Assembly (NCBI GenBank): GCA_037146815.1 | Contig: JBAWWJ010000014.1 | Location: forward strand, 1,114-65,113 | Direction of reading: 5' to 3' | Source of the DNA: Planctomycetota bacterium | GTDB lineage: Bacteria > Planctomycetota > Planctomycetia > Planctomycetales > Planctomycetaceae | Length of the DNA stretch: 64,000 bases | Part shown: piece after piece, positions 1 to 64,000 of the stretch | Position numbering within the stretch: the stretch's first letter is position 1 | Layout: every line of letters starts with the position of its first letter | Notes under the pieces: generated by a model | Told to the model about the DNA's origin: nothing | What the model saw: only the letters and a program-made list of their open reading frames with translations | Databases searched by the model: none | Program-made: the position numbers and the translations under genes

Positions 1-646
1 CACGTGCCGCATAAAGGCGTCCTCGTTCACAGAGCGCAGAAGAATGCTTTGGGACAAGTTCAATGACCTTGTCGAAATCCGCCTCAGCCTTTTGCAGGTT
101 TCCGAGTCGCCGCCAGGCGATCCCTCGCATTAGCAGAAGCGACGGCTTGAGTTCTGACTCCAGTGCCTTATCGAGTTCGGCAATCGCCTTTACAGCGTCT
201 CCTTTCGCGTACAACGCCCATGCTCGTTCCTGGTGAAACAACTTTTCCAAGCGAGCATCTTTTCGAACAAATTCGTCGATCCTCCGCAGGCCTTCATCAA
301 AGTCCTGATCAGCCAGTTCAGACTCTCCCATTTCGCGCCAAAGTTCGCCACGCAGTATGTACGAACGCGGAGCCTGACCCGTTCGGATTGCTTCGGCGTA
401 ATCCTTGAGTGCGCGCACAAACTCCATTTTCTGATCAAGATAGACGGCTCGTTTGAAGTATCCCGATGACGGGTCGCGCTCAATTTCTGCAGTTGCCTTT
501 GCAATGTCCGTGTCCAGATCAGATACAACTTCTTCCTCATGGGGGGGATCCTGAGAAGTGTCGTTGTCTGCGTAAGCCTGCCAGATGCATTGAAATAGGG
601 CGCATGTCAGCAATGCACAGCGAATAGCATCCTTGCCATTAATCAT
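1..646 (-). CDS. TPR protein with signal peptide, third paralogue of the tandem array (5' part; runs off the left edge; absent from the ORF track)
   Basis: Manual translation from ATG 646 is stop-free to the window edge: MINGKDAIRCALLTCALFQCIWQAYADND...DIAKATAEIERDP...YILRGELWREMGESELA...ERAWALYAKG...ALCERGRLY. It is colinear with the two ORF-track paralogues and has the same GAAAGGATCTGAAATG start context as 2129. Confidence 0.9.
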   Translation of the reverse strand, partial: MINGKDAIRCALLTCALFQCIWQAYADNDTSQDPPHEEEVVSDLDTDIAKATAEIERDPSSGYFKRAVYLDQKMEFVRALKDYAEAIRTGQAPRSYILRGELWREMGESELADQDFDEGLRRIDEFVRKDARLEKLFHQERAWALYAKGDAVKAIAELDKALESELKPSLLLMRGIAWRRLGNLQKAEADFDKVIELVPKHSSALCERGRLYAAR

Positions 647-692
647 TTCAGATCCTTTCTGAACTCGCTGTTACCAAGACATCGCGGTTCGA
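647..692 (-). promoter_or_regulatory. Conserved ~46-bp leader with RBS upstream of a TPR paralogue (second copy 2130-2175)
   Basis: ttcagatcctttctgaactcgctgttaccaagacatcgcggttcga versus ttcagatcctttctgaattcgctgttaccaaggcaatgcggttcga. On the coding strand both end in AGAAAGGATCTGAA-ATG. Confidence 0.7.
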
Positions 693-722
693 TCGCAAAA
701 TAGGCCTGAATTCATTGAGTGC

Positions 723-2129
723 TCAATTGTCCTTGACGGACTCCCGGAATGGCATCGACTGTTTGAAGAGCTTCAGGAGATTTTCCCGCGTCGCAGCGTC
801 GCGTTTCGGGTCGATTTCATTGGCCTGCGTCAATCGTTTGACGGCTTCCTCATATTCGCTGTTTTCGGCGTGAGCGGCGGCCAGCGTGACGATGAAGTCA
901 TCTTTCTTCCACTTCGTCGCTTCGCAGGCTTTTCGCGCCAGTTCGATGGCCGATTTGCCGTCTCGAAACTTGGCATCCGGACACGTCGCTTGAATCCACG
1001 CCAGATCATTCTGGGCTTGTGTTGAGGCGGGATCCATCCGAAGAGTTTCCTTCAAATCAGCAATCGCCTTTTCCCACTCCCCCTTCAATCGCCAGACACC
1101 CGCACGATCCAGTTGCGGAAGGAAATCGTAATAGTAGACGCGGTCGCGCGGGCCGCGAGCGGGGTACAGTTCCCGGCCACTCAAAGTCGGTTTCACATAA
1201 TTCGGTGTAAAACGAACTGCCTGGTTCAAATCATCGAGTGCCAGATCAATCTGTCCCAATGCCATACGAGCACAGCCGCGATGACGGTAGGCCGGTGCAT
1301 ACAGCGGGAAAATTTTGATCGCTTGTGAGCAATCTGCAATTGCCTTCTCGTATTCATGCAGATTTAAATTGGCATATGCACGGCTTGCGTAGAGAATCGG
1401 ATGTTCAGGTTTGAGTCGAATCGATTCATCAAAATCTGTGATCGCATTTGCGAAATCACCATTCATATTGCGAAGGCGCCCTCTTTCACAGAAAGCGGCG
1501 GAGTTTCGCGGGGAAATCTTAATGGCGCGGGCAAAATCGTCTTCTGCTTTATCCAGATCACCAAGTTGTCTCCATGCTACCCCACGCATCTCGAATAGTG
1601 CCGAGCGAAAGGGCGTATTCTCTGTTTCTCTTTCGAGGGCCTTGTCTAAGTCCGAAATAGCTTTCGCCACATGCCCCTTTGTATACCATGCCCATGCACG
1701 GTCACGCAGATTGATTTTTTCTTGTTGTGGATCTTTCTGAAGAGCTATGTCGATCAGTCTCACTGCCTCGTCGAAGTCCGATTCTGCAAGTTGGGGTTCC
1801 CCGATTTCCCGCCAAAGCTCGCCGCGAAGTAGATAGAACCTCGGATTAGACGGTGCAAGCCGCAACACCTGTCCGTAATCCTTAATCGACGTTACGAGTT
1901 CCATTTTCTGGTTAAGTCGAGTGGCTCTCCGAAAGTATTCTGCAACTGCATCAGGATCTCGGTCGATGATCGCCGTCGCTTTAGCAATGTCTTTTTCAAT
2001 GGTGGAAAGGATTGACTCCCCTTCACGGGGGTCTTCCGCTTTCGTGTCGTGTGCGTGAGCCTGCCGTGCACACGGAATAAGGGTGCACACCAGCAAAGCA
2101 CAGCAAATAGCATCCTTGCCATTGATCAT
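723..2129 (-). CDS. Exported TPR-repeat protein (array paralogue 2)
   Basis: 468 aa ORF with a hydrophobic N-terminus, several TPR-like repeats and the C-terminal module NDLAWIQATCPDAKFRDGKSAIELARKACE common in planctomycete TPR proteins. Confidence 0.9.
   Translation of the reverse strand: MINGKDAICCALLVCTLIPCARQAHAHDTKAEDPREGESILSTIEKDIAKATAIIDRDPDAVAEYFRRATRLNQKMELVTSIKDYGQVLRLAPSNPRFYLLRGELWREIGEPQLAESDFDEAVRLIDIALQKDPQQEKINLRDRAWAWYTKGHVAKAISDLDKALERETENTPFRSALFEMRGVAWRQLGDLDKAEDDFARAIKISPRNSAAFCERGRLRNMNGDFANAITDFDESIRLKPEHPILYASRAYANLNLHEYEKAIADCSQAIKIFPLYAPAYRHRGCARMALGQIDLALDDLNQAVRFTPNYVKPTLSGRELYPARGPRDRVYYYDFLPQLDRAGVWRLKGEWEKAIADLKETLRMDPASTQAQNDLAWIQATCPDAKFRDGKSAIELARKACEATKWKKDDFIVTLAAAHAENSEYEEAVKRLTQANEIDPKRDAATRENLLKLFKQSMPFRESVKDN
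863..1406. repeat. 544-bp direct repeat, copy 1 (copy 2 at 2359-2902)
   Basis: Offset 1496. The ends were checked base by base, and identical shadow ORFs (1019..1210 = 2515..2706; 1113..1328 = 2609..2824) support identity inside. The flanks diverge. Confidence 0.9.
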
Positions 2130-2218
2130 TTCAGATCCTTTCTGAATTCGCTGTTACCAAGGCAATGCGGTTCGACCCCTGCATTCGCGTTAAGTCACTT
2201 GGTAAATACTCGGCAGCA

Positions 2219-3622
2219 TCACTTTTCCTTGACCGAGTCCCGGTACGGCATGGACTGTTTGAAGAGCTTCAACAGTTGTTCCCGCGTCGCAGCGTCGCGC
2301 TTTGGGTCAATTTCATTGGCCTGCGTCACTCGCCTGACGGCTTCATCATATTCGCCGATTTCGGCGTGAGCGGCGGCCAGCGTGACGATGAAGTCATCTT
2401 TCTTCCACTTCGTCGCTTCGCAGGCTTTTCGCGCCAGTTCGATGGCCGATTTGCCGTCTCGAAACTTGGCATCCGGACACGTCGCTTGAATCCACGCCAG
2501 ATCATTCTGGGCTTGTGTTGAGGCGGGATCCATCCGAAGAGTTTCCTTCAAATCAGCAATCGCCTTTTCCCACTCCCCCTTCAATCGCCAGACACCCGCA
2601 CGATCCAGTTGCGGAAGGAAATCGTAATAGTAGACGCGGTCGCGCGGGCCGCGAGCGGGGTACAGTTCCCGGCCACTCAAAGTCGGTTTCACATAATTCG
2701 GTGTAAAACGAACTGCCTGGTTCAAATCATCGAGTGCCAGATCAATCTGTCCCAATGCCATACGAGCACAGCCGCGATGACGGTAGGCCGGTGCATACAG
2801 CGGGAAAATTTTGATCGCTTGTGAGCAATCTGCAATTGCCTTCTCGTATTCATGCAGATTTAAATTGGCATATGCACGGCTTGCGTAGAGAATCGGATGT
2901 TCCGGTTTGAGTCGAATCGATTCATCGAAATCGGTGATCGCATTTGCGAAATCACCACGCATATTACGAAGGCGACCTCGTTCAAAGAAAGCACCCGCGT
3001 TCTCAGGGTCAATCTCGAGGGCGTGGGCAAAATCGGCTTCTGCTTTATCCAGGTCGCCGAGTCGTCGCCGTGCTATCCCGCGCATCTCTAGCAGTACCGA
3101 GCAAAAGGGCAGATTCTCTGCCTCTCTTGCCACGGCCTTGTCTAAATCCGAAATTGCTTTCTCGATCTGCCCTTTCGTGTACCATGCCCGCGCGCGATTC
3201 CGTAAGTTAAATGTTTCTAATCTTGGGTCTTTCTGGAGAGCCGCTTCGATCAGTCGCAATGCCTCATTGAAATCCGATTCTGCAAGTTCCGGCTCCCCGA
3301 TTTCCTGCCAAAGGTCGCCACGAAACAGATAGAAATCTGGATCAGACGAAAGCCGCAACACCTGCCCGTAGTCCTTAATTGACTTTAAGAGTTCCATTTT
3401 CTCGTCAAGTCGAATGGCTCTGCGAAAGTATTCTGCAACCGCATCTGGATCTCGGTCGATGATCGCCGTCGACTTAGCAATGTCTTTTTCAATATTGGAA
3501 AGGATTGACTCCCTGTCACCCGTCGACGCTAACGACGAATCGTCTGCGAAAAGTCGGCAGGTGTGATGCAACACTATTCCAAGAATAACGACAAAGACTA
3601 AATCTCTCTTATCATGTGACAT
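2219..3622 (-). CDS. Exported TPR-repeat protein (array paralogue 1)
   Basis: The ORF track gives 2219..3703. The likely start is ATG 3622 (MSHDKRDLVFVVILGIV...), preceded by GAAAGGATTCACGAA. Colinear with 723..2129. Confidence 0.9.
   Translation of the reverse strand: MSHDKRDLVFVVILGIVLHHTCRLFADDSSLASTGDRESILSNIEKDIAKSTAIIDRDPDAVAEYFRRAIRLDEKMELLKSIKDYGQVLRLSSDPDFYLFRGDLWQEIGEPELAESDFNEALRLIEAALQKDPRLETFNLRNRARAWYTKGQIEKAISDLDKAVAREAENLPFCSVLLEMRGIARRRLGDLDKAEADFAHALEIDPENAGAFFERGRLRNMRGDFANAITDFDESIRLKPEHPILYASRAYANLNLHEYEKAIADCSQAIKIFPLYAPAYRHRGCARMALGQIDLALDDLNQAVRFTPNYVKPTLSGRELYPARGPRDRVYYYDFLPQLDRAGVWRLKGEWEKAIADLKETLRMDPASTQAQNDLAWIQATCPDAKFRDGKSAIELARKACEATKWKKDDFIVTLAAAHAEIGEYDEAVRRVTQANEIDPKRDAATREQLLKLFKQSMPYRDSVKEK
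2359..2902. repeat. 544-bp direct repeat, copy 2
   Basis: Matches 863-1406. Confidence 0.9.
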
Positions 3623-3678
3623 TTCGTGAATCCTTTCGATTGAGAATTCCTGATGCGTGACAAATTCGCTCGATAATT

Positions 3679-6291
3679 TTATGCGAAAGGCGAGGAAACC
3701 CACGGCGAAGACAAATCTGGCGGAAACACCAGATCCGGTGTAAGCGTTTCGTGAAATACGGGTGGAAAGTCTTGAGGTTTCACTTCAAGAGGACTGACGC
3801 CATCATAATATTTGTGCAATAGCGATTTTTCCGATTTATCTTCATTCAGAATTTGTGATTTCCATGGTTCTGATTTCTCCTGCTTGAACGGTTCGAAGTT
3901 CAGCAGGACTCCACGCCCAAACCCTTCCTCCCTCGGCTCGCCCGGTTTTCCTTTACCAATTTCTCTTCCAAATTCAAGTTCCAGATTGAACTTCCAGAAT
4001 TCCAACCGTGCTTTAATACCGTCGAGGCCAGCAGGGTCCGTTGGATCGAATTCGCCAATTTTGTGCTTTTCTTCCGGGGCCGCCTGAGCATTAGGGTTTA
4101 GGGTGCCGCCAGTGCCGCCAGACGTCCCCGTCAATACGGTCACCAGACTGGATGTGGCCGTCTGCAACGCCGCGATATCGCCCGAGATTTCCGTCGCCAC
4201 GTCATCAGCCTTTGTATCTGCTGCTGTCTGCGCCGCTACGATGATTGTGTCATATGCAACGACCGCAGTATCCCCTTGAGCATCCGCGGCGGCCTGTGAT
4301 GCAGTGATGATCGCCGTCGCGGCAGTCAATGCATCTGAGACCACCGCATCTGCTTCGGCCTGTGCCTGTGGTGCAACCATATTAACAAACGCTAATGCGT
4401 TGGCAGCCTTGGTGTCAAGCAGGGCCTGCGCTTCGGGGACGACTGTATTTACGAAAGCTTGAGCATCGTCGGCCACAGTATCCGTCGCGGTGACCCATGC
4501 GGACGCAACGTCTGCCACCCATTGTGCCCGGCCATCACTGATCGCGTTCATGTAATCGCCGAACGCGTGTGCTTCCGTTGCGGTCCGAGCTGCATTTGCT
4601 TGCTCAAGGGCTGCCTGCAACCCGGCGTACGGGTTACTTTGAGTACTCGCCCAACGTGACATGGCTGCCGCCAGAGCGTTCTCGTCGGCGATCGATTGCG
4701 TCGTTGAGGCGTTCGTTTCGGATTTTTCGCGAGTCGCTTCGGCAGCCGAGACCGCAACGTCATACGACGCGGCGACCGGTGCCCAACTGTGTTCCCAGGC
4801 ATCGGCCGCAGCAGCGTCCGATGTCGCTCGAGCAGCCGCAGCGGCAATCATCGCAATTTCTGCGGTGTCCGCTGAAGTCGCATCATCCTTGATCTGTTGC
4901 GCTGCCGCTGCGTCCAGAGAGACCGCATAAGCTGCTTGTGCCGCGACGTCGGCCAGTTCCCACTGTGCTGCCGCTGCATCCAATGCATGTCCTTCGGCGT
5001 TTGTCGCAGCCGCGTCCGCCTGTAATTGTGTCGCCGCCGCAGCATCCAGTGCATGTGCGGCGATGTCTTCCGCCGCTGCATCGGCACTCGCCCAGGCCGC
5101 TGTCGCGCTGGCCTCGGCTGTCAACCAGGTTGCCAGTGCATTAGCGACGCTGTCGCTGTACGCCGTCGCCGCCAAAGCCACGTCATCCGATGTTGATGCG
5201 GAATTGTTCGCGACCGCAGAATATGCTGCTTGGGCGTTTGCCACTGCTGAGTCGTAAGCTGCGTTGGCGCTGGCATCCGCTGCTGCGTACGCAGACTGAT
5301 CCGCTGCCATTGTTGCGTCCAGGGCATCATTGGCCGTTTTGACTGCTGCATCGTACTGCGTCTGGTGAGCAGCAATCGCCGCATCGTAGGCTGTTGTCGC
5401 GGCGAGCACCGCAGCATCATTCGTTGATTTATCGCGAGCAATGGCAGCATCGAGAGCCGCTTGAGCGGATGCAGCGGCGGCGTCAAATGCGGTCTGATGG
5501 GCAGTCAAGTCCGCCTGATAAGCATCTTGTGCAGCCTGCGAAGCGGCCTGGTACGTCGCCAGGTCTGCTGCTGTTGCACCATTGTACGTGGAATCAATCG
5601 AAGCCATTGCGGTTTGATAAATTGTCAGCGCTGCCGCCTTGTCTGACTGAAACTGAGTTTCTGCCGCGCTGTATGCAGATGCAAAGGCTTGCTGGGCCGA
5701 TGCCACATCGGAAACGTATGTCGAGTCGGTGGAAGAATCAAACGGCGTATAGGTGTAGGTCCCCGACCCGGACGAACTGTACATGAAGGCCATTTCGGCA
5801 GCGGAATAGGCCTGGTAGGCAGCCTGAGTCGCGTTGTTGTACTGAGTTTCGGCTCCGGTCATCGCGACGTACATTGTGCTACCGGCTGCCATATTCGCTG
5901 CGTTTTCGGCGCTGGTTGCGGTCTGCTGGGCAGCGACATAAGCGACATTCGCAGACTGATCACTGGATCGCTCGAAATTCGCCGCGATCTGCTCTTGTGA
6001 ATTGAAAAGGCTTTCCGCAGATTGATCAGCGGTGGATTCTGCATTGGCTGCATTTTGTTCATAAGTGTAGAACGCAATCTGTAATGCCTGGTCGTTGGTA
6101 CGATCTGCATTCAACGCGTTGTTGGCCAGGGTCAAGTACGTGTTCGCGATTGTCTGATCGGTCGAATTCTCGGTGTTCCTCGCAATTTGTACAGCCGAAT
6201 TATAGTTGTTCGTTGCCGTCTGATCCGAGGTGTTGGAAGCCGCCTGATCGACGCTGAATGCCTGGTTGACGGCCGTCGTAGAAGTCTCCAA
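3679..6291 (-). CDS. Ala-rich helical 22-residue-repeat protein with a distinct C-terminal domain; probably the 3' part of a gene frameshifted from 6300..6881
   Basis: 870 aa ORF with a TTG start and no evident RBS; its frame stays open ~60 nt upstream (..QYALTAALETS..). xDQ recurs every 22 aa, and the last ~140 aa switch to charged/aromatic composition and lower GC. Confidence 0.8.
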   Translation of the reverse strand: METSTTAVNQAFSVDQAASNTSDQTATNNYNSAVQIARNTENSTDQTIANTYLTLANNALNADRTNDQALQIAFYTYEQNAANAESTADQSAESLFNSQEQIAANFERSSDQSANVAYVAAQQTATSAENAANMAAGSTMYVAMTGAETQYNNATQAAYQAYSAAEMAFMYSSSGSGTYTYTPFDSSTDSTYVSDVASAQQAFASAYSAAETQFQSDKAAALTIYQTAMASIDSTYNGATAADLATYQAASQAAQDAYQADLTAHQTAFDAAAASAQAALDAAIARDKSTNDAAVLAATTAYDAAIAAHQTQYDAAVKTANDALDATMAADQSAYAAADASANAAYDSAVANAQAAYSAVANNSASTSDDVALAATAYSDSVANALATWLTAEASATAAWASADAAAEDIAAHALDAAAATQLQADAAATNAEGHALDAAAAQWELADVAAQAAYAVSLDAAAAQQIKDDATSADTAEIAMIAAAAARATSDAAAADAWEHSWAPVAASYDVAVSAAEATREKSETNASTTQSIADENALAAAMSRWASTQSNPYAGLQAALEQANAARTATEAHAFGDYMNAISDGRAQWVADVASAWVTATDTVADDAQAFVNTVVPEAQALLDTKAANALAFVNMVAPQAQAEADAVVSDALTAATAIITASQAAADAQGDTAVVAYDTIIVAAQTAADTKADDVATEISGDIAALQTATSSLVTVLTGTSGGTGGTLNPNAQAAPEEKHKIGEFDPTDPAGLDGIKARLEFWKFNLELEFGREIGKGKPGEPREEGFGRGVLLNFEPFKQEKSEPWKSQILNEDKSEKSLLHKYYDGVSPLEVKPQDFPPVFHETLTPDLVFPPDLSSPWVSSPFA

Positions 6292-6299
6292 CGCAGCCG

Positions 6300-6881
6300 T
6301 TAATGCATACTGACGGAGCCTCCACTGCCAGAGGATCCACTTCCCGAGCCGCTTCCGTTACCAGAAGACGACCCACCGCCTGAGGATGACCCGCCTCCGT
6401 AGTTCGATCCGCTATTAGGAGTTACAACAAGGGTCACAGTACCAATGGACTCGTCCCCCGCAGCGTCCGTAACCGTGTAAGTGAATGCCTCAGTACCGTT
6501 AAAATCGAACGCTGGCGTGAAAACCAGGCTGTCAGGTGGGCCGGCAGGCATTCCATACATCGATGGCATTCCGTGCTGAATGCTCACCGTCCCATGAGCG
6601 ACTGCAGACACCGATGCGATTGTCAACGGTCCATTGTCCGTGGTGTCGTTGCTCAGAACATCGAGCGTGACAGGAGCTCCGATCGACATGAGGTTTGGTT
6701 GCTGCACTTGATACGAATCGTCAAATGCGATTACGGCACTCAACAAGCGACGGGGCTCAAGCGACTCGATTGCGGGGGCAGCGTTTGAAAACTGCGAGCG
6801 GCGCGATCGCCTGACTGGCTTCGGTGCCCACAGGTAACTGATGCGTCTTCTGACAGATTCCAGCCAGTTCAATGCAGGCAT
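6300..6881 (-). CDS. LEPR-XLL N-terminal motif + bacterial Ig/cadherin-like repeat + Gly/Ser linker (probable 5' part of the split gene)
   Basis: MPALNWLESVRRR...IESLEPRRLLS; Ig-like AFDDSY..LDVLSND..FTPAFDFNGTEAFTYTVTD; ends in a GS linker. Confidence 0.85.
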   Translation of the reverse strand: MPALNWLESVRRRISYLWAPKPVRRSRRSQFSNAAPAIESLEPRRLLSAVIAFDDSYQVQQPNLMSIGAPVTLDVLSNDTTDNGPLTIASVSAVAHGTVSIQHGMPSMYGMPAGPPDSLVFTPAFDFNGTEAFTYTVTDAAGDESIGTVTLVVTPNSGSNYGGGSSSGGGSSSGNGSGSGSGSSGSGGSVSMH

Positions 6882-7079
6882 TGTGAAAATTCCTCAGCAG
6901 CGACAAGATGGCAGAGCAGGGTGCGGTGCGTAATAAGACACCATGCCTCCAGGACGCTACCGATGCTGGTGATGCAAAGCAAGCGTAAAAATCGCGAAGC
7001 GTCATTTTAGTGGCCGTAGTTGTGGCAGGATGCTGCCATCCGACGCTTAGACATGCGCCTTATTGAGTCGACTCGATTT

Positions 7080-8426
7080 TCACTTGGGTGGAACTAACGA
7101 GTATTCGAACACGTTCCCGCGGAGTGGCAGCAGCAGCCAGCAGACGGCTGCCAGAAAATGCAGTGCCGCGATTAATGCCATGACGGCATTCCAGGAGTCA
7201 TTAGCACAGACCGCCAGCAGAGTTGGACTCGATTGAATCTGCGACCTCAGTGCCGGAATTAACCACGGAAGCATACCGGCTCCAAAGTTGCCGATCATGT
7301 TCATTGTCGCAAACACCGATCCGACATGCCGCCCCCCCATATCCATAGTGACGGCATAGGCTCCTGGCCCTGCCAGTGCAGCACAATAGACTCCGATACT
7401 GATGACAACTACGGCACTGGTCGCATCCTGTACAAAATATGCGGCTCCGATCAGAGTCGTGGAGAGCATCAGACTGGCAACCGCCAGGCCTTTTCGAGAC
7501 CAGCCTGATCCGCCTGTCTTACGAGAAATAAAATCAGCAAGTGCCCCGCCAGTCAGGCAGGCGGCTGCAATTGACATGTGCGGCAGGACTGACAGAAACC
7601 CCGACTTCACGACGGTGATGTGCCGAGACTCCTGCAGGAACGTCGGAAACCAACTGATAAAAAAGGCCTGAGCCGCGGCACGACAAAACTGCTGGCCACA
7701 GATCAGTCCCATCGGCCAACTGGTCAGCAGTGACAGCCAAGGTGTGGCGTCGGCGATCTGTGGTGACATCGCATGATCGTTCCCTTCGCTGATTTGCTGC
7801 AGTTCTGCAGAATTGAGTCCCGGCTGATATTCCGGCCTATTTCGAAACCAGGATCCGAAGAAGCATGCCCAGATCAATCCCGGGATCGCATACATCAGAA
7901 ATACGGTCTGCCAGCGAAATGTTAGAACCAGGATCCCCGTCACTCCGGCACTGACAGCAGCCCCCAGCGACATCGATGCAGTCAATACGCCACTGGCTGA
8001 GGCTCGTTCTGACTTGGGAAACCAGACAGAAATTGTCCGAGCCGCAACCGGGAAAGCTCCCGCTTGCGCCAGTCCCGTTACCATCCAGATTCCCAGTAAC
8101 AACGGGAACCAGTTCGTGTAGCCGAAGACTGCGATCGCAAAGGACCAGGCACAGGCGAAAATCGGCAGGCTGAGTCGTGCCCCCAGTCGTTCGCCGAATC
8201 GGGAAGACGGAATCTGTGCCAGAGCATATGTCCAGAAGAACGCTGGCCCGAGGATGAAGCCCAATTGCGCCTCAGTCAGCTGCAGGTCTTCTCGAATCGT
8301 TTTTTGAACAACTGAGATACTGTTCCGGCAGAGATAAGCCAGTGCCGCCATGACAGCAAGCGAGCAGAGAACGTCCCAACGGACATGCGACGCCGATTCA
8401 GTTCGCTCCGGCATGGCCTCTGTCAT
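7080..8426 (-). CDS. MFS transporter, anion:cation symporter-like (sugar acid/organic anion)
   Basis: About 12 hydrophobic segments and motifs AYLCRNSIS, YALAQIPSSRFGERLGAR, WFPKSERASASG. Start refined to ATG 8426. Confidence 0.85.
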   Translation of the reverse strand: MTEAMPERTESASHVRWDVLCSLAVMAALAYLCRNSISVVQKTIREDLQLTEAQLGFILGPAFFWTYALAQIPSSRFGERLGARLSLPIFACAWSFAIAVFGYTNWFPLLLGIWMVTGLAQAGAFPVAARTISVWFPKSERASASGVLTASMSLGAAVSAGVTGILVLTFRWQTVFLMYAIPGLIWACFFGSWFRNRPEYQPGLNSAELQQISEGNDHAMSPQIADATPWLSLLTSWPMGLICGQQFCRAAAQAFFISWFPTFLQESRHITVVKSGFLSVLPHMSIAAACLTGGALADFISRKTGGSGWSRKGLAVASLMLSTTLIGAAYFVQDATSAVVVISIGVYCAALAGPGAYAVTMDMGGRHVGSVFATMNMIGNFGAGMLPWLIPALRSQIQSSPTLLAVCANDSWNAVMALIAALHFLAAVCWLLLPLRGNVFEYSLVPPK

Positions 8427-8452
8427 TCCGTTCTCCAAAATGATCGGTCACG

Positions 8453-8576
8453 GATAGTCGTGGTTCGCTCCGCGAACCAACGCCGCGTTTATTATTATGG
8501 CAACCCGAAGATGCGCCTCGTCGTCAAACGTCGATAACCCTGGAAGCGTTGGTTCGCGGAGCGAACCACGACTATC
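8453..8576. repeat. REPIN family 1: two inverted 31-bp REPs GATAGTCGTGGTTCGCTCCGCGAACCAACGC (8453-8483 / 8546-8576)
   Basis: Perfect inverted pair. Each arm has the internal hairpin TGGTTCGC-TCC-GCGAACCA. Identical arms occur at 32012-32130. Confidence 0.9.
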
Positions 8577-8644
8577 TCTCGCCTCACGAATTCCGCGACA
8601 AATATCGTAACCCGTGTTGAGTGCCACCGAGACCAGACTCCCCA

Positions 8645-9937
8645 TTACGGCTTCTTGTAAACGACCCCGTCCTTCATCACGAAGTCCACCTCTTTCATCA
8701 GTCGAATGTTCTCAAGCGGATTCCCTTTAACCGCGACAATATCCGCCACCTTTTGGGCTTCCAGTGTCCCCAGTCGTTGTTCAATCTTGAGCAATCGAGC
8801 CGCTTCCAGCGTCGCGGACTGAATCGCCTTCATCGGAGACATCCCGCCGGCGACCATCAGTTCAAATTCGCGAGCGTTCTGACCGTGTGGGGAGACTCCC
8901 GAGTCGGTTCCAAACGCGATTTTGACACCCGCCTTGTGAGCCCGGATAAAAGTTTCCTTGATGGCGGGACCGATCGCGGCCGCTTTCGGGCGAACGATCT
9001 CCGGGAAATATCCGGGCTCTTTCGACTTTTCCGCAACCCATTCCCCCGCCATGTTGGTGGGGACCCAGTAAGTCCCTGTTTCTTTCATCAACTGGATCAC
9101 TTCGTCCGTCATAAACGTTCCATGCTCAATCGAATCGACACCCGCGACAACGGCACGACGAATTCCTTCGGTCCCGTGGGCGTGGACGGCAACGGTCATG
9201 TTGTAATCTCGCGCCGTCGTGACGACCGCTTTCAATTCCTCTTCGGTGAACTGCGGGTTCTGGCCGCTGGCAGCCATACTGAGGATGCCGCCCGTGGCAG
9301 TCAGTTTGATCAGATCGGCCCCATCCTTGTAGCGTTGTCGAACCGCTTTGCGAGCTTCGTCCGGTCCGTTGATGACTCCTTCCAGCGGTCCGGCATCACG
9401 TCGATAGTCACCTCGCAGAGCATTCGTCGGATCCGCATGTCCGCCGGTCGTCGCCAGCGATTTTCCTGATGTGAAAATTCGAGGTCCCGGGACCCAGCCC
9501 TGTTCGATCGCTTTTCGCAATGCGACAGAATTCACGCCGTTGTCGCCAAGATCGCGAACCGTTGTAAATCCGGCCAGCAGCGTTGCCCGGGCATAAACGG
9601 TGGACCTCAGAGCATAGTCCGCCTGCTCCATGAAAAATCGTTCGGTGTACGAATCCTTCGAATGCTGGGACTGCAGATGTGTATGCATATCCATCAGACC
9701 CGGCATCACCGTGTGCTCGGTCAACTTGAGCAGCGTGTCGCCTGGTTTGGGTTCAACGTAGCCGCGGGTGATGCTGGTGATCTTCCCCTCATCGACGACG
9801 ATGGTCACCTGCAATAAAGGTTCCTCGCTGCGTCCATCGATCATCCGGCCAGCGTGGATGACCGTCGAACATCTTCCGGCGGACGACCATGAAAGAACCA
9901 ACGCCAGTGCCAGCCAAACAAATCGTGTCTGTTGCAT
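8645..9937 (-). CDS. Exported metal-dependent amidohydrolase (Xaa-Pro dipeptidase/imidazolonepropionase-like)
   Basis: [46 protein letters not shown]. Signal peptide from ATG 9937. Confidence 0.9.
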
Positions 9938-10024
9938 CGTTCGCTCTTTCAATGAGGCCGTAATGCGTTCGCGTCCAGCGTCGGACAATTAATCCGGCGG
10001 GCAGATTGGTCGGTTACCAGCAGC

Positions 10025-11092
10025 CTATTTTTTATCGGGCTTGGGATTGTTGAGCGCATTGATTCGTGCAAACGCATCTTCTGCGGTCGTATCACCCGGT
10101 TGAGGAACGTAGGGCTTGGCGATAGGGTTCATTTCCGCGGGTTCTTCGGGTGGTTTCGTCTTGCCGAATCGCCGGAACGGATCACCCATCAGAAACACGA
10201 TGGTTGCGAACAGCAGAATCGCCGAAATTCCACCGATAATGAGATTCTGATTCGCTTTCGAAGCAGGCTTAGGCGGCTGAATCGCACCGCGAGCAACAGG
10301 CTCGGGAAGGCTCTGTGCGAAGGACAATTCCGCGGGCCCCGGAGGAGGGGCGGGAGCCATGAAACCGGGTACAGGTCCATCCATCGTATGGACGGCGGGA
10401 AGAACGACACCGGCGAAGGGTTCCGCCGGAAGGTAATGACCCGTCGGCACAGGGGCCATCAATTGAGCAGGAAATTGTCCAACTGCCGGCGGAGCAACCT
10501 GATCTGGTACGACAGGTGACATAATCGCCTGGCCGGGCATGGTCGGCGGCGGAAATTCCTGGGGCATCCCAGTTGCTATTGGCGGGGGTGCATAAACGAC
10601 CGCGGGAGATGGAGTTGTCGGAGCAGGCGTCACTTGCGTCGGCATAGCCGGAGCCACAGGCGCTGCCGCGACGCTGGTAACGTCAATCGGGAGCGGATTG
10701 ACAGGTGCAATCGCGACCGTCACGACCGGAACAGCCGAGGTTGCCAGGACCTCTTCGGGTGCGGCGCCGAATTTCCAGGTTGTTGCCGGGGGCGGGCTTG
10801 AGGCTACTACGCTCGGAGATTGAGGCACCTGGACCGGTTGCGGTGCTTCGACGACAGCAACTGGTGGTACTTCGATCGGTGGAACTGAAACCGCCGCTGT
10901 GGGAAGTACTTCAGGAACCGGGATCACGGGGATAGTGATCACGGGGACAGTGACTGCAGGATTCACCGGAAGCGGGGCGACAAATACCTGTTGGCACGTT
11001 GGACAGCAAATTGCCTGCCCCAGGAGCGACGCATCTGCGAGGTTCCCTTTTGCGTGACAATGAGGGCATTCAATGGGATACGATTCAGACAT
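10025..11092 (-). CDS. Zn-ribbon + Pro-rich linker + single C-terminal TM protein
   Basis: From ATG 11092: ECPHC..CPTC, ~270 aa rich in Pro/Ala/Val, TM LIIGGISAILLFATIVFLM. Confidence 0.75.
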   Translation of the reverse strand: MSESYPIECPHCHAKGNLADASLLGQAICCPTCQQVFVAPLPVNPAVTVPVITIPVIPVPEVLPTAAVSVPPIEVPPVAVVEAPQPVQVPQSPSVVASSPPPATTWKFGAAPEEVLATSAVPVVTVAIAPVNPLPIDVTSVAAAPVAPAMPTQVTPAPTTPSPAVVYAPPPIATGMPQEFPPPTMPGQAIMSPVVPDQVAPPAVGQFPAQLMAPVPTGHYLPAEPFAGVVLPAVHTMDGPVPGFMAPAPPPGPAELSFAQSLPEPVARGAIQPPKPASKANQNLIIGGISAILLFATIVFLMGDPFRRFGKTKPPEEPAEMNPIAKPYVPQPGDTTAEDAFARINALNNPKPDKK

Positions 11093-11282
11093 AACCTCGA
11101 ACCTCGGGCAGCATGGTAGGGGCGCTAGCGGTCTGGAGCGGAAGACGCGGACGTCACGCAGGGGCGTCAACGGGACTGCTTTATGCTATCCACCTCGGGT
11201 ATCAGTTACTAGCGCGCAAATCGTGCATTTTGCCCGTGACGACGGCCGTTGGCTGCCTTTCACCAAAACAGGAAACGCGTGC

Positions 11283-11593
11283 TCGGCGCGGGTCTCCCGA
11301 CCCCGCCGAAACAGCCGACCGAAGGTCTCCCCTTCATTCATTTCGTTGAAAGCCAAAACAATTTGGGCAGAACGATGGGGGGGGCAGAACGATAGAAGAG
11401 ATGGAAATCTTAATTCTTCATCGTTCTGCCCCATCGTTCTGCCCTATCGAATTTGAATTGGCAAGCGGCACGTGCGTTGTGACCGGATGAGACCATCAGC
11501 TTCAAACACGAAGTGGTGATGCGTCGATTACGACTCGCGGAAAGAGGAGACCTTCGGTCGGGCGTTTCGGCGGGGTCAGGAGACCCGCGCCGA
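11283..11593. repeat. Nested composite REPIN: outer ~48-bp inverted arms (11283-11330 / 11546-11593) enclosing a GGGCAGAACGAT palindromic element (11365-11444)
   Basis: tcggcgcgggtctcccgaccccgccgaaacagccgaccgaaggtctcc and its near reverse complement; inner GGGCAGAACGATG8CAGAACGAT...ATCGTTCTGCCCCATCGTTCTGCCC. Confidence 0.85.
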
Positions 11594-11828
11594 ACGCGTC
11601 GTCTGTTCGATTTTAACGGCGAGATTCGTCAAAAATTGAGAACCAATCGCAATTCCAGCCATCTGCGGCCTGGAAATTCCCCGCAACGATTTCCGTTTCT
11701 TCTCCAGTCAGCCCAGCCTGAAGGCTGACAGCACGCCGTGCGTCGGACTATAATTTTCGGAATGCCGTCGTCCGGGAATTCGGACCCGCGGCCTACATGA
11801 ACAGCATTGCTTCACCACTGAAGGCCGT

Positions 11829-12881
11829 ATGGATACACCTGTCACAGACCAGTCTTACGTCGTTCGCTACGGAGTGTCGCGGATCGTCGGGGAATTCTCG
11901 GCTCGGGGGCTGGGACCTCTGGCGCGCGGAACCACCGTCATCATTCGTAGCGATCGAGGCCACGAATGGGGAACCGTTCTCTCCACGGCAACAGAACAGT
12001 CACGCACATATCTGGGGACTGCCGAAGAACATGGACGCATCATTCGGCTGACGAATGCTCAGGATGAAATCGAACACGATCAAAGCATTGCTTTTGAAAA
12101 GGAAGCGTTTGTCGGCGGGCAGAACGCCATTCGCGAACGCAATCTGCAAATGCAGTTGATCGACATCGAACGCGTGTTTGGTGGCGAACGGCTGATTTTT
12201 TATTATCTCGCCGAAGATCGAGTCGACTTCCGCGAACTGGTCAAAGCACTCGCCAAGCAGTTCCAGACACGCATTGAGATGCGGCAGATTGGTATTCGCG
12301 ACGAAGCGAAGCTGCTGGCTGACTATGGTGATTGCGGCCAGCCCGTTTGCTGCAACACATTCCTGCGGGAAATGCCTCCGGTTTCGATGAAGATGGCGAA
12401 GCTGCAGAAGGCGACGCTGGATCCCTCGAAAATCTCAGGACGTTGCGGCCGACTGAAATGTTGCCTGCGATACGAATACGATACCTATGAGGAACATCGC
12501 CGCGATCTTCCTCCGATTGGGGCGACTGTCGTCACGAAGGTGGGGACAGGACGGATCATTGGCCAGGAACTGTTGGCTCGCAAACTGATGATCGCGTACG
12601 AAGGCCAGCGGATGGTGATGACGGACGAAAAGGATATTGTGACGGTTGTCAGCAACAAACCTGGCAAATCGCCGCCGCTGATGGCGGCAGATCGAGATGA
12701 TGCCGCAGATTCCTCTGACTCGCCCCGTCGGGAACACCGACCACAGGGCGAGCCCCGAAACGAGGACCGGCCGCGTGGCGATTCCAATCGCCGAGGCGGA
12801 CGTGGTCCACGCTCGAGCCCTCCGCGCTCCGAGGGCTCTGGCGATTCTCGAGATATGCCGAATCCTGATCGACCGGTGTAA
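11829..12881 (+). CDS. PSP1-domain protein (RicT/YaaT family) with Arg/Asp/Gly-rich tail
   Basis: FYYLAEDRVDFRELVKAL, RIEMRQIGIRDEAK, CGQPVCC, SMKMAKLQ, KISGRCGRLKCCLRYE. Confidence 0.9.
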   Translation: MDTPVTDQSYVVRYGVSRIVGEFSARGLGPLARGTTVIIRSDRGHEWGTVLSTATEQSRTYLGTAEEHGRIIRLTNAQDEIEHDQSIAFEKEAFVGGQNAIRERNLQMQLIDIERVFGGERLIFYYLAEDRVDFRELVKALAKQFQTRIEMRQIGIRDEAKLLADYGDCGQPVCCNTFLREMPPVSMKMAKLQKATLDPSKISGRCGRLKCCLRYEYDTYEEHRRDLPPIGATVVTKVGTGRIIGQELLARKLMIAYEGQRMVMTDEKDIVTVVSNKPGKSPPLMAADRDDAADSSDSPRREHRPQGEPRNEDRPRGDSNRRGGRGPRSSPPRSEGSGDSRDMPNPDRPV

Positions 12882-12988
12882 TTTCTATTTCTGCCAGGAC
12901 GGAATCGGATCACTAATTCCGCCTGGCAACGGTGCCAACCATTCCTGCCGAGTTCAAGTTCGCGCGACGATTCGAAAGTACTGACGCA

Positions 12989-15322
12989 ATGAATACGCTC
13001 TACTGCCGGATGCTTTGCCTGTGTGCGACTGCAATTGCCCTTCCGACCACACTTTGTGCCGATGATACCCCATTGTCGCAGCACTACGGGTTTCGTCCGA
13101 TTGAAGTCTTCAAGCTTTCAGAACGGTCCAGCAATATGCTGACCGGCGACCTGAATCACGATGGCCTGGCAGACCTGGTACTCGTTGACAACAGCAAGAG
13201 CCGCCTCGACCTGCTGATCCAGCGGAAAGAAGCAACGAAGGTCGTCGACAAATCGATCGGGCGTAGCGACGTCAATTCGGTCGAAGACCATTGGCGGTTC
13301 GAACATCGCAAACTCCCTGTGGATCGCGAAGTCTCGGCGCTGGCGCTGGGTGACTTCAATGGTGACGGTCGGACGGATATCGCGTACTTTGGAAATCCCG
13401 ACCAGCTCGTCATTCGCTTTCAGCCAGAAAAAGGGGAATGGACAGAAAAGACTCAGCAACGTGTCCCCGATGTCGCACCAACTCCATGGTTCCTGACGGC
13501 CGGGGATCTCGACAGCAACGGTCTGGATGATCTGGTCATTCTCGGCAAGCATGAGACAATCGTCTTCTATCAGCAGGTGAAGGGAACGCTGGCCCTTCCC
13601 AAAAAGCTGATGAACACCTCTGACAAACTCGGCCTCGCCCAGATCGCCGATCTGGATGGTGATGGAAAAAATGATCTTTGCTATCTGGCGGGGGAAGGCC
13701 TGACCCGTGCATTGGGAGCCCGGCTTCAATTGGCGGATGGGCAACTCGGGCCCGAGTACGTCTTCGATCTGGAACGTCCTCGCTCAGTCACGTTGCGTGA
13801 TATCGATGGGAAACCCGGTCAGGAAATTCTGACGATTGATTCGCGGACCGGACGCATCAAGATGCTGCGAGTCGAACGCAGCAAACCTGATGCGAATGAT
13901 CTTCCAGAGCGGCTGATTCAATTTGGATTCGGCAAGCAGGGGTCAGGACGTGAACGTGATCTGTCGATCGGTGATCTGGATGGCGACGGATTGAACGACG
14001 TCGTCGTTACGGATCCAGATGCTTCGCGCGTTCTCGTGTTCCGCCAGCGAGCGGGCAGTGGCCTCGATCTGGGGACTCCATTTCCCGGCCTCAACGGTGC
14101 TGACCAGATTCGTGCCGCTGACTTGGACGGTGACGGCAAAGCAGAAATTGTCGTTCACAGCGGTCCCGAGAAAACGTTGGGGCTCAGTCGATTTGCAGAC
14201 GGAAAACTCGTCTTTCCTGAATCGTTGCCCGTCGAAGGAGACACTAACGGGCTGGAATTGACGGATCTGGATGGAGATGGCCGTCCTGAGATCGTCTTCA
14301 TCGCCAAAGCTAAAAAAGATCGGTCCTCAGAATACTCGCTGCAGGCTCTGAAGAAGACCGGAAAGGACTGGCAACCTTTTCAGTTCGGTGGCAAAGCTTC
14401 CGTGGTCCTCGATTTGAAGGGGACACCCGATCTTTTGATGAAGCTGGATATCACGGGGGACAAACGGCCTGAATTCCTGATCTTTCAGGGAACGTCAAAA
14501 CCTCCACAGCTTTTCGGTTTGAATGCCGAGGGGGTACCGGTCGAAATCGTCACAACGGGCAACCTGGGGCTTGGGGCGGTTTCTCCTGGTGCCGTAAACT
14601 TTGCGAAACTCGGCGACAAGTCTGGATTGCTGGTGGCACAAGAGAATTTCGCGCGGCATATGCTGCTTGGCCCCAACAATCGCTGGCAAGTTGACGAACA
14701 GTTCAATGCCGGTGAATCGAATTCCAAGATCGTTGGCGCAACACTGATTGAACTCGATGGAAACCCTGGAGCGGAAATCGCGCTGATCGATGCCGGCGTG
14801 AAGAAACTGCGAGTCCTCAAGAAAGGGGATTCGGGCTACGTTCAATGGAAAGAAATCGATATCGGGGATTTCTCATTCAAATCTCTGCGCGTCGCTGATC
14901 TCAATTGCGACAAACGAGACGATCTGCTGCTCTTCGGCAGCGACAAGCTGGCGGTCTTGTATGCGGGTGCGTCTGCTCCTGCCATCAAGGAATTGGCATC
15001 GTTCGAAAGTCAGCTCGACAAGGTCTATCCGACAGACATCATCGCCGGAGATCTGAATGGTGATGGCAAAGTCGATCTGGCAATCACGGATTCGCGATCA
15101 CATTTCGTGGAGATCCTCCAGTACCGTCCTGACTCAGGACTGAAACACGCCTTGTACTTCCGGATCTTTGAACAAAAGAGCTTCCGGAATGAAGATGAAG
15201 GTGGAGGAACGGACCCGCGTGAAGGATTGGCGGTCGACGTCACGGGAGACGGGTTGCAGGATCTGCTGCTATTGACGCACGATCGTCTGATCCTTTATCC
15301 ACAGGACGACGGCAAGAAGTAA
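12989..15322 (+). CDS. Exported FG-GAP/VCBS-repeat beta-propeller protein
   Basis: Signal peptide and many DxDGDG-type motifs (GDLNHDG, GDFNGDG, ADLDGDG, GDLNGDG, DVTGDG). Confidence 0.85.
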   Translation: MNTLYCRMLCLCATAIALPTTLCADDTPLSQHYGFRPIEVFKLSERSSNMLTGDLNHDGLADLVLVDNSKSRLDLLIQRKEATKVVDKSIGRSDVNSVEDHWRFEHRKLPVDREVSALALGDFNGDGRTDIAYFGNPDQLVIRFQPEKGEWTEKTQQRVPDVAPTPWFLTAGDLDSNGLDDLVILGKHETIVFYQQVKGTLALPKKLMNTSDKLGLAQIADLDGDGKNDLCYLAGEGLTRALGARLQLADGQLGPEYVFDLERPRSVTLRDIDGKPGQEILTIDSRTGRIKMLRVERSKPDANDLPERLIQFGFGKQGSGRERDLSIGDLDGDGLNDVVVTDPDASRVLVFRQRAGSGLDLGTPFPGLNGADQIRAADLDGDGKAEIVVHSGPEKTLGLSRFADGKLVFPESLPVEGDTNGLELTDLDGDGRPEIVFIAKAKKDRSSEYSLQALKKTGKDWQPFQFGGKASVVLDLKGTPDLLMKLDITGDKRPEFLIFQGTSKPPQLFGLNAEGVPVEIVTTGNLGLGAVSPGAVNFAKLGDKSGLLVAQENFARHMLLGPNNRWQVDEQFNAGESNSKIVGATLIELDGNPGAEIALIDAGVKKLRVLKKGDSGYVQWKEIDIGDFSFKSLRVADLNCDKRDDLLLFGSDKLAVLYAGASAPAIKELASFESQLDKVYPTDIIAGDLNGDGKVDLAITDSRSHFVEILQYRPDSGLKHALYFRIFEQKSFRNEDEGGGTDPREGLAVDVTGDGLQDLLLLTHDRLILYPQDDGKK

Positions 15323-15404
15323 CCATTTGAGAGTTACTGCCTGATCGCTATCATGCCTCGTGCCATGACTCATTGACCTGACATTCGTCTGGAGGAACCG
15401 TTCG

Positions 15405-16421
15405 ATGGACTTTTCGCGGCCCGATCTGACTGGGCCGAGGCCCGCGCCGTTCCAGGCTCCGCAAGGTGACCTGGCGATTCTTGCGGGAAACGCCAATCCT
15501 CTGCTGGCACAGAACATTGCCAACACTCTGGGGGTCGCCCTGACACCGGCACGGGCACATGTCTTCAGCGAAGGAAATGTCTTCGTCAGAATCAAGGAAA
15601 ACGTACGCGGCAAGGATGTGTTTGTCATCCAGGGGTGCCATTATCCGGTCAATGACAACTTCATGGAGTTGTTGTTCTGGATCGACGCCGCTCGACGAGC
15701 GAGTGCGCAGAATGTTACTGCCGTGATCCCGTTTTTCAGCTATGCTCAAGGGGACAAGAAGGACGAGCCACGCGTTTCGATCCGGGCCCGCGTCTGTGCC
15801 GATGCGATTGAGGCCGCCGGGGCCGATCGAGTACTGACGATGGATTTGCACAGCCCGCAGATCCAGGGATTCTTTCGGGTTCCCGTTGATCATCTTTACG
15901 GGCGAATTGTGCTGGTTGATCACTTCAAGAAACTGGGAGTCCCGGACGTCGTGGTCTGCAGTCCCGATGTCGGATTTGCCAAAGGTGCCGCAGCCTATGC
16001 AGGACTGCTGAACGCCCCGGTTGTGATCGGAAACAAACATCGGGCGGATCACACGGAAACCGTGCAGATTCTTGAAGTCATCGGCGACGTCCAGAATAAG
16101 AATATCTTTCTGGTGGACGATCTGACCATCACGGGAAACTCGCTGGTTGAGATGGCCCGCACGCTGAAATCACGTGGAGCTCGTGACATCTATGTCGCGG
16201 TGACGCATGGAGTTCTGTCGAAGGGTGCGGCTGCCCGGATCGCCAACAGCGACATCAAGAAGATGTTCATTACGGATACGATCGAGAACTCGTTCGATCC
16301 GCTCCCTCATAATGTGGAAGTTGTCTCAGTTGCACATCTGATGGCGGCGGCAATCCGTTCGATCCACGACCGGACAAGCATCAGTATGCTCTTTCCTGAT
16401 AAACCTTGTATGAGTGAATAG
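15405..16421 (+). CDS. prs: Ribose-phosphate pyrophosphokinase (divergent motifs)
   Basis: FSEGNVFVRIKENVRGKDVFVIQ, VNDNFMELL, TAVIPFFSYA, MDLHSPQIQGFF, VVCSPDVG, LVDD, THGVLS. Confidence 0.9.
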   Translation: MDFSRPDLTGPRPAPFQAPQGDLAILAGNANPLLAQNIANTLGVALTPARAHVFSEGNVFVRIKENVRGKDVFVIQGCHYPVNDNFMELLFWIDAARRASAQNVTAVIPFFSYAQGDKKDEPRVSIRARVCADAIEAAGADRVLTMDLHSPQIQGFFRVPVDHLYGRIVLVDHFKKLGVPDVVVCSPDVGFAKGAAAYAGLLNAPVVIGNKHRADHTETVQILEVIGDVQNKNIFLVDDLTITGNSLVEMARTLKSRGARDIYVAVTHGVLSKGAAARIANSDIKKMFITDTIENSFDPLPHNVEVVSVAHLMAAAIRSIHDRTSISMLFPDKPCMSE

Positions 16422-16587
16422 TCCCAGCCGGGCCAATGCGTTGTCAAAATGGGGTGCCACTGGAGACTTCGACAACCGCGCCTGACTTGCACCAGACTTA
16501 ATACTTACTGACAATCACGCGCCATTGGAGGTTCCGCAGGAGGAACTTTCCGATGCGACCTCGAAACCTTGAAAGCGAATAAGATTC

Positions 16588-17796
16588 ATGACCGATCCTC
16601 ATGAGATGACCCGGAAACTGCAAAAAGATAACGGCTCCAAGATCGTTCTCGTCGTTGGCGACGGACTGGGTGGGCTGCCACTCGAACCAGGCGGCAAGAC
16701 GGAACTTGAAACTGCCAACACTCCAAATTTGGATGCGCTGGCTCGCAAAGGGACGTTGGGACTGAGTACTCCCGTCCTGCCAGGGATTGCTCCCGGAAGT
16801 GGTCCGGGCCACCTGGGTCTGTTTGGTTACGACCCGGTCAAATACCAAATCGGCCGAGGTGTGCTGGAAGCACTTGGGATCGACTTTGAACTCGGTCCGA
16901 ACGACGTCGCGATCCGAGGGAACTTCTGTACGATCGATGCGGCAGGAAACATCACGGATCGCCGTGCGGGACGAATTCCCACCGAAGTCGGCTCCAAGCT
17001 GAGTGAAAAGCTGAATCTGATCAAGGTCCCGGGTGTGGAAGTCTTCGTCCGGGCGGGCGAAGGTTATCGAACCGTCATCATCTTCCGTGGCGAAGGTCTG
17101 GGCGGTGATGTTGCTGACACAGATCCACAAAAGACAGGCGTCCCTGCACTGGAACCCGTGGCACGTTCGGCTGGAAGTGCCAGGACCGCCGAAGTGGCGA
17201 AGGCGTTTCTGGCGCAAGCCAAAGAAGTGTTGAAGAATGATGCCCCGGCAAATTTCCTGACGCTTCGCGGAATCGACAAGATGCCTCACATTCCTCGGTT
17301 CAAGGAAGTTTATGGAATGCGAGCAGGGGCAATCGCGGTCTATCCGATGTATCGCGGTCTGGCCCGCCTGGTCGGGATGGATATCCTCGATGCCGGGCAC
17401 ACGCTGGAAGACCAGATGAATCGCCTGGAAGCCGCATGGAACGATTATGACTTCTTCTTCATCCACTGGAAGTACACAGACTCCTCGGGCGAAGACGGTA
17501 ATTTCCCACTGAAGGTGCAGCGTACCGAAGAACTCGATGCCGCAATGCCACGCGTGACGAAGCTGAATCCCGATGTCATCATCGTGACCGGTGATCACAG
17601 CACTCCGAGCAAAATGAAGTCGCACAGTTGGCACCCGGTTCCCGTCCTGTTGTCGGCGAACAATTGCCGATTTGATGGCTCAACGAAATTTGGCGAATCG
17701 CAGTGCCTGCGAGGTGGCTTGGGACAATTTGAAGCCAAGCACCTGATGTTGCTGGCGATGGCGCACGCAGGCCGTCTGGAGAAGTTCGGGGCATAG
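16588..17796 (+). CDS. apgM: 2,3-bisphosphoglycerate-independent phosphoglycerate mutase, ApgM type
   Basis: VGDGLGG, TELETANTPNLD, PGSGPGHLGLFGYDP, GRGVLEALG, VTGDHSTP, HSWHPVP. Confidence 0.9.
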   Translation: MTDPHEMTRKLQKDNGSKIVLVVGDGLGGLPLEPGGKTELETANTPNLDALARKGTLGLSTPVLPGIAPGSGPGHLGLFGYDPVKYQIGRGVLEALGIDFELGPNDVAIRGNFCTIDAAGNITDRRAGRIPTEVGSKLSEKLNLIKVPGVEVFVRAGEGYRTVIIFRGEGLGGDVADTDPQKTGVPALEPVARSAGSARTAEVAKAFLAQAKEVLKNDAPANFLTLRGIDKMPHIPRFKEVYGMRAGAIAVYPMYRGLARLVGMDILDAGHTLEDQMNRLEAAWNDYDFFFIHWKYTDSSGEDGNFPLKVQRTEELDAAMPRVTKLNPDVIIVTGDHSTPSKMKSHSWHPVPVLLSANNCRFDGSTKFGESQCLRGGLGQFEAKHLMLLAMAHAGRLEKFGA

Positions 17797-17914
17797 TTCG
17801 GGGTCGTCAGTACCAGACATCTGGAACCACGAATCACACTCGGTAAGAGTGTGATTCGTGAGTTTCATTGTTCCGCTTTGACGGCTCGATTGCTGCAAAG
17901 AGGTTGCGAAACAA

Positions 17915-18523
17915 ATGCGGATCGGCATCTTTGGTGGCACATTTGATCCGATACATCTTGGCCATCTGATTCTGGCTGAGCAATGTCGCGAGCGGTGCCA
18001 ACTGGATGAAGTCTGGTTTGTCCCCGCCTTGATTCCTCCGCACAAACAGACACATACGATTTCTCCGGCAGCGACGCGCTGTGCGATGATTGAGTTTGCG
18101 ATTTCCGGAAACTCCGCGTTCAAGCTGGATCGCCTGGAACTTGAGCGGACTGGCCCCTCGTATACGGTGACCACGCTGGAAAAGCTGCACGGCGACGATC
18201 CGAGTCGCGAACTGTTTCTGCTGCTTGGTGCCGACTCGATCCATGATTTGCCGACATGGCGTGAACCGAAGCGGATCCTGGAATTGGCGACGATCGTCGC
18301 GGTCAATCGAGGTCGAGAATCGTTCGACCAACAGACAGTTCAGCGGCATCTGACCGAGCAACTCGGCGAAATCAATCCGCGAATCTGCGTGGTTTCGATT
18401 CCTGGAATCGATATCTCGGCCACCGATATTCGTTCATGTGTCCGGGAAGGACGCAGCATTCGTTATCAGGTATCGCGATCGGTCGAAGCTTATATTCACG
18501 AACATTCTGTCTATCATCTGTGA
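17915..18523 (+). CDS. nadD: Nicotinate-nucleotide adenylyltransferase
   Basis: MRIGIFGGTFDPIHLGHL, PSYTVTTL, LLGADS, ISATDIR. Confidence 0.95.
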   Translation: MRIGIFGGTFDPIHLGHLILAEQCRERCQLDEVWFVPALIPPHKQTHTISPAATRCAMIEFAISGNSAFKLDRLELERTGPSYTVTTLEKLHGDDPSRELFLLLGADSIHDLPTWREPKRILELATIVAVNRGRESFDQQTVQRHLTEQLGEINPRICVVSIPGIDISATDIRSCVREGRSIRYQVSRSVEAYIHEHSVYHL

Positions 18524-18579
18524 CCGTATCTAATCCGTTCTGTTTCAGATCGTTTCACGTCCGGTCTCAGGAACATTGC

Positions 18580-20100
18580 ATGATCACGGGTGTCACTGCT
18601 CTGCTGGCCCGTTCGCTCCGGAGTGATGCGAGGTCGATTCTCAACCACACAGCCCGTTTTGGATTGATGGCCGCGATCTACATTGCACTTTGCTGTTCGC
18701 TTCAGGTCGCGATGCGTTTCGGCGCGCCGGGGATGCGATTCTTCAAGGCGAGCGTTTATCTCAACGCGATCTTTATGACTTTGCTCGGGATCGGATTCTT
18801 CTCGACGACGATTTCAGAAGAAAAGGAGGAAGAGACGCTTGGCCTGATGACGATGGCCGGAATCAGCCCACTGGGCTTACTGATGGGAAAGCTCGGGGGC
18901 CGACTGGTTCAGGCGTTGTTGCTGATCACAGTTCAGTATCCGTTCACACTGTTGGCCGTAACGATGGGTGGCGTGACACAGTCGCAGGTGCAAGCCGCTT
19001 ATATCGGGCTGATCGGATTTACCCTGCTGATGGCTGGTGTGGGCGTACTCTGTTCGACGATTGCGTCGAGCAGTCGTAAGGCGGGAACCGCTCTTGTTGT
19101 CATATTGGGGTTGTACGTGACCATACCGTTTGTCTGTCAGGCACTCTTGGCCCAGATGGGGCTCCAGCGGTCGATGGTTGTGTACGGACTGCAATACGTC
19201 GCGAAAATGTCGCTTTTCATACAGATCGAAAAAAATCTGACATCAGGCTGGGGGGACTCCCCATGGAGTGTTCAGTTAATGACGAATGCATTCGTGGGAG
19301 TTGCCTGTTTCCTGGGAGCATGGGGATGTTTTGGACTTACCGCAGCTTCATTCACGACGGAAGTTTCAACAACTTCGATTGCCACACGCAGTACCAGGTT
19401 CCGTCGTCCTATTGTGAACGGCCGAGTCTGGAGCAATCCGTTCTTGTGGAAGGATTACCACTTCGTCTCGGGTGGCTTCCGGATGTGGGTCGTACGCATC
19501 GCGGGGTATGCGATCCTGTTTCCAGTCACATGGATCGCATGCTCATTATGGGGATTCCGTGGTTGGGGAAATCACAACTCTCAGCGAATCGGCGTGTACC
19601 AGTTCTTTTCACTCTGTGCCCTGACGTGGGAGACTTCGCTCATTGCCGCGCGATGTCTTCAGGATGAAATCCGAGGTCAGACACTGGCATCACTTGTCAT
19701 GTTACCTCAATCGACGGCTCAGGTCTTCTATTCGAAACTATCTGGCGCAATGATCGGGATACTCCCAGGAATCACATTATTTCTGATCGCATGTATCGGA
19801 GGGTTCGAGAATACTCGAGAGTTTTTGAATCCCCGCGACCCCGGACCATTTATTCTGGCGCACCTGTTGCTGGTTCCTCATCTGTCTGCGGTTTACGCCC
19901 TCTGGGTTCGTTGGGGAGCCGTCCCGCTCGCCATAGGAACGATGGTCGGACTGTTCGCGATCTGGATCGTACTTGGTGAAATGATATTTCACTTTCGGGA
20001 CTCGGAGTTCAATGTCATCGCGGCCATTATCTTGCTCGTCTGCGTGGGCCTTCACTTTTTCGTGATTTCACGGATTCGGCTTATCGCGGAGCGAGAATGA
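18580..20100 (+). CDS. ABC-2-type permease-like multi-TM protein with two related halves
   Basis: ISEEKEEETLGLMTMAGISP..LMGKL and LQDEIRGQTLASLVMLPQS..FYSKL; many TM segments. Start ATG 18580 after CAGGAA. Confidence 0.7.
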   Translation: MITGVTALLARSLRSDARSILNHTARFGLMAAIYIALCCSLQVAMRFGAPGMRFFKASVYLNAIFMTLLGIGFFSTTISEEKEEETLGLMTMAGISPLGLLMGKLGGRLVQALLLITVQYPFTLLAVTMGGVTQSQVQAAYIGLIGFTLLMAGVGVLCSTIASSSRKAGTALVVILGLYVTIPFVCQALLAQMGLQRSMVVYGLQYVAKMSLFIQIEKNLTSGWGDSPWSVQLMTNAFVGVACFLGAWGCFGLTAASFTTEVSTTSIATRSTRFRRPIVNGRVWSNPFLWKDYHFVSGGFRMWVVRIAGYAILFPVTWIACSLWGFRGWGNHNSQRIGVYQFFSLCALTWETSLIAARCLQDEIRGQTLASLVMLPQSTAQVFYSKLSGAMIGILPGITLFLIACIGGFENTREFLNPRDPGPFILAHLLLVPHLSAVYALWVRWGAVPLAIGTMVGLFAIWIVLGEMIFHFRDSEFNVIAAIILLVCVGLHFFVISRIRLIAERE

Positions 20101-20112
20101 CACGCGAAAACA

Positions 20113-21810
20113 TTACTGTTTCAGCAGAGCCCGGCCAGCGAGGATTCCTAATCGACTGCTGCCGACTTCTCGCAGCAGATTGCCTGCTGAAGGAGAGTAC
20201 GAAGCGCACAACTGGCGGATGTCGTCGCGAGCCTGGAAATAGGCTTCGATGACTCGCGGATCCCATTGTTCACCAGATCCGCGACGGAAGATTTCTTCCA
20301 ATCGCTCGATCGGCATCCCCTTTCGATAAGGGCGATCGCTGACCATGGCATCAAAGCTGTCGGCCACGGCAATGATCCGAGCCATCAGCGGAATTCCGTC
20401 ACCCTTCAGTTTGTCGGGATAACCCTTCCCGTTAAACGCTTCGTGATGATGTCGTACGCCTGGCAGGATTTGCGAGAGATTTCGCAACTGACACAGGATC
20501 TGGTATCCGATCATCGGGTGCTGTTGGATCTGTCGGAATTCGTCTTCGGTCAACTGACCCGGTTTTGCCAGGATGCGATCATCGACACCCACCTTACCAA
20601 TGTCGTGCAGCAGTCCTGACAGGTAGATATCTTCCAGATCCCCGGTTTCCAGCCCGATCTGCTGGCCAATGCGACGAGCCAGTAAGGCGACTCGTTCACT
20701 GTGACCGCGCGTGTACGGGTCCTTGGCATCCAATGTGGAGACCAGCGATCGAACAAATCCCACGAGCAGTTCGTCGTGCTCATCATACAGTTCGATGTTG
20801 CGGACGTGAGTTCCCAGGATCGTGGCGATGGAGCAAATCAGGTTCGCTTCAACCGAACCGAATTCCCGGCCGCCCCGCAGGTTTGCCGCGACAATCCAGC
20901 CTCGCCGATGCTGTGGGTCCCCGATCGGGACGATCACCATATTCTTCAGGCCCGGGAAGTCCCCGCCCAGCAGCGTATGCTGCAGCTTGTTCTTCACCAG
21001 CGGCTTGCTCCAGTTGTGCGTATCAAACCGCGCCAGCAACCGGGCAAGTTCCATCTGATCAAAAGGCAGGCGTCCCTGAGACAGGAATCGCATCGAGTGA
21101 TCGGAATTTTCTACACAGATCCCGACACCAGCACATTCGATCAGCGGATACAGCCCACGCACACAGAGTTCGGCGAGTTCTTCCGATGGGCGGGACAATT
21201 GCAGGTTTTCTGTCAATCGATGCAGCAGGCTGATCTCTTCGTAGGTGTAGTCAATCTGCAGACTGAGGGCATCCAGTTCCTGCTGAAGTTCCGCTTCACG
21301 TTCACGCTGTTTCAAACTGCGGAAGGCACAGTCAAGCAATCGGACAAGCAATTGCGAATCACAGACGGGGACGGAAGTCAGTGCTTTTTCGGAATCGGCT
21401 TCATTGACGCGTGCTTCCAAAGCTGCCAGATGAAGTTCCGGAGGGAATACATCACGTGATGCCAGGACATAGCCGGCGATCAAAAGCGACTCTTTCGACG
21501 GAATGGGCACCAGGAAGTAGGTCAGTTCTTCGCTGATACGGTCGACTTCAATGGCATTGACCTGCCCCAGTCGCAGTACCAGTCGTGGTGGAACATAGCG
21601 AAGGTACTCGGCGTGCGACTGGGCAATCACGTGCGCGAATTCGCGTTCGATGATCATGCATGGTAGGCCGGTCGCATCGCTGAATTCTCGCAGAATGACA
21701 TCGGCCGGCGCATCGGCGCCCGGAGCGACCACCGTATCGGAATGAACGGAGTCGTGATCGAAGGACGTCGGTGTGTCGAGGAGCCAGGTCGTCATTTGTC
21801 GAGTTCCCAT
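20113..21810 (-). CDS. HD-GYP domain protein (putative c-di-GMP phosphodiesterase) with N-terminal sensory/GAF-like region
   Basis: KDPYTRGHSERVA, LLHDIGK, HHEAFNGKGYPDKLKG, ARIIAVADSFDAMVSDRPYR. Confidence 0.92.
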   Translation of the reverse strand: MGTRQMTTWLLDTPTSFDHDSVHSDTVVAPGADAPADVILREFSDATGLPCMIIEREFAHVIAQSHAEYLRYVPPRLVLRLGQVNAIEVDRISEELTYFLVPIPSKESLLIAGYVLASRDVFPPELHLAALEARVNEADSEKALTSVPVCDSQLLVRLLDCAFRSLKQREREAELQQELDALSLQIDYTYEEISLLHRLTENLQLSRPSEELAELCVRGLYPLIECAGVGICVENSDHSMRFLSQGRLPFDQMELARLLARFDTHNWSKPLVKNKLQHTLLGGDFPGLKNMVIVPIGDPQHRRGWIVAANLRGGREFGSVEANLICSIATILGTHVRNIELYDEHDELLVGFVRSLVSTLDAKDPYTRGHSERVALLARRIGQQIGLETGDLEDIYLSGLLHDIGKVGVDDRILAKPGQLTEDEFRQIQQHPMIGYQILCQLRNLSQILPGVRHHHEAFNGKGYPDKLKGDGIPLMARIIAVADSFDAMVSDRPYRKGMPIERLEEIFRRGSGEQWDPRVIEAYFQARDDIRQLCASYSPSAGNLLREVGSSRLGILAGRALLKQ

Positions 21811-22032
21811 GCCGTGAAAGCCGCAAGACCTCCAGCAGCGAACCCGGTGATGATCGAATTGAAACGATTTCGATTCGAATGAGCACAGGGTTTTGGAACT
21901 CTAGTTCAACTCTGGCAATGAGCAACCAGAAGTAGATCAACGAAATGCAGGGTTATGTGATGTCGGATGGCACCACCGTCGTCGCCTGCGAATTCGGTTC
22001 GATCCGAATATCCGGAATAGTCCGCAGGGTTG

Positions 22033-23049
22033 CTATTCGGTTCGTTTACCACGGTCACGCAGAAGGTCACTGACCTGCTTCAGTGTTTGCTGCTCACGTG
22101 ACGTGAGCGAGCTCATTCCATGAGCATGAACCTTGGCCAGCAGTTCATCTAACTGCTGTTCGGCCTCTTCCTGTTGTCGCCGAATTGCCTGCTCCTGCTG
22201 TTGCCGACGTCGTTCACGCCATTGTTCGACCAGCCCCGGTTGCGCTTCAGACGGCTGCGTCCCCCCGCCTGCAGGGACCGACCGGTCCAGGCTGGTATAC
22301 CCGTCGGTGAAGTCATAGCCGAGGAACGAATCTTCTTCACGGTCGATTCGCTCGTTTTCGAAGAACTCAACCAGATTCACAACAAACACCACGGCGCTCA
22401 GGAAGACCAGTGGAGTGAGGTCAAATGCCAGTCCCACCACAGCCAGCAACCCCGCCACAACCATACTGACTTGAACAGCGCATCGATTGACCAGTTCCGG
22501 GTGAATTCGAGCAGCCAGCACGGATCGCACGATTTGAGCTCCATCGAGCGGGAGCATTGGCAGCATGTTGACCAGGAACAGCATCCAGTTGACGACAAAT
22601 GTGATGACACCCAGGTCGCTGGGCAATTGCTCAAGATCAAGTTTCGTCAACGGAAGCGTAAATGGGACTAATGCTGATCGGTAGGAATCCGACGGCAAGA
22701 TCCAGGGAATGGCAAGGCAGATCACCAGGTTGACAAAAGGTCCACCAGCGGTCGTGACCACGGAAGCCCACGTCCCACGCCCCGGCTGAACCATTGCCAA
22801 TCCGCCGATCGGCGACAGGCGAATTTCGGTGGCATTTCCACCAGTCATACGGGCCAGGCAGACGTGCCCCAGTTCGTGCAGAAGAACGGATACCATCAGG
22901 ATGGCCAGAAAGGCCGCTCCGAGCATCCATCCGAGTCGAAACAGAAAAAAGGCCCCGACCAGAAAGAACGAGAGATCCATTCGTATCCGAAGCGTTCCGA
23001 GTCGAACGATCTCGAACGACGGCAGCATCCAATTCAGTCGTTCATTCAT
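22033..23049 (-). CDS. Site-2 protease family (M50) intramembrane metalloprotease
   Basis: VLLHELGH, AGGPFVN, VNMLPMLPLDG, and a C-terminal LDELLAKVHAHGMSSLT motif. Confidence 0.9.
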   Translation of the reverse strand: MNERLNWMLPSFEIVRLGTLRIRMDLSFFLVGAFFLFRLGWMLGAAFLAILMVSVLLHELGHVCLARMTGGNATEIRLSPIGGLAMVQPGRGTWASVVTTAGGPFVNLVICLAIPWILPSDSYRSALVPFTLPLTKLDLEQLPSDLGVITFVVNWMLFLVNMLPMLPLDGAQIVRSVLAARIHPELVNRCAVQVSMVVAGLLAVVGLAFDLTPLVFLSAVVFVVNLVEFFENERIDREEDSFLGYDFTDGYTSLDRSVPAGGGTQPSEAQPGLVEQWRERRRQQQEQAIRRQQEEAEQQLDELLAKVHAHGMSSLTSREQQTLKQVSDLLRDRGKRTE

Positions 23050-23381
23050 TTCTGATGCCTTCCTGCGTGCCTCGGAACACCACGCTCCGAGCCTGTTTGC
23101 TACGACCTTTTCATCTTAACCCTTTCATTGTGGCAAGACAATCCGCCGAATCAACTTTGAAAATGCAGTGTGCTATCGTGATTTGTGGGTAAACCGAAGT
23201 GTTCGTTGACCATTGAATTTGGTTTGGAAGGCATTCGAAACTGCGCCGAATGAGTCGAATTTGATGGACGGCAGGACTTTTCATGACCGAGTACCGACAT
23301 CAACCTCGGACGGTTATACTGGCCTGTCGGTGACGATTTTCCCTTCTTGTTGCAGTCTCATTTCTCTTCGGAGTTTCGCCC

Positions 23382-24038
23382 ATGGACATGGCCAAGCTGG
23401 TCGATTTCATGAGCAATCTGATCTACCCGATGCAGGCGATTGCAGCGGTCTATGGTCTGTTTCTGACAATTCTGGTCTTTCGCCGGATCGCTCAAAAGCG
23501 ATTTCGGACTCAGGCCACCGCCGACGATTTCCTCAACCAGGTCAGTGAGCGATTGCAGGGACGTCAATTTGATAGCGTCGCCGAATTGTGCGATTCCCCG
23601 GCTTACTGGTCAAAAGCGGTGCCACAACTGATTCTGATTGCCCTCGCCAATCGCGATCGGCCAATTGCCAAACTGCGACAACTTCTGAGTGAGACTTTCG
23701 AACGCGAAGTCCTGGCCGAACTCGATTACCAGCTCTCCTGGGTGAATACAGTCGTCAAGACGGCGCCGATGCTCGGATTGCAGGGAACTGTTCTGGGAAT
23801 GATTGCCGCGTTCGCAAAAATTGCATCCAGTCAAAGAACAGGTGTTGATCCGAGCAAGCTGGCTACGGATATCAGTTTTGCACTGATCACGACCGCCGTC
23901 GGATTGATGATCGCCATCCCGCTTGTCATGTGTATGGCATCGATGCAGGTTCGCATCGGTCGCCTGACCGATGCGGTTCAACATCAACTTGGACGATTCC
24001 TGGATGAACTCGAAGCAGCCCAGTCGAAAAAGCGATAA
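23382..24038 (+). CDS. MotA/TolQ/ExbB proton-channel protein
   Basis: Three TMs; TAPMLGLQGTVLGMI, ISFALITTAVGLMIAIP. Confidence 0.92.
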   Translation: MDMAKLVDFMSNLIYPMQAIAAVYGLFLTILVFRRIAQKRFRTQATADDFLNQVSERLQGRQFDSVAELCDSPAYWSKAVPQLILIALANRDRPIAKLRQLLSETFEREVLAELDYQLSWVNTVVKTAPMLGLQGTVLGMIAAFAKIASSQRTGVDPSKLATDISFALITTAVGLMIAIPLVMCMASMQVRIGRLTDAVQHQLGRFLDELEAAQSKKR

Positions 24039-24064
24039 ATTGACGCGGAGCGGGAGATGTTGAC

Positions 24065-24529
24065 GTGGCTAGTCGCAGTCTATTCAGAGATTCGGCGGGA
24101 TCTTTCGGCGGGAAGCGAAAGGCGGTCGAAGGAGATTTGGATATCACTCCGATGATCGATGTCACGTTCCTGCTGCTGATTTTCTTCATGGTCTCGTCCA
24201 CCATGCAGGGAAAGCCCGATCTGGATGTCCCAGTTGCTCAACATGCCATCGGGATTGATGCGAGCGGGGCTGCTGTCGTGACCGTGTTTGCTGCAGCTAG
24301 CGTCGCTGAGTCGCCTCGAATCGTCCTGGGTGATGTGCAAGGCCCCGACGGAGAATTGAGTGACATTCGACGCTTCGTCGAAGAGAAATCGCGTGAAGGA
24401 ATTCGTAAGTTCGTGATTAAGGCGGAAGGGGATGTTCCGCATGGTCTGGTCGAGGAAATCGCCAAAGCAATCAAGTCGGTTGAGGGTGTGGAATTGTACA
24501 TGGGGGTTGGTGACAAACCGGTCGAGTAA
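24065..24529 (+). CDS. ExbD/TolR family protein
   Basis: DITPMIDVTFLLLIFFMV with the conserved TM Asp; IKAEGDVPHGLV. Confidence 0.92.
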   Translation: MASRSLFRDSAGSFGGKRKAVEGDLDITPMIDVTFLLLIFFMVSSTMQGKPDLDVPVAQHAIGIDASGAAVVTVFAAASVAESPRIVLGDVQGPDGELSDIRRFVEEKSREGIRKFVIKAEGDVPHGLVEEIAKAIKSVEGVELYMGVGDKPVE

Positions 24530-24665
24530 GGTTTTCGCTTTTCACCAGATCACTTGAAGCGAGTGAGTCATGGGACGCGAGGTTTTCGGTTTCACTCACC
24601 TCCGCTTTACGCAGTAGCAACGTTCAATCCGTCAGAATCTCAAATGGATCCAGCACAGGCATAAA

Positions 24666-25460
24666 ATGGCGATTCGGTTTCGCTGCCAGCATTGTTCGGG
24701 ACTGATGAGTATTTCCAGCCGTCAGGCCGGAATGACGGTTCAGTGTCCGACCTGCGGCGAACAGACTCTCGTCCCCCTGGAAGATATTTTTAGTTCATCC
24801 CCCGACAGGAATTCGGGAACTGCCACTGAAACTGCCGTCGACGACCAACAGGAAGAGGGCTGGCAGGCACCGCCGGAGGAGTCGTTTGCGGCGTACCGCG
24901 AAAGTCGTGACGAAGATGTTCATGTCGAGCCTGAGGGGGCGATAAACGACGGGTCCAGTGAGTTTGACGACGTAGGTCAAGCTGAACAAACGACCGAAGA
25001 CGACGAGAATGAACCAGAGCCGTTTCAGTTGAAGGTCCGTCAGCGAGCCGACGACGAAATGGATTTGACGCCGATGGTGGATGTCACGTTTCAGTTGCTG
25101 ATTTTCTTCATGGTCACGGCATCATTTGCCTTGCAGAAATCAATCCAGGTCCCGACCCCTGATCCCGAAAAAAAAGGGGCGACGCAGCAGTTGCAGATTC
25201 TGGAAGACCTCGAAGGGTCGTCGATTCGAGTTCAAATTGACGCGGCAAATGTGATCACGATTGATGACGAACCACTGGCCGACCCAGCCCGTCTCGCCGA
25301 TGCTCTCAAAGATAAGATGCGAAAAGAACAGAAGACGGAAATCCTGATTTCTGCTCACGCTGCGGCATTACATCGTTCCGTCATTTCCGTGATCGATGCC
25401 GCGAATCATATTGGTATGCAAAAGATCCGCCTGATCTCACGACAGGGTAAAAGCGAATAA
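24666..25460 (+). CDS. Zn-ribbon + acidic linker + ExbD/TolR fusion
   Basis: CQHC..CPTC at the N-terminus, Glu/Asp-rich middle, DLTPMVDVTFQLLIFFMV. Confidence 0.9.
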   Translation: MAIRFRCQHCSGLMSISSRQAGMTVQCPTCGEQTLVPLEDIFSSSPDRNSGTATETAVDDQQEEGWQAPPEESFAAYRESRDEDVHVEPEGAINDGSSEFDDVGQAEQTTEDDENEPEPFQLKVRQRADDEMDLTPMVDVTFQLLIFFMVTASFALQKSIQVPTPDPEKKGATQQLQILEDLEGSSIRVQIDAANVITIDDEPLADPARLADALKDKMRKEQKTEILISAHAAALHRSVISVIDAANHIGMQKIRLISRQGKSE

Positions 25461-25462
25461 CG

Positions 25463-28400
25463 ATGCCTTCACTCGAACTTCAATATGCAGACGGTCGGGT
25501 CACGACATGCGAGTTGTCGCGAACGCAACCGTTAACGATCGGAAAGCAGTCGTTTAACGATATCTGCGTTGCGGGTGATGACGTCGGGGCGATGCATTGT
25601 CGAGTCCTTTGGAATAAGTCGGCGTTTGATGTGACTGCAGCCACGTCGGATGGAGTCGAGGTGAACGGAACAACAGTCGCTCACGCTCGGTTGAGTCCTG
25701 GTGACATCATCCGTGTCGGTAGTCTGGACCTGGTCTATCTTGATCCCACCGTTGCCGAGCCCGAACCTGATTTGCAGTTGCGAGAAATCCCGGAGGCCCC
25801 CCCGCCGCTTCCCAAGCATCGCGAATCCCCGAAGCCGACTCATGATGCCGCCCCTGCCAAGGGACGAAGTGACAAGCGGGAACCTGTTGCACCACCACAA
25901 AAAGAGACATCACTCTTCGAAGGGCCCGTCTATACAGAATCCCAGGTGATGGCGGCCTATGAAGTCGTTGCCAGTTTTGAAGAAGATTCGCTGTCACCTA
26001 CAAAGCTCAAACCGCTCCCTTCGAGCCGATCTGCTGATTCGACACATCCGCAGAAGTCGGCACGTTATGCCGGGATGGGGATGTCGCTTGGGTCTCAAGT
26101 CCGCCCAGGGGAACAAGACGCCCTGCGATCTCCTCTGGTGCTGGGACTCAGTCTTGGTGGATTGGTGCTGGTCCTGATCACGGGAATCTTCTGGTTTCTG
26201 ATCAGTCGCGAACAATCGACTCGACTCTATGACCGAGCGGTCGCAGAACTGAACGATGGCCAATATGCACAGTCAGTCACCTCGTTTGAACAGTTTCTGC
26301 AGCAGTATTCCGGGCACGCACTACATCGTCAGGCGGAACGTGGAGTAGGAAAAGCACTGATTCAAAAGGAAATTGCCGGTGGAACGCCAGCCTGGAAGAA
26401 TGGGCTCGAACAGGTCCACAGTCTGATTTCGAAGCACCGCAACGAGTCTGACTTTGCAGATCTGACTCCCGTCCTGCATCGCTATGGAGAAGAAATCGCC
26501 TTGGGGGCTGCCCGCACTGCAGCCGCAACGCGTGATGCCGAACTGTTGACGGTTTCCGAAGACGCTCAAGTCATCCTCGAACGCTATTCCGACCCGGCAT
26601 CGCCCCCCACGGCCGCTCTGAATCGAATCAAGGAAGCACGTGTGGCCGCTGTACTGGCGATCGGAAAACAAAAGATCTTCGATGACAGTATGGCCGCCAT
26701 TGATGCGGCACTTGCAGCCAACAAGCCGATGGTCGCACTCTCTGAACGCGAGAAACTCGTGCGAGTCTATGAAGGATTCGCCAGTGTCAGTCGCGTGAAA
26801 GAATCGCTTCAAAAAGCTCTCGATCTGGAGCGGTCTGTCATCAAGACCAGTGACGAGGAGCGTGCGGCCGAAACCACCGAAAAGACGGTTGCCGGATCGC
26901 CGCCAGCACTGGGAATTTTTCATACGCGGACGCGAACAGACGAGACGTCGCTTGGGCGAGTCGCATACGTGGTCGGGAAGGACTGCTGTTATGCCGTCGA
27001 CACGGTGACCGGTGAACTCGTCTGGCGACGAACGATCGGATTCGAAGCTCCGTTCTTCCCTGTCACGGCCACAGGAACACAATCGGTCGTGTTACTTTAC
27101 GATGGCTATCAGCGATCGCTCATCTGCTGTCAGCCCTTAACGGGGAAGTTGATCTGGAGACAACCTCTCGACGGACGACCGCGGTCCGCTCCGTTGATTC
27201 ACGAAGGACAGATCTATCTGCCGACCGATGACCGATCAATCTGCCGGATCGACCTTGAAGCCGGCCGACTGACGGAACGAATCACATTTTCACAAAATGT
27301 GCAGGGACCGCCGGTTCTTTCCGCAGATGGAAATCACCTGCTGGTGCCGGGCGAGATGGCGATGATCTATGCCCTTTCCATGCGTCCGCTGGCATCCGCT
27401 GCGACGACGTTTACGGATCACGCTGCGGGTGCCATCTTAGCTCCGCCACTTGGATTGGGAAAACTGTATCTTCTCTGTGAGAATGATCGGGCTGATTCCG
27501 CTCGATTGCGATTATGGAATGCCGCAAATCCCAGGCAGCCTCTTGTCGAATTAACGGCCAAGGAAATCCGCGTACGTGGGCAAGTTCGTGAATCACCTGT
27601 CTTGCGTGGAAACCAACTCATGGTGCCATCGAGCGGTGAGAGATTGGCCGCATTTTCTGTCACGGATACGGCGGGACGCGAAGGTCTGGCGCCTGTCGCC
27701 CAGTACCGAGTGACCGAAGACGAAGAAATCGATCAGCGTCGAACTGCGAATCCAGATCAAAAAGTTACCCAAAAGGTCGACGACAAATCTGAAGGGGCCG
27801 AGAATTTCCTGCCGGCTGCGGTTGCCGCACGTGCCCCCATGTATCTGGTGCTGGGCCCCGACGGACGGTTCTGGGGCGCCAGTTCTGCATTCCGACGTTT
27901 TGAATTGGGAGCGGACTCGATCCATATGGATGCGAACGCCATCGCGGTCGGGATCGCTTCACAAAAGTTGCAGCAGATCGGAGATCAATTCTTCGTCGGC
28001 CGCAAGGCTCCCTTCCATGACGCTGTGATTTTTTCATCCGTGGATCGCGACCGCATGGTCAGTCCCTGGCGAATTGTCCTGGGAACGCAGTTCAATGAAG
28101 TCATTCCGTCAAAAGACGGAGGAGCCATCGCGATTACAGAAGCAGGCCATGCTGTCTCATTAGGGGCCGATCGTTTGCGGCAGGGTGGTTTTGACCTGAA
28201 AAGTGCGGTCGAACTTCCTTTGCCCGCCAGAATCAATCAGCGACTCGTCACTTCGACCTTGCACGATGGTCGGATGTTTCTCGCGGCCAACGGTGATCAG
28301 TCTTCGCTCTGGATCATTGGAACGGCGGGGCAATTGGAGTTTTCGACAAAGCTGGGCAAGGGTGAAACTGTTCAGGCAGCAGGTGTTCTGGTCGACGATG

Positions 28401-29083
28401 GGTTGATCGTTCCGCTCCCCGGCAAATTGAAATTACTTCCGTTGGGTTCGGGCAAAAAGCCAGTGCAGGATTGGATGGCTCCCGTGGGTGAAAAGCCTTC
28501 GGCACCGTGGAAGCACATTGTGCGACTGGACACGGACGAAGTCCTTGCCTGTAACAGTGAAGGATTGCTGCAGCGCATCCAGGTTCGTACGGCCGATGTC
28601 CCGCACCTGGCGGAGTCGGCCAAACTACAACTGGAAACACCTGTGAATGTCAGTCCCGCAGTCCAAGGCGATTTCCTGCTGGCAGCGTTGGCATCGGGTC
28701 AGGTTCAACTCTTGAACTGGCGGACATTTGATCAGGACGGAAAGCGAGACTTCGATGCACCAGTTCGCGGGACATGGGCGGTCGGAACTACGTGGCTGGT
28801 CTGGGGGGGAGATGCAAAGTTGCATGCTGTCTCGAGCGGTCGCGACTTGCCACTTCAGTGGTCTCTGGACCTGAAGGGAGTGGAACTCGCAGGAAGTCCC
28901 CTGCTGAACGGAAATCAGATCTGGCTCGCCGCGCGTGATGGAACCGTGATTGCGGCCGATGTCGAAGGAAAGGAATTGCGAAGAGTTCAGGTTCCGCAGG
29001 CGTTATCGATGGGGATCAAGAAATTCGGAGATGGACTGTTTGCAATCGCGATCGACGGTGCGATGTACCGAGTCAACGAATGA
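25463..29083 (+). CDS. FHA-like domain + TM + TPR + PQQ-type beta-propeller protein (1206 aa)
   Basis: N-terminal LTIGK..MHC..VEVNG..LSPGDIIRVG; TM near aa 225-248; YDRAVAELNDGQYAQSVTSFEQFLQQY; repeated AVDTVTGELVW/TGKLIW motifs. Confidence 0.8.
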   Translation: MPSLELQYADGRVTTCELSRTQPLTIGKQSFNDICVAGDDVGAMHCRVLWNKSAFDVTAATSDGVEVNGTTVAHARLSPGDIIRVGSLDLVYLDPTVAEPEPDLQLREIPEAPPPLPKHRESPKPTHDAAPAKGRSDKREPVAPPQKETSLFEGPVYTESQVMAAYEVVASFEEDSLSPTKLKPLPSSRSADSTHPQKSARYAGMGMSLGSQVRPGEQDALRSPLVLGLSLGGLVLVLITGIFWFLISREQSTRLYDRAVAELNDGQYAQSVTSFEQFLQQYSGHALHRQAERGVGKALIQKEIAGGTPAWKNGLEQVHSLISKHRNESDFADLTPVLHRYGEEIALGAARTAAATRDAELLTVSEDAQVILERYSDPASPPTAALNRIKEARVAAVLAIGKQKIFDDSMAAIDAALAANKPMVALSEREKLVRVYEGFASVSRVKESLQKALDLERSVIKTSDEERAAETTEKTVAGSPPALGIFHTRTRTDETSLGRVAYVVGKDCCYAVDTVTGELVWRRTIGFEAPFFPVTATGTQSVVLLYDGYQRSLICCQPLTGKLIWRQPLDGRPRSAPLIHEGQIYLPTDDRSICRIDLEAGRLTERITFSQNVQGPPVLSADGNHLLVPGEMAMIYALSMRPLASAATTFTDHAAGAILAPPLGLGKLYLLCENDRADSARLRLWNAANPRQPLVELTAKEIRVRGQVRESPVLRGNQLMVPSSGERLAAFSVTDTAGREGLAPVAQYRVTEDEEIDQRRTANPDQKVTQKVDDKSEGAENFLPAAVAARAPMYLVLGPDGRFWGASSAFRRFELGADSIHMDANAIAVGIASQKLQQIGDQFFVGRKAPFHDAVIFSSVDRDRMVSPWRIVLGTQFNEVIPSKDGGAIAITEAGHAVSLGADRLRQGGFDLKSAVELPLPARINQRLVTSTLHDGRMFLAANGDQSSLWIIGTAGQLEFSTKLGKGETVQAAGVLVDDGLIVPLPGKLKLLPLGSGKKPVQDWMAPVGEKPSAPWKHIVRLDTDEVLACNSEGLLQRIQVRTADVPHLAESAKLQLETPVNVSPAVQGDFLLAALASGQVQLLNWRTFDQDGKRDFDAPVRGTWAVGTTWLVWGGDAKLHAVSSGRDLPLQWSLDLKGVELAGSPLLNGNQIWLAARDGTVIAADVEGKELRRVQVPQALSMGIKKFGDGLFAIAIDGAMYRVNE

Positions 29084-29156
29084 TACCGAGCGGACTGGTC
29101 CCGCTGGTTGTCGAAGGTCGAGCGTCAATCGAACCGTTTAGAAAGGAGCGAATTCA

Positions 29157-32009
29157 ATGAGTCATACACGAATCGGAGATCTGTGCCGACGCGTGGCTTT
29201 TTTGTTACCGCTCGTATTCTACGATTTCTCGGTTGCCGCTCAGGAGACTACGACGGAACCACCGGTCGGAAAAGTGCGGGAAGAACAGTCGACATTGCCC
29301 CGCTATCCCGACATGGTCCTGCCGGAAGCTGTCGATCTGCTGAGGGCAAAACCATTTGACTGGATCGTCTTAAAGTCGCAGGAAGTCGTAGTTGTCGATG
29401 CTGTTTCAATGAGGCCCGATCCGATCGCGCGCGTCACCATCAAATACGACGTCGCACAGCAGACCTATAATCGAATTCTGAAGAATCGTCCCTACAAGAT
29501 CGCCGAGATCGAAAGCCTGCGGCAATACAGCAAGAATGCAGATCGTGCAGAAGAATTCGATGCGATGGAGACTCGCCTGAAAGAAGAGGTCGAAAAGGCA
29601 CGCGAGCGTGCCGACTCTCTGAAGCCACAAACCTTTAAATTGCCAGTCACCCTTCGGGACGGAAGCGTCGATCCTGAATACATCCTCGATCTGCGTCATA
29701 TTGAAACCGTCATCCATTTTGAAGATCTGGTCCTGCGACGCGCGGACCAGTTGATTGCCGAAGGTCGCGTTCCCCTGGCGTACGACCTGCTGTTGCTGGT
29801 TACCCGCAGACATCGCGAAAACAACGCCTTGATTCAGTCGGAACTGGACGCTGAGGAACAGGAACTCGTCCGTCAAATCAAGTCTCTTGATGATGAGCGA
29901 ACGACGCTGCGTACATCAAAAGAGGGACTCACGACCGCGGCCAGTAAGAATGCGCCAGGATCGAAAGGACGCCTCGCCGCACTCGAAAAGACCGTCACCA
30001 GGATTGCGGTCGAAATTAAGGAAATCGAAGAAGAACTGCGCGCTGTCCGCGTCAGGCTCCGGTTCGCTCGTCCCAAGGACTTCCCCAAGCCAGACGCGGT
30101 TCGTAAGGACGATTATTACCTTCCCTCATGGCCTAAGTTTGACGAAACCTACCACAAACTGGTCTTCAAGGATGCCGATTTGCACGTTGAGCAGGGGCGG
30201 CCGGAGCCAGCATTTCGACTGCTGGAAGAATTGACCGGTGACGTCCCGGGCTTGTCCAACCGACTGGGAAAGACTGCCGAACTGTTGATCACGCCGTGCG
30301 TGGAACGACTGGAGTTTCGGCAGGCGCGACACTTCATCAATCGACTGGCCACACGCGACCCGATGAATCCCGTGATTCAAAAATGGAAAGACGAACTGAC
30401 AAACCGCACCGCTGCTGCCATCAATGAAGCTCAGACGGCGTCAGCTCAAGGTCAGCCCAAGATCGCAATCCAGACAATTGATCGAGCGGCACATATCTGG
30501 CCCGAGACACCTGGATTAAAAGAGGCCCATCGTGATCTGAACGACAAGTACCAGATTTTGCGAGTTGGCGTCTTGCGACTGGCGAGTGAACCCGTTCAAA
30601 CAGATATCAACTCTGAGGCACGCGAACGCGTTCGACTTTTGACGGAATCGACACTGTTCGAGCCTGCCAGCGTCAGCGTGAAAGGTGTTCGTTACCGGTC
30701 ATCGTTTGTTGAATCGTGGGAACCGACAGACCTGGGTCGCCGCGTGCTGTTTCGTTTGAAGATGAAACGCGCAGACTGGGAGTCGCGAGCGATCATCACG
30801 GCGGCAGATGTTTTTGATGAGATCACCGCGAAAATCAACCCCGGGAGTGATCAGTTCGACGAACGGATGGCAGGATACGTCGACGGGATTACTGTCCACA
30901 ATCCCGCAGAATTCAGTGTGATATTTCGGCAATTGCCGCTGCGTCCGGAAGCTGTCTGGCGGTTGACTGTTGGCGTTAATGACACGACTCGTTTGCTCAA
31001 CGAAGACTTTGCCTCCAGTCCCAACATGGGACGTGAAAGGTTTTCCATCCGTGAGAGTCCCTCGGGGCAAATGACCTTCGGCCGCGTTCGGATGCAGCCT
31101 GTAACGACTCGGCAACGTCGTGTCGAAGAGATCACCGAGGTCCGCTACGATTCGTGGGATCGGGCGCTGCAGGGATTGTTACGCGGTGAAGTCTCGATGC
31201 TTCCCAACGCCGAATACCGCGACCTGAAACTATTGCAGGACGACGGGCGATTCTTTGTACTTCCGTACGCGATCCCTCGGACTCATTTTCTGCTGTTCAA
31301 TCCCCGGACGAAGTCTCTGCATGACGGCCAGTTTCGCCGGGCACTGCTCCATGGAGTTCCGCGCGAACGATTGCGAAGGTCACTCGTGGAAGACTCGCCC
31401 GATTCGCTCGTTCGCTTGATCACATGTCCATTTCCCTCGAACAGCTATGGATACAGTCGGCAACTGGCACAGTTCGACTTCGATCCACCCCTCTCGGCAG
31501 CGCTGGCTCAGACGGCGAAAAAGCAGATGGGAGGCACTCTTCCCACACTGAAAATGATCTGCCCGAATGACGAACGACTACGAGGACTCTCCCTGGCCAT
31601 GATCGAAGATTGGCGTCGGATCGGAATCACGGTACGACTGCTGAATGAGAGTGATCGTGAGGATTGGGATATCTGCTATCGGACCAGCCGGTCCGTCGAA
31701 CCGCTGACAGAACTCTGGCCTCTGCTGACGCTGCGGTCATCGGCCCGGATCGACGCACTTCAGGCATTGTCGGAGCCGACTCGTCGAGGACTGCTGGAAC
31801 TGGAACGAAGTAGCGATTGGACAGGAGCGGTCAAGTTGCTGCATCGGATGCTGGCCGACCTGCTGATCGAAGCACGTTACATCCCGTTATGGGAACTCGA
31901 TGAACACCTCGTCGCTCGAAAGCACGTCAGCGGTCTTCCAGATCGACCAATCCATACCTACGACGACATTGAACACTGGAATATCCAGTCGTGGTATCCA
32001 TCAGAATGA
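29157..32009 (+). CDS. Family-5 (peptide/nickel) solute-binding domain fused to a long N-terminal coiled-coil/helical region, exported
   Basis: Signal peptide, coiled-coil aa ~110-300, then ITAADV, ALQGLLRGEVSML, FLLFNPR..FRRAL, FDPPLS..LA, YIPLWE. Confidence 0.75.
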   Translation: MSHTRIGDLCRRVAFLLPLVFYDFSVAAQETTTEPPVGKVREEQSTLPRYPDMVLPEAVDLLRAKPFDWIVLKSQEVVVVDAVSMRPDPIARVTIKYDVAQQTYNRILKNRPYKIAEIESLRQYSKNADRAEEFDAMETRLKEEVEKARERADSLKPQTFKLPVTLRDGSVDPEYILDLRHIETVIHFEDLVLRRADQLIAEGRVPLAYDLLLLVTRRHRENNALIQSELDAEEQELVRQIKSLDDERTTLRTSKEGLTTAASKNAPGSKGRLAALEKTVTRIAVEIKEIEEELRAVRVRLRFARPKDFPKPDAVRKDDYYLPSWPKFDETYHKLVFKDADLHVEQGRPEPAFRLLEELTGDVPGLSNRLGKTAELLITPCVERLEFRQARHFINRLATRDPMNPVIQKWKDELTNRTAAAINEAQTASAQGQPKIAIQTIDRAAHIWPETPGLKEAHRDLNDKYQILRVGVLRLASEPVQTDINSEARERVRLLTESTLFEPASVSVKGVRYRSSFVESWEPTDLGRRVLFRLKMKRADWESRAIITAADVFDEITAKINPGSDQFDERMAGYVDGITVHNPAEFSVIFRQLPLRPEAVWRLTVGVNDTTRLLNEDFASSPNMGRERFSIRESPSGQMTFGRVRMQPVTTRQRRVEEITEVRYDSWDRALQGLLRGEVSMLPNAEYRDLKLLQDDGRFFVLPYAIPRTHFLLFNPRTKSLHDGQFRRALLHGVPRERLRRSLVEDSPDSLVRLITCPFPSNSYGYSRQLAQFDFDPPLSAALAQTAKKQMGGTLPTLKMICPNDERLRGLSLAMIEDWRRIGITVRLLNESDREDWDICYRTSRSVEPLTELWPLLTLRSSARIDALQALSEPTRRGLLELERSSDWTGAVKLLHRMLADLLIEARYIPLWELDEHLVARKHVSGLPDRPIHTYDDIEHWNIQSWYPSE

Positions 32010-32011
32010 GG

Positions 32012-32130
32012 GATAGTCGTGGTTCGCTCCGCGAACCAACGCTTCTTAGTTGACAGACTTCTGAGGAGGAGAACACTTGAGTTGCTCTAAGAAAATGCGG
32101 CGTTGGTTCGCGGAGCGAACCACGACTATC
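32012..32130. repeat. REPIN family 1, second copy (arms 32012-32042 / 32100-32130)
   Basis: Arms identical to 8453-8576; the spacer is unrelated. Confidence 0.9.
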
Positions 32131-32172
32131 TGGCGCCACTTACCAACGCCGCCGAAAGTCGTTACCCGCATC

Positions 32173-32379
32173 GGGTGCCACTGGCGGCAGCCTTGGGCCG
32201 CCAGTGGCTTGATGACGGATGGGCAGCCGCGTGAACTTGTTCAACAGAACGTCACACGGAATCAGTCGCCTCGGATTGACTCGGTAAATTCTTCTCGCAG
32301 CTCAAACAAACGATGTGGCACTGTCCTGCCGTCGGCATCGCAAGACACTGGCTGCCCAAGGCGGCCGCCAGTGCCACCC
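32173..32379. repeat. REPIN family 3: inverted ~39-bp arms GGGTG(G/C)CACTGGCGGC..CCTTGGGC..CCAGTG (32173-32211 / 32341-32379)
   Basis: Imperfect inverted pair, with internal hairpin CACTGGCGGC..GCCGCCAGTG in the left arm. Confidence 0.75.
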
Positions 32380-32421
32380 TTAAATCCTCCTTGTCTCAAA
32401 TCATCGTCGGCGTTCGGACGT

Positions 32422-33873
32422 GTGCTGGTCCTTGCGATCCTGCTGCTCCATCTTCTCTTCTGGTCGCCGACTTACGCAAACCAGACTCTCCCTTTGGAAC
32501 TTCGCCCGTACCGAGTCCTGCTGCTTGTGGCAACCGATCTCCCGCAACAGTCAGGTCCGCGGCGAATTGATTTGCTGGAAAAAGTCCGTCAATCTGCAGG
32601 ACGTTCCATCGGGGCTCAATGGGATTTGACGATTCAGGAGGCGGACTGGTTGCAGCCCGTTTCAGCGGATGGCTTGAAGCGACTCACACCCGCGGAACTC
32701 TACAAGCGAACGGGATCGGACCGGGACAAATTCGATGTCTGGCTGGTGGCTGCCATTGGAACGAATGGTGCGGGCTTCCGCATTGACGTTCACGGGTGGC
32801 AGCCAGCTATCGAAGTCGATGCGGGAACAATCGGTCGCGACATCTACGACTGGCAAGATGTTCCAATCACCGTACTTCAGTTGAGTCACATGTCGTTTCG
32901 ACCCATTGGCAGAGTTGACGACGTTGATGGAAAGCAAGTGCAGCTGGTGATGCAGGGAGGAGCCCTTGCGATTCCTGACCCGGCATTTGCGGTGTCACGC
33001 GAATCCCAGGTTTTTACACCGCTGCTGGCCAGTCGAAATCGGGACGGAAAAATTGACCGACTGCAACCGATTCCGTGGACGTATCTCACGGCAGAAGCTG
33101 TTGATGAGACTCGTCTGAAATGCGAATTACAAAGCGGTCTACGGTCTGCGATCGGTGGCAAACAGCGAGGCCGCGTTGAAACGCTGGCCATCACAGCACT
33201 GGCGAATTCGTCCGCGACGCACGTAGAAGTGGTGACTCAATCGAAACCACAGATCCCGCTGACGGGACATCGGATTGAACTGCGTGACTCGTCAGAAATC
33301 CCGAAAGCAGACCAGCCGATCGGAGGAAAGGATGCTCATCTGATACGGACGGTTCTTACGGATCGGCGTGGACGAATCACAATCCAAGCGAACGGGGGCA
33401 AGGTCGTCTGGTTGTTTGCCTACAGTGGCAAGCACCTTCTGGCGCGCGTCCCTGTTCTTCCCGGAATGTTGCCAGAATTGCGGCTGGAAGTCCCCGATGA
33501 TTCATCACGTCTGGAGGCCGAGTCTGAATTGTACATGCTGCAGGGGCAACTGGTGGAAGCCGTGGCGGCCCGCAATACCGCAGCGGCCAAGATCCGGTCG
33601 GCGATCAAGAAAAGCGACAAGCCGCTGGCGAAAGCGGCTGAAGCAGAACTGAAACGGCAGCCGGATGCGCAAGTCTTTCTCACGCAGTTGTTGTCGATCC
33701 GAGTTCCCGCCGTAAAAGCTGCCAAAGCGAAAAAAGATCGTGCCGGGGAAGCGAGAATCAATCGGATGTGTGATGAAATGGCAGAACTGATTCAACAGTA
33801 CTTGAGTGAAGACAAACGCCGAGTGGTCCTGGAAGAATTGAAAGAGCTTTACGAGTTGGAAATTGAGAAGTAG
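32422..33873 (+). CDS. Exported hypothetical protein with C-terminal helical region
   Basis: The ORF-track start 32077 reads through two REPINs. GTG 32422 gives the signal-like VLVLAILLLHLLFWSPTYA. The start is uncertain. Confidence 0.7.
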   Translation: MLVLAILLLHLLFWSPTYANQTLPLELRPYRVLLLVATDLPQQSGPRRIDLLEKVRQSAGRSIGAQWDLTIQEADWLQPVSADGLKRLTPAELYKRTGSDRDKFDVWLVAAIGTNGAGFRIDVHGWQPAIEVDAGTIGRDIYDWQDVPITVLQLSHMSFRPIGRVDDVDGKQVQLVMQGGALAIPDPAFAVSRESQVFTPLLASRNRDGKIDRLQPIPWTYLTAEAVDETRLKCELQSGLRSAIGGKQRGRVETLAITALANSSATHVEVVTQSKPQIPLTGHRIELRDSSEIPKADQPIGGKDAHLIRTVLTDRRGRITIQANGGKVVWLFAYSGKHLLARVPVLPGMLPELRLEVPDDSSRLEAESELYMLQGQLVEAVAARNTAAAKIRSAIKKSDKPLAKAAEAELKRQPDAQVFLTQLLSIRVPAVKAAKAKKDRAGEARINRMCDEMAELIQQYLSEDKRRVVLEELKELYELEIEK

Positions 33874-33908
33874 TTGGCAGGGTTTGTGGAGGTTTCGGGT
33901 AGAAATCA

Positions 33909-34009
33909 GGGGTCGGGTCTGCGATTTTTCGATTTTAGCCCTAAGTAAGACGTGAACTCTGAAGGAAGCCTTTGGCCGGCCAAAATCGAATAATCGCAGA
34001 CCCGACCCC
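33909..34009. repeat. REPIN family 4: inverted 32-bp arms GGGGTCGGGTCTGCGATT..TCGATTTT.GCC (33909-33940 / 33978-34009)
   Basis: Near-perfect inverted pair; homologous arms at 56550-56649. Confidence 0.85.
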
Positions 34010-34392
34010 GACAGGAAGCCGTGCCGACCCGAAATACCGCAGTCGCCAAGATCTGTACGAACATCAAGTAAAACAACAACTGGACGCGGTTTCGGTTTTC
34101 CACAACCCCTTACCTCTTCACGACTACGGCGATCTCCGACTCATGCGATGCATGTCAAATCCGTCGTTTTGTACGAATCTACACACCGAATCATTTCCGT
34201 CTTCCGCAAGTTGAACAAACGAGAGCTGATGCGTTTGCCCGGTTTGCTGATTCCATTGGTTTGACGCCACTGTTTCTACCGGCTACGATAGCGTTTTCCC
34301 AATTGGCCAGAAGGGCGGCGGCTTCGCCGACCCAGTGTCGTATAGTCGATACCGAGCGAGTCGCCCTCGACCGGTGTGAAGGAGTCGGCAAC

Positions 34393-35142
34393 GTGTCAGA
34401 GATCGTGGTGAAGGATTTCCTCGAAGCAGGTATTCATTACGGGCACCGGACGAGCCGGTGGAACCCGAAAATGCGTCCGTACATCTACGGCCGCCGAAAT
34501 CTGATCCACATCATTGATGTGAAGGAATCGGTTCGTGGACTGTTGCGAGCAAAGCGATACCTCCAGAAGGTCGCCTCCCAAGGGAGTCTCATTCTGTTCT
34601 GTGGAACCAAGAAGCAGGCTGCCGATACGATTCGCGAATGTGCGACAACGGCTGGTATGCCATACGTCGATTACCGCTGGCTGGGTGGGATCTTCACAAA
34701 CTTCCGCACCATCCGTAGCCGGATGAAGCGTCTGGAAGAGCTTGATCACATTTTCAATTCAGGTGAGATCGAGACCTATTCCAAGAAGATGCAGTCTAAT
34801 CTGCTCCGCGAACATAAACGTATGCTCCGTAACATCAACGGACTGCGACAGATGAACCGCCTGCCAGAGGCCATCATCGTTGTTGATCCGCGGAAGGAAC
34901 ACAACGCTGTTCACGAAGCACGCCTGGTCGGAATCAAGGTCATCGCTCTGCTCGATACCGACTGCGATCCTGATCAGATCGATCTGCCAATCCCCGGCAA
35001 CGACGATAGCATCCGTTCGATTCAACTGGTGTTGAAGCATCTGACGGCTGCAATCATCGAAGGTCGCGGAGCATTGCCGAAGGATGCTGTGCAGCCGGTT
35101 GAAGAAGAGCAATACAAAGCTGTCCCATCGATTCAGTCGTAG
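34393..35142 (+). CDS. rpsB: 30S ribosomal protein S2
   Basis: [51 protein letters not shown] 34393 after GGAG. Confidence 0.98.
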
Positions 35143-35244
35143 TCGATTGGTCTCTGTTGAAATTACCATCGAGCGGCTGAGACCCGATTTTCGGGTCTGG
35201 CCGCCGATTTCTTCTTTTCTAGAGTCGACGAAGGAGTACTTGTC

Positions 35245-36081
35245 ATGGCCGCGATCACAGCGCAGGCAGTTAAAGAACTGCGCGATTTGACCGACCTGCC
35301 GATGATGGATGTCAAGAAGGCGCTGGTTGACGCCGATGGCGATCAGGCACGAGCAATCGAGTTGCTGAAAGAACGCAACAAGAAAGTGATGCTGAAGCGT
35401 CTGGAGAATGCCACGTCGGAAGGACTGATGCGCGTTGCTGTTTCCGAAGATGGCTCCGTTGGTGCCATGGTCGAAATTCAGTGCGAATCGGCACCCGTTG
35501 CCAAGGCAGATGACTTCGTATTTCTGGCTGATCAACTCGTCAAGCAATTGCTCAACGGTCCAGGTGCTTCAACTCCTGAAGAACTGCTGGCTCAGGGTGT
35601 CCCTGATCGTCCGGGGCAAAAGCTGGGCGAACTGTTGGAAGAAGTTGTTGGCAAGATCCGCGAAAAGATGGTCGTGGCCCGCGTTCTGCGCGTGGACGGA
35701 CCTGTTGGCGGATACGCTCATCACGACGGCAAGACGGGCGTTCTGTTCCGGGCTTCCGGCGACAAGAAGGGTGTTCCGGTCCTGAAAGATGTGGCAATGC
35801 ACATTGCCGCTCTGAAGCCGCTGGTCTCGCATCCTGAAGAACTGCAAGCCGATCAAGTCGCTGCGGAAAAGGCTCGTCTGACAGCCGAAGCCGCCGGTTC
35901 TGGCAAGCCAGCCAACATCGTTGAAAAGATTGTCGATGGCCGCATGAAGACCTACTATGCCGAAAACGGTGTACTGGCCTTCCAGTTGTTCGCCAAGGAC
36001 GATTCGAAGACGGTCAGCCAGGCTCTGGCGGAATCGGGCCTGAAGGTTGCGGGATTCACTCGCTGGATTCTCGGCAACTGA
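35245..36081 (+). CDS. tsf: Elongation factor Ts
   Basis: ITAQAVKELRDLTDLPMMDVKKAL, VAMHIAA, KPANIVEKIVDGRM; follows rpsB. Confidence 0.97.
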   Translation: MAAITAQAVKELRDLTDLPMMDVKKALVDADGDQARAIELLKERNKKVMLKRLENATSEGLMRVAVSEDGSVGAMVEIQCESAPVAKADDFVFLADQLVKQLLNGPGASTPEELLAQGVPDRPGQKLGELLEEVVGKIREKMVVARVLRVDGPVGGYAHHDGKTGVLFRASGDKKGVPVLKDVAMHIAALKPLVSHPEELQADQVAAEKARLTAEAAGSGKPANIVEKIVDGRMKTYYAENGVLAFQLFAKDDSKTVSQALAESGLKVAGFTRWILGN

Positions 36082-36124
36082 CCGCTGCCCAACTGATCGC
36101 GTTACGCGGTCCTGACGATTCATG

Positions 36125-36152
36125 CGGGGGGCGAAATTCGCCCCCCGTTTTT
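36125..36152 (+). terminator. Rho-independent terminator after tsf
   Basis: CGGGGGGCGAA-A-TTCGCCCCCCG followed by TTTTT. Confidence 0.8.
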
Positions 36153-36214
36153 GTTTTAGCCCCTTTGCAATATTCGCCTGATCTTTCAGCGTCACTCGGT
36201 AAGGAAATAATCAC

Positions 36215-36949
36215 ATGCCCGGAAGCACTCCTCGTTACAAACGCGTTCTGCTGAAACTGAGCGGCGAAAGTTTCGCCAGACCCGGTGAATCAGGGATCTG
36301 TGTCACGGAGGTGCAAGGGATTTGTGAGCAGATCAAGCGAGTTGTCGCGTCTGGTGTCCAGCTTGCCATTGTCTGCGGCGGCGGAAACATTCTTCGCGGA
36401 CGCGAATTCTCAAGCACCAACGCCGTTGTTGCCCCGGCAACCGCTCATTACATGGGGATGCTGGCAACAGCCATCAACGCGCTGGCGCTGCAGGATGTCA
36501 TGGAACACTTCGGCATCCCGACACGCGTACAGAGTGCGATCCCGATTCCGCCTGTCGCAGAACCCTTCATTCGCAGGCGCTGCATTCGACACTTGGAAAA
36601 AGGACGAGTTGTAATCCTGGCGGCAGGAACAGGCAGCCCCTTCGTGACGACTGATACTGCAGCGGCATTGAGAGCCCGTGAAATTGACGCCGATGTCGTG
36701 GTGAAGGCGACGCGAGTGGACGGCGTCTATTCCGATGACCCGCTCAAGAACCCGCACGCCGTCCGTTATTCTGAGATCACCTACCAGGACGTACTTCGCC
36801 AGAACCTGCAAGTCATGGATGCTCAAGCCATCCATCATTGTATGGAACACAACATCCCGATCGTCGTGCTGAATTACCAGAAGCCCGGTAACATTGAACG
36901 TGCCATCGCCGGTGAACGCCTCGGCACCCGCGTCGGATCGACGACCTGA
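36215..36949 (+). CDS. pyrH: UMP kinase
   Basis: [53 protein letters not shown]. Confidence 0.97.
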
Positions 36950-37035
36950 TGGCACGGAAGGCTTTCAAGCCGTCTGTTCATATTTTCGGACCGTACCAAG
37001 GGGCATGACACCGAGCCAGCACAGGAGTCCACACG

Positions 37036-38403
37036 ATGCGATTCTCGTCGATGTTCACGATCGTCGGTCTGGTTGTCAGTCCGGTGCTCGCAATTGCGGC
37101 CGACGTCGCCCCCGAATGGAAGGCGGGAGTCGCAACGGTTGCCGTGACTCCCTCCCAGCCGATGTGGATGGCAGGATACGCTTCGCGGACCAAGCCGTCT
37201 GAGGGAGTGCTTTCGGAACTGCATGCCAAAGCCCTGGTCTTGGAGGACTCGACCGGAAACCGCGCGGTCATTGTGACGACCGATTTGATCGGCATTCCTC
37301 GACCGCTACGTCAACAGGTGGCCCAGAGGGTTCACGAGCAGTACAAAATGAATCCTGCCGGATTGCTCCTGAATTGTTCGCACACCCATTGCAGTCCAGT
37401 CGTACGCGACGACCTGGAGATGTCGGTCATGTATCCACTGGACGCCGAGCAGCGTCAGCGGGTCGAATCCTATTTCGTCGAATTGCGAGACAAGCTGATT
37501 GCCGTGATTGGCCTGGCGATCGAGGATTTGAAGCCGGCAAACCTGTCGTACAGTCACGCTCGCTGCAGCGTTGCGATGAATCGCCGACTCCCCTCGCCAG
37601 AAGGGTATCAGAACAGCCCTTACCCCGATGGTCCCGTCGACCATGACGTCCCTGTGCTACGAGTGGAAGCCCCAGACGGCAAACTGCGAGCCGTTGCTTT
37701 CGGCTATGCCTGCCACAATACGACGACGGCGTTGCTTCAGTTCAATGCGGATTACGCAGGGTTTGCTCAAACGGAAATTGAAAAAGCACATCCCGGAGCG
37801 ACGGCACTGTTTGTAATGGGCTGTGGAGGAGACCAGAATCCGTATCCGCGAGGCAAGATCGAGTGGGCGATCACTCACGGCAAAACACTTGCAACCGCTG
37901 TCGAAGCCGCACTTCTACCGAAGCCGAAACCGATCCACGGACCGCTGAAGTTTGCGATAAAAGAAATCGACCTTCCCTTTGAGACTGTCACACGCGAACT
38001 GTTGCTGACTCAACGTGAGTCGAAAGATCTGTTTGAACGGCGTCGGGTTGAGGCACTGCTGGCTGAGCATGATAAGAACGGCAAGATCCGCGAGACCTAC
38101 CCGTTTCCGGTCCAGGTCCTGCAGTTTGGCAGTGATCTGACGATGGTGACTCTCGGCGGTGAAGTCGTCATCGATTATGCACTGCGATTGAAACGCGAAT
38201 TGGGCGAGTCTCCCGTCTGGGTCGCGGGATACAGCAACGATGTGATGGCTTACATCCCTTCAGAACGCGTGCTGAAGGAAGGGGGATACGAAGGTGGTGG
38301 CGCGATGCGCTACACGAATCTGCCTGGCCCATGGAAACCAGGAGTCGAAAACCAGATCGTCGACACGGTTCGCGAACTGACACAGCGACTACGCCAACAA
38401 TAG
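37036..38403 (+). CDS. Exported neutral/alkaline ceramidase-like protein
   Basis: MWMAGYASR, LHAKALVL, CSHTHCSP, GYACHNTT, MGCGGDQNP, GGEVVIDY, YIPSERVLKEGGYE. Confidence 0.8.
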   Translation: MRFSSMFTIVGLVVSPVLAIAADVAPEWKAGVATVAVTPSQPMWMAGYASRTKPSEGVLSELHAKALVLEDSTGNRAVIVTTDLIGIPRPLRQQVAQRVHEQYKMNPAGLLLNCSHTHCSPVVRDDLEMSVMYPLDAEQRQRVESYFVELRDKLIAVIGLAIEDLKPANLSYSHARCSVAMNRRLPSPEGYQNSPYPDGPVDHDVPVLRVEAPDGKLRAVAFGYACHNTTTALLQFNADYAGFAQTEIEKAHPGATALFVMGCGGDQNPYPRGKIEWAITHGKTLATAVEAALLPKPKPIHGPLKFAIKEIDLPFETVTRELLLTQRESKDLFERRRVEALLAEHDKNGKIRETYPFPVQVLQFGSDLTMVTLGGEVVIDYALRLKRELGESPVWVAGYSNDVMAYIPSERVLKEGGYEGGGAMRYTNLPGPWKPGVENQIVDTVRELTQRLRQQ

Positions 38404-38454
38404 CGCACGTCGATTTCGAAGTTGCAGGTACTCCGACAAATGGGAGTGCCCTGC

Positions 38455-39234
38455 CTATCTCAGGAACCGTCCGCCGTTTAGATCGATGAGAGCACCTGTC
38501 ACAAATCGCGACGCGTCGCTCCCCAGATAAAGTACAGTCTGAGCGATCTCGTCGGCCTGGGAGTTGCGTCCCAGTGGAGTCTGGCGGCGATAATCCTCCA
38601 TCTTTTCGGCTGTCGTAAAGACTTCGTGATGCCGAGTTTCAACGACACCCGGCATGATTGCGTTCGCTCTTACCGCCGGGGCCAGTTCCCGCGACAGAGT
38701 TCTTGTGAAAACCTGCAGTGCCCCTTTGGCGGCAGCATAGGGACCTGCGCCTCCGGAACCGCCTGTCTGGACGGATAGCGACAGGTTATTGATGATGCTG
38801 CCGTTTCCCGTTGCCTTCAAGTGTGGAATCGCTCGCCGAGTCACCATGAAAGCACTGTGAACATTGACGTCAAAGCATTCTTTCCAGAGTTCGGTGGAAC
38901 AGTCTTCAATCGTCGATCGCCGCAGTGGATCGCCAGCATTGTTAAACAGGATGTCTATTCGACCGGCGAACTCGACGAATTGATCAACGACACGATTCGC
39001 TGCGTATTCCTGCGCCAGATCGCCTTGCAGCAAGATTCCCTTGCCACCGAGCGACTGGATCGTGTTGAGTGTTTCCGTTGCCCCTTCGACGCTGGATCGA
39101 TAATGAATCCCGACGATTGCTCCGGCCCGGGCAAGTTCAATGGCGGCTGATCGGCCGATGCCAACGCCCGCCCCCGTGACAAGAGCTGCTCGTCCCGTCA
39201 AGTCAAAAGGAGTCTTCAGGAATGGACGTGACAT
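38455..39234 (-). CDS. SDR-family oxidoreductase
   Basis: VTGAGVGIG, FNNAG, YAAAK, RANAIMPG, TPLGR. Confidence 0.92.
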   Translation of the reverse strand: MSRPFLKTPFDLTGRAALVTGAGVGIGRSAAIELARAGAIVGIHYRSSVEGATETLNTIQSLGGKGILLQGDLAQEYAANRVVDQFVEFAGRIDILFNNAGDPLRRSTIEDCSTELWKECFDVNVHSAFMVTRRAIPHLKATGNGSIINNLSLSVQTGGSGGAGPYAAAKGALQVFTRTLSRELAPAVRANAIMPGVVETRHHEVFTTAEKMEDYRRQTPLGRNSQADEIAQTVLYLGSDASRFVTGALIDLNGGRFLR

Positions 39235-39253
39235 CGGGAACTCCGAGGATAAT

Positions 39254-40366
39254 CTACGGTCTTGAAGCAATCCGCTTCAGGATTTCAGCACCACGTTGCA
39301 GCGTCGATTCGTCGGCCGCGAAGCTGACGCGAAAATGGGAATCATGCTGGCTGAAGACATTGCCGGGGATGATCAGCAACTCGTTCTCAATGGCCTTCGA
39401 GACAAATTCGGTCCCAGTTCCCCAAGGGGCCTTGATGAAAAGGTAAAAAGCACCGCCGCTCCCTCGGATGTCGTAAATACCCCCAAGTTCCTTCAGTAGG
39501 AATTCGCGGTTACGGGCGTAGTTTGCAACGCGATCGGAGACGTCACACTTTAAAGCGGCCAAGCCTGCCCACTGGACAGGTTGCGGGGCACAGACGAACG
39601 TGAATTGCTGCAGTTTGATCATCTGCTGAATCACGTGTGAAGGTCCATGTGCGAATCCCAGGCGCAATCCCGTCATCGAATGAGACTTGCTGAATCCATC
39701 AATGACAATCGTCTGGTCATTCCACTTCACAGGGCTGACAAATGGCTTGTCATAACAAAAGACTCGGTAAATCTCGTCGCTGATGAGGCAGATGTTCTTT
39801 TCGCGAGCCAGGTCTGCCAGTCCCTTCAGTTCTTCTTCACTCGCGACATATCCGGTCGGATTGCAAGGGCTGTTGCAAAGGATTGCCTTGGTAAGGGGGG
39901 TAATGGCATCTCGAACCTTGTTCAGGTCAATTTTGAAATCTGGATAGGTGTCGATCTGGACGCACGTTCCACCTGCCAGAGTGACCAGGTGCTTGTACAT
40001 TACAAACCAGGGATCGAAGGCGATCACTTCGTCGCCTGGATTGACCAGGACTGAAAGGGCGAGCATCAGCCCACCACTGGTCCCGCTGGTCACGAACAAT
40101 TCACGATCAGCATGTCCCAGTGGAGCGACAAATTCCTGAAGCAGGCCTTCGCGCAGGGGAGCAATCCCCTGGGACTGACTGTAGACATTACGCCCCTCGT
40201 CCACTGCCTGGCACAAGGCACGCTTGACGGAGTCTGGGGTATCGAAGTGAGGCTGCCCGATACTGAGGTTGATCGGGTTCTTCATCTTCGTGGCGAGGTC
40301 AAAGACCTTACGAATTCCGGAAGCATCAATCTTGTGCATCCGGTCGGCGATCCAGGATTGGCTCAT
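39254..40366 (-). CDS. PLP-dependent aminotransferase class I/II
   Basis: INLSIGQPHF, NSPCNPTG, ISDEIY, GFSKSHSMTGLRLG. Confidence 0.92.
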   Translation of the reverse strand: MSQSWIADRMHKIDASGIRKVFDLATKMKNPINLSIGQPHFDTPDSVKRALCQAVDEGRNVYSQSQGIAPLREGLLQEFVAPLGHADRELFVTSGTSGGLMLALSVLVNPGDEVIAFDPWFVMYKHLVTLAGGTCVQIDTYPDFKIDLNKVRDAITPLTKAILCNSPCNPTGYVASEEELKGLADLAREKNICLISDEIYRVFCYDKPFVSPVKWNDQTIVIDGFSKSHSMTGLRLGFAHGPSHVIQQMIKLQQFTFVCAPQPVQWAGLAALKCDVSDRVANYARNREFLLKELGGIYDIRGSGGAFYLFIKAPWGTGTEFVSKAIENELLIIPGNVFSQHDSHFRVSFAADESTLQRGAEILKRIASRP

Positions 40367-40677
40367 GATGAAAATCGTCTGTTGCTCGTTGGTGAAGTTC
40401 TGGTCTCGTCCGGATTGCAGCATCACAAATGCAACCGGCAAACGTCATCGTGCGAGGATAACCGAATATCCCAGACTTGCCGAGCCCGCAAGGTCGATCA
40501 TCGGCGGCGGTTTAGAAATGCCCGGAATCCCCCGTGAACACGTAAGCTCTGGTTGAAATGATTCCAGCATCACGGAATAATCCTGCGGAGCGAAAGTCGG
40601 CCTGCGCAGCCGGCTTGTTTGCTGCAAGTGATTCAGCGCTGTTAAAAGACCTTGACACTACACCCAGGAGTCCGATT

Positions 40678-41682
40678 GTGAAGAACTGTTCGTTTTACGT
40701 CGCTGCCGCACTTGCCTTCGGCCTGACGTTGTCAGCCGTTGCCGCAGACAAGCCTGCTCCAGTTCGGATGGGCTGCGGGATTATGACTTTTGATACGGTT
40801 CCTGGCTGGGGCCTGAGTGCCGAAGGGAAGTCGCAGATCGGACCGACCCACGGCGGTGTCGTTGTTGATAAGGCGGGAAACGTCTACACCAGTGCGGACA
40901 TGGGGATTTTCGTATTTTCACCCGACGGGAAACTGATTCGACGTTTCGTCGGTCCCGAATACACACAGACGCACGATATCGAAATCCGTGAAGAAGCCGA
41001 CGGCGAATATATTTACGGGGCGCGAAATGTTGCCGGTGAGGGAATCAAGCTCCATGCCGAAACCGGTGCCATCGTTTTGAAGCTGCCATTTCCGGCCGAG
41101 TCTGGACTGAAGCTGCCACGATTGAGCCCGACCGCGATCACGGTTGCCTCGAATGGCGACATTTTTCTATCGGATGGCTATGCCAGCAATCACATTTTCA
41201 AATTCGACAAGACCGGCAAGTACCTGATGCACTTCGGGACCAAGGGAAACGATCTGAAGCAGTTCAATACCGCTCACGGAATGACTCTGGACACGCGTTA
41301 CAGCCCTGCCCGCCTGTTGATTTGCGATCGCAACCATCAGCCCAAAGGTCGCCTGCTGCACTACAGCCTGGAAGGTGAATTCATTGACGAAGTCATCACC
41401 GGACTGGGAATGCCAACGTCCGCTGCCGTTCAGGGAGATTACGTTTCGGTTCCCGACCTGCATGGCCGCGTCGTGATTCTGGACAAGACCAACACGATCA
41501 TGGCAGTTCTCGGTCACAACGCTGATCGGGGTAAAGGGGCGAATTACAATATTCCCCAGGACCAGTGGGTCGAAGGGGTCTTCAGCGGAACTCACGGGTC
41601 GAACTGGGACAAGGACGGCAACCTGTATGTTCAGGACTGGAATGTCTCCGGCCGCATCATCAAGCTCGTTCGAGTGAAATAG
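40678..41682 (+). CDS. Exported NHL-repeat beta-propeller protein (peptidylglycine lyase-like)
   Basis: GTG after CAGGAG, signal peptide, DIFLSDGYASNHI, FNTAHGM, LICDRN, YVQDWN. Confidence 0.75.
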   Translation: MKNCSFYVAAALAFGLTLSAVAADKPAPVRMGCGIMTFDTVPGWGLSAEGKSQIGPTHGGVVVDKAGNVYTSADMGIFVFSPDGKLIRRFVGPEYTQTHDIEIREEADGEYIYGARNVAGEGIKLHAETGAIVLKLPFPAESGLKLPRLSPTAITVASNGDIFLSDGYASNHIFKFDKTGKYLMHFGTKGNDLKQFNTAHGMTLDTRYSPARLLICDRNHQPKGRLLHYSLEGEFIDEVITGLGMPTSAAVQGDYVSVPDLHGRVVILDKTNTIMAVLGHNADRGKGANYNIPQDQWVEGVFSGTHGSNWDKDGNLYVQDWNVSGRIIKLVRVK

Positions 41683-41710
41683 TCCGCAGGTGGGACTTCG
41701 CACTGCAAAT

Positions 41711-41741
41711 AAACGCCGCACTGGTCAGTGCGGCGTTTTTC
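41711..41741 (+). terminator. Rho-independent terminator
   Basis: AAACGCCGCAC-TGGTCA-GTGCGGCGTTTTT. Confidence 0.8.
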
Positions 41742-41946
41742 ATTGACGGAGCAGTCGACTTCGTCAAGAGCGTGCGTGCGTTCGCGGATTCAATTCTCAC
41801 ACGTGGTAAACCGAACCCAATCTCAGCATTCTTTCTTCTTTGACTACCCTCATTCGCCCAGATCAGCTACTCTTTCGTGCTGCGCGCGAAATTTGGAATT
41901 TCTGTAATCATTGGCGCGCACAAATCCTCGCGACAGGGAACGGTCC

Positions 41947-44900
41947 ATGACGTTGTCGGAACTGCTGGAGAGCAAGTTTCGTGGTGATATTCGATTTCGT
42001 GGTGCGGCCTACATTCAGGCGGAACGCGTATCTGTAATTCGCGTTACGCCCGATCATCTGTTCGCCGTGGTTCGAGATGGCGTCGAATTTCAGACGCAAC
42101 TCAGCCGCGACGGCACGGCGCTCACCATGACCTGCAATTGTGTGGGAACATCCGCCAACCCCAGCAATAACCTGCATTGCAAACACCTGTGGGCCACGAT
42201 TCTGGCTGCAGACGCCGGACATTACGTTTCGGGTTCTGCCAAACCAGGGTTCATTCCACCATTCGCCGTTGAAGACGCTGATCCGCTGGACTTCGAGCTG
42301 GACGATCTGGAAGGGGAAGCGGACGATTACTTCACGCCCACCTCGTCTCGTTCAGTCAAAACCCGATCCGTCGAACGTGAGTCGCGACCGGTGGAAGCTG
42401 CTCCACGATTACGTGAATGGGAATCCCGGCTGAGCGACCTGCGTAAAGCGATGCAGGTCGAAGATTCCTCCGTTTCGATGGCCGGCCGAGAACGCCAGGT
42501 CTTCTACGAAATCGATGCCGCCGCCAGTGAAGAAGCGGGATTGATCATTATCCAGACGTCGCAGCGTCAACGCCGGGCGAATGGCGAGTGGGGAAAGCTG
42601 AAGCCACTCAAGTTGCGTCCCGGTCGATTCGAAGAAATCGATGACGACGAAGATCGACGGATTCTGGCTCACCTTGTCGGGGGAACTCCCGACCGAACGC
42701 TGGTCAATGGCGCTGCCGACAATTTCGCGGCGTTCCGCTATCGCGTTCCGCACGATCTGTGTCAGTTGCTGCTGCCCGCCATCTGTGCGACAGGCCGTAT
42801 CCGACTTCAAGGCGAAGAAGAACGCGTCACCGAAACCCTGGACTGGGATGACGGCGGGACGTGGGAGCTTTGCCTGGCGATTGAATTCCTCGAAGCCGAA
42901 AGCGTCTGGAAGTTACGTGGCTATCTGACACGCGACGAAGAGCGATTGTCACTCAAGGAACCGGTTCTGGTCGTTCCTGGCGGTCTGGCGATCGCGAACA
43001 ATCGGATTCGCGCTTTTCAAGACTTTGATGCGTACCCATGGGTCACGTTGCTCAGGCGTTCTGACGACTTCCAGGTGCCGGCCGGCGAAGAACACGAGCT
43101 TGTCGACCGGTTGCTGGATATGCCGGCTCTGCCGAAGCTTGAATTGCCACCGGAACTGCAACTGGAAGAAGTTGTCGTCTCGCCGAAGCCAATTCTGGTC
43201 GTTCATGCACCTGGAAAATCGCGTTGGCATCAGGACCGACTGAAAGCGGAAGTTCTGTTTGATTACGATGGAACGGCAGTTCGCGGGACCAGCAGCCAAT
43301 GGGCGATCGTCCAGCGAGCCGCCAGCCGCTGTCTGTTGCGAGATAAGCAGGCGGAAGCGATCGCCTGGTCGCAACTGCAGGACGGCGGATTCCGACGGTT
43401 ACTCGACCAGAAGCGTGGTCAGCACGATGCTGAAATCTCGGCACGAGATCTGGCGCCGGCCGTCCGTAAACTGATCGCCGAAGCCTGGCAGGTCCGCGCC
43501 GATGGCAAGCAGGTCCGCCAGCCACTGGAATTGAAGTTCCAGATCAAGTCGAACATCGATTGGTTTGAACTTCACGCCGACGTCGATTTCGGTGGCGCGC
43601 GTGTGACGTTCCCAGAACTGCTGGCCGCATTGGCTCGCGGCGACGGCACGATCATGCTGGACGACGGGTCACTGGGGATTCTTCCCGAAGAATGGATGAA
43701 GCGTTACGGGTTGCTCGCCGGCCTGGGAGAAGTCGAAGGTGAACATCTGAAATTCGGCCTGGTTCAGGCGGGGATTCTGGATGCACTGCTGATATCGCAA
43801 CCGTCCGTCGACTACGACGCGCGGTTCTTGGAAATCCGGGAACGCCTCGCCAGCTTCAGTGGCGTGCAACCCGAACAAGAACCTGCAACGTTTAAGGGTG
43901 AACTGCGCCCGTACCAGCGCGAAGGTCTGGGATGGCTCCGGTTCCTGGAAGAATTCCATTTCGGCGGCTGCCTGGCAGACGACATGGGTCTCGGTAAAAC
44001 AATCCAGATGCTGGCGTTCCTGGAAGGCCGCCGTCGACGGAACAAGAAGCGAGTTCCGTCGCTGGTCGTTGTTCCGAAATCGCTGCTGTTCAACTGGAAG
44101 CAGGAGTGCGAAAAGTTCACTCCCGACATGAAGTCCTTGGAATATGCCGGTCTGGATCGAGCGAAGTTGCGAGACGATTTCACGAAGCACGATCTGATTC
44201 TGACCACATACGGCACATTGCGCCGCGATATCCTGGCGCTCAAGGAAGTTCAGTTCGACTACATCATTCTGGATGAAGCCCAGGCGATCAAGAACTCCAG
44301 CTCACAAGTGGCGAAGGCATCGCGGTTGCTGCAGGCCCATCATCGAATTGGCCTGAGCGGTACGCCGATCGAAAACCATCTGGGTGACCTGTGCTCGATT
44401 TTTGAATTCCTCAATCCAAGCATGCTCGGCCGAAGCTCAGCCTTCAAACTGCATGCGGCCGATCCGGAAAACAAGGAAACGCGCCAGGTTCTGGCTGACG
44501 GTCTGCGTCCGTTGATTTTGCGTCGTACAAAGCAGAGCGTGGCGAGCGAACTGCCCGAAAAGCTCGAACAGACCATTTACTGCGAAATGGGCGACGATCA
44601 GCAGCGGCTGTACAACGAACTGCGAGACCACTATCGCGATTCGTTGCTGGGGATCATCGAAGATCAGGGACTGGCGAAGTCTCGGATGCACGTTCTCGAA
44701 GCATTGCTCCGACTGCGTCAGGTCGCCTGCCATCCGGCGTTGCTCGACAAGGCGACGGCCGAAGATCCAAGTGCCAAGCTGGACGTGCTGATTCCGCATA
44801 TCGAAGAACTGCTGGAAGAGGGGCACAAGACGCTCGTCTTCTCGCAATTCACGAGCATGCTGGCGATTGTTCGACAGCATCTGGATAAGAAGGGGATCAC

Positions 44901-45276
44901 GTACGAATACCTGGACGGTCAGACACGCGATCGAAAAGAACGTGTCGAACACTTCCAGAGCGACGACAAGTGCGGCGTGTTCCTGATCAGTTTGAAGGCG
45001 GGGGGCCTGGGTCTGAATCTGACCGCAGCCGATTACGTCTTCATTCTCGATCCATGGTGGAATCCCGCCGTGGAAACTCAGGCGATCGACCGCGCCCACC
45101 GCGTCGGTCAGACGCGTCAGGTCTTCGCATATCGCTTGATCTGCCGTAACACGGTCGAAGAGAAAATTGCAGAGCTGCAACAACAGAAGCGTGAGTTGGC
45201 GGATGCAATTCTGGAACAGAATAACTCGCTGCTCCAGAACCTGACCACCGACGACCTGAAGTTGCTGCTGTCGTAG
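41947..45276 (+). CDS. SWIM Zn-finger + SNF2-family helicase/ATPase
   Basis: CNC..CKHLWA (SWIM); LRPYQREG, LADDMGLGKT, LDEAQAIKN, LSGTPIEN, VFSQF, SLKAGGLGLNL, QAIDRAHRVGQ. Confidence 0.93.
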   Translation: MTLSELLESKFRGDIRFRGAAYIQAERVSVIRVTPDHLFAVVRDGVEFQTQLSRDGTALTMTCNCVGTSANPSNNLHCKHLWATILAADAGHYVSGSAKPGFIPPFAVEDADPLDFELDDLEGEADDYFTPTSSRSVKTRSVERESRPVEAAPRLREWESRLSDLRKAMQVEDSSVSMAGRERQVFYEIDAAASEEAGLIIIQTSQRQRRANGEWGKLKPLKLRPGRFEEIDDDEDRRILAHLVGGTPDRTLVNGAADNFAAFRYRVPHDLCQLLLPAICATGRIRLQGEEERVTETLDWDDGGTWELCLAIEFLEAESVWKLRGYLTRDEERLSLKEPVLVVPGGLAIANNRIRAFQDFDAYPWVTLLRRSDDFQVPAGEEHELVDRLLDMPALPKLELPPELQLEEVVVSPKPILVVHAPGKSRWHQDRLKAEVLFDYDGTAVRGTSSQWAIVQRAASRCLLRDKQAEAIAWSQLQDGGFRRLLDQKRGQHDAEISARDLAPAVRKLIAEAWQVRADGKQVRQPLELKFQIKSNIDWFELHADVDFGGARVTFPELLAALARGDGTIMLDDGSLGILPEEWMKRYGLLAGLGEVEGEHLKFGLVQAGILDALLISQPSVDYDARFLEIRERLASFSGVQPEQEPATFKGELRPYQREGLGWLRFLEEFHFGGCLADDMGLGKTIQMLAFLEGRRRRNKKRVPSLVVVPKSLLFNWKQECEKFTPDMKSLEYAGLDRAKLRDDFTKHDLILTTYGTLRRDILALKEVQFDYIILDEAQAIKNSSSQVAKASRLLQAHHRIGLSGTPIENHLGDLCSIFEFLNPSMLGRSSAFKLHAADPENKETRQVLADGLRPLILRRTKQSVASELPEKLEQTIYCEMGDDQQRLYNELRDHYRDSLLGIIEDQGLAKSRMHVLEALLRLRQVACHPALLDKATAEDPSAKLDVLIPHIEELLEEGHKTLVFSQFTSMLAIVRQHLDKKGITYEYLDGQTRDRKERVEHFQSDDKCGVFLISLKAGGLGLNLTAADYVFILDPWWNPAVETQAIDRAHRVGQTRQVFAYRLICRNTVEEKIAELQQQKRELADAILEQNNSLLQNLTTDDLKLLLS

Positions 45277-45362
45277 TTCAAACGTGAAACTGATGTAACG
45301 TAGCCTTCACGCTGGGTGATGGCTACGTTGCCGATTCCGATCCGTGGTACCCCTTCGGAACT

Positions 45363-45498
45363 GGTCTCCCGACTGCGCCAAAACGCCTGACCGAAGGTCT
45401 CCTCTTCCTTTCTTCGCCTTCAGCCAAGACGATGGGCAGAACGATGAAGAATTGCGATTTCAATCTCTTCAATTGTTCTGCCCCCCATCGTTCTGCCC
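45363..45498. repeat. Partial copy of the nested composite repeat (degenerate outer arm 45363-45402 + GGGCAGAACGAT element 45428-45498)
   Basis: ggtctcccgac..cgcc.aaac..c.gaccgaaggtctcc and the linker ..cagccaagacgatgggcagaacgatg match 11291-11376. Lies between convergent genes. Confidence 0.8.
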
Positions 45499-45530
45499 AA
45501 CCGAAACTGTATTGGCAAGAGGTTCGGCAT

Positions 45531-46295
45531 TCACTGCGCTGCTGCGATCGCTGAGTTTCGATCATGAGTTTCTTCTGCGGCACTCGGACGCATATAGAAC
45601 GGAATTGACTTCCAGTAATCGAAGTCATCGCTGCCTGGTGACGCGTCCTGGTTTTGCAACATCTGGATTCCAAGATGAGCCACGGACGATGCGATTGGCA
45701 CAACAATACTACCGTTCGTCAGATATTGACCAGGAAATGATTCCACGTCGTATCGCAGCAGTCCCCGGCCGGTAATGACTTCATCGGAGGTCCGCTTTGC
45801 TAGCCAATTTTCCGCTTCGACGATCGCAACCGGAGCTGTCAGACTCCAATTGTCACCGGTGCGAAGATATCGTCCCGCGATGAGGTCACCGCGTTGGGCA
45901 TCGTCCACGACCCAGAGATCGTGGATCTCGGGAGGGCAATTCATGGCAACGGTGATAAACGTGTCGACGGCAACGAAGCGGCACCCCGTGGCAAAAGCAA
46001 ATGTCTTGGCACAAACGAGCCCGACTCGCAGCCCCGTAAAGCTTCCGGGTCCGCGACTGACAGCGACGGCGTCCACCTGAGACGGTGTCAGTTGATGGGC
46101 CGCGAGCATGTCCCGGATTTCAAGGACGAGCGACTGAGCATGACGGCGCCCCGGCTGATCCAGGGACCGGCATTCCAAGGAGTGTCCGTCGCGGACGAGA
46201 GCAACACTTCCCGATAGACCGCTTGTTTCAATTCCCAGGACCGTCCGGTATGTTAAGGGAGTCTCGCTTTGCGGCGATGGAGGCTCATTCGACAA
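45531..46295 (-). CDS. tsaB: tRNA threonylcarbamoyladenosine biosynthesis protein TsaB
   Basis: VLGIETSG, HAQSL, AVSRGPGSFTGLRVG, DAQRG, PFYMRPSAAE. Start tentatively TTG 46295 after AAGGA. Confidence 0.9.
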   Translation of the reverse strand: MSNEPPSPQSETPLTYRTVLGIETSGLSGSVALVRDGHSLECRSLDQPGRRHAQSLVLEIRDMLAAHQLTPSQVDAVAVSRGPGSFTGLRVGLVCAKTFAFATGCRFVAVDTFITVAMNCPPEIHDLWVVDDAQRGDLIAGRYLRTGDNWSLTAPVAIVEAENWLAKRTSDEVITGRGLLRYDVESFPGQYLTNGSIVVPIASSVAHLGIQMLQNQDASPGSDDFDYWKSIPFYMRPSAAEETHDRNSAIAAAQ

Positions 46296-49200
46296 ATACA
46301 AATTCCTTGACGTTGAAGAGGACATGACACAGGTCAGCCCAAGCCTGGGGCGAGACTTTGCGTTGTTGATCCGCGATTCCAAAACGGGCTCCCTGTGCCT
46401 CCAGAAATGCCAGAGCTTCAGACTTCTCGGCATCGGAAGCACGACGGGAAAATGCCGTCAGGTACATTGCGTCGATCCGTTGCTCAACCGATTGGCCGGG
46501 ATCCGCCAGCAGTCGCTCAGCCCATTTTCGAGCCATGTCGACCACGAATGGGTCATTCATCAGGATCAGTGCCTGGGCCGGAACATTGGAATTCGTGCGT
46601 CGGCCAACAGTTGAAAACGGAGACGGAGTGTCGAATGCGAGCATCATCGGTGACAGAAAATTGCGACGAACTGCGATGTAGATACTGCGACGGCCGTTTC
46701 CATCCAGAGGGCCATTCACACCGGGGCGTCCCCGACCTTCCATGAATGGCGTCAGGTGAATCGGAACACTGGGGCCGAACGGAGTGGGAACGAGTCGCCC
46801 TGAGACCGCCAGCAATGAGTCGCGGATAATTTCGCCCTGCAAACGCTTGATCGGCATCCGATGCCACAACAGATTGTCAGGGTCCTGCGTTTCCACTGGT
46901 TCAGTCGGGTGACTCGACATCTGGTAGGTTTGACTGAGGATCAGGGACTTGATCAATTTCTTCGTCGACCAACCCTGCTTGACGAATTGCGTTGCCAGGT
47001 GATCCAGCAGTTCCGGATGCGTCGGTGCTTGTCCGAGGACTCCCATATTGTCGACGGAAGGAACGATTCCTCGTCCAAACAAGTGATGCCAGACACGATT
47101 GACCGCGACGCGTGCAGCCAGCGGACTTTGCAGCATCTGTTGCGCGAGTTCCATGCGGCCACTCGTTTCCACGGGATTTGTCAACTTTTCGCCAGTGATC
47201 GCTTCCAGAAAACGGCGAGCGACGGAATCACGCGGGGTATTCGAATTGCCGCGAATCAGCAGATGCTCGTCGATTCCATTGCCGTCGAGCATGGCGGGGG
47301 CGAGTTGTGATTCCCATTGAACCTGCTTTGCCAATTGACTTTCTTCGTTGCGAAGAGTGGATTCGATTTTTTCGAATCCCACGCGATCGTTCCTGGCAAG
47401 GATCAGTCCCTGGTGGTCAAGGATCCAGTTGGCCAGTGCGGCGTCCGACGCGGCTATCGGTTTTCGATGGGTCGCAGCCAGAATCGATACGGCGACAGCG
47501 AATTGGTCACGCAGAGCGACTGCGCGCTTCTCATCGGAATCGGTTGCAGAGGTAAACGGTGAATGGATCGACAGGTCTGGCAACTTCGGTGCGTCATCAC
47601 CCTGAACGACCATTGCCACACAGCAGCCATTGTCATCGCCCGGCGAGAATTCCACATGCAATCGGTGGCCTTTGTAAAGTTCAAGGCCATGCGCGACCCA
47701 GTGCCATTGGTCATCGGCATGTTTGAATTCCCGCAGCAGAGAGCCATGCAGCGGTCCGGCGACGACCAGGTGAGAATTCACGACGGCGTACGCTCGAACT
47801 GACCCACGCACCAGGTACCACAAACGGCTTGAGTTCATCGAGAATTCTGGAGATCGGACCATGCGGCCATGTCGATGCCAGTCCCCCATTCCGCCATGAT
47901 CGTCTTGTGTTCCAGCGGCAAGTTTCTGATCCTTCCAGAACAAATCGCGTTCCCATCCTCCCTGGGTCACGGCACGCGGTCCACCGGTTTGAGAGTTGAA
48001 TCGCAATTCGCCGGTCTTTTCGGGTTGAGGTCCGAACGAGACTCCATCCTGAATGGCGGCTCCTGGGTGCGCGTGCCCAAAGTCGACGACCAGCCCTGGA
48101 ATTTCTGCGGTTGTCGTGACAGCCGAAGCGGGGTTTGCCTCTGCTGGTTTCATGAACCCGTGCAGTGGATGGCCTTTTTGTGGCGCAGCGAGTTCCACGC
48201 ACCACTCTGCCAGGATCTCAGGGTGCAGTCCCTTTGACGTGGCAACAGCTTCGACTTTTGCCTTCGCAGCAGCCGCGAGTTCGCGTCTGATAGCAGGGCG
48301 CGGCGATGATTCGTCATTTGTGAAAACGATCTGGTCAACGAGGATGTGTCCCCACCCACCCGCCTCGGAATCAACAATCGTGATTCGTGCGGTCTTGCCT
48401 CGCAAATCGCCGACCTGCCACTGTTCACTCCGCAGCATTCCAGAATTCTGGCCGGCCGCCGTCCGGACGGATTTCCCATCGACTTCCAGGTTCATACACG
48501 TCTTACCAGCGTGAGCACCGCCGCCGATCAGAAAGCGGATCGTATTGTGCTGAATCGTAAATTCGGGTGAGGTCAATTTTCCCGTCTGAGCGTCGCGGGT
48601 TCCCGCATTGTTGGGACCTTGAAGGGCATTCCTGTGTGAATTGACCAATCGTTCGCCCTTGTAGCCTTCGAGCGGTGCTTCATAAGCGTTGTCCCCTTTA
48701 CGAGGTGGACGGTCTCCAAATGCAGTCCCTTCCGTCTTCCAGCCATTCCATGTTTCGGCTTCGAAATCAGCAAAGACGACTTCCGCAATCGGCCCGGCTG
48801 GCTTGACCTCTTCGGTTGTGATGCCGTCGTTGACCAGTTGCCGTGCAGCCAAAAGATATTGGTCAAGTTTAGTAACGGCAGGTCCTGAACTCTTTGCGAT
48901 ATTGGCGGAAAATGTCTGTTTGGTCGCTGCGCGAGCTTTCTGAAGTTCCCCAGCAATTTGACGGTCCTGTTCTTCCGTCTGGAGTCGAACCTGTCGGTAG
49001 CTGCCACTGATCAGGTATCCCGTCAGGGCATAATAGTCTCGTTGCGAGATCGCATCGAACTTATGGTCATGGCAGCGGGCGCAACCGACAGTCAGTCCCA
49101 GAAACGTTTTTGACATCACGTCCAGGCGGTTATCCATCCGGTCGGTTTCATCCTTGCGAATGTCGACGGGAGAATGGACTTCTTCACCGAGAAACCAGAA

Positions 49201-50223
49201 TCCGGTCCCCAGAACGGCCTCGTTAATTCGAGTCGACGGTTTATCTCCAGCGACTGGGGTATCTCGCCACCGCGGGGGCATCAGGTCGCCTGCAAGGTGT
49301 TCCGTCAGGAATTTGTCGTAGGGAACATCGGCATTCAAGGCGCGAATCACATAGTCGCGATACTGCCAGGCGTTTGGAATGATCGGTTCGAATTCGTGAC
49401 CACGTGTCTCCGCATAGCGAACCAGATCGAGCCAGTGTCGCGCCCAGCGCTCGCCGAAATGGACGGAATTCAGCAGCCGATCGACCACGTGTTCCAGTGC
49501 CTGTGGAGAGTTGTCGTTTATGAACGCCGCGACGTCTTCTGAAGTTGGTGGCAGGCCGACCAGATCAAAATAGACTCGACGCAGCAGTGAATACCGTTCC
49601 GCCGCAGACGCAGGCTTTAATCCACTCGATTCGAGCTTTGCCAGGATAAAGCGATCGACAGAAGTGAGTGGCCAGCCAGCATCTTTGACTGCAGGAACTG
49701 CTGGATCTGTAATCGGCTTCCAGCACCAATGCTCCGACTTCCGTGCCGCCAGATCAAACGGCTTTACGGTACCAGCCGCAGTGGCTGCTTCTTTGGGCCA
49801 GGGGGCTCCGAGTTCGACCCATTTTTTCAGAATCGCAATTTCGGCGGCGGGGAGCTTTGACTTCGGCGGCATCTGATACAGGTCGCCGTATTCGATCGCC
49901 GAAACCAGCAGGCTTTCTTTGACTTTGCCGGGTAGAACTGCGGGGCCAGTGTCTCCCCCCTTCAGTGCTGCCTGCCGTGACTTCAGCGACAGCCCCCCCT
50001 TTGGTTCATCCTTGCCGTTGCCGTGGCATTCCAGGCAACGATTGGTCAGGACTGGTCGAACTTCCTTTTCAAAAAACTCGATTGCCGCATCCATAAAAAC
50101 TGGATCAGAACTGGCCACATTCTTGGCCGGTTCGTCTGCTGCAAGGGCAACTGACGTAGCGACCAAGGCGAGGCAAACAACGATGTAATGGCAACCGGTC
50201 CATTGATGACTCATCCCGCGCAT
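46285..50223 (-). CDS. Planctomycete cytochrome c + DUF1549 + DUF1553 (PSD1) protein with an inserted beta-sandwich-like domain
   Basis: CLECH and CARCH heme-type motifs; HFGERWARHWLDLVRYAE; ARVAVNRVWHHLFGRGIV; HPELLDHLA; RRSIY; VPAQALILMN. Confidence 0.92.
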   Translation of the reverse strand: MRGMSHQWTGCHYIVVCLALVATSVALAADEPAKNVASSDPVFMDAAIEFFEKEVRPVLTNRCLECHGNGKDEPKGGLSLKSRQAALKGGDTGPAVLPGKVKESLLVSAIEYGDLYQMPPKSKLPAAEIAILKKWVELGAPWPKEAATAAGTVKPFDLAARKSEHWCWKPITDPAVPAVKDAGWPLTSVDRFILAKLESSGLKPASAAERYSLLRRVYFDLVGLPPTSEDVAAFINDNSPQALEHVVDRLLNSVHFGERWARHWLDLVRYAETRGHEFEPIIPNAWQYRDYVIRALNADVPYDKFLTEHLAGDLMPPRWRDTPVAGDKPSTRINEAVLGTGFWFLGEEVHSPVDIRKDETDRMDNRLDVMSKTFLGLTVGCARCHDHKFDAISQRDYYALTGYLISGSYRQVRLQTEEQDRQIAGELQKARAATKQTFSANIAKSSGPAVTKLDQYLLAARQLVNDGITTEEVKPAGPIAEVVFADFEAETWNGWKTEGTAFGDRPPRKGDNAYEAPLEGYKGERLVNSHRNALQGPNNAGTRDAQTGKLTSPEFTIQHNTIRFLIGGGAHAGKTCMNLEVDGKSVRTAAGQNSGMLRSEQWQVGDLRGKTARITIVDSEAGGWGHILVDQIVFTNDESSPRPAIRRELAAAAKAKVEAVATSKGLHPEILAEWCVELAAPQKGHPLHGFMKPAEANPASAVTTTAEIPGLVVDFGHAHPGAAIQDGVSFGPQPEKTGELRFNSQTGGPRAVTQGGWERDLFWKDQKLAAGTQDDHGGMGDWHRHGRMVRSPEFSMNSSRLWYLVRGSVRAYAVVNSHLVVAGPLHGSLLREFKHADDQWHWVAHGLELYKGHRLHVEFSPGDDNGCCVAMVVQGDDAPKLPDLSIHSPFTSATDSDEKRAVALRDQFAVAVSILAATHRKPIAASDAALANWILDHQGLILARNDRVGFEKIESTLRNEESQLAKQVQWESQLAPAMLDGNGIDEHLLIRGNSNTPRDSVARRFLEAITGEKLTNPVETSGRMELAQQMLQSPLAARVAVNRVWHHLFGRGIVPSVDNMGVLGQAPTHPELLDHLATQFVKQGWSTKKLIKSLILSQTYQMSSHPTEPVETQDPDNLLWHRMPIKRLQGEIIRDSLLAVSGRLVPTPFGPSVPIHLTPFMEGRGRPGVNGPLDGNGRRSIYIAVRRNFLSPMMLAFDTPSPFSTVGRRTNSNVPAQALILMNDPFVVDMARKWAERLLADPGQSVEQRIDAMYLTAFSRRASDAEKSEALAFLEAQGARFGIADQQRKVSPQAWADLCHVLFNVKEFVFVE

Positions 50224-50435
50224 CACCCGCTCCCGTGAAGTCGATCTCAAACTGCTTCCACCGCATGTACAGACGTTTGATCAATCGTACCCGATATCAC
50301 CGTGAGCGAGCCACCCGTTCCGGGAGAAATCTCGAGGGTTTGCGTGCACGCCTGAATTCGAACGATTACCATTATGTCTTAGATTCTCCTCCAAATTGAA
50401 ATTGGTTTTCCTGTCACCAGATAAGTATCTTGACC

Positions 50436-53400
50436 ATGTCTCAATCATTTTCCGTCGAATGTCCGCATTGCCACGCCAAGGGCGAGCTTGACGACCCGAA
50501 TTTGTTGGGGCGACCGCTGGCCTGCCCTGCCTGCCGCCAGGTGTTTGTGGTTTCGGTTGCCGCCCCTGCTGCGACTCCGGCACCGCTACCGGTCAGTCCC
50601 GCTCCGGTACCTGCGGTACCGCAGTTCCCAACACCAACAGCAGGATTGCCTGATCCAGCCGCGTCGTCTGCCCGGCCTGCCCAGTCGCGACCTCAGAAGA
50701 AGATTCCCAAGTTGTTAATCTGGAGCGGTGCCTCCGCGGCCGTATTGTTCGCCCTGGTCGTCTACATGATCGGGGAGTCGTTCCGGGTTTCCCATAAGAA
50801 CCGTAAGGAAGCGGTCACTACCAAAAAAGAGACGCCACCGCGAAAGCGACCTTCGTCCACAAAACCAACGATCGACGCCGGGGCAAAAGTCCCCGAGATG
50901 ACGGTTGCAGAAAATACGCCTCCTGCGAATCCGGAAACCAAGGTTCCCGCCGTCGATCCGGTGAAACCGACCACACCAGTGGAGCAACCGTTCGAGTCGA
51001 CCGAACCCAAAAAGGTCGCGGTTACTCCAGCTAGGCCAGAAAAGCCTGTGGCTGAAAAACCAGAACCTGCAGTGCCAACCACGCCGACCATCGCCAATTC
51101 CAAGTATGTCGCCCCCATTCTGTTTGATGATGACAATTCAGAAAACGGTGAAAACGTCCCCAAGGAAGTCCGCGTGAAGTTGGACTCGCTTTACGGTCCG
51201 CAATCCGTGCCCGCGATGTTGGAATTCCTGAAGCACCCACATGCTGGTGTGCGCGAACGAGCCGTCTCTTCGCTGAGTTATCAGGATTCGTCGATCTCCG
51301 GAGCCCAGGGGCCCCTACTGAAGCTGATGCAGGATCGTGTTTCTCGCATTCGAACGACGGCAGCAAATGCATTAAAGAAGCATACTGTCGAACCAGAGCC
51401 CGTGATTGAGATGCTGGGTTTCGTGGTATCGAAGGACCCGGTCCGCGATGTTCGGACTGCAGCCGCAGCGACGCTTCGCGAACTGGCGGCAAGCAATCCC
51501 GAGAATGCGACCGCTGTCGCTGCGGTGTTGATCCCTGCATTCCTTGCGGCACGTGAAGAGGACATGTCGTACCTCGCCCCCGCGATCGGTTCATTGGGGG
51601 ATGCCGCACAACCTGTTTTGCCATTGCTGGTGAAGCTGCTGAAAAACGAGGATTGCGCGTCCTACGCTTCTATGGCATTGGCGGAACTTGGCCAGATTGA
51701 GCCATTGATCCCGATCATCGAAAACGCGGAAAATCGAAGTTATTCGATCAAGACTCAAATCGCAGAAGGATTCGGTCGGCAGAAGAAGATGACACTCCCG
51801 ATGCTGGAAGTGATCAAGACACTCGCGGGCGATAAGGAAGAATATGTTCGGCGCGGGGCCGTCGCTGCTTTGAAGACTTGCGAACCCAAATTGCCAGAGG
51901 CACTTCCGCTTTTGGAGGCTGCCCAATCGGATTCCAGTTCGACAGTGCGCGAAGCTGCCGCCGAAGCGTTTGCTGCCTACGAAATCAATCCCGATCAGAA
52001 AGTACGCGGACTGCTCAAGCAGATGTTGACCGCCAAACCGGATGCCTGGGAACGCAGCACCATTTCGAACTCCATTCGTAAAATGAAAGCAGCGGGTTTA
52101 AAGAGTCTCGTCGGATTGTTTGATGATGAGGAACTCTCAGCGGAATTACGAAACGCCGCGATCGATACCCTGGCCGTCGATTACTGGGACTCGGAATCCA
52201 AGGATGCTGCGAGTCTGGAAAAGTGCAAAGAGATCCTGAAGGATGCCGAACGTCCGTTGGGAGTCCGTGTTGCCTGCGCGATCGTTCTGGCGAATTTTGA
52301 TTTGCGACTGCCTCAGACGGAACCGACATTGATGGAAGCGGTCCGCTCGGATGCGCTCGGAATGAAGCTGCGCGAACGGTCTGCCGGAATGCTCGAACGA
52401 AGCAACGCTCAGATGGTCGCCTTTTTCAGTGAACAAGCGGAAAAGCTGGAACAGCCATTGCCGGACGATGCCAAAAAGGAAGTGCGAGAAGCCCGTAACA
52501 GATTCCATCAGAGCATTCTCGGACTGCTGGCGGGGGCTGCGAATTCAGGGGATGAGAAAAGCAAGCATCCCGAGATTCTGCCACGCTACCTGATTGCCAT
52601 TCAAAAGGGCGATCACGAAGTGAAGTCAACAGCGCTTTCGATGCTGCGAACGGTGGGTGTCGACTCACCGGAAGCTGTTGCGGCGGCTCGCTCCATGCTA
52701 AAGCATGAATCAACAGACGTCCGCCGCAGTGCCCTGAGTGCCTTGGGACAGTTGCACAAGAATGCGAAAGAGGCAATCCCCGAAATCCGTGCCGCACTCA
52801 AGGATGAGGATAATTACACCGCATACACAGCGGCCGAGGCACTTGGGGAATTCGGTCCCGCTGCCGTTGAAGCGGTTCCAGACCTGTTGGAATTGTTGAA
52901 GGGGGACGAAAAGAGGACGAACTCCGCAGCGCCGATCGCACTGGCAAAGATCGCCCCCAAGGATGCCGCAGTTCAACAGGCGATGGTCGCACTGCTCGAT
53001 CAGAAAAAGATTCCTGATGGCATACTTCCCGCTTTGGAATTGATGAAAACCAGAATTCCGGGTGTTGTGCCACCGCTGCAGAAACGACTATCAGGTGCGG
53101 AGCGTGGCGAAAGTCAGGTCATCTTCATGATCCTCGCCCGGCAGGAGGCTGATGCAAAGCCCGCAATTCCTGAAATGGTTCGAGTCCTCTCGGAAGCGGA
53201 CAGTTGGACGCAAGGGAATGCGATCACGGCGATCTGCCAGCTCAAGCAGCATGCGGTCGATGCGCTGCCTGAAATCGTCAAGCTGGCTGGGAGCAGTGAT
53301 GAGCATGTTCAATCCTCGGCGATCCGCGGATTACAGATCATGGGACCTGTGGCAAAGAGTGTCATTCCGGATCTCGAAAAAATTGGTGCCGCATCACGGT

Positions 53401-56012
53401 CACAGTCGGTCAAATACAATATTCGCGAAACGATCAAGAGGTTGAATGCAGATCCGCATGATGTCGATGGCCAACTCATCACTGCCTTGACCGAAGCTCG
53501 CAGCTTCGAAGCGGCCGTCAAGGAACTTCCTGAAGATCTCGGTGTGGCGATCCAGGCTCTCGGCCGGATCTGCGGAAACGCTGACGAGAGCGTTGCACAG
53601 CGAGCCTGGGCGATGCTGGCGACGCTGACGAAGAAGGGAACGACAAAGCAGGAACTCGCAAAGCTGTTGGACAGTGACGACCTGCGAAATGCCGCGTTGG
53701 CGTCAATTCTGTTGCACCGCCTACCTGCGAAGGCTGATCGTGCGGAACTCGTCACGCAGTTGATCCCGTGGCTGCGAATCGAGATGTCGCGCTGGACCGC
53801 GATGCAGTTGATCAGTCAGACGGGCGAAACGGGGGCAAAGACGTATGCCGAAGCACTGGTCAGCCCGAACTTTCCAGCAAATTGCCGGGAGCTTGTACAG
53901 TCGGTCTCGCACCGATTCGCCCGGCGGCTGGTCGCTCCGCTGCGTGAATTGAGAAAGTCTGATCGTCCCGAGGTGTCGCAACTTGCGGCAGTTTCGCTGG
54001 CGAGGTTGAGTTCGCAGGAACCGGGACTGTTGCCTGAACTGGTCGCCATTCTGAATGGACCGAATGTTGAATTGCGACAGCAGGCGGTTCGCGGGATTGC
54101 CAATATGGCCAACGACGACATCGACGTTTCCGCGGCATTGCCCGACTTGATGAAATTGATTGCCACACTACCCGATGATGCATCGGAGAGGTCAGATGAA
54201 GCTGTCCGAATTGTTCAGATGATCGGCGTTTCTGCCGACCAGTTGCCGGTACTTCGCAAGATGCTGCGGACCGCGATTGATGACGGCGAGGATTCTGATG
54301 AAGCCGAGATCTATAACGCGTATGGCGGCAGTGCAATTCAGTTACTGAGCCGCCTGGGACCTGCTGCGGCCGAAGCATTGCCGGATATCAAGACGCTCTT
54401 GCTGCGAGTTGGTGACCGTGGGTACGCGTGGGCGATTGGAAACATTGGTGAGCCGGCAGCCGTGATGCTGAGTGGAATCGTCAAGGATACTGCGGTTCCC
54501 ACCGAAAGACGGGTGGCATTCATTCGTGATCTGGCCGGGATGAAAGAAGACTTTGCGTCGGCCGCTGCAACATTGAAGGAACTCTGCACTGATGAGGACC
54601 TGAAGGTCCGGATGTCAGCCGCGATTGCATTGGGACACGAGGGAGAAAATCTGGATGTCGCATTGAAAGTTTTGAGAGAAGTGCTGAAGTCCGACGACAA
54701 CAACTTCTCGCAGCATGCCGTACAGTATCTGGGACAAATTGGCGAACCTGCCGCTCCGGCGCTGCCGAATCTCATTGAGTTGGCCGGGCGTTCCAAGGAA
54801 TGGCAGCAATCGCAGATTGCCTATGTACTTTTCAAAATCGCGCCGTCGAAGCCGGAAGTCCACGAACTGATCGTGCAGAGCTTGAAATCCACGATAACGT
54901 TTGAACAATCCGAATTGGCAAAACATGGCGAATCGATGATCCCTCGTCTGACGAAAGCCATTCAGGACGAGAGTGATCCAATTCGAAGTCGCGCTGCAGA
55001 AATGCTTGGATACTTTGAAGCGAAAGCCAGTTCAGCGGTGCCGGCCTTGCAGGCGTTGATGGCCAGTGATAAGGGAGAGGCGGGCCTGACAGCGACAATC
55101 GCACTGGCGCGAATTGCCCCTGACACCGCTGATCTTCTACCACGCCTGATGGCTGGCTACGACAACCCAAAGACAAAGTACAAGGTTGCCGAAGGACTGA
55201 TTGCTCAAGGCTCCAGGGCGGTTGCCATTCTGCCTAAGCTCATCGAAGAAATTGAAGGTGGTTCGGAACAGGGATATGTCTACAAGATCATTGGCAAAAT
55301 GGGGCCTGCGGCCAAACCTGCACTTCCCTTGATGATGCAGAATATTTCAGACCCCATGCGGGGATACGCAATCTCTGAAGCACTCGGAAGCCTGGACAAC
55401 GATGCCGAGGAAGTTGTCCCGGAACTGATTGCCATGTGGCGTCGTGGTGAAAGTACCGAAGTAATATTTGGCGCGTTCACCAAGATGAAACAGACCGCGC
55501 CGACAATCGTAAAGCTGCTTGTCGAAGATCTGAAGAATGATGAAACACGACTGGAAGCCCTGAACTTACTGGCACTGTTCGGCGCTGCGGCTGAACCAGC
55601 ACTTCCGCAACTGCTGGAGATCGCCAAATCCGACAATGCCGAACTGCGCGGCGAAGCATTTCAGGTGATGAGTCAACTGGAATCGCATGCGGCCGAAACG
55701 ATTCCTGTCCTTGCAGCGGCGCTCAAGGATGAAAATCGACAGGTGGTCGTCCATGCCGCTCAGGCCCTGTCACGTTTGTCGAAGCACGCAGGTCCCGCAA
55801 TGCCGCAGATCATTGCGGGTTTGGAACGTGACTTACCAGTTCGCCGAGCGTTGTTGTTCCTGGTGGATGCCATGGGCCCCGCTGCTGCTGACGCAATGCC
55901 GACTTTGGAAAAGTTGTCCAAGAGTGAGGACTACTTCGAACGCCGATCGGCACATGAAGCAATCAAATCGGTGCAGGGAAAAACGAGTCGGAATGGACTC
56001 AAGGAATATTAG
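50436..56012 (+). CDS. Zn-ribbon + Pro-rich + TM + very long HEAT-repeat protein (~1860 aa)
   Basis: ECPHC..CPAC; TM LLIWSGASAAVLFALVVYMI; dozens of repeats such as VRRSALSALGQL, AAEALGEFGPAAVEAVPDLLELL. Confidence 0.9.
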   Translation: MSQSFSVECPHCHAKGELDDPNLLGRPLACPACRQVFVVSVAAPAATPAPLPVSPAPVPAVPQFPTPTAGLPDPAASSARPAQSRPQKKIPKLLIWSGASAAVLFALVVYMIGESFRVSHKNRKEAVTTKKETPPRKRPSSTKPTIDAGAKVPEMTVAENTPPANPETKVPAVDPVKPTTPVEQPFESTEPKKVAVTPARPEKPVAEKPEPAVPTTPTIANSKYVAPILFDDDNSENGENVPKEVRVKLDSLYGPQSVPAMLEFLKHPHAGVRERAVSSLSYQDSSISGAQGPLLKLMQDRVSRIRTTAANALKKHTVEPEPVIEMLGFVVSKDPVRDVRTAAAATLRELAASNPENATAVAAVLIPAFLAAREEDMSYLAPAIGSLGDAAQPVLPLLVKLLKNEDCASYASMALAELGQIEPLIPIIENAENRSYSIKTQIAEGFGRQKKMTLPMLEVIKTLAGDKEEYVRRGAVAALKTCEPKLPEALPLLEAAQSDSSSTVREAAAEAFAAYEINPDQKVRGLLKQMLTAKPDAWERSTISNSIRKMKAAGLKSLVGLFDDEELSAELRNAAIDTLAVDYWDSESKDAASLEKCKEILKDAERPLGVRVACAIVLANFDLRLPQTEPTLMEAVRSDALGMKLRERSAGMLERSNAQMVAFFSEQAEKLEQPLPDDAKKEVREARNRFHQSILGLLAGAANSGDEKSKHPEILPRYLIAIQKGDHEVKSTALSMLRTVGVDSPEAVAAARSMLKHESTDVRRSALSALGQLHKNAKEAIPEIRAALKDEDNYTAYTAAEALGEFGPAAVEAVPDLLELLKGDEKRTNSAAPIALAKIAPKDAAVQQAMVALLDQKKIPDGILPALELMKTRIPGVVPPLQKRLSGAERGESQVIFMILARQEADAKPAIPEMVRVLSEADSWTQGNAITAICQLKQHAVDALPEIVKLAGSSDEHVQSSAIRGLQIMGPVAKSVIPDLEKIGAASRSQSVKYNIRETIKRLNADPHDVDGQLITALTEARSFEAAVKELPEDLGVAIQALGRICGNADESVAQRAWAMLATLTKKGTTKQELAKLLDSDDLRNAALASILLHRLPAKADRAELVTQLIPWLRIEMSRWTAMQLISQTGETGAKTYAEALVSPNFPANCRELVQSVSHRFARRLVAPLRELRKSDRPEVSQLAAVSLARLSSQEPGLLPELVAILNGPNVELRQQAVRGIANMANDDIDVSAALPDLMKLIATLPDDASERSDEAVRIVQMIGVSADQLPVLRKMLRTAIDDGEDSDEAEIYNAYGGSAIQLLSRLGPAAAEALPDIKTLLLRVGDRGYAWAIGNIGEPAAVMLSGIVKDTAVPTERRVAFIRDLAGMKEDFASAAATLKELCTDEDLKVRMSAAIALGHEGENLDVALKVLREVLKSDDNNFSQHAVQYLGQIGEPAAPALPNLIELAGRSKEWQQSQIAYVLFKIAPSKPEVHELIVQSLKSTITFEQSELAKHGESMIPRLTKAIQDESDPIRSRAAEMLGYFEAKASSAVPALQALMASDKGEAGLTATIALARIAPDTADLLPRLMAGYDNPKTKYKVAEGLIAQGSRAVAILPKLIEEIEGGSEQGYVYKIIGKMGPAAKPALPLMMQNISDPMRGYAISEALGSLDNDAEEVVPELIAMWRRGESTEVIFGAFTKMKQTAPTIVKLLVEDLKNDETRLEALNLLALFGAAAEPALPQLLEIAKSDNAELRGEAFQVMSQLESHAAETIPVLAAALKDENRQVVVHAAQALSRLSKHAGPAMPQIIAGLERDLPVRRALLFLVDAMGPAAADAMPTLEKLSKSEDYFERRSAHEAIKSVQGKTSRNGLKEY

Positions 56013-56107
56013 GATTTCGTTTACATCTGTAACGCCTACCGATCCCCGTAGCCCGAAGACGGGCAACAGGGGCTACCCTCGTCAATTGCGAACGAAAACC
56101 CATATCC

Positions 56108-56509
56108 ATGCACCTGCGCGCAGAGTTCTGCGACGGATTCACTGAACATCTTGTGAAATGGGTGTTAGAAGCGACGAATGGCACAGCGATTGTTGAAGCG
56201 TCGTGGTGTAGCCAGGGCCGCCGCTTGGAACGAGCATTCGAAATGGTATTTCCTGATTCAAGAATCAGAGAGTGCGCTGACGTTCTTGCCAAGCTGAAGC
56301 CTGTCTACGACGGGTGTGTTGACGACTTTCCGAAATATCTGTTGACGGTAACTGGCGACCGTCGCGTGCTAACGACAACGTTGCGAGCGGGAATCAGATG
56401 GCCGGATGAAGACAAGGCTGCAGTTGACTCTTTCATGCGAGTATGGCGTCCACTAATCTCGGATGTTGAAGAATTCCTCGCGATTCCTGGTCGATCCTGG
56501 AAACGCTAA
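56108..56509 (+). CDS. Small hypothetical protein (133 aa)
   Basis: ATG ORF of ordinary globular composition between two palindromic elements; no motif recognised. Confidence 0.5.
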   Translation: MHLRAEFCDGFTEHLVKWVLEATNGTAIVEASWCSQGRRLERAFEMVFPDSRIRECADVLAKLKPVYDGCVDDFPKYLLTVTGDRRVLTTTLRAGIRWPDEDKAAVDSFMRVWRPLISDVEEFLAIPGRSWKR

Positions 56510-56549
56510 TAACACAGCCAAGCATGACGACGCGATCGAATGTGTTGTC

Positions 56550-56649
56550 GGGGTCGGGCCTGCGATATTTCGATTTTGGCCGAATTAGACCGTGGTCAGA
56601 AAAGAAAATCTCAGTCTGGCCAAAATCGAAATATCGCAGGCCCGACCCC
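56550..56649. repeat. REPIN family 4, second copy (arms 56550-56581 / 56618-56649)
   Basis: GGGGTCGGGCCTGCGATATTTCGATTTTGGCC ... GGCCAAAATCGAAATATCGCAGGCCCGACCCC, a perfect inverted pair. Confidence 0.88.
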
Positions 56650-57066
56650 TCAAAAGTTTGATTACATCGATTGCATCCGCGCATAGTCTTCGTCGCGGAA
56701 AGTCTGCAGTGGGTCGATGCAGATGAACAGGTAAACGTTTGTTTGCTCAGGTTCGCCTGCGAACTGCATCCGAACTTTGAACTGAGGTTGCTGGGTGTTC
56801 TTCATCCCCTCAAGGATTTCAAACGATTCCACCGGAGAACAAACACGCTGATGATTGGCCTGAAGATTTTTTATCGTATCTTCCACGCATTCCACATCAA
56901 ACTACGCCATTTCCAGATCGAGCAAATCCGAACTGTCGAGTCCGCACGATTTACAGCAGCGATCGGCTTCGGCACACTACTGGTCGCCGACATCGGGGGC
57001 CGGAATCGCAAATCTCCCGGTATTGATCGGACTGTTGCAACCGTTTTCAAGAAGTAAGGACCATCC

Positions 57067-57699
57067 ATGATTCGCGTGCTGAAGTGTTTGGCGGTCGTTT
57101 GCCTGGCAGGCTTGGGAGTCGCTGTTGCGGCCGACAAGGAAGAAGGATTTGTTCAGCTGTTCGACGGCAAATCGTTGACTGGCTGGAAGATCAATGAACG
57201 TCCCGAGAGTTGGGAAATTAAGGACGGCGCGATTGTCGCTAAGGGTGAACGCAGCCATTTGTTCTTCGTCGGTGATGAGAAGCCGTTCGTCAATTTCGAA
57301 CTGCGAGTCGACGTCAAAACAGAAAAGAACAGCAACGGCGGGATTTATTTCCACACGCAATTCCAGCCTGAAGGATGGCCGAAGTACGGCTTCGAAGCAC
57401 AGGTGAACAACACCTACGAAAAGGACCCGCAGAAGACGGGAAGCCTCTACGCGGTCAAGAAGGTCCTGGAAAAGCATGTTCCGGACGACGAGTGGTACAC
57501 CGAAACCGTGATCGTGAAGGGGAAGAACATCAAGATCAAGATCAACGACAAGGTTGTTGTTGATTACGACGAACCTGAAGGTCTGGAAGCCGGTAAGGAT
57601 TTCACCCGCAAGATCGATAAGGGAACGTTTGCACTGCAGGCCCATGATCCTGGCAGCCGCGTCCACTTCAAAAATATCCGGGTCAAGCGACTCGACTGA
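57067..57699 (+). CDS. DUF1080 (3-keto-disaccharide hydrolase-like) exported protein
   Basis: Signal peptide, [51 protein letters not shown]. Confidence 0.9.
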
Positions 57700-57712
57700 G
57701 CTACCGTGCCGT

Positions 57713-57764
57713 AATGCACTTACATCAGGGGTTGTCGTTTGATGCGACGATCCCTGATTGCATT
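57713..57764. terminator. Long hairpin after the DUF1080 gene (possible terminator)
   Basis: AATGCA..ATCAGGG-GTTGTCG-loop-CGACGAT-CCCTGAT-TGCATT; only a short U tract. Confidence 0.45.
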
Positions 57765-58136
57765 TGTGGTTACAGGAAAACTCCATCGCACTGCTGGATT
57801 TTGTCTGCGGACGACTGGGATAGACCGAAATTGCGGGAATGCCGGGCACTTTCCAGAGTGTGGGCTTCTCTACCCCTGTTTTCTCTGGTATCCTGATGTT
57901 CCGCCTGCCCGGAACTGCCAGGCATGCTGTGTCTGTCAGTTTGCCTGCCCGTGATTTCGCCCACCGCGACTAAACACCATTCCCGGCCGGTCTGTCAGTC
58001 TGTCCCGATTGTTCCAGAGTTGCGTCTCGGTTCGAGATGTCGGCTCAACGAGTTTTTTGACATCGCCCGCTGAAATTCCAGACATCCTGGGCCTGTAATC
58101 CCAGTACTGTCGGACTTCCACCGCGCGGAGGCCACC

Positions 58137-59972
58137 ATGCGACGGTTTGACATTCGAAACATTGCCATTATTGCCCACGTTGACCACGGTAAGACCACTT
58201 TGGTCGATTGCCTGCTCAAATCCAGCGGCCAGTTCCGGGAATCGCAATTGCAGGGGGAATGCATTCTTGATTCCAATGACCTGGAACGCGAACGCGGCAT
58301 CACAATCCTCGCCAAGAACATCGCCCTGATGTACGGCGAGATCAAAATTAACATTATCGATACGCCAGGCCACGCTGACTTTGGCGGCGAAGTCGAGCGA
58401 GTCCTGCGAATGGCAGACGGTGCACTGGTGCTCGTTGATGCGTTCGAAGGCCCCCGACCACAAACCCGCTTCGTGCTGAAAAAAGCATTGGAAGTCGGAC
58501 TGCAGCCCATCGTCGTCGTCAACAAGATCGACCGCCCCGATGCCCGGCCCCAGGACGTCCTGTCGGAAACCTTCGACCTGTTCGTCGAATTGGGGGCCGA
58601 CGACAAGACTCTCGATTTTCCATACGTCTTCGCCAGCGGACGGGCCGGTTATGCAACGCACGATCCAGAAAAGCCGTCAGATTCGATTAAGCCACTGCTC
58701 GACATGATCGTTCGTCACGTCCCAGGGCCGTTGACGAATCCCACGGGCCCGTTCCAGATGATGGTGACGTCACTCTCGTATTCGCAGTTCGTCGGTCGAA
58801 TTGCTACTGGACGGATTGTCAGTGGAACCATTAAGCCGCTCCAGAAAGTGGTTCTGATGAAGGCCGACGGCAAGAATGTTGCCGAACAGATCGTGACCGT
58901 CGAAGTCTTCGACAAATTGGGACGGACTGCGGTCACTGAGGGAACCGCCGGTGATATCGTCGCCTTGACGGGTCTGACGAAGCCTGAAATTGGTGACACC
59001 GTCGCGGACCCTGTGAATCCGGTCGCATTGCCTCGAATCAGTGTCGATGAACCGACGATTTCGATGCTGTTCACGGTCAATTCATCGCCGTTCGCAGGTC
59101 AACCTGGCGGTGGAAAGTACCTGACAACTCGCCATATCCACTCCCGACTGATGCGTGAATTGGAATCCAACGTCGCCTTGCGAGTCGAAGAATCCGGGGA
59201 TACTGAAGCGTTTAAGGTTTCTGGTCGTGGTGTGCTGCACTTGGCAGTTCTGATCGAAACGATGCGGCGCGAAGGGTATGAGCTTTCCGTTGGCAAGCCG
59301 ACCGTCATCCGCAAGATGATCGATGGAAAGCTGTGCGAGCCATTCGAAGTTCTCGAAATCGATGTCCCGACGGGCGAAGTCGGCCCAGTCATGGAAATCG
59401 CCGGAAATCGACGTGGCGAAGTCATCGAAATGACAGCGAACTCCACAGGAACAACTCACGTCGAGTTTTCGATTCCGGCACGTGGACTGATTGGAATTCG
59501 AACACGCATGCTGAACGCGACGCGCGGCGAAGCGATCATCCACCACCGGTTCGACCGGTATAAGCCCATCGAAGGGGAAGTCCCTCATCGAGGGAACGGC
59601 GTGCTGGTCTCACAAGAACAGGGTCGAGCGGTTCCGTTCGCACTGTTCAAATTGCAGGACGGCAAGGAATTCTTCGTTGGTCCTGGTGAAGATGTTTACG
59701 AAGGGATGATTGTCGGCGAAAACTCGCGCGACACGGACATGATCGTCAACCCGATCCGGGAAAAGAAACTGACGAACATGCGAGCCTCGGGGTCGGACGA
59801 CAACGTGATCCTGAAGCCACCTCGCAAAATGTCACTGGAAATGGCGCTCGAATACATTGAAGATGATGAGTACGTGGAAGTGACGCCACAGATCATCCGC
59901 CTGCGAAAGATCAAATTGACGGAACAAGAGCGGAAACGCAGCGTGCGTACTGAGGCCAAAGCCACCAGTTGA
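58137..59972 (+). CDS. typA: Translational GTPase TypA/BipA
   Basis: IRNIAIIAHVDHGKTTLVD, DSNDLERERGITILAK, DTPGHADFGGEVER, GRGVLHL, NPIREKKLTNMRASG. Confidence 0.98.
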   Translation: MRRFDIRNIAIIAHVDHGKTTLVDCLLKSSGQFRESQLQGECILDSNDLERERGITILAKNIALMYGEIKINIIDTPGHADFGGEVERVLRMADGALVLVDAFEGPRPQTRFVLKKALEVGLQPIVVVNKIDRPDARPQDVLSETFDLFVELGADDKTLDFPYVFASGRAGYATHDPEKPSDSIKPLLDMIVRHVPGPLTNPTGPFQMMVTSLSYSQFVGRIATGRIVSGTIKPLQKVVLMKADGKNVAEQIVTVEVFDKLGRTAVTEGTAGDIVALTGLTKPEIGDTVADPVNPVALPRISVDEPTISMLFTVNSSPFAGQPGGGKYLTTRHIHSRLMRELESNVALRVEESGDTEAFKVSGRGVLHLAVLIETMRREGYELSVGKPTVIRKMIDGKLCEPFEVLEIDVPTGEVGPVMEIAGNRRGEVIEMTANSTGTTHVEFSIPARGLIGIRTRMLNATRGEAIIHHRFDRYKPIEGEVPHRGNGVLVSQEQGRAVPFALFKLQDGKEFFVGPGEDVYEGMIVGENSRDTDMIVNPIREKKLTNMRASGSDDNVILKPPRKMSLEMALEYIEDDEYVEVTPQIIRLRKIKLTEQERKRSVRTEAKATS

Positions 59973-60100
59973 CGAACGGGCTTGTGATTGAAGTGATCAG
60001 CCGGCAGGTGCTTGTTTCCGGATCAACCGGAGACGAGTCTTCCGGCTGATATTCGAGACTCTCCCGTTTAACGTACATTCGTACTTTACGGAGAGCACTC

Positions 60101-61387
60101 ATGACCATTCGTACGTCGATCACCACAATCGCTGTATCGCTGGCGATGCTCGTCGCCGGGCACGATTTTCTCAGAGCGGCTGATTCCCCGGCCAGTGATC
60201 AGGACTGGCCCGCCTTTCGAGGTGAGGGGGGAATGGGAATCAGTTCCGCGAAAAACCTGCCGGCGGAATGGAGCACCGATAAAAACATCGCCTGGAAAGT
60301 CGCGCTACCGGGTGCGGGTGCTTCGAGTCCAATTGTATTTGGCGACCGCATCTACCTGACAGCATATACTGGATTTTTCGTCCCCGGCAAGGACGGTAAG
60401 AAGGACGATCTCAAGCGTCACCTGATCGCATTGAAGCGAACAGACGGAACAACAGTCTGGGATCAGGCTGTTCCTGCAAAACTACCGGAAGAAGATCGGA
60501 TTCGTGATCACGGTTTTGCCGCAAATACACCTGCGGTCGATTCCAGCGGGATCTATGTCTTCTTCGGCAAGACGGGCGTCTTTTGCTTTGGTCACGACGG
60601 CCGACAGAAGTGGCAAGCCGATGTCGGATCGAAGACTCACGGTTGGGGAACGTCTTCGTCACCGGTTATTCACGGTAATCTCTTGATCATCAACGCGAGT
60701 GTCGAGAGCGAATCATTGATCGCACTTGATCGAAGTACAGGAAAAGAGATCTGGCGAGCGTCTGGAATCCGCGAATCGTGGAATACACCCGTTGTTGTGA
60801 TCGCCAAGTCTGGCCGTCAGGAATTGATCATATCAATGCAGGGAAAGGTCCTGGCATTCGACCCCGCATCGGGTAAGTCACTCTGGACATGTAAGACCGA
60901 CATCGGCTGGTACATGGTTCCCAGTATTGTGGCCGCAGATGGCGTTGTCTATTGCCTTGGCGGTCGCTCGGGCGTTGCCGCGCTTGCAGTGCGAACCGGC
61001 GGCAGTGGTGACGTGACGGAATCACATCGCCTATGGACAAGCGTCAAAGGCTCAAATGTCTCGTCTCCTGTGTATTGGAACGGATATCTTTATTGGGCTC
61101 ACGAGAGTGGCATTGCGAACTGCGCGAAAGCTGATACGGGCGAAATTGTTTACCAGAAACGGCTGGAACGGGCAGAGCAGGTCTATTCGTCGGCATTGCT
61201 GGCGGACGGAAAGATCTATTACCTGAGCCGTGAGGGGCGGACATTCGTCGTGGCAGCAAAACCGGAGTTTGAGCAACTGGCGATGAACGATCTCACTGAT
61301 CGCAGCATCTTCAATGGCAGCCCCGCTGTTGACGGTAACCGACTTTTGATCCGATCCGACCGGTTTCTTTACTGCATTGGCAAGTAG
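60101..61387 (+). CDS. Exported PQQ-binding-like beta-propeller protein
   Basis: Signal peptide, DWPAFRG, LPAEWS, GASSPIV, TSSSPV, WNTPVV, YSSALLADG. Confidence 0.88.
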   Translation: MTIRTSITTIAVSLAMLVAGHDFLRAADSPASDQDWPAFRGEGGMGISSAKNLPAEWSTDKNIAWKVALPGAGASSPIVFGDRIYLTAYTGFFVPGKDGKKDDLKRHLIALKRTDGTTVWDQAVPAKLPEEDRIRDHGFAANTPAVDSSGIYVFFGKTGVFCFGHDGRQKWQADVGSKTHGWGTSSSPVIHGNLLIINASVESESLIALDRSTGKEIWRASGIRESWNTPVVVIAKSGRQELIISMQGKVLAFDPASGKSLWTCKTDIGWYMVPSIVAADGVVYCLGGRSGVAALAVRTGGSGDVTESHRLWTSVKGSNVSSPVYWNGYLYWAHESGIANCAKADTGEIVYQKRLERAEQVYSSALLADGKIYYLSREGRTFVVAAKPEFEQLAMNDLTDRSIFNGSPAVDGNRLLIRSDRFLYCIGK

Positions 61388-61485
61388 CGATCAAACAGAG
61401 TGATTGGCGATTCGACTGAATTGAGGCACGAAAGTTTCGAACGTCAGCCATCAGGAACTGACCGAGATTTGGGCAAGGGGGCCGA

Positions 61486-62361
61486 GTGGTCAACAATTCG
61501 TCTGTGGCACTCAATCGTCGTATCCACCGCACCATCATTGGCGTCTGGTGCAGTCTGGTGATTGTCGCCGGCGCGGCGTGGATTTTACCAATCGAAGTTG
61601 CACAGGCCTGGGCGGTGGATCGCGTACCGAACGATGAGTTCTTACGGTACGAGGCGTCATCCGCGGCAACAGCGTCGGTGTGGCTGCTGCGATGCGTGGC
61701 CTCGATTGGTTTTCTGGCGGTCTCGCTTGTCTGGTGGAAACAGCGGACGGCCATTCCATTCTTTGGGTGTCTGGTCAAACAATTCTGGCAAGTCACCGCT
61801 CCGCCGGGGGCTGGCTTCATTGTCGCGACGACCTGCAGGCTGATGGTTCTTGCCTGGATCGGACTGGCAGTCGTCCATGGTGGTTTGAGCCTTCAGCGCC
61901 GACTGTGGGAGTGGCCGGTTTATCGATTGCTTCCCGGACGAACAATCCTGCCAAACATCAGTGATTCCAATCGCGATGTCATTCGCTATGTCTCACTGAT
62001 GACCCCACCCGGTTCCCGGATTTTTGTCGTCAGCGACCAGAAACTCTACTTCCTTTCGTACTACCTGTTGCCTCGACGTATTTATCACGTCACGCATCCT
62101 GACAGCGAATTTGTGATTGCCCAGGCTGACAACCAGCGTCAACTCGCAGCCTATCGGGTTCAATATCTTTCACCTGACCAGATCGATCGACTGAAGCCCG
62201 ATTATCTGTTGCACTATTTTGAAGGGGCCCAGTATGTGAAGGGTGAGGACCTGCTACAGGATTCCAACTGGATCGAGTACCAACAGCGGAAGCACGGCCC
62301 GACCTGGCGACCTCAATACCTTGTATCGCTCCAGCGGTACTCCTCACGTCAATCGCCGTAA
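61486..62361 (+). CDS. Hypothetical membrane protein
   Basis: About three hydrophobic segments followed by a soluble domain (FLSYYLLPRRIYH); fills the gap between genes. Confidence 0.65.
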   Translation: MVNNSSVALNRRIHRTIIGVWCSLVIVAGAAWILPIEVAQAWAVDRVPNDEFLRYEASSAATASVWLLRCVASIGFLAVSLVWWKQRTAIPFFGCLVKQFWQVTAPPGAGFIVATTCRLMVLAWIGLAVVHGGLSLQRRLWEWPVYRLLPGRTILPNISDSNRDVIRYVSLMTPPGSRIFVVSDQKLYFLSYYLLPRRIYHVTHPDSEFVIAQADNQRQLAAYRVQYLSPDQIDRLKPDYLLHYFEGAQYVKGEDLLQDSNWIEYQQRKHGPTWRPQYLVSLQRYSSRQSP

Positions 62362-62378
62362 TAAGCCGCTCGCGATAT

Positions 62379-63545
62379 TCAGGGAGTGACCGCGAAAGCA
62401 TAGACAAATGTTGGCAGCGGCAGAAAGTCGTTGTCGCTGGTAATCAGCAGTAGTCGCGAGCCATCCTTCAGAGTCGGTCCGAACGTGATTCCTTCAATCT
62501 TTTCCGGGAAGGACTCTCCTGCCAGCTTCCAGCGCGGATCGAGCAAGTCGATAAAGAGTTTCCTCGCCACGGGCTTTACTCCTGCGGGAATCTCTTTCGT
62601 CGGCAGCGATGCAATCTGGCTGATATCCGTCGCTTCACGCGTATCAATTTCGATAATCTGTTTGACGGCCGCACCGACGCCCAATTTGCTGTCACGTTCG
62701 ATCACGAGAAATTTGCCCGGCGAAACGTATTCAATTTCGTGACAGGCATTCGTCGGCTGATCAAGTTGATACAGGAATTCACGAGTCGACTTATTGGCAC
62801 GATTGATTTCCAACATCCGAAGATTTACGCCAATTCGCTTGTTCATCTCATCCAATGCACCATCCTGGATCAATGGTCCCTGCATCAAGGCCGTGATCGT
62901 GTTGCCATCAGGAGAAATCGCGATCGATTCGATGCCACGATTCGGTTGACGACCACGAACATTCAGGGGTGGGAGTTCCAGATTGGGATCGGCCGCAGGG
63001 TGCAGTGGCAAGAACTTTTCAGGGATCGTTAATTGGCCAATCTGGCGTCCGTTGGAATTGAACTCGAAGATCGAGGGGCCGTATTCATCTGAAATATAAA
63101 ACGTCCCACGCCCTGAAGGTCGAATTGCTTCTGGATCGAATCGAGCAGCAGGAATTCCGGAATCTGGCAGAGCCTTGAGTGACCCTACCAACGGGAGCCC
63201 ACCCTCGTTGGAAAGAAGTCGCGTCTCCAGGAGTTCCATACCGATGGCACCCCGTGGACTGACGTTGATTTCAACAATGTGAAACCGGCAGCGGTACGTC
63301 GTTGCGCCGTCAGCGGGGCCGCGGTCCGAGATGACCGCATAACGATTTCCTGTCCCCAACCAGGCGATACCGGAGCCAAACCCGCCCCATTGATTCGCCG
63401 GAATTCCCCCTTCCAGACTCCCCTGTTCGCCGGATTTGTCGGGAACGGCTGAAGGGATCTCCACCCGTCCAATCAGGCGTGGTTCGGCTGCAATACCTGC
63501 GGCGGACATGGCAAAAGTCAGCAGGCAGATCCATTCGAATTTCAT
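62379..63545 (-). CDS. Exported esterase-like/phytase-like family protein
   Basis: GGFGSGI, ISDRGP, FDPEAI, YISDEYGPSI, NRGIESIAISPDG, EKIEGITFG, SDNDF. Confidence 0.85.
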   Translation of the reverse strand: MKFEWICLLTFAMSAAGIAAEPRLIGRVEIPSAVPDKSGEQGSLEGGIPANQWGGFGSGIAWLGTGNRYAVISDRGPADGATTYRCRFHIVEINVSPRGAIGMELLETRLLSNEGGLPLVGSLKALPDSGIPAARFDPEAIRPSGRGTFYISDEYGPSIFEFNSNGRQIGQLTIPEKFLPLHPAADPNLELPPLNVRGRQPNRGIESIAISPDGNTITALMQGPLIQDGALDEMNKRIGVNLRMLEINRANKSTREFLYQLDQPTNACHEIEYVSPGKFLVIERDSKLGVGAAVKQIIEIDTREATDISQIASLPTKEIPAGVKPVARKLFIDLLDPRWKLAGESFPEKIEGITFGPTLKDGSRLLLITSDNDFLPLPTFVYAFAVTP

Positions 63546-63682
63546 AGCGGTTCCCGGCGAAAATTTCTAACGGATAAAACTGAAGTCCCGCATCTCCATC
63601 AGGCAATGCTCAATGGAGATGGGGACTTTGTTCTGTCAATTCAAATTGCAAAAGCCGCTCAGCGACATTCTTTCGGCAGAGA

Positions 63683-64000
63683 TTAGAACTCGCCTGGGAT
63701 ATCGCTGGCATTGCGGGTCGCCAGAGCACTCAGTGTTGATGCAGAAATGTTGCTGCTCAGGAATCGGACCGATCCATCGCACATCAGCACATGGGAGCCA
63801 CCGACGTGAAAGGCGTACATTTCGCTGTCGTTCAGCATGTTGATCGCATACGGTGCTGCCACAGTCGTCAACGCACAAGGACCGGAAGGAATGGTGCAGC
63901 TTGCCTTTCCAACGATCAATCCATCGGAGGTGGCCCCATCCAGGCTGTATCCCGCCTGAATATCTGCCCAGCCCCAGCCATCCTTGGTGGTAGCAACGGT
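63683..64000 (-). CDS. DUF1559-family protein, C-terminal H-X9-DG part (5' end outside the window)
   Basis: Open frame from the window edge: ..GWGWAD..YAINMLND..YAFHVGGSHVLMCDGSVRFLSSNI..ALATRNASDIPGEF. Confidence 0.88.
   Translation of the reverse strand, partial: TVATTKDGWGWADIQAGYSLDGATSDGLIVGKASCTIPSGPCALTTVAAPYAINMLNDSEMYAFHVGGSHVLMCDGSVRFLSSNISASTLSALATRNASDIPGEF

Follow-up and report, generated by a model that had tools for sequence, protein, structure and literature searches.

The minus-strand genes described here, which lie in a 64,000-nucleotide stretch (the window) of contig JBAWWJ010000014.1 from the Planctomycetota bacterium assembly GCA_037146815.1, may belong, in decayed form, to a planctomycete family of secreted effectors that are borne on stalks and have the build of polymorphic toxins; an adjacent array of TPR proteins would provide immunity. 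The probability of this reading is put at about 0.45, and it is favoured over one in which the TPR proteins act as chaperones or anchors. In the proposed mechanism the C-terminal module would be the active, envelope-directed end of the stalk protein, periplasmic TPR proteins would bind it via their fast-evolving N-terminal halves, and this binding would protect the producer and its kin. A 7-nt deletion in a linker parts the leader from the stalk and module, with the probable loss of effector export in this genome. The architecture, the frame break, the island character of the block, the gene linkage, the co-variation and the evolutionary rates are observed directly, and we infer the toxicity of the module, the interaction of tail and TPR protein and the protection conferred by the latter from the organisation of the locus and its relatives, which include the following features in and around the window:

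7080..8438, minus strand: MFS transporter gene, a conserved neighbour at the upstream boundary of the inserted block (synteny with genomes G155 and G154)
6300..6881, minus strand: N-terminal fragment ORF of 193 aa with leader, Ig domain and Gly/Ser linker, ending at stop TAA 6302-6300
6304/6305 (ambiguous by 1-2 bases), minus strand: gap of 7 nt inside the Gly/Ser linker, placed by DNA alignment with L047, an intact homologue
4129..6291, minus strand: Ala-rich stalk of the 870-aa ORF, about 720-730 aa with 31% Ala and no leader
4102..4128, minus strand: Gly/Thr linker GTSGGTGGT, read from the sequence, joining the stalk to the C-terminal module
3679..4101, minus strand: C-terminal module type A, 140 aa (4101..3682) plus stop (3679-3681), low in GC and kept in L047, L048, L050 and L064
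2219..3622, minus strand: TPR1, predicted exported TPR protein of 467 aa from ATG 3622 (TPR profile match)
723..2129, minus strand: TPR2, predicted exported TPR protein of 468 aa (TPR profile match)
1..646, minus strand: TPR3, of which the N-terminal 215 aa lie in the window and the gene runs on to C14:383 (TPR profile match)
C14:1-300 plus C212:13191-14303, after TPR3: TPR4, split across two contig ends (assembled contigs)

The stalk gene and its broken reading frame

The 193-aa ORF carries a leader motif of the LEPR-XLL type (ESLEPRRLLS) and a Big_9 Ig-like domain (Pfam, residues 65-151, E 2.7e-15, 57.5 bits against a cut-off of 23.6 bits) together with a Pfam match to Cadherin_5 (E 1.8e-7). 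Its match to Planc_extracel in Pfam is sub-threshold (E 0.0027, 17.8 bits against a cut-off of 25.5 bits), and the NCBIfam LEPR-XLL model does not match the leader ORF. The stalk is encoded by the 870-aa ORF in a different frame from that of the leader, which is open from 6357 and offers its first possible start at TTG 6291. The stalk is homologous to those of P0001 (E 6e-43) and of relatives in the genus (E 1e-37 to 2e-106), and the Pfam ALF repeat is absent from its matches at E ≤ 0.01.

The break in the large gene is real, since it shows as a 7-nt gap in comparison with L047 and recurs as the identical split into 193 and 870 aa in L052, which stems from a separate megahit assembly and aligns ungapped over 8629 bp. 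In L047 a single ORF of 1058 aa (577-3753) occupies the same MFS-flanked site, and stalk genes are likewise single ORFs in L050 (1196 aa), L064 (1269 aa) and L041. The intact form, as seen in L047, L050 and L064, has about 1060-1270 aa; it starts with a leader of the LEPR-XLL type and a Big_9 Ig-like domain, continues through a Gly/Ser linker into an Ala-rich helical stalk of 700-800 aa and ends in an exchangeable C-terminal module. Identity to L047 amounts to 83% in the leader (its residues 1-160), 81% in the stalk and 46% in the tail. Because the frameshift severs the leader from the stalk, the secreted full-length protein is probably not made by this genome. The original prediction of one same-strand run holds insofar as all the elements listed are on the minus strand, but the run is not a single reading frame since the frameshift ends the leader and Ig ORF at the TAA.

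The C-terminal module and the TPR array

The type A tail comprises a predicted beta-hairpin (GIKARLEFWKFNLELEF ... GVLLNFEPFKQ) followed by a Pro/aromatic-rich tail. Its composition (P 12, E 12, L 10 and K 9%) is unlike that of the stalk, and its GC content of 0.479, compared with 0.58 in the stalk and 0.553 +/- 0.027 in the genome, falls within the lowest 0.6% of the 420-bp windows of the genome. The C-terminal domain with a shift in composition and lower GC that had been recognised from the letters is therefore confirmed. It had not been assigned a toxin fold, and family and PDB searches likewise provide none: the tail has zero matches in Pfam, PDB and PADLOC and thus no homologue of known function there, and its AF2 model (mean pLDDT 36.8) contains a hairpin and disorder only. 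Alignments of four and five sequences contain no conserved residues of catalytic type, the invariant residues being G and K in five sequences and G, K, Y, P and F in four. The tail of this locus is not preceded by a pre-toxin or processing domain such as HINT, PT-TG or VENN and follows directly on the Gly/Thr linker.

Between the stop of the stalk ORF (3679-3681) and the ATG of TPR1 at 3622 lie 56 bp. The TPR family assignment is based on matches to TPR_1 (E 1.6e-37 and 2e-39, with a range of 1e-13 to 2e-39 in Pfam for TPR1, TPR2 and TPR3), to TPR_2 (E 3.6e-35 and 5.4e-36) and to TPR_END_plus (NCBIfam, 55-60 bits against a cut-off of 32 bits), and each of TPR1-3 has a hydrophobic N-terminus that closes on an AxA-type site. 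All four TPR genes are found together on one separate metagenome contig, and the spacers of 77-90 bp within the array hold no orphan tail or toxin cassettes. The anticipated array of at least three paralogous signal-peptide TPR genes starting 56 bp downstream is thus present and has four members.

The fast-evolving parts of the locus are the tail (dN 0.48) and the N-terminal half of TPR1 (dN 0.41), whose divergence is about fourfold that of the remaining parts at similar dS (dN 0.10 in the stalk, 0.10 in the leader and 0.14 in the TPR C-terminal half). Positive selection is not apparent in any part of the stalk gene or in the TPR genes, where dN/dS is below 1 everywhere (0.11 for the stalk against L047, 0.13-0.35 for the TPR paralogues).

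Parallel fast divergence fits any co-evolving binding pair, and hence also a possible though doubtful alternative in which each TPR protein is a dedicated periplasmic chaperone, secretion helper or anchor that grips the Pro/aromatic-rich tail, and the stalk protein is a non-antagonistic adhesin or surface fibre with a variable tip. TPR domains typically bind extended peptides, and the tail, for which disorder is predicted, is rich in Pro and aromatic residues and lacks a catalytic signature. The Ig-like domain and the long stalk resemble fibrillar adhesins, and the TPR genes have weak matches, far below the cut-offs, to NCBIfam models of assembly proteins of the PilW, SycD/LcrH and PorW type. 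A helper with one client would leave unexplained the four tandem TPR paralogues, or the three copies of the partner of type B tails described below. Helpers should moreover decay with their client, yet of eight stalk genes available at full length four are broken and all adjacent downstream genes are intact and under purifying selection, with the proviso that some of the 'broken' genes could be assembly errors because every relative is known from a draft genome or a metagenome contig. Intact TPR genes beside a broken effector gene are what would be expected of immunity genes kept against the toxins of neighbours.

Distribution of the block and exchange of tails

Synteny indicates that the locus is an accessory block which comes and goes as a whole. 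The entire block of about 8.3 kb is absent from the two closest syntenic genomes, G155 (MFS 95% identical) and G154 (85%), in which the MFS gene lies 21-51 bp from a PQQ-propeller gene, while in the genome described here the PQQ-propeller gene comes after TPR4. The TPR family (E ≤ 1e-40) is present in 3 of the 33 genomes of the genus, exactly those with a type A tail, and a profile of this tail finds only the same three among 398 genomes of the family. The type A tail occurs next to TPR genes only, and five other loci have a stalk with a type A module and a TPR gene directly downstream, the TPR homologue (35-61% identical) beginning 46-120 bp after the tail in L047, L048, L050/L065 and L064. 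Throughout this subfamily the partner is a predicted exported protein of about 465 aa, which is present here in four tandem copies.

The conserved adjacency at these distances and identities, the restriction of both gene families to the same three genomes and the behaviour of the block as one unit bring the view that the stalk gene and TPR array are unrelated neighbours close to refutation; in its favour, other genera have remoter TPR homologues (33-40% identical) as single genes in unrelated contexts. TPR genes without a stalk gene were not found among 30 congeners, and so strict a co-occurrence within the genus is in line with a chaperone or anchor. The C-terminus had been expected to be variable, which is not the case for this module among its closest homologues, as it is retained along with a TPR gene at the five other loci. 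The original prediction also held that homologues with the same C-terminus and no downstream TPR array would speak against it; the homologues share the C-terminus yet retain the downstream TPR gene, so the idea is not refuted by its own test.

Variation is found at the level of the family, where four or more unrelated C-terminal modules are found on proteins that have the leader, Ig domain and Ala-rich stalk in common. Alignments of type A with type B or D proteins stop inside the stalk, whereas those between type A proteins continue into the tail, and each type of module has its own downstream gene family, the products of which are exported in types A, B and D. Type B tails have an invariant Cys and His, and their model (pLDDT 78.6) finds its best PDB fold matches in the vasohibin transglutaminase-like Cys proteases (E 1e-3, probability 1.0); they are followed by one to three copies of a different exported family of about 450 aa. 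Type D tails have an HExxH motif and a sub-threshold match to eCIS_core/DUF4157, with a small lipoprotein gene downstream. P0001 contains PT-HINT (Pfam, E 4e-18), a domain typical of polymorphic toxins, and genome G178 has one type A and one type B locus. Judged by motifs and models, these sister tails (Cys-His fold, HExxH and PT-HINT) look like enzymes of the toxin type within the same architecture, which speaks against the reading of the TPR proteins as chaperones or anchors.

The same protease-like C-termini could work on environmental substrates, and giant exported proteins are numerous in planctomycetes; a LEPR-like motif is found at four places in this genome, each time within residues 41-70 of an ORF of 1421-9122 aa. 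The family might accordingly consist of secreted or surface enzymes and binding proteins for nutrition or attachment, with neighbours that are inhibitors, pro-domain-like regulators or substrate binders and with no role in competition, but this is considered improbable. Conflict systems would account better than housekeeping enzymes for PT-HINT in one relative, for a tail that co-varies with an adjacent gene (exported in A, B and D) found in arrays, for the patchy, island-like distribution, and for the frequent gene decay. The proposal of a polymorphic effector locus, with the TPR proteins as candidates for immunity, is thus upheld for the family, by the at least four tail types with their own neighbours, the relative with PT-HINT and the accessory block; it is not upheld for the locus itself, where the gene is broken and the tail has no toxin fold, catalytic motif or homologue of known function.

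The proposed TPR immunity in the light of known systems

Several observations count against the immunity reading. The type A tail has no toxin signature and no pre-toxin domain, the array holds no orphan cassettes, dN/dS is below 1, and TPR genes without a stalk gene are missing from the 30 congeners, although immunity genes often spread as orphans. At 465 aa the TPR proteins are large for immunity proteins, TPR proteins are commonly chaperones or assembly factors, and no route is known by which LEPR-XLL proteins would be delivered into target cells. A more specific version of the immunity reading is correspondingly tentative and on balance rather unlikely: the LEPR-XLL leader and Ala-rich stalk would form a planctomycete-specific delivery scaffold, the type A tail would be a new non-enzymatic toxin (e.g. 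a membrane-acting or envelope-binding beta-hairpin), and the exported TPR proteins would be a new class of periplasmic immunity protein in which the N-terminal half sets specificity.

Very little is known of competition between planctomycetes and other bacteria or of the roles of their many giant LEPR-XLL proteins. Should the family prove to be effectors on stalks with exchangeable tips, one subset of these proteins would gain a function and the polymorphic-toxin repertoire a new export leader and stalk. The type A tail would then represent a kind of effector for which no fold is known, and the TPR protein an unusual kind of immunity protein. Pairs for testing are supplied by the type A tail and TPR protein, the Cys-His tail and the exported family of about 450 aa, and the HExxH tail and lipoprotein. 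As the locus in the window is a decayed copy, its main value is as an entry point to the family.

Sec-exported polymorphic toxins with alpha-helical repeat stalks and HINT domains have been described (Zhang, Aravind et al. 2012, PMC3482391). The family shares with them an N-terminal export element, a filamentous stalk and an exchangeable module matched to the downstream gene, as well as HINT in one relative, arrays of downstream genes, a patchy distribution and low-GC module ends. Unlike in those toxins, the leader is of the planctomycete LEPR-XLL type with a Big_9 Ig domain, a combination for which a literature search found no description as a toxin leader. The type A module also differs in having no recognisable toxin fold or pre-toxin domain, orphan cassettes are absent, the ALF repeat is not matched, and large exported proteins are the candidates for immunity in types A, B and D.

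The Pseudomonas aeruginosa genes PA5086, PA5087 and PA5088 adjoin an effector gene and have periplasmic products. The effector, PldB (Tle5b), is neutralised by these paralogous Sel1-like, TPR-related proteins, which bind through their repeats (PMC13736854). The locus similarly has one putative effector gene and several paralogous alpha-helical repeat proteins as candidates for immunity, but PldB is a phospholipase D that relies on type VI secretion, whereas here a T6SS link was not seen and a PLD domain is absent, and the similarity of PA5086/5087/5088 to the TPR proteins is that of repeats in general.

In Neisseria, mafA lies upstream of mafB and MafA is not a TPR protein. MafA is an exported neighbour reported to secrete the Sec-exported polymorphic toxin MafB, which is encoded on a genomic island, and the pair thus offers a model for a secretion role of the TPR proteins (PMC7738311). 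No sequence relationship with MafB or MafA was detected.

Like CdiA/CdiI and the Rhs/YD-repeat proteins, the family combines a long stalk with a variable C-terminal tip and a cognate downstream gene, the two being swapped jointly. In contrast to these systems, the locus has no TpsA secretion domain, FHA or YD repeats, or VENN or PxxxxDPxGL boundary motif, and CdiB and VgrG partner genes are absent from the block. Fibrillar adhesins with Ig domains are likewise exported and share the Ig-like domain, the linker of low complexity and the long stalk with the family described here, but a joint exchange of enzyme-like C-termini and an adjacent gene is not usual among them.

The stalk gene and TPR array of the window

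The stalk gene of the window is followed by a tandem array of exported TPR paralogues (TPR1 to TPR4), the first three of which are listed here together with the parts of the stalk gene.

Features of the stalk gene and TPR array in the window
6881..6300, minus strand: N-terminal (leader) ORF of 193 aa found by ORF and Pfam analysis, start MPALNWLESVRRR..., ESLEPRRLLS inside
Open from 6357, first possible start TTG 6291, end 3679, minus strand: Ala-rich ORF of 870 aa, in a different frame from the leader ORF
Between the Ala-rich body and the 140-aa tail, minus strand: linker GTSGGTGGT, read from the translated sequence
ATG 3622, minus strand: TPR1, 56 bp downstream of the stalk gene, strong TPR match, signal-peptide-like N-terminus
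2129..723, minus strand: TPR2, strong TPR match, signal-peptide-like N-terminus
646.., minus strand: TPR3, complete on contig C14, strong TPR match, signal-peptide-like N-terminus

The features named in the original prediction are real, including the position and signal-peptide-like N-terminus of TPR1, but the stalk gene that it took to be single is interrupted by a frame break and its count of at least three TPR genes becomes four. The 193-aa ORF matches Pfam Big_9 (E 2.7e-15) and Cadherin_5, with a match to Planc_extracel below threshold and none to the NCBIfam LEPR-XLL model; it enters the Gly/Ser linker and is ended by TAA at 6302-6300. The first 730 residues of the 870-aa ORF contain 31% Ala. 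L047, a metagenome scaffold that also has the MFS gene on its flank, encodes a single 1058-aa protein colinear with both ORFs; identity falls from 83% (leader and Ig domain) and 81% (stalk) to 46% (tail). DNA alignment locates 7 nt of L047 that are absent from the window between ...AGTATGC and ATTAACGG... (6305/6304), and it is this gap that gives rise to the TAA stop. The same split into 193 and 870 aa is seen in L052, a megahit assembly made separately, which matches at 99.76% identity without gaps over 8629 bp; an assembly artefact is therefore unlikely. The dN/dS of the stalk against L047 (0.11) indicates that the frame break is recent.

TPR4 is divided between C14:1-300 and the end of contig C212 (the window being C14:1114-65113 in a draft genome of 8.05 Mb), with an overlap of 8 nt and a continuous protein sequence. 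The join is confirmed by L046, a separate metagenome contig on which the stalk gene's end is followed by four TPR genes (467, 468, 460 and 469 aa) and these by a PQQ-propeller gene in convergent orientation. That PQQ-propeller gene lies 21-51 bp from the block-flanking MFS gene in G155 (MFS 95% identical) and G154 (85%), the closest two genomes with synteny, and the block of about 8.3 kb is therefore an accessory insertion or deletion. Its edges show no direct repeats, tRNA gene, integrase or mobility genes, the spacers are not alignable between relatives, and a promoter and terminator scan found sites no more frequently than in shuffled sequence. Just past the TPR4 stop, where TPR4 and the PQQ-propeller gene converge, an inverted repeat (TCTGCTGTCAGAAGAGCAGA, C212:13142-13190) may act as a terminator in both directions.

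Different tails on homologous stalks

In more distant stalk homologues the leader and stalk are retained but the tail is a different one. Alignments of type A with type B or D proteins end within the stalk, whereas those between type A proteins extend into the tail, and one genome (G178) has a locus of each of types A and B. The type B tail (P0002, L066, L068 and L069) is about 200 aa long with an invariant Cys in FDC[DE]D[FY]A and an invariant His in GH; its AF2 model (pLDDT 78.6, pTM 0.78) places the Cys at a helix start, and its best PDB fold matches are vasohibins, transglutaminase-like Cys proteases (E 1e-3, probability 1.0). Downstream of the type B tail lie between one and three genes of another exported family, about 450 aa long and without a Pfam match, with the end ...EKSDRPVFFIALFAE.... 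The conserved end of this family reads ...EKSDRPVFFIALFAETEP...YEKVRDF.LDK, and its members are found at 3320-8730 in L066 (G175:C80), 7189-8541 in L068 and 3357-4772 in L069, the three copies in L066 being interspersed with FGE-sulfatase-like fragments. The type D tail (L067) has a HExxH motif with a sub-threshold eCIS_core/DUF4157 match and a small lipoprotein gene downstream; the P0001 tail consists of PT-HINT (E 4e-18) and a short end. A suspected PT-TG-like motif in L045 was unconfirmed by Pfam and was discarded.

This swapping of tails in the stalk family is the organising logic of polymorphic toxin systems. The toxin reading of the original prediction is partly supported, in that the family exchanges tails together with the downstream gene, but no toxin fold could be recognised in the type A tail itself. 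Alpha-helical repeat stalks and HINT processing are both listed for Sec-exported polymorphic toxins (PMC3482391); a literature search found no paper tying LEPR-XLL proteins to polymorphic toxins.

Two further loci were observed. Downstream of a distant Ala-rich stalk gene, L044 (G140:C23, 2664-5499) holds a 221-aa ORF, a 158-aa lipase_3-like fragment (GHSLGG) and an ankyrin-repeat gene, a layout which resembles the toxin fragments and Imm-ank genes of polymorphic toxin loci. Outside the window in the same genome, C121:13311-17573 (minus strand) encodes a second LEPR-XLL and Big_9 N-terminus, 48% identical over 158 aa, on a Ser/Thr/Gly-rich, acidic protein of 1421 aa with no Ala-rich stalk. Among the genome's ORFs of 300 aa or more, the LEPR-like motif is found four times, each time at residues 41-70 and in an ORF of 1421-9122 aa.

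The type A tail and its TPR neighbours

The homologues of type A were reached from the TPR genes and not from the stalk. A word-indexed search with the Ala-rich ORF returned two proteins only, its candidates being flooded by low-complexity words, and a pattern search for related loci in genome and metagenome contigs returned nothing, the derived patterns being of low complexity. Upstream of each of the closest TPR relatives outside the genome (35-61% identical), at a distance of 46-120 bp, is a gene for a large protein that matches nothing in Pfam; all four such proteins (L047, where at least two TPR genes follow, L048, L050 = G178:C642 and L064 = G167:C292) have an Ala-rich stalk and a type A tail. 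At E <= 1e-40 the TPR family occurs in three of the 33 genomes of the genus, exactly those with the type A tail. That the stalk gene and the TPR array are adjacent by chance is extremely improbable. The comparison of C-termini and downstream genes which the original prediction proposed has two outcomes: tails vary across types A, B, D and P0001, but the type A tail and TPR gene are kept together in close homologues.

As predicted, the 140-aa tail shows an abrupt change in composition, being rich in P, E, L, K, G and F, and a GC content of 0.479 compared with 0.58 in the stalk and 0.553 +/- 0.027 in the genome, which places it in the lowest 0.6% of 420-bp windows. The outline common to L047, L048, L050 and L064 is ...P.G.DG[IL]K.R[LF]E.WK.ELE[IV]E ... 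LLN[FL].[PL]FK..., followed by a Pro/aromatic-rich end. G and K are invariant across five sequences and G, K, Y, P and F across four, and neither alignment has a conserved Cys, His, Asp or Glu.

No toxin fold is assignable to the type A tail, as the original prediction had also found. The tail has no match in Pfam, PDB sequences or PADLOC, where a generic TPR model was the sole match for the locus; a five-tail profile reaches only chance level against PDB sequences (best match E 0.93); and the AF2 model of the last 225 aa from a four-sequence alignment (mean pLDDT 36.8) contains only a beta-hairpin and disorder, a quality insufficient for searching folds. The data reach no further than a possible non-enzymatic binding or membrane-active role for the tail. 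That the family consists of non-antagonistic surface enzymes or adhesins is improbable. A phmmer search with the tail found no matches among 1.84 billion representative proteins, but the tail is not thereby an orphan, and its homologues were reached directly via their TPR neighbours. In 398 genomes of the family the tail profile matches the same three TPR-carrying genomes and, at E 0.008, one site in G134 (L077, G134:C99, 1667-8052). The latter lies in a region which we take to be phage-like from its terminase-like ORF and large structural-type ORFs, and is treated as a false positive.

Possible immunity and other roles for the TPR proteins

We infer both the toxicity of the tail and the immunity function of the TPR proteins, and an effector with TPR immunity is given a tentative probability of about 0.45. 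The window locus is a type A member in decay, whose four TPR genes have been kept. In the comparison with L047, dN is 0.48 in the tail and 0.41 in the N-terminal half of TPR1, a divergence about four times faster than in the leader, the stalk and the C-terminal half of the TPR protein (0.10-0.14), with dS similar; this is the behaviour that would be expected of two co-evolving surfaces. Of the eight stalk genes seen in full, all in draft assemblies, four are disrupted. No downstream gene is, and the TPR paralogues are under purifying selection (dN/dS 0.13-0.35).

Disrupted stalk genes
Window: frameshift; downstream genes intact
L048, 2321-2466: 5' truncation with loss of the leader; neighbour intact
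L068, 3400-3950: frameshift in Big_9; neighbours intact
L066, 9050-9330: TAA within the Cys-His domain; neighbours intact

The parallel divergence, the decay of stalk genes next to intact partners and the arraying of the downstream genes (four TPR genes in the window and three type B partners in L066) all argue for immunity rather than a helper function. PldB with PA5086-5088 (PMC13736854) is a precedent for one effector countered by several immunity proteins built of helical repeats.

The TPR proteins may instead be partners or chaperones of the stalk protein, which is somewhat less probable. As a class, TPR proteins are best known as chaperones and assembly factors, and this speaks against immunity, as do the absence of any TPR-only genome, the family being confined to the tail-carrying genomes (3 of 33 in the genus), the absence of orphan tail cassettes, and the possibility that some of the breaks are errors of the draft assemblies. 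A dN/dS below 1 everywhere also weighs against immunity. In the positive-selection test the TPR paralogues show values of 0.13-0.35 in both halves. Their C-terminal halves, where identity is higher, also have lower dS, a sign of gene conversion and not of selection. In the window assembly, TPR1 and TPR2 (723-2129) have an identical run of 544 bp in common. L046 and L052, which are nearly the same strain, have identical TPR1 genes with 17 differences from the window, all inside 2612-2786, and their longest TPR1/TPR2 identical run is 116 bp; the longer run reflects either strain-level gene conversion or a repeat collapsed in the window assembly.

What the first reader, a model, noticed from the sequence alone, without database searches (positions are those of the whole stretch)
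23382..33873. TonB-less ExbB/ExbD/ExbD motor cluster with FHA-TM-TPR-propeller and giant solute-binding proteins
Seen: closely spaced same-strand genes for ExbB, ExbD, Zn-ribbon-ExbD, a 1206-aa FHA-like/TM/TPR/PQQ-propeller protein starting 2 bp after the second ExbD stop, a 950-aa coiled-coil + family-5 SBP protein, and an exported unknown. Both ExbDs keep the TM Asp and ExbB keeps its TM Thr residues, so the proton channel looks intact. I recognise no TonB/TolA, TonB-dependent receptor, Pal/TolB, or ABC permease/ATPase. Known: the Myxococcus Agl-Glt/Nfs machines use one TolQ-like plus two TolR-like subunits with FHA-TM (GltG) and Zn-ribbon-TM (GltJ) partners. Inference: an uncharacterised PMF-driven periplasmic machine for macromolecule uptake, envelope remodelling or outer-membrane assembly, with the FHA-TM protein as force transducer.
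Basis: partly seen in the sequence, partly recalled or inferred. Interest (0 to 1): 0.78.

Follow-up and report, generated by a model that had tools for sequence, protein, structure and literature searches.

The report
Planctomycete Tol-like proton motor gene cluster
These six genes are real and belong to an eight-gene, proton-driven envelope machine conserved across the budding planctomycetes (class Planctomycetia), built on a TolQ/TolR-type motor with new partner proteins; its job is unknown, and it is a testable candidate for their unexplained, proton-dependent uptake of large molecules.

Summary
All six genes are present as described: ExbB/TolQ, ExbD, Zn-ribbon-ExbD, a 1206-aa FHA-TM-TPR-double-propeller protein, a 950-aa coiled-coil + SBP_bac_5 protein, and an exported unknown. 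The channel Thr and Asp residues are intact.

Two corrections:
- The unknown's first ~98 codons are spurious, because they run through a repeat hairpin. The likely start is GTG 32371.
- "TonB-less" holds only for Pfam. Relatives show an ancestral eight-gene order: HEAT/toroid protein, TMC (TM helix, disordered linker, new ~145-aa C-terminal domain: TolA/TonB topology), ExbB, ExbD, Zn-ExbD, FHA-propeller, SBP5, U598. In this genome HEAT and TMC lie on another contig.

The order is kept in Gimesia, Blastopirellula, Isosphaeraceae and other families. TMC occurs in 259/301 genomes of the class and in none of about 284 genomes from other classes. U598 folds like FlgT/TolB.

The Planctopirus limnophila genes with the same annotation pattern (Plim_1696-1701) are all non-essential by TraDIS. 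Orthology there rests on annotation only.

Best reading: a Tol/Agl-like heteromeric 5:1:1 motor pulling on periplasmic partners through TMC and/or the FHA-TM protein. The output is unknown. Candidates are crateriform-structure/macromolecule uptake or Tol-Pal-like envelope tethering. I rate it a new variant of a known kind.

The parts
23382..24038 (+). ExbB/TolQ-like proton-channel subunit (218 aa, presumed pentamer)
   Evidence: PF01618 E 6.8e-24. Best NCBIfam hit is TolQ at 69 bits, below its equivalog cut-off. PDB TolQ 2e-8 against ExbB 3e-6. Thr motifs GTVxGM and ALxTTAxGL are conserved class-wide.
24065..24529 (+). ExbD/TolR-like subunit 1 (154 aa, GTG start)
   Evidence: PF02472 E 1.4e-12. 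TM Asp in PMIDVTF is conserved in at least 90% of class-wide orthologues.
24666..25460 (+). Zn-ribbon-ExbD/TolR-like subunit 2 (264 aa): cytoplasmic CxxC...CxxC ribbon (24666-24776), acidic linker, TM helix with Asp, periplasmic ExbD domain (25044-25436)
   Evidence: PF02472 E 6e-23. Ribbon found in 43/48 orthologues, including other families and the displaced trio of Lacunimicrobium. PDB ExbD/TolR hits.
25463..29083 (+). FHAprop (1206 aa): cytoplasmic FHA (25463-25762), disordered linker, conserved RPGEQ..LRSPL juxtamembrane motif plus TM helix (26078-26206), periplasmic helical/TPR region (26207-26962), BamB-like propeller 1 (26963-27718), variable insert, BamB-like propeller 2 (27833-29080)
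   Evidence: Pfam FHA, PQQ_2 and Yop-YscD_cpl; NCBIfam weak YbgF/BamD/TagH hits. PDB profile hits to BamB in two regions and to FHA domains. Present in 60/61 genomes of the family. Region-by-region conservation.
29157..32009 (+). SBP5 (950 aa): signal peptide, ~450-aa coiled-coil/TPR region, C-terminal family-5 solute-binding domain (about 30624-32006); no ABC partner
   Evidence: PF00496 E 1.8e-11, 44.2 bits against a 32.4 cut-off. DppA/OppA 1e-4. Always follows FHAprop across families.
32012..32130 (.). Palindromic REP/MITE-like repeat inserted 2 nt after the SBP5 stop; not part of the machine but lies inside the operon
   Evidence: 31-bp perfect inverted arms at 32012-32042 and 32100-32130. 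RNA fold -74.9 kcal/mol. 182 blastn HSP lines for the three intergenic queries, those shown all from this spacer, on at least 11 other contigs.
32371..33873 (+). U598 (about 500 aa after start correction): signal peptide, TolB-N/FlgT-like alpha/beta domains, beta-sandwiches, C-terminal helical bundle
   Evidence: No Pfam, NCBIfam or PDB sequence hit. AF2 pLDDT 86.6, pTM 0.73. Foldseek: LPHT ring 8z5n 1e-8, FlgT 3w1e 2e-8, TolB 7mx5 2e-6, plus LpoB and CsgG. Start inferred from homologue alignment.

Best explanation
The six genes are the larger part of an eight-gene system that is ancestral to, and almost confined to, the class Planctomycetia.

Proposed mechanism:

(1) ExbB/TolQ-like subunits form a pentameric proton channel around a heterodimer of the two ExbD/TolR-like proteins. 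This would be a 5:1:1 stator, as in Myxococcus AglR5-AglQ-AglS. Proton flow through the conserved Asp/Thr sites drives rotation or a power stroke. The presence of intact channel residues is shown here; the stoichiometry is inferred from family knowledge.

(2) One ExbD carries a cytoplasmic zinc ribbon and the 1206-aa protein carries a cytoplasmic FHA domain. Together they give the motor cytoplasmic docking or regulatory handles. This step is inferred.

(3) Force leaves the motor through one or both bitopic inner-membrane partners.
- TMC has TolA/TonB topology: a TM helix, a conserved post-TM motif E..PGG.EDG.PDETLRV.SP, a disordered linker, and a novel ~145-aa C-terminal domain. In this genome it is encoded on contig C213.
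- The FHA-TM protein has a periplasmic TPR region and two propellers that form a platform.

(4) The secreted partners are the targets or cargo binders in the periplasm: the FlgT/TolB-N-like U598, the coiled-coil SBP5 protein and the HEAT/alpha-toroid protein. No outer-membrane barrel or lipoprotein is encoded with them.

(5) The physiological output is not shown. My committed guess, at about 0.35, is an envelope-spanning structure specific to Planctomycetia: the crateriform 'press-stud' complexes and the CCCP-sensitive import of macromolecules into the periplasm. Tol-Pal-like envelope tethering is nearly as likely.
For: Domains and channel residues.

Synteny. ExbB-ExbD-ExbD-FHAprop-SBP5-U598 recurs in many of 76 loci. 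The full HEAT-TMC-ExbB-ExbD-ZnExbD-FHAprop-SBP5-U598 order is seen in Gimesia aquarii, in two Blastopirellula species (families f1 and f2), in a Pirellulales MAG (f108) and, apart from U598, which falls beyond the fetched stretch, in f99 and f104 loci. A tandem TMC duplicate occurs in f105. HEAT-TMC-FHAprop-SBP5-U598 is seen in Isosphaeraceae.

The motor trio stays together, with its Zn ribbon, when it lies elsewhere in the genome (Lacunimicrobium).

Distribution. FHAprop is in 60/61 family genomes. TMC is in 259/301 genomes of the class (141/166 genera) and in 0 of about 284 genomes of other classes. The TMC family has 1508 representative clusters.

TMC model: TM helix, disordered linker, confident C-terminal domain (block pLDDT 79-94) with no PDB sequence or fold match. 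Conserved post-TM motif.

U598 fold.

No TonB_C or TolB_N in the genome.

Precedents. AglR5QS-GltG/GltJ (PMC11761067). Non-TonB transducers next to tolQ-tolR-tolR in the PVC group (PMC12204202).

Planctomycetia-specific traits. CCCP-sensitive GFP/dextran uptake and crateriform press-studs, with unknown players (PMC5394234, PMC12673574). Phycisphaeraceae lack crateriform structures and divide by fission (PMC8882080).
Against: - No direct evidence shows that any partner binds the motor. Multimer modelling was not available.
- TMC lacks the SHLS His motif of TonB/TolA, and its TM helix is not more conserved than the rest of the protein within the family.
- In several lineages the motor trio is unlinked from the other five genes, so motor coupling is inferred from frequent rather than universal adjacency.
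- The genome has nine MotA/ExbB loci (eight besides this one). Other stators could therefore serve the CCCP-sensitive uptake.
- The P. limnophila genes are non-essential (PMC10632474). This fits uptake but also fits many other roles, and their orthology rests on annotation pattern alone.
- The FHA lacks the canonical SxxH serine (AAMH), so phospho-regulation is doubtful.
- Co-transcription is untested, and a strong hairpin repeat sits between SBP5 and U598.
Confidence: 0.68

Rival explanations
1. Tol-Pal functional analogue. The system tethers or remodels outer membrane, peptidoglycan and inner membrane, for example at the bud neck. TMC would play TolA, the propellers plus the TolB-N-like U598 would play TolB, the TPR region would play CpoB, and the SBP5 domain (family of the murein-peptide binder MppA) would bind peptidoglycan peptides in place of Pal.
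For: ExbB and ExbD score best against TolQ/TolR models and PDB TolQ. U598 matches TolB and FlgT folds. There is a weak YbgF/CpoB hit, and JGI labels some homologues 'TolA-binding protein'. The genome has no canonical TolB_N. The class-wide distribution coincides with budding division (PMC8882080).
Against: No Pal-like OmpA lipoprotein lies in or near the cluster in any family. The only OmpA-like domains lie elsewhere, one of them beside a MotA. The TMC C-terminal domain has no TolA/TonB fold. The genes are non-essential in P. limnophila (PMC10632474), although Tol-Pal is also dispensable in E. coli (my own knowledge). Peptidoglycan-peptide binding by SBP5 is pure conjecture.
Confidence: 0.3
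2. One reading: a self-contained, TonB-less six-gene machine in which the FHA-TM-propeller protein is the sole force transducer.
For: The FHAprop start lies 2 nt after the ExbD2 stop. Its TM helix is its best-conserved segment within the family (0.71 against 0.57). GltG (FHA-TMH) is the modelled and two-hybrid partner of AglR (PMC11761067). P. limnophila and this genome keep just these six genes together (PMC10632474 supplement).
Against: TMC and the HEAT gene are ancestrally in the same operon and are kept in nearly all genomes of the class. TMC sits directly beside FHAprop when the motor trio is absent. TMC has the three-domain transducer layout plus a conserved post-TM motif. At class level the conservation edge of the FHAprop TM helix is small (0.45 against 0.39).
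Confidence: 0.15
3. An Agl-Glt-like surface motility or adhesion machine (focal-adhesion-type gliding, or stalk/holdfast dynamics).
For: A heteromeric TolQ + 2 TolR stator with FHA and Zn-ribbon cytoplasmic modules mirrors AglRQS/GltG/GltJ (PMC11761067). Related PVC vWA clusters were proposed to act in gliding (PMC12204202).
Against: No Glt outer-membrane barrels, adhesins or TonB-CTD domains are present. The system occurs across the class, and to my knowledge most Planctomycetia do not glide. The Zn ribbon is on ExbD, not on a TonB-like protein.
Confidence: 0.07
4. Periplasmic nutrient capture. The SBP5 protein binds peptides or oligosaccharides and hands them to an unlinked ABC importer; the motor genes are merely neighbours.
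For: The SBP_bac_5 domain is above the Pfam cut-off, with DppA/OppA similarity. The motor trio is unlinked in Isosphaeraceae and some Planctomycetaceae.
Against: SBP5 is never next to a permease or ATPase, and always lies between FHAprop and U598 across several families. It carries a ~450-aa coiled-coil/TPR extension that is atypical for transport SBPs. The motor trio is interleaved inside the cluster in f1, f2, f99, f104, f105 and f108.
Confidence: 0.08

Closest known systems
Tol-Pal system (TolQ-TolR-TolA-TolB-Pal-CpoB) of Proteobacteria
   Same: PMF-driven TolQ/TolR-type channel; these are the best-scoring models for ExbB and ExbD here. A bitopic partner with TM helix, disordered linker and globular C-terminal domain (TMC). 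Periplasmic beta-propeller, TPR and TolB-N-like fold elements are present. Dispensable in the laboratory.
   Different: Two different TolR-like subunits, one carrying a Zn ribbon. The TMC C-terminal domain is a different fold and its TM helix lacks the SHLS His. The propellers are BamB-like and fused to an FHA-TM protein. There is no Pal. SBP5 and the HEAT/toroid protein are extra. All equivalog cut-offs are missed.
Myxococcus xanthus Agl-Glt gliding machinery (AglR5-AglQ-AglS with GltG and GltJ), PMC11761067
   Same: One TolQ-like plus two different TolR-like subunits. An FHA-TM partner, a cytoplasmic zinc-ribbon module, and TPR-rich periplasmic partners.
   Different: GltG and GltJ end in TonB-CTD-like domains, which are absent here. 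The Zn ribbon is fused to ExbD rather than to a transducer. There are no Glt outer-membrane components and no sequence homology beyond the shared domains. The hosts are mostly non-gliding.
ExbB-ExbD-TonB with TonB-dependent transporters
   Same: The same motor superfamily and the same channel residues.
   Different: No TonB_C anywhere in the genome and no receptor in the cluster (a single TBDR barrel lies elsewhere). The partner set is entirely different.
PVC/Proteobacteria TPR-tolQ-tolR-tolR-vWA 'new force transducer' clusters (PMC12204202)
   Same: A heterologous TolR pair and a non-TonB transducer with TM-linker-globular layout in PVC bacteria; function unknown. This genome also has such loci (C15 vWA-TPR-ExbB-ExbD; C57 TPR-ExbB-ExbD-ExbD-?-DUF4159-TPR).
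   Different: The transducer C-terminal domain here is not vWA and the TM helix lacks the His. The FHA-propeller, SBP5, U598 and HEAT partners are not described there.
Vibrio flagellar H/T-ring proteins (FlgT) and T3SS YscD/PrgH-type FHA-TM ring scaffolds
   Same: U598 matches the FlgT/LPHT-ring fold. FHAprop has a cytoplasmic FHA-like domain, a single TM helix and a periplasmic scaffold, as in YscD (weak Pfam hit).
   Different: There is no flagellar or injectisome context. The periplasmic parts are TPR and propellers, not ring-building motifs. The similarity is at fold or architecture level only.

Membership tests
MotA/TolQ/ExbB proton channel family (PF01618) | Pfam match above the gathering score | tested here: met
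   84.5 bits against a 22.9 cut-off.
MotA/TolQ/ExbB proton channel family (PF01618) | Conserved TM Thr residues lining the pore | tested here: met
   GTVLGM and ALITTAVGL are present and at least 90% conserved in 10 class-wide orthologues.
ExbD/TolR family (PF02472) | Pfam match above cut-off in both genes, and a TM Asp | tested here: met
   48.2 and 81.7 bits against 25.4. Asp in PMIDVTF and PMVDVTF.
Ton system (ExbB-ExbD-TonB + TBDT) | A TonB_C domain protein partnered with the motor | tested here: not met
   No PF03544 in the whole genome, while controls are positive. The TMC C-terminal domain has no TonB/TolA fold hit.
Ton system (ExbB-ExbD-TonB + TBDT) | SHLS motif with His in the transducer TM helix | tested here: not met
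   No His in the TMC or FHAprop TM helices; only Ser23 and Asp19 are conserved in TMC.
Ton system (ExbB-ExbD-TonB + TBDT) | TonB-dependent receptor in the locus | tested here: not met
   None in the cluster in any genome examined. The single barrel is on C141.
Tol-Pal system | TolQ/TolR equivalog scores | tested here: not met
   TIGR02796 69 bits against 221; TIGR02801 34 and 55 bits against 127.
Tol-Pal system | TolB (TolB_N plus six-bladed propeller) | tested here: inconclusive
   No PF04052 in the genome, but the U598 model matches TolB 7mx5 (E 2e-6) and FlgT. The propellers are BamB-like and sit in a different protein.
Tol-Pal system | Pal (OmpA-like lipoprotein) in the operon | tested here: not met
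   Only two OmpA-like domains in the genome, both elsewhere. None in the conserved cluster.
Agl-Glt machinery | One TolQ-like plus two distinct TolR-like subunits | tested here: met
   This is an architectural match only.
Agl-Glt machinery | FHA-TMH and ZnR-TMH partners ending in TonB-CTD-like domains; Glt outer-membrane proteins | tested here: not met
   FHAprop ends in propellers. The Zn ribbon is on ExbD2. No TonB-CTD.
vWA-type motor-driven transducers (PMC12204202) | TM-linker-vWA protein next to tolQ-tolR-tolR | tested here: not met
   No vWA in this cluster. A VIT-vWA gene follows FHAprop only in one Schlesneria subgroup. Separate vWA/DUF4159 loci exist in this genome.
ABC-type family-5 solute-binding protein | SBP_bac_5 domain | tested here: met
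   44.2 bits against 32.4, covering profile positions 154-326 of 368. DppA 1e-4.
ABC-type family-5 solute-binding protein | Cognate permease and ATPase genes adjacent | tested here: not met
   None adjacent in any locus. The ABC-2 permease at 18436-20100 is not syntenic.
FHA phosphothreonine-binding domain | Pfam FHA match | tested here: met
   29.4 bits against 20.7. PDB FHA hits such as Rv1747 and GarA.
FHA phosphothreonine-binding domain | Canonical pThr-contacting Ser of SxxH (and GR Arg) | tested here: not met
   The consensus is AAMHCR, with Ala at the Ser position. The window protein has GK instead of GR. The residue mapping is from my own knowledge of FHA motifs.
BamB (outer-membrane protein assembly factor) | Equivalog score and lipoprotein signal | tested here: not met
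   TIGR03300 43.5 bits against 285.2. The protein is anchored by an internal TM helix after a cytoplasmic FHA domain.

The most novel reading that the evidence does not exclude
This class-wide module is the missing energiser and periplasmic core of the planctomycetal crateriform-structure complex. The TolQ/TolR/Zn-TolR motor would use the proton motive force, through TMC and the FHA-TM-propeller scaffold, to pull captured macromolecules such as dextran or proteins across the outer membrane into the enlarged periplasm. SBP5 and U598 would act as periplasmic cargo or ring components. That would explain the CCCP-sensitive, TonB-independent 'endocytosis-like' uptake whose players are still unknown.
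Probability: 0.2. Interest if true: 0.9.

Novelty: new variant of a known kind. Interest (0 to 1): 0.7.

Why it matters
Ton, Tol, Mot, Agl and GldLM show that 5:2 proton motors are reused to power very different envelope tasks. This is another, previously undescribed partner set: a transducer-like protein with a new C-terminal fold, an FHA-TM-double-propeller scaffold, an orphan coiled-coil SBP and a FlgT/TolB-like protein. It is conserved in about 86% of sampled Planctomycetia genomes and absent from the other classes of the phylum.

That distribution matches the two traits that define the class, budding division and crateriform structures. The class also has a long-standing open problem: PMF-dependent import of whole macromolecules, with no known machinery.

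Planctopirus limnophila appears to carry the cluster (Plim_1696-1701, matched by annotation only), tolerates insertions in it, and can be manipulated genetically. The hypothesis is therefore directly testable.

The result also gives names and a context to several families of 'hypothetical' planctomycete proteins.

Tried and rejected
1. Family-restricted distribution. The first protein search, the genome-contig scan and the phylum-level sample all pointed to Planctomycetaceae only. The class-level search and loci from other families overturned this.

2. TMC as a divergent TonB/TolA. There is no Pfam hit, no PDB sequence hit, no fold hit below E 0.1 and no SHLS His. I rejected membership and kept the analogy.

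3. Sequence-level confirmation of the P. limnophila orthologues. A profile search did not return a named Planctopirus protein. The genome I suspected to be Planctopirus, G173, is Lacunimicrobium album. Orthology of Plim_1696-1701 therefore rests on the identical annotation pattern and the COG1520 listing.

4. Promoter and terminator scan. Counts were at or below shuffle expectation and gave no information.

5. RNA evidence for co-transcription.

6. The genome search with the 1206-aa alignment failed twice. I used the single protein and the TMC profile instead.

7. TM-helix conservation as an argument for FHAprop over TMC. The difference is clear within the family but weak class-wide, so I did not use it as decisive.

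8. Chance adjacency or an assembly artefact for the missing TMC. I rejected this: close relatives L002 and L047 share the M50/HD-ExbB junction, and on C213 TMC is followed by an unrelated gene.

Full report
**Observation.** The + strand between 23382 and 33873 carries six consecutive ORFs. Pfam and NCBIfam identify them as follows:

| Coordinates | Product | Key evidence |
|---|---|---|
| 23382-24038 | MotA/TolQ/ExbB protein | PF01618, E 6.8e-24 |
| 24065-24529 | ExbD/TolR protein | E 1.4e-12 |
| 24666-25460 | Second ExbD/TolR protein | E 6e-23; first 37 residues form a CxxC...CxxC zinc ribbon |
| 25463-29083 | 1206-aa protein | N-terminal FHA domain, one TM helix, helical/TPR region with weak YbgF/BamD hits, BamB/PQQ-like propeller |
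| 29157-32009 | 950-aa exported protein | SBP_bac_5 domain above the Pfam cut-off |
| 32077-33873 | Unknown protein | no family hit |

- A PDB profile search resolves two BamB-like propeller regions in the 1206-aa protein, at about residues 500-750 and 965-1167, and confirms the FHA fold.
- Gaps between the genes are 26, 136, 2, 73 and 361 nt.
- Both ExbDs keep the TM Asp. ExbB keeps the GTVxGM and ALxTTAxGL Thr motifs, which are also conserved in class-wide alignments.
- By PDB sequence, ExbB is nearer to TolQ (2e-8) than to ExbB (3e-6).
- The 8.05-Mb genome has no TonB_C and no TolB_N. It has one TonB-dependent receptor barrel on another contig, and nine MotA/ExbB loci in total.

**Correction to the last gene.** The 361-nt spacer after the SBP5 stop holds a 119-bp palindromic repeat at 32012-32130.
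- The repeat has 31-bp perfect arms, folds at -74.9 kcal/mol and has many copies across the genome.
- The TTG-32077 start lies inside it, and the first ~98 codons match other copies of the repeat.
- Homologue alignment and a good signal peptide (...LLFWSPTYA|NQ) place the start near GTG 32371, giving 500 aa.

**Two more genes belong to the system.**
- A scan of species-representative genomes with a profile of the 1206-aa protein (FHAprop) returned 76 loci.
- tblastn and phmmer labelling showed the six-gene order in many of them.
- It also showed a conserved ~300-aa gene, TMC, immediately upstream of ExbB. Where the motor trio was absent, TMC lay immediately upstream of FHAprop.
- A ~570-aa secreted gene with terpenoid-cyclase-like alpha-toroid and HEAT repeats usually precedes TMC.
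- In the window's own genome these two genes lie together on contig C213, at 1275-2165 and 2177-3898 on the minus strand.
- This is a real rearrangement shared with the closest relatives, which have the same M50/HD-ExbB junction.

**What TMC looks like.**
- TMC has no Pfam or PDB sequence match.
- The AlphaFold model shows an N-terminal TM helix, about 100 disordered residues and a confident C-terminal domain (block pLDDT 79-94). That domain has no Foldseek match better than E 0.15.
- Just after the TM helix there is a nearly invariant motif, E..PGG.EDG.PDETLRV.SP. A second, Gly-rich motif lies further on.
- This layout (TM helix, disordered region with a conserved short motif, linker, globular C-terminal domain) is the one described for TolA/TonB and their 'motor box' (PMC12204202).
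- However, the SHLS histidine is absent and the C-terminal domain is unrelated.

**Distribution.**
- FHAprop is found in 60 of 61 sampled genomes of the family. The one miss is 71% complete.
- A phylum-level sample found TMC only in the window's family and in one genome of another family, so at first the system looked family-specific.
- A class-level sample changed that: 259 of 301 genomes (141 of 166 genera, more than ten families) have TMC. None of about 284 genomes from other classes does.
- I fetched 15 loci from other families. The results were:
  - the complete HEAT-TMC-ExbB-ExbD-ZnExbD-FHAprop-SBP5-U598 order in families f2, f105 (with TMC duplicated) and f108; in the f99 and f104 loci all genes but U598 were seen, because the fetched stretch ended at or just past SBP5;
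  - HEAT-TMC-FHAprop-SBP5-U598 in f100 and f115 (one f100 locus showed no HEAT gene and another no U598).
- Exact-sequence look-ups name some of these genomes: Gimesia aquarii, Blastopirellula sediminis, Blastopirellula sp. J2-11, Lacunimicrobium album, two Isosphaeraceae and a Pirellulales MAG. By established taxonomy, the class is therefore Planctomycetia.
- Where the motor trio is not in the cluster, as in Lacunimicrobium, an ExbB-ExbD-Zn-ribbon-ExbD trio with intact Asp lies elsewhere.
- The zinc ribbon is present in 43 of 48 ExbD2 orthologues.
- The TMC family has 1508 representative clusters in a 1.84-billion-protein library.

**The unknown protein U598.** With a 17-sequence alignment it modelled at pLDDT 86.6 and pTM 0.73.
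- The model has alpha/beta domains, beta-sandwiches and a C-terminal helical bundle.
- Foldseek found the Vibrio LPHT-ring/FlgT structures (1e-8, 2e-8) and Acinetobacter TolB (2e-6). Weaker matches were LpoB, CsgG and other TolB-N-like folds.

**Experimental data from the literature.**
- In the Planctopirus limnophila TraDIS study (PMC10632474), the annotated run is: Plim_1696 MotA/TolQ/ExbB, Plim_1697 ExbD, Plim_1698 ExbD, Plim_1699 hypothetical (listed among the COG1520 BamB-like genes), Plim_1700 solute-binding family 5, Plim_1701 hypothetical.
- This run has exactly the pattern seen here.
- All six genes are non-essential, with insertion indices of 0.087-0.119. Plim_1698-1701 have no hits outside the PVC group.
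- I could not check orthology by sequence.

**Mechanism.**
- Shown:
  - an intact TolQ/TolR-type channel with two different TolR-like subunits;
  - two bitopic inner-membrane partners and three secreted partners;
  - tight linkage that has been maintained across the class.
- Inferred from family knowledge and from the Agl-Glt model (PMC11761067):
  - a 5:1:1 stator;
  - force taken off by a TM helix docked on the pentamer;
  - cytoplasmic FHA and Zn-ribbon modules acting as docking or regulatory sites.
- TMC is the more TolA/TonB-like candidate transducer. FHAprop has the GltG precedent, and its TM helix is its best-conserved segment within the family (0.71 against 0.57). Class-wide the difference is small. 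Either or both may couple to the motor.
- The FHA domain lacks the canonical SxxH serine.

**Output.**
- The cluster never includes an outer-membrane barrel, a lipoprotein, an ABC permease or a receptor.
- Its phyletic pattern coincides with budding and crateriform structures, which Phycisphaeraceae lack (PMC8882080).
- Macromolecule uptake into the periplasm of Gemmata is abolished by CCCP. P. limnophila shows dextran binding to fibres that arise from crateriform structures. Crateriform structures look like outer-membrane-to-inner-membrane press-studs, and the players are still unknown (PMC5394234, PMC12673574).
- I rate the crateriform/uptake reading at about 0.35 within the general model and about 0.2 in its strong form.
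- I rate a Tol-Pal-like tethering role at about 0.3.

**Comparison and novelty.**
- The system fails the defining tests for Ton (no TonB_C, no SHLS His, no receptor), Tol-Pal (equivalog scores missed, no Pal), Agl-Glt (no TonB-CTD, no Glt outer-membrane parts) and the vWA transducer clusters of PMC12204202 (no vWA).
- It works like all of them at the motor level.
- The same genome also holds vWA-TPR-ExbB-ExbD and TPR-ExbB-ExbD-ExbD-?-DUF4159-TPR loci.
- I found no paper describing this cluster.
- I class it as a new variant of a known kind.

**Limits.**
- No multimer modelling was available.
- The promoter/terminator scan was uninformative.
- P. limnophila orthology rests on annotation only.

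Noticed in passing
window 32012-32130 (also about 8453-8627): 119-bp palindromic REP/MITE-like element with 31-bp perfect arms (-74.9 kcal/mol) inserted 2 nt after the SBP5 stop. Many copies lie across the genome's contigs. It creates a spurious N-terminal extension of the next ORF and could act as an attenuator or an mRNA stabiliser inside the operon.
   Followed up: partly
own genome C15:38462-42023 (L099) and C57:50-8936 (L097): Two further non-TonB stator loci: vWA-TPR-ExbB-ExbD, and TPR(1042 aa)-ExbB-ExbD-ExbD-145 aa-DUF4159-TPR. They resemble the TPR-tolQ-tolR-tolR-vWA clusters of PMC12204202.
   Followed up: partly
own genome C266 (L100) 2892-9499: TPR-ExbB-(unlabelled ORF)-ExbD lies next to an 855-aa secretin carrying an STN (secretin/TonB N-terminal) domain, in a genome that lacks TonB_C.
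   Followed up: no
own genome C41 (L098) 2253-9463: A MotA/ExbB-like gene with no adjacent ExbD, followed by an acyltransferase-3 gene and a 1525-aa protein with an inverse-autotransporter beta-domain.
   Followed up: no
L014, L015, L020, L034 (Schlesneria MAGs), just downstream of FHAprop: In one Schlesneria subgroup a ~825-aa VIT-vWA protein follows FHAprop in place of SBP5 and U598. This links the system to the vWA-type partners.
   Followed up: partly
L012, L016, L021, L022, L028, L069, L071, L074: In another Schlesneria subgroup the motor trio next to FHAprop is a divergent paralogous set (ExbB only ~38% identical, while FHAprop is ~55%). It still has a Zn-ribbon ExbD, which suggests the motor module was replaced.
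   Followed up: no
L087 9966-11986 (family f105): TMC is duplicated in tandem upstream of ExbB.
   Followed up: no
L013 5882-9764: A separate 457-aa BamB-like propeller protein and a PAS-PAS-SpoIIE (PP2C) phosphatase lie directly upstream of FHAprop. This may bear on regulation of the FHA domain.
   Followed up: no
own genome C141:1009-2409: This is the only TonB-dependent-receptor barrel in an 8-Mb genome with no Pfam TonB_C. Its energiser is unknown.
   Followed up: no
window 20113-23049 (- strand): An HD-GYP-type HD_5 protein and an M50 peptidase with DUF6576 lie upstream and divergent. They are syntenic only in the closest relatives (L002, L047), which marks the rearrangement breakpoint that removed HEAT and TMC.
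   Followed up: partly
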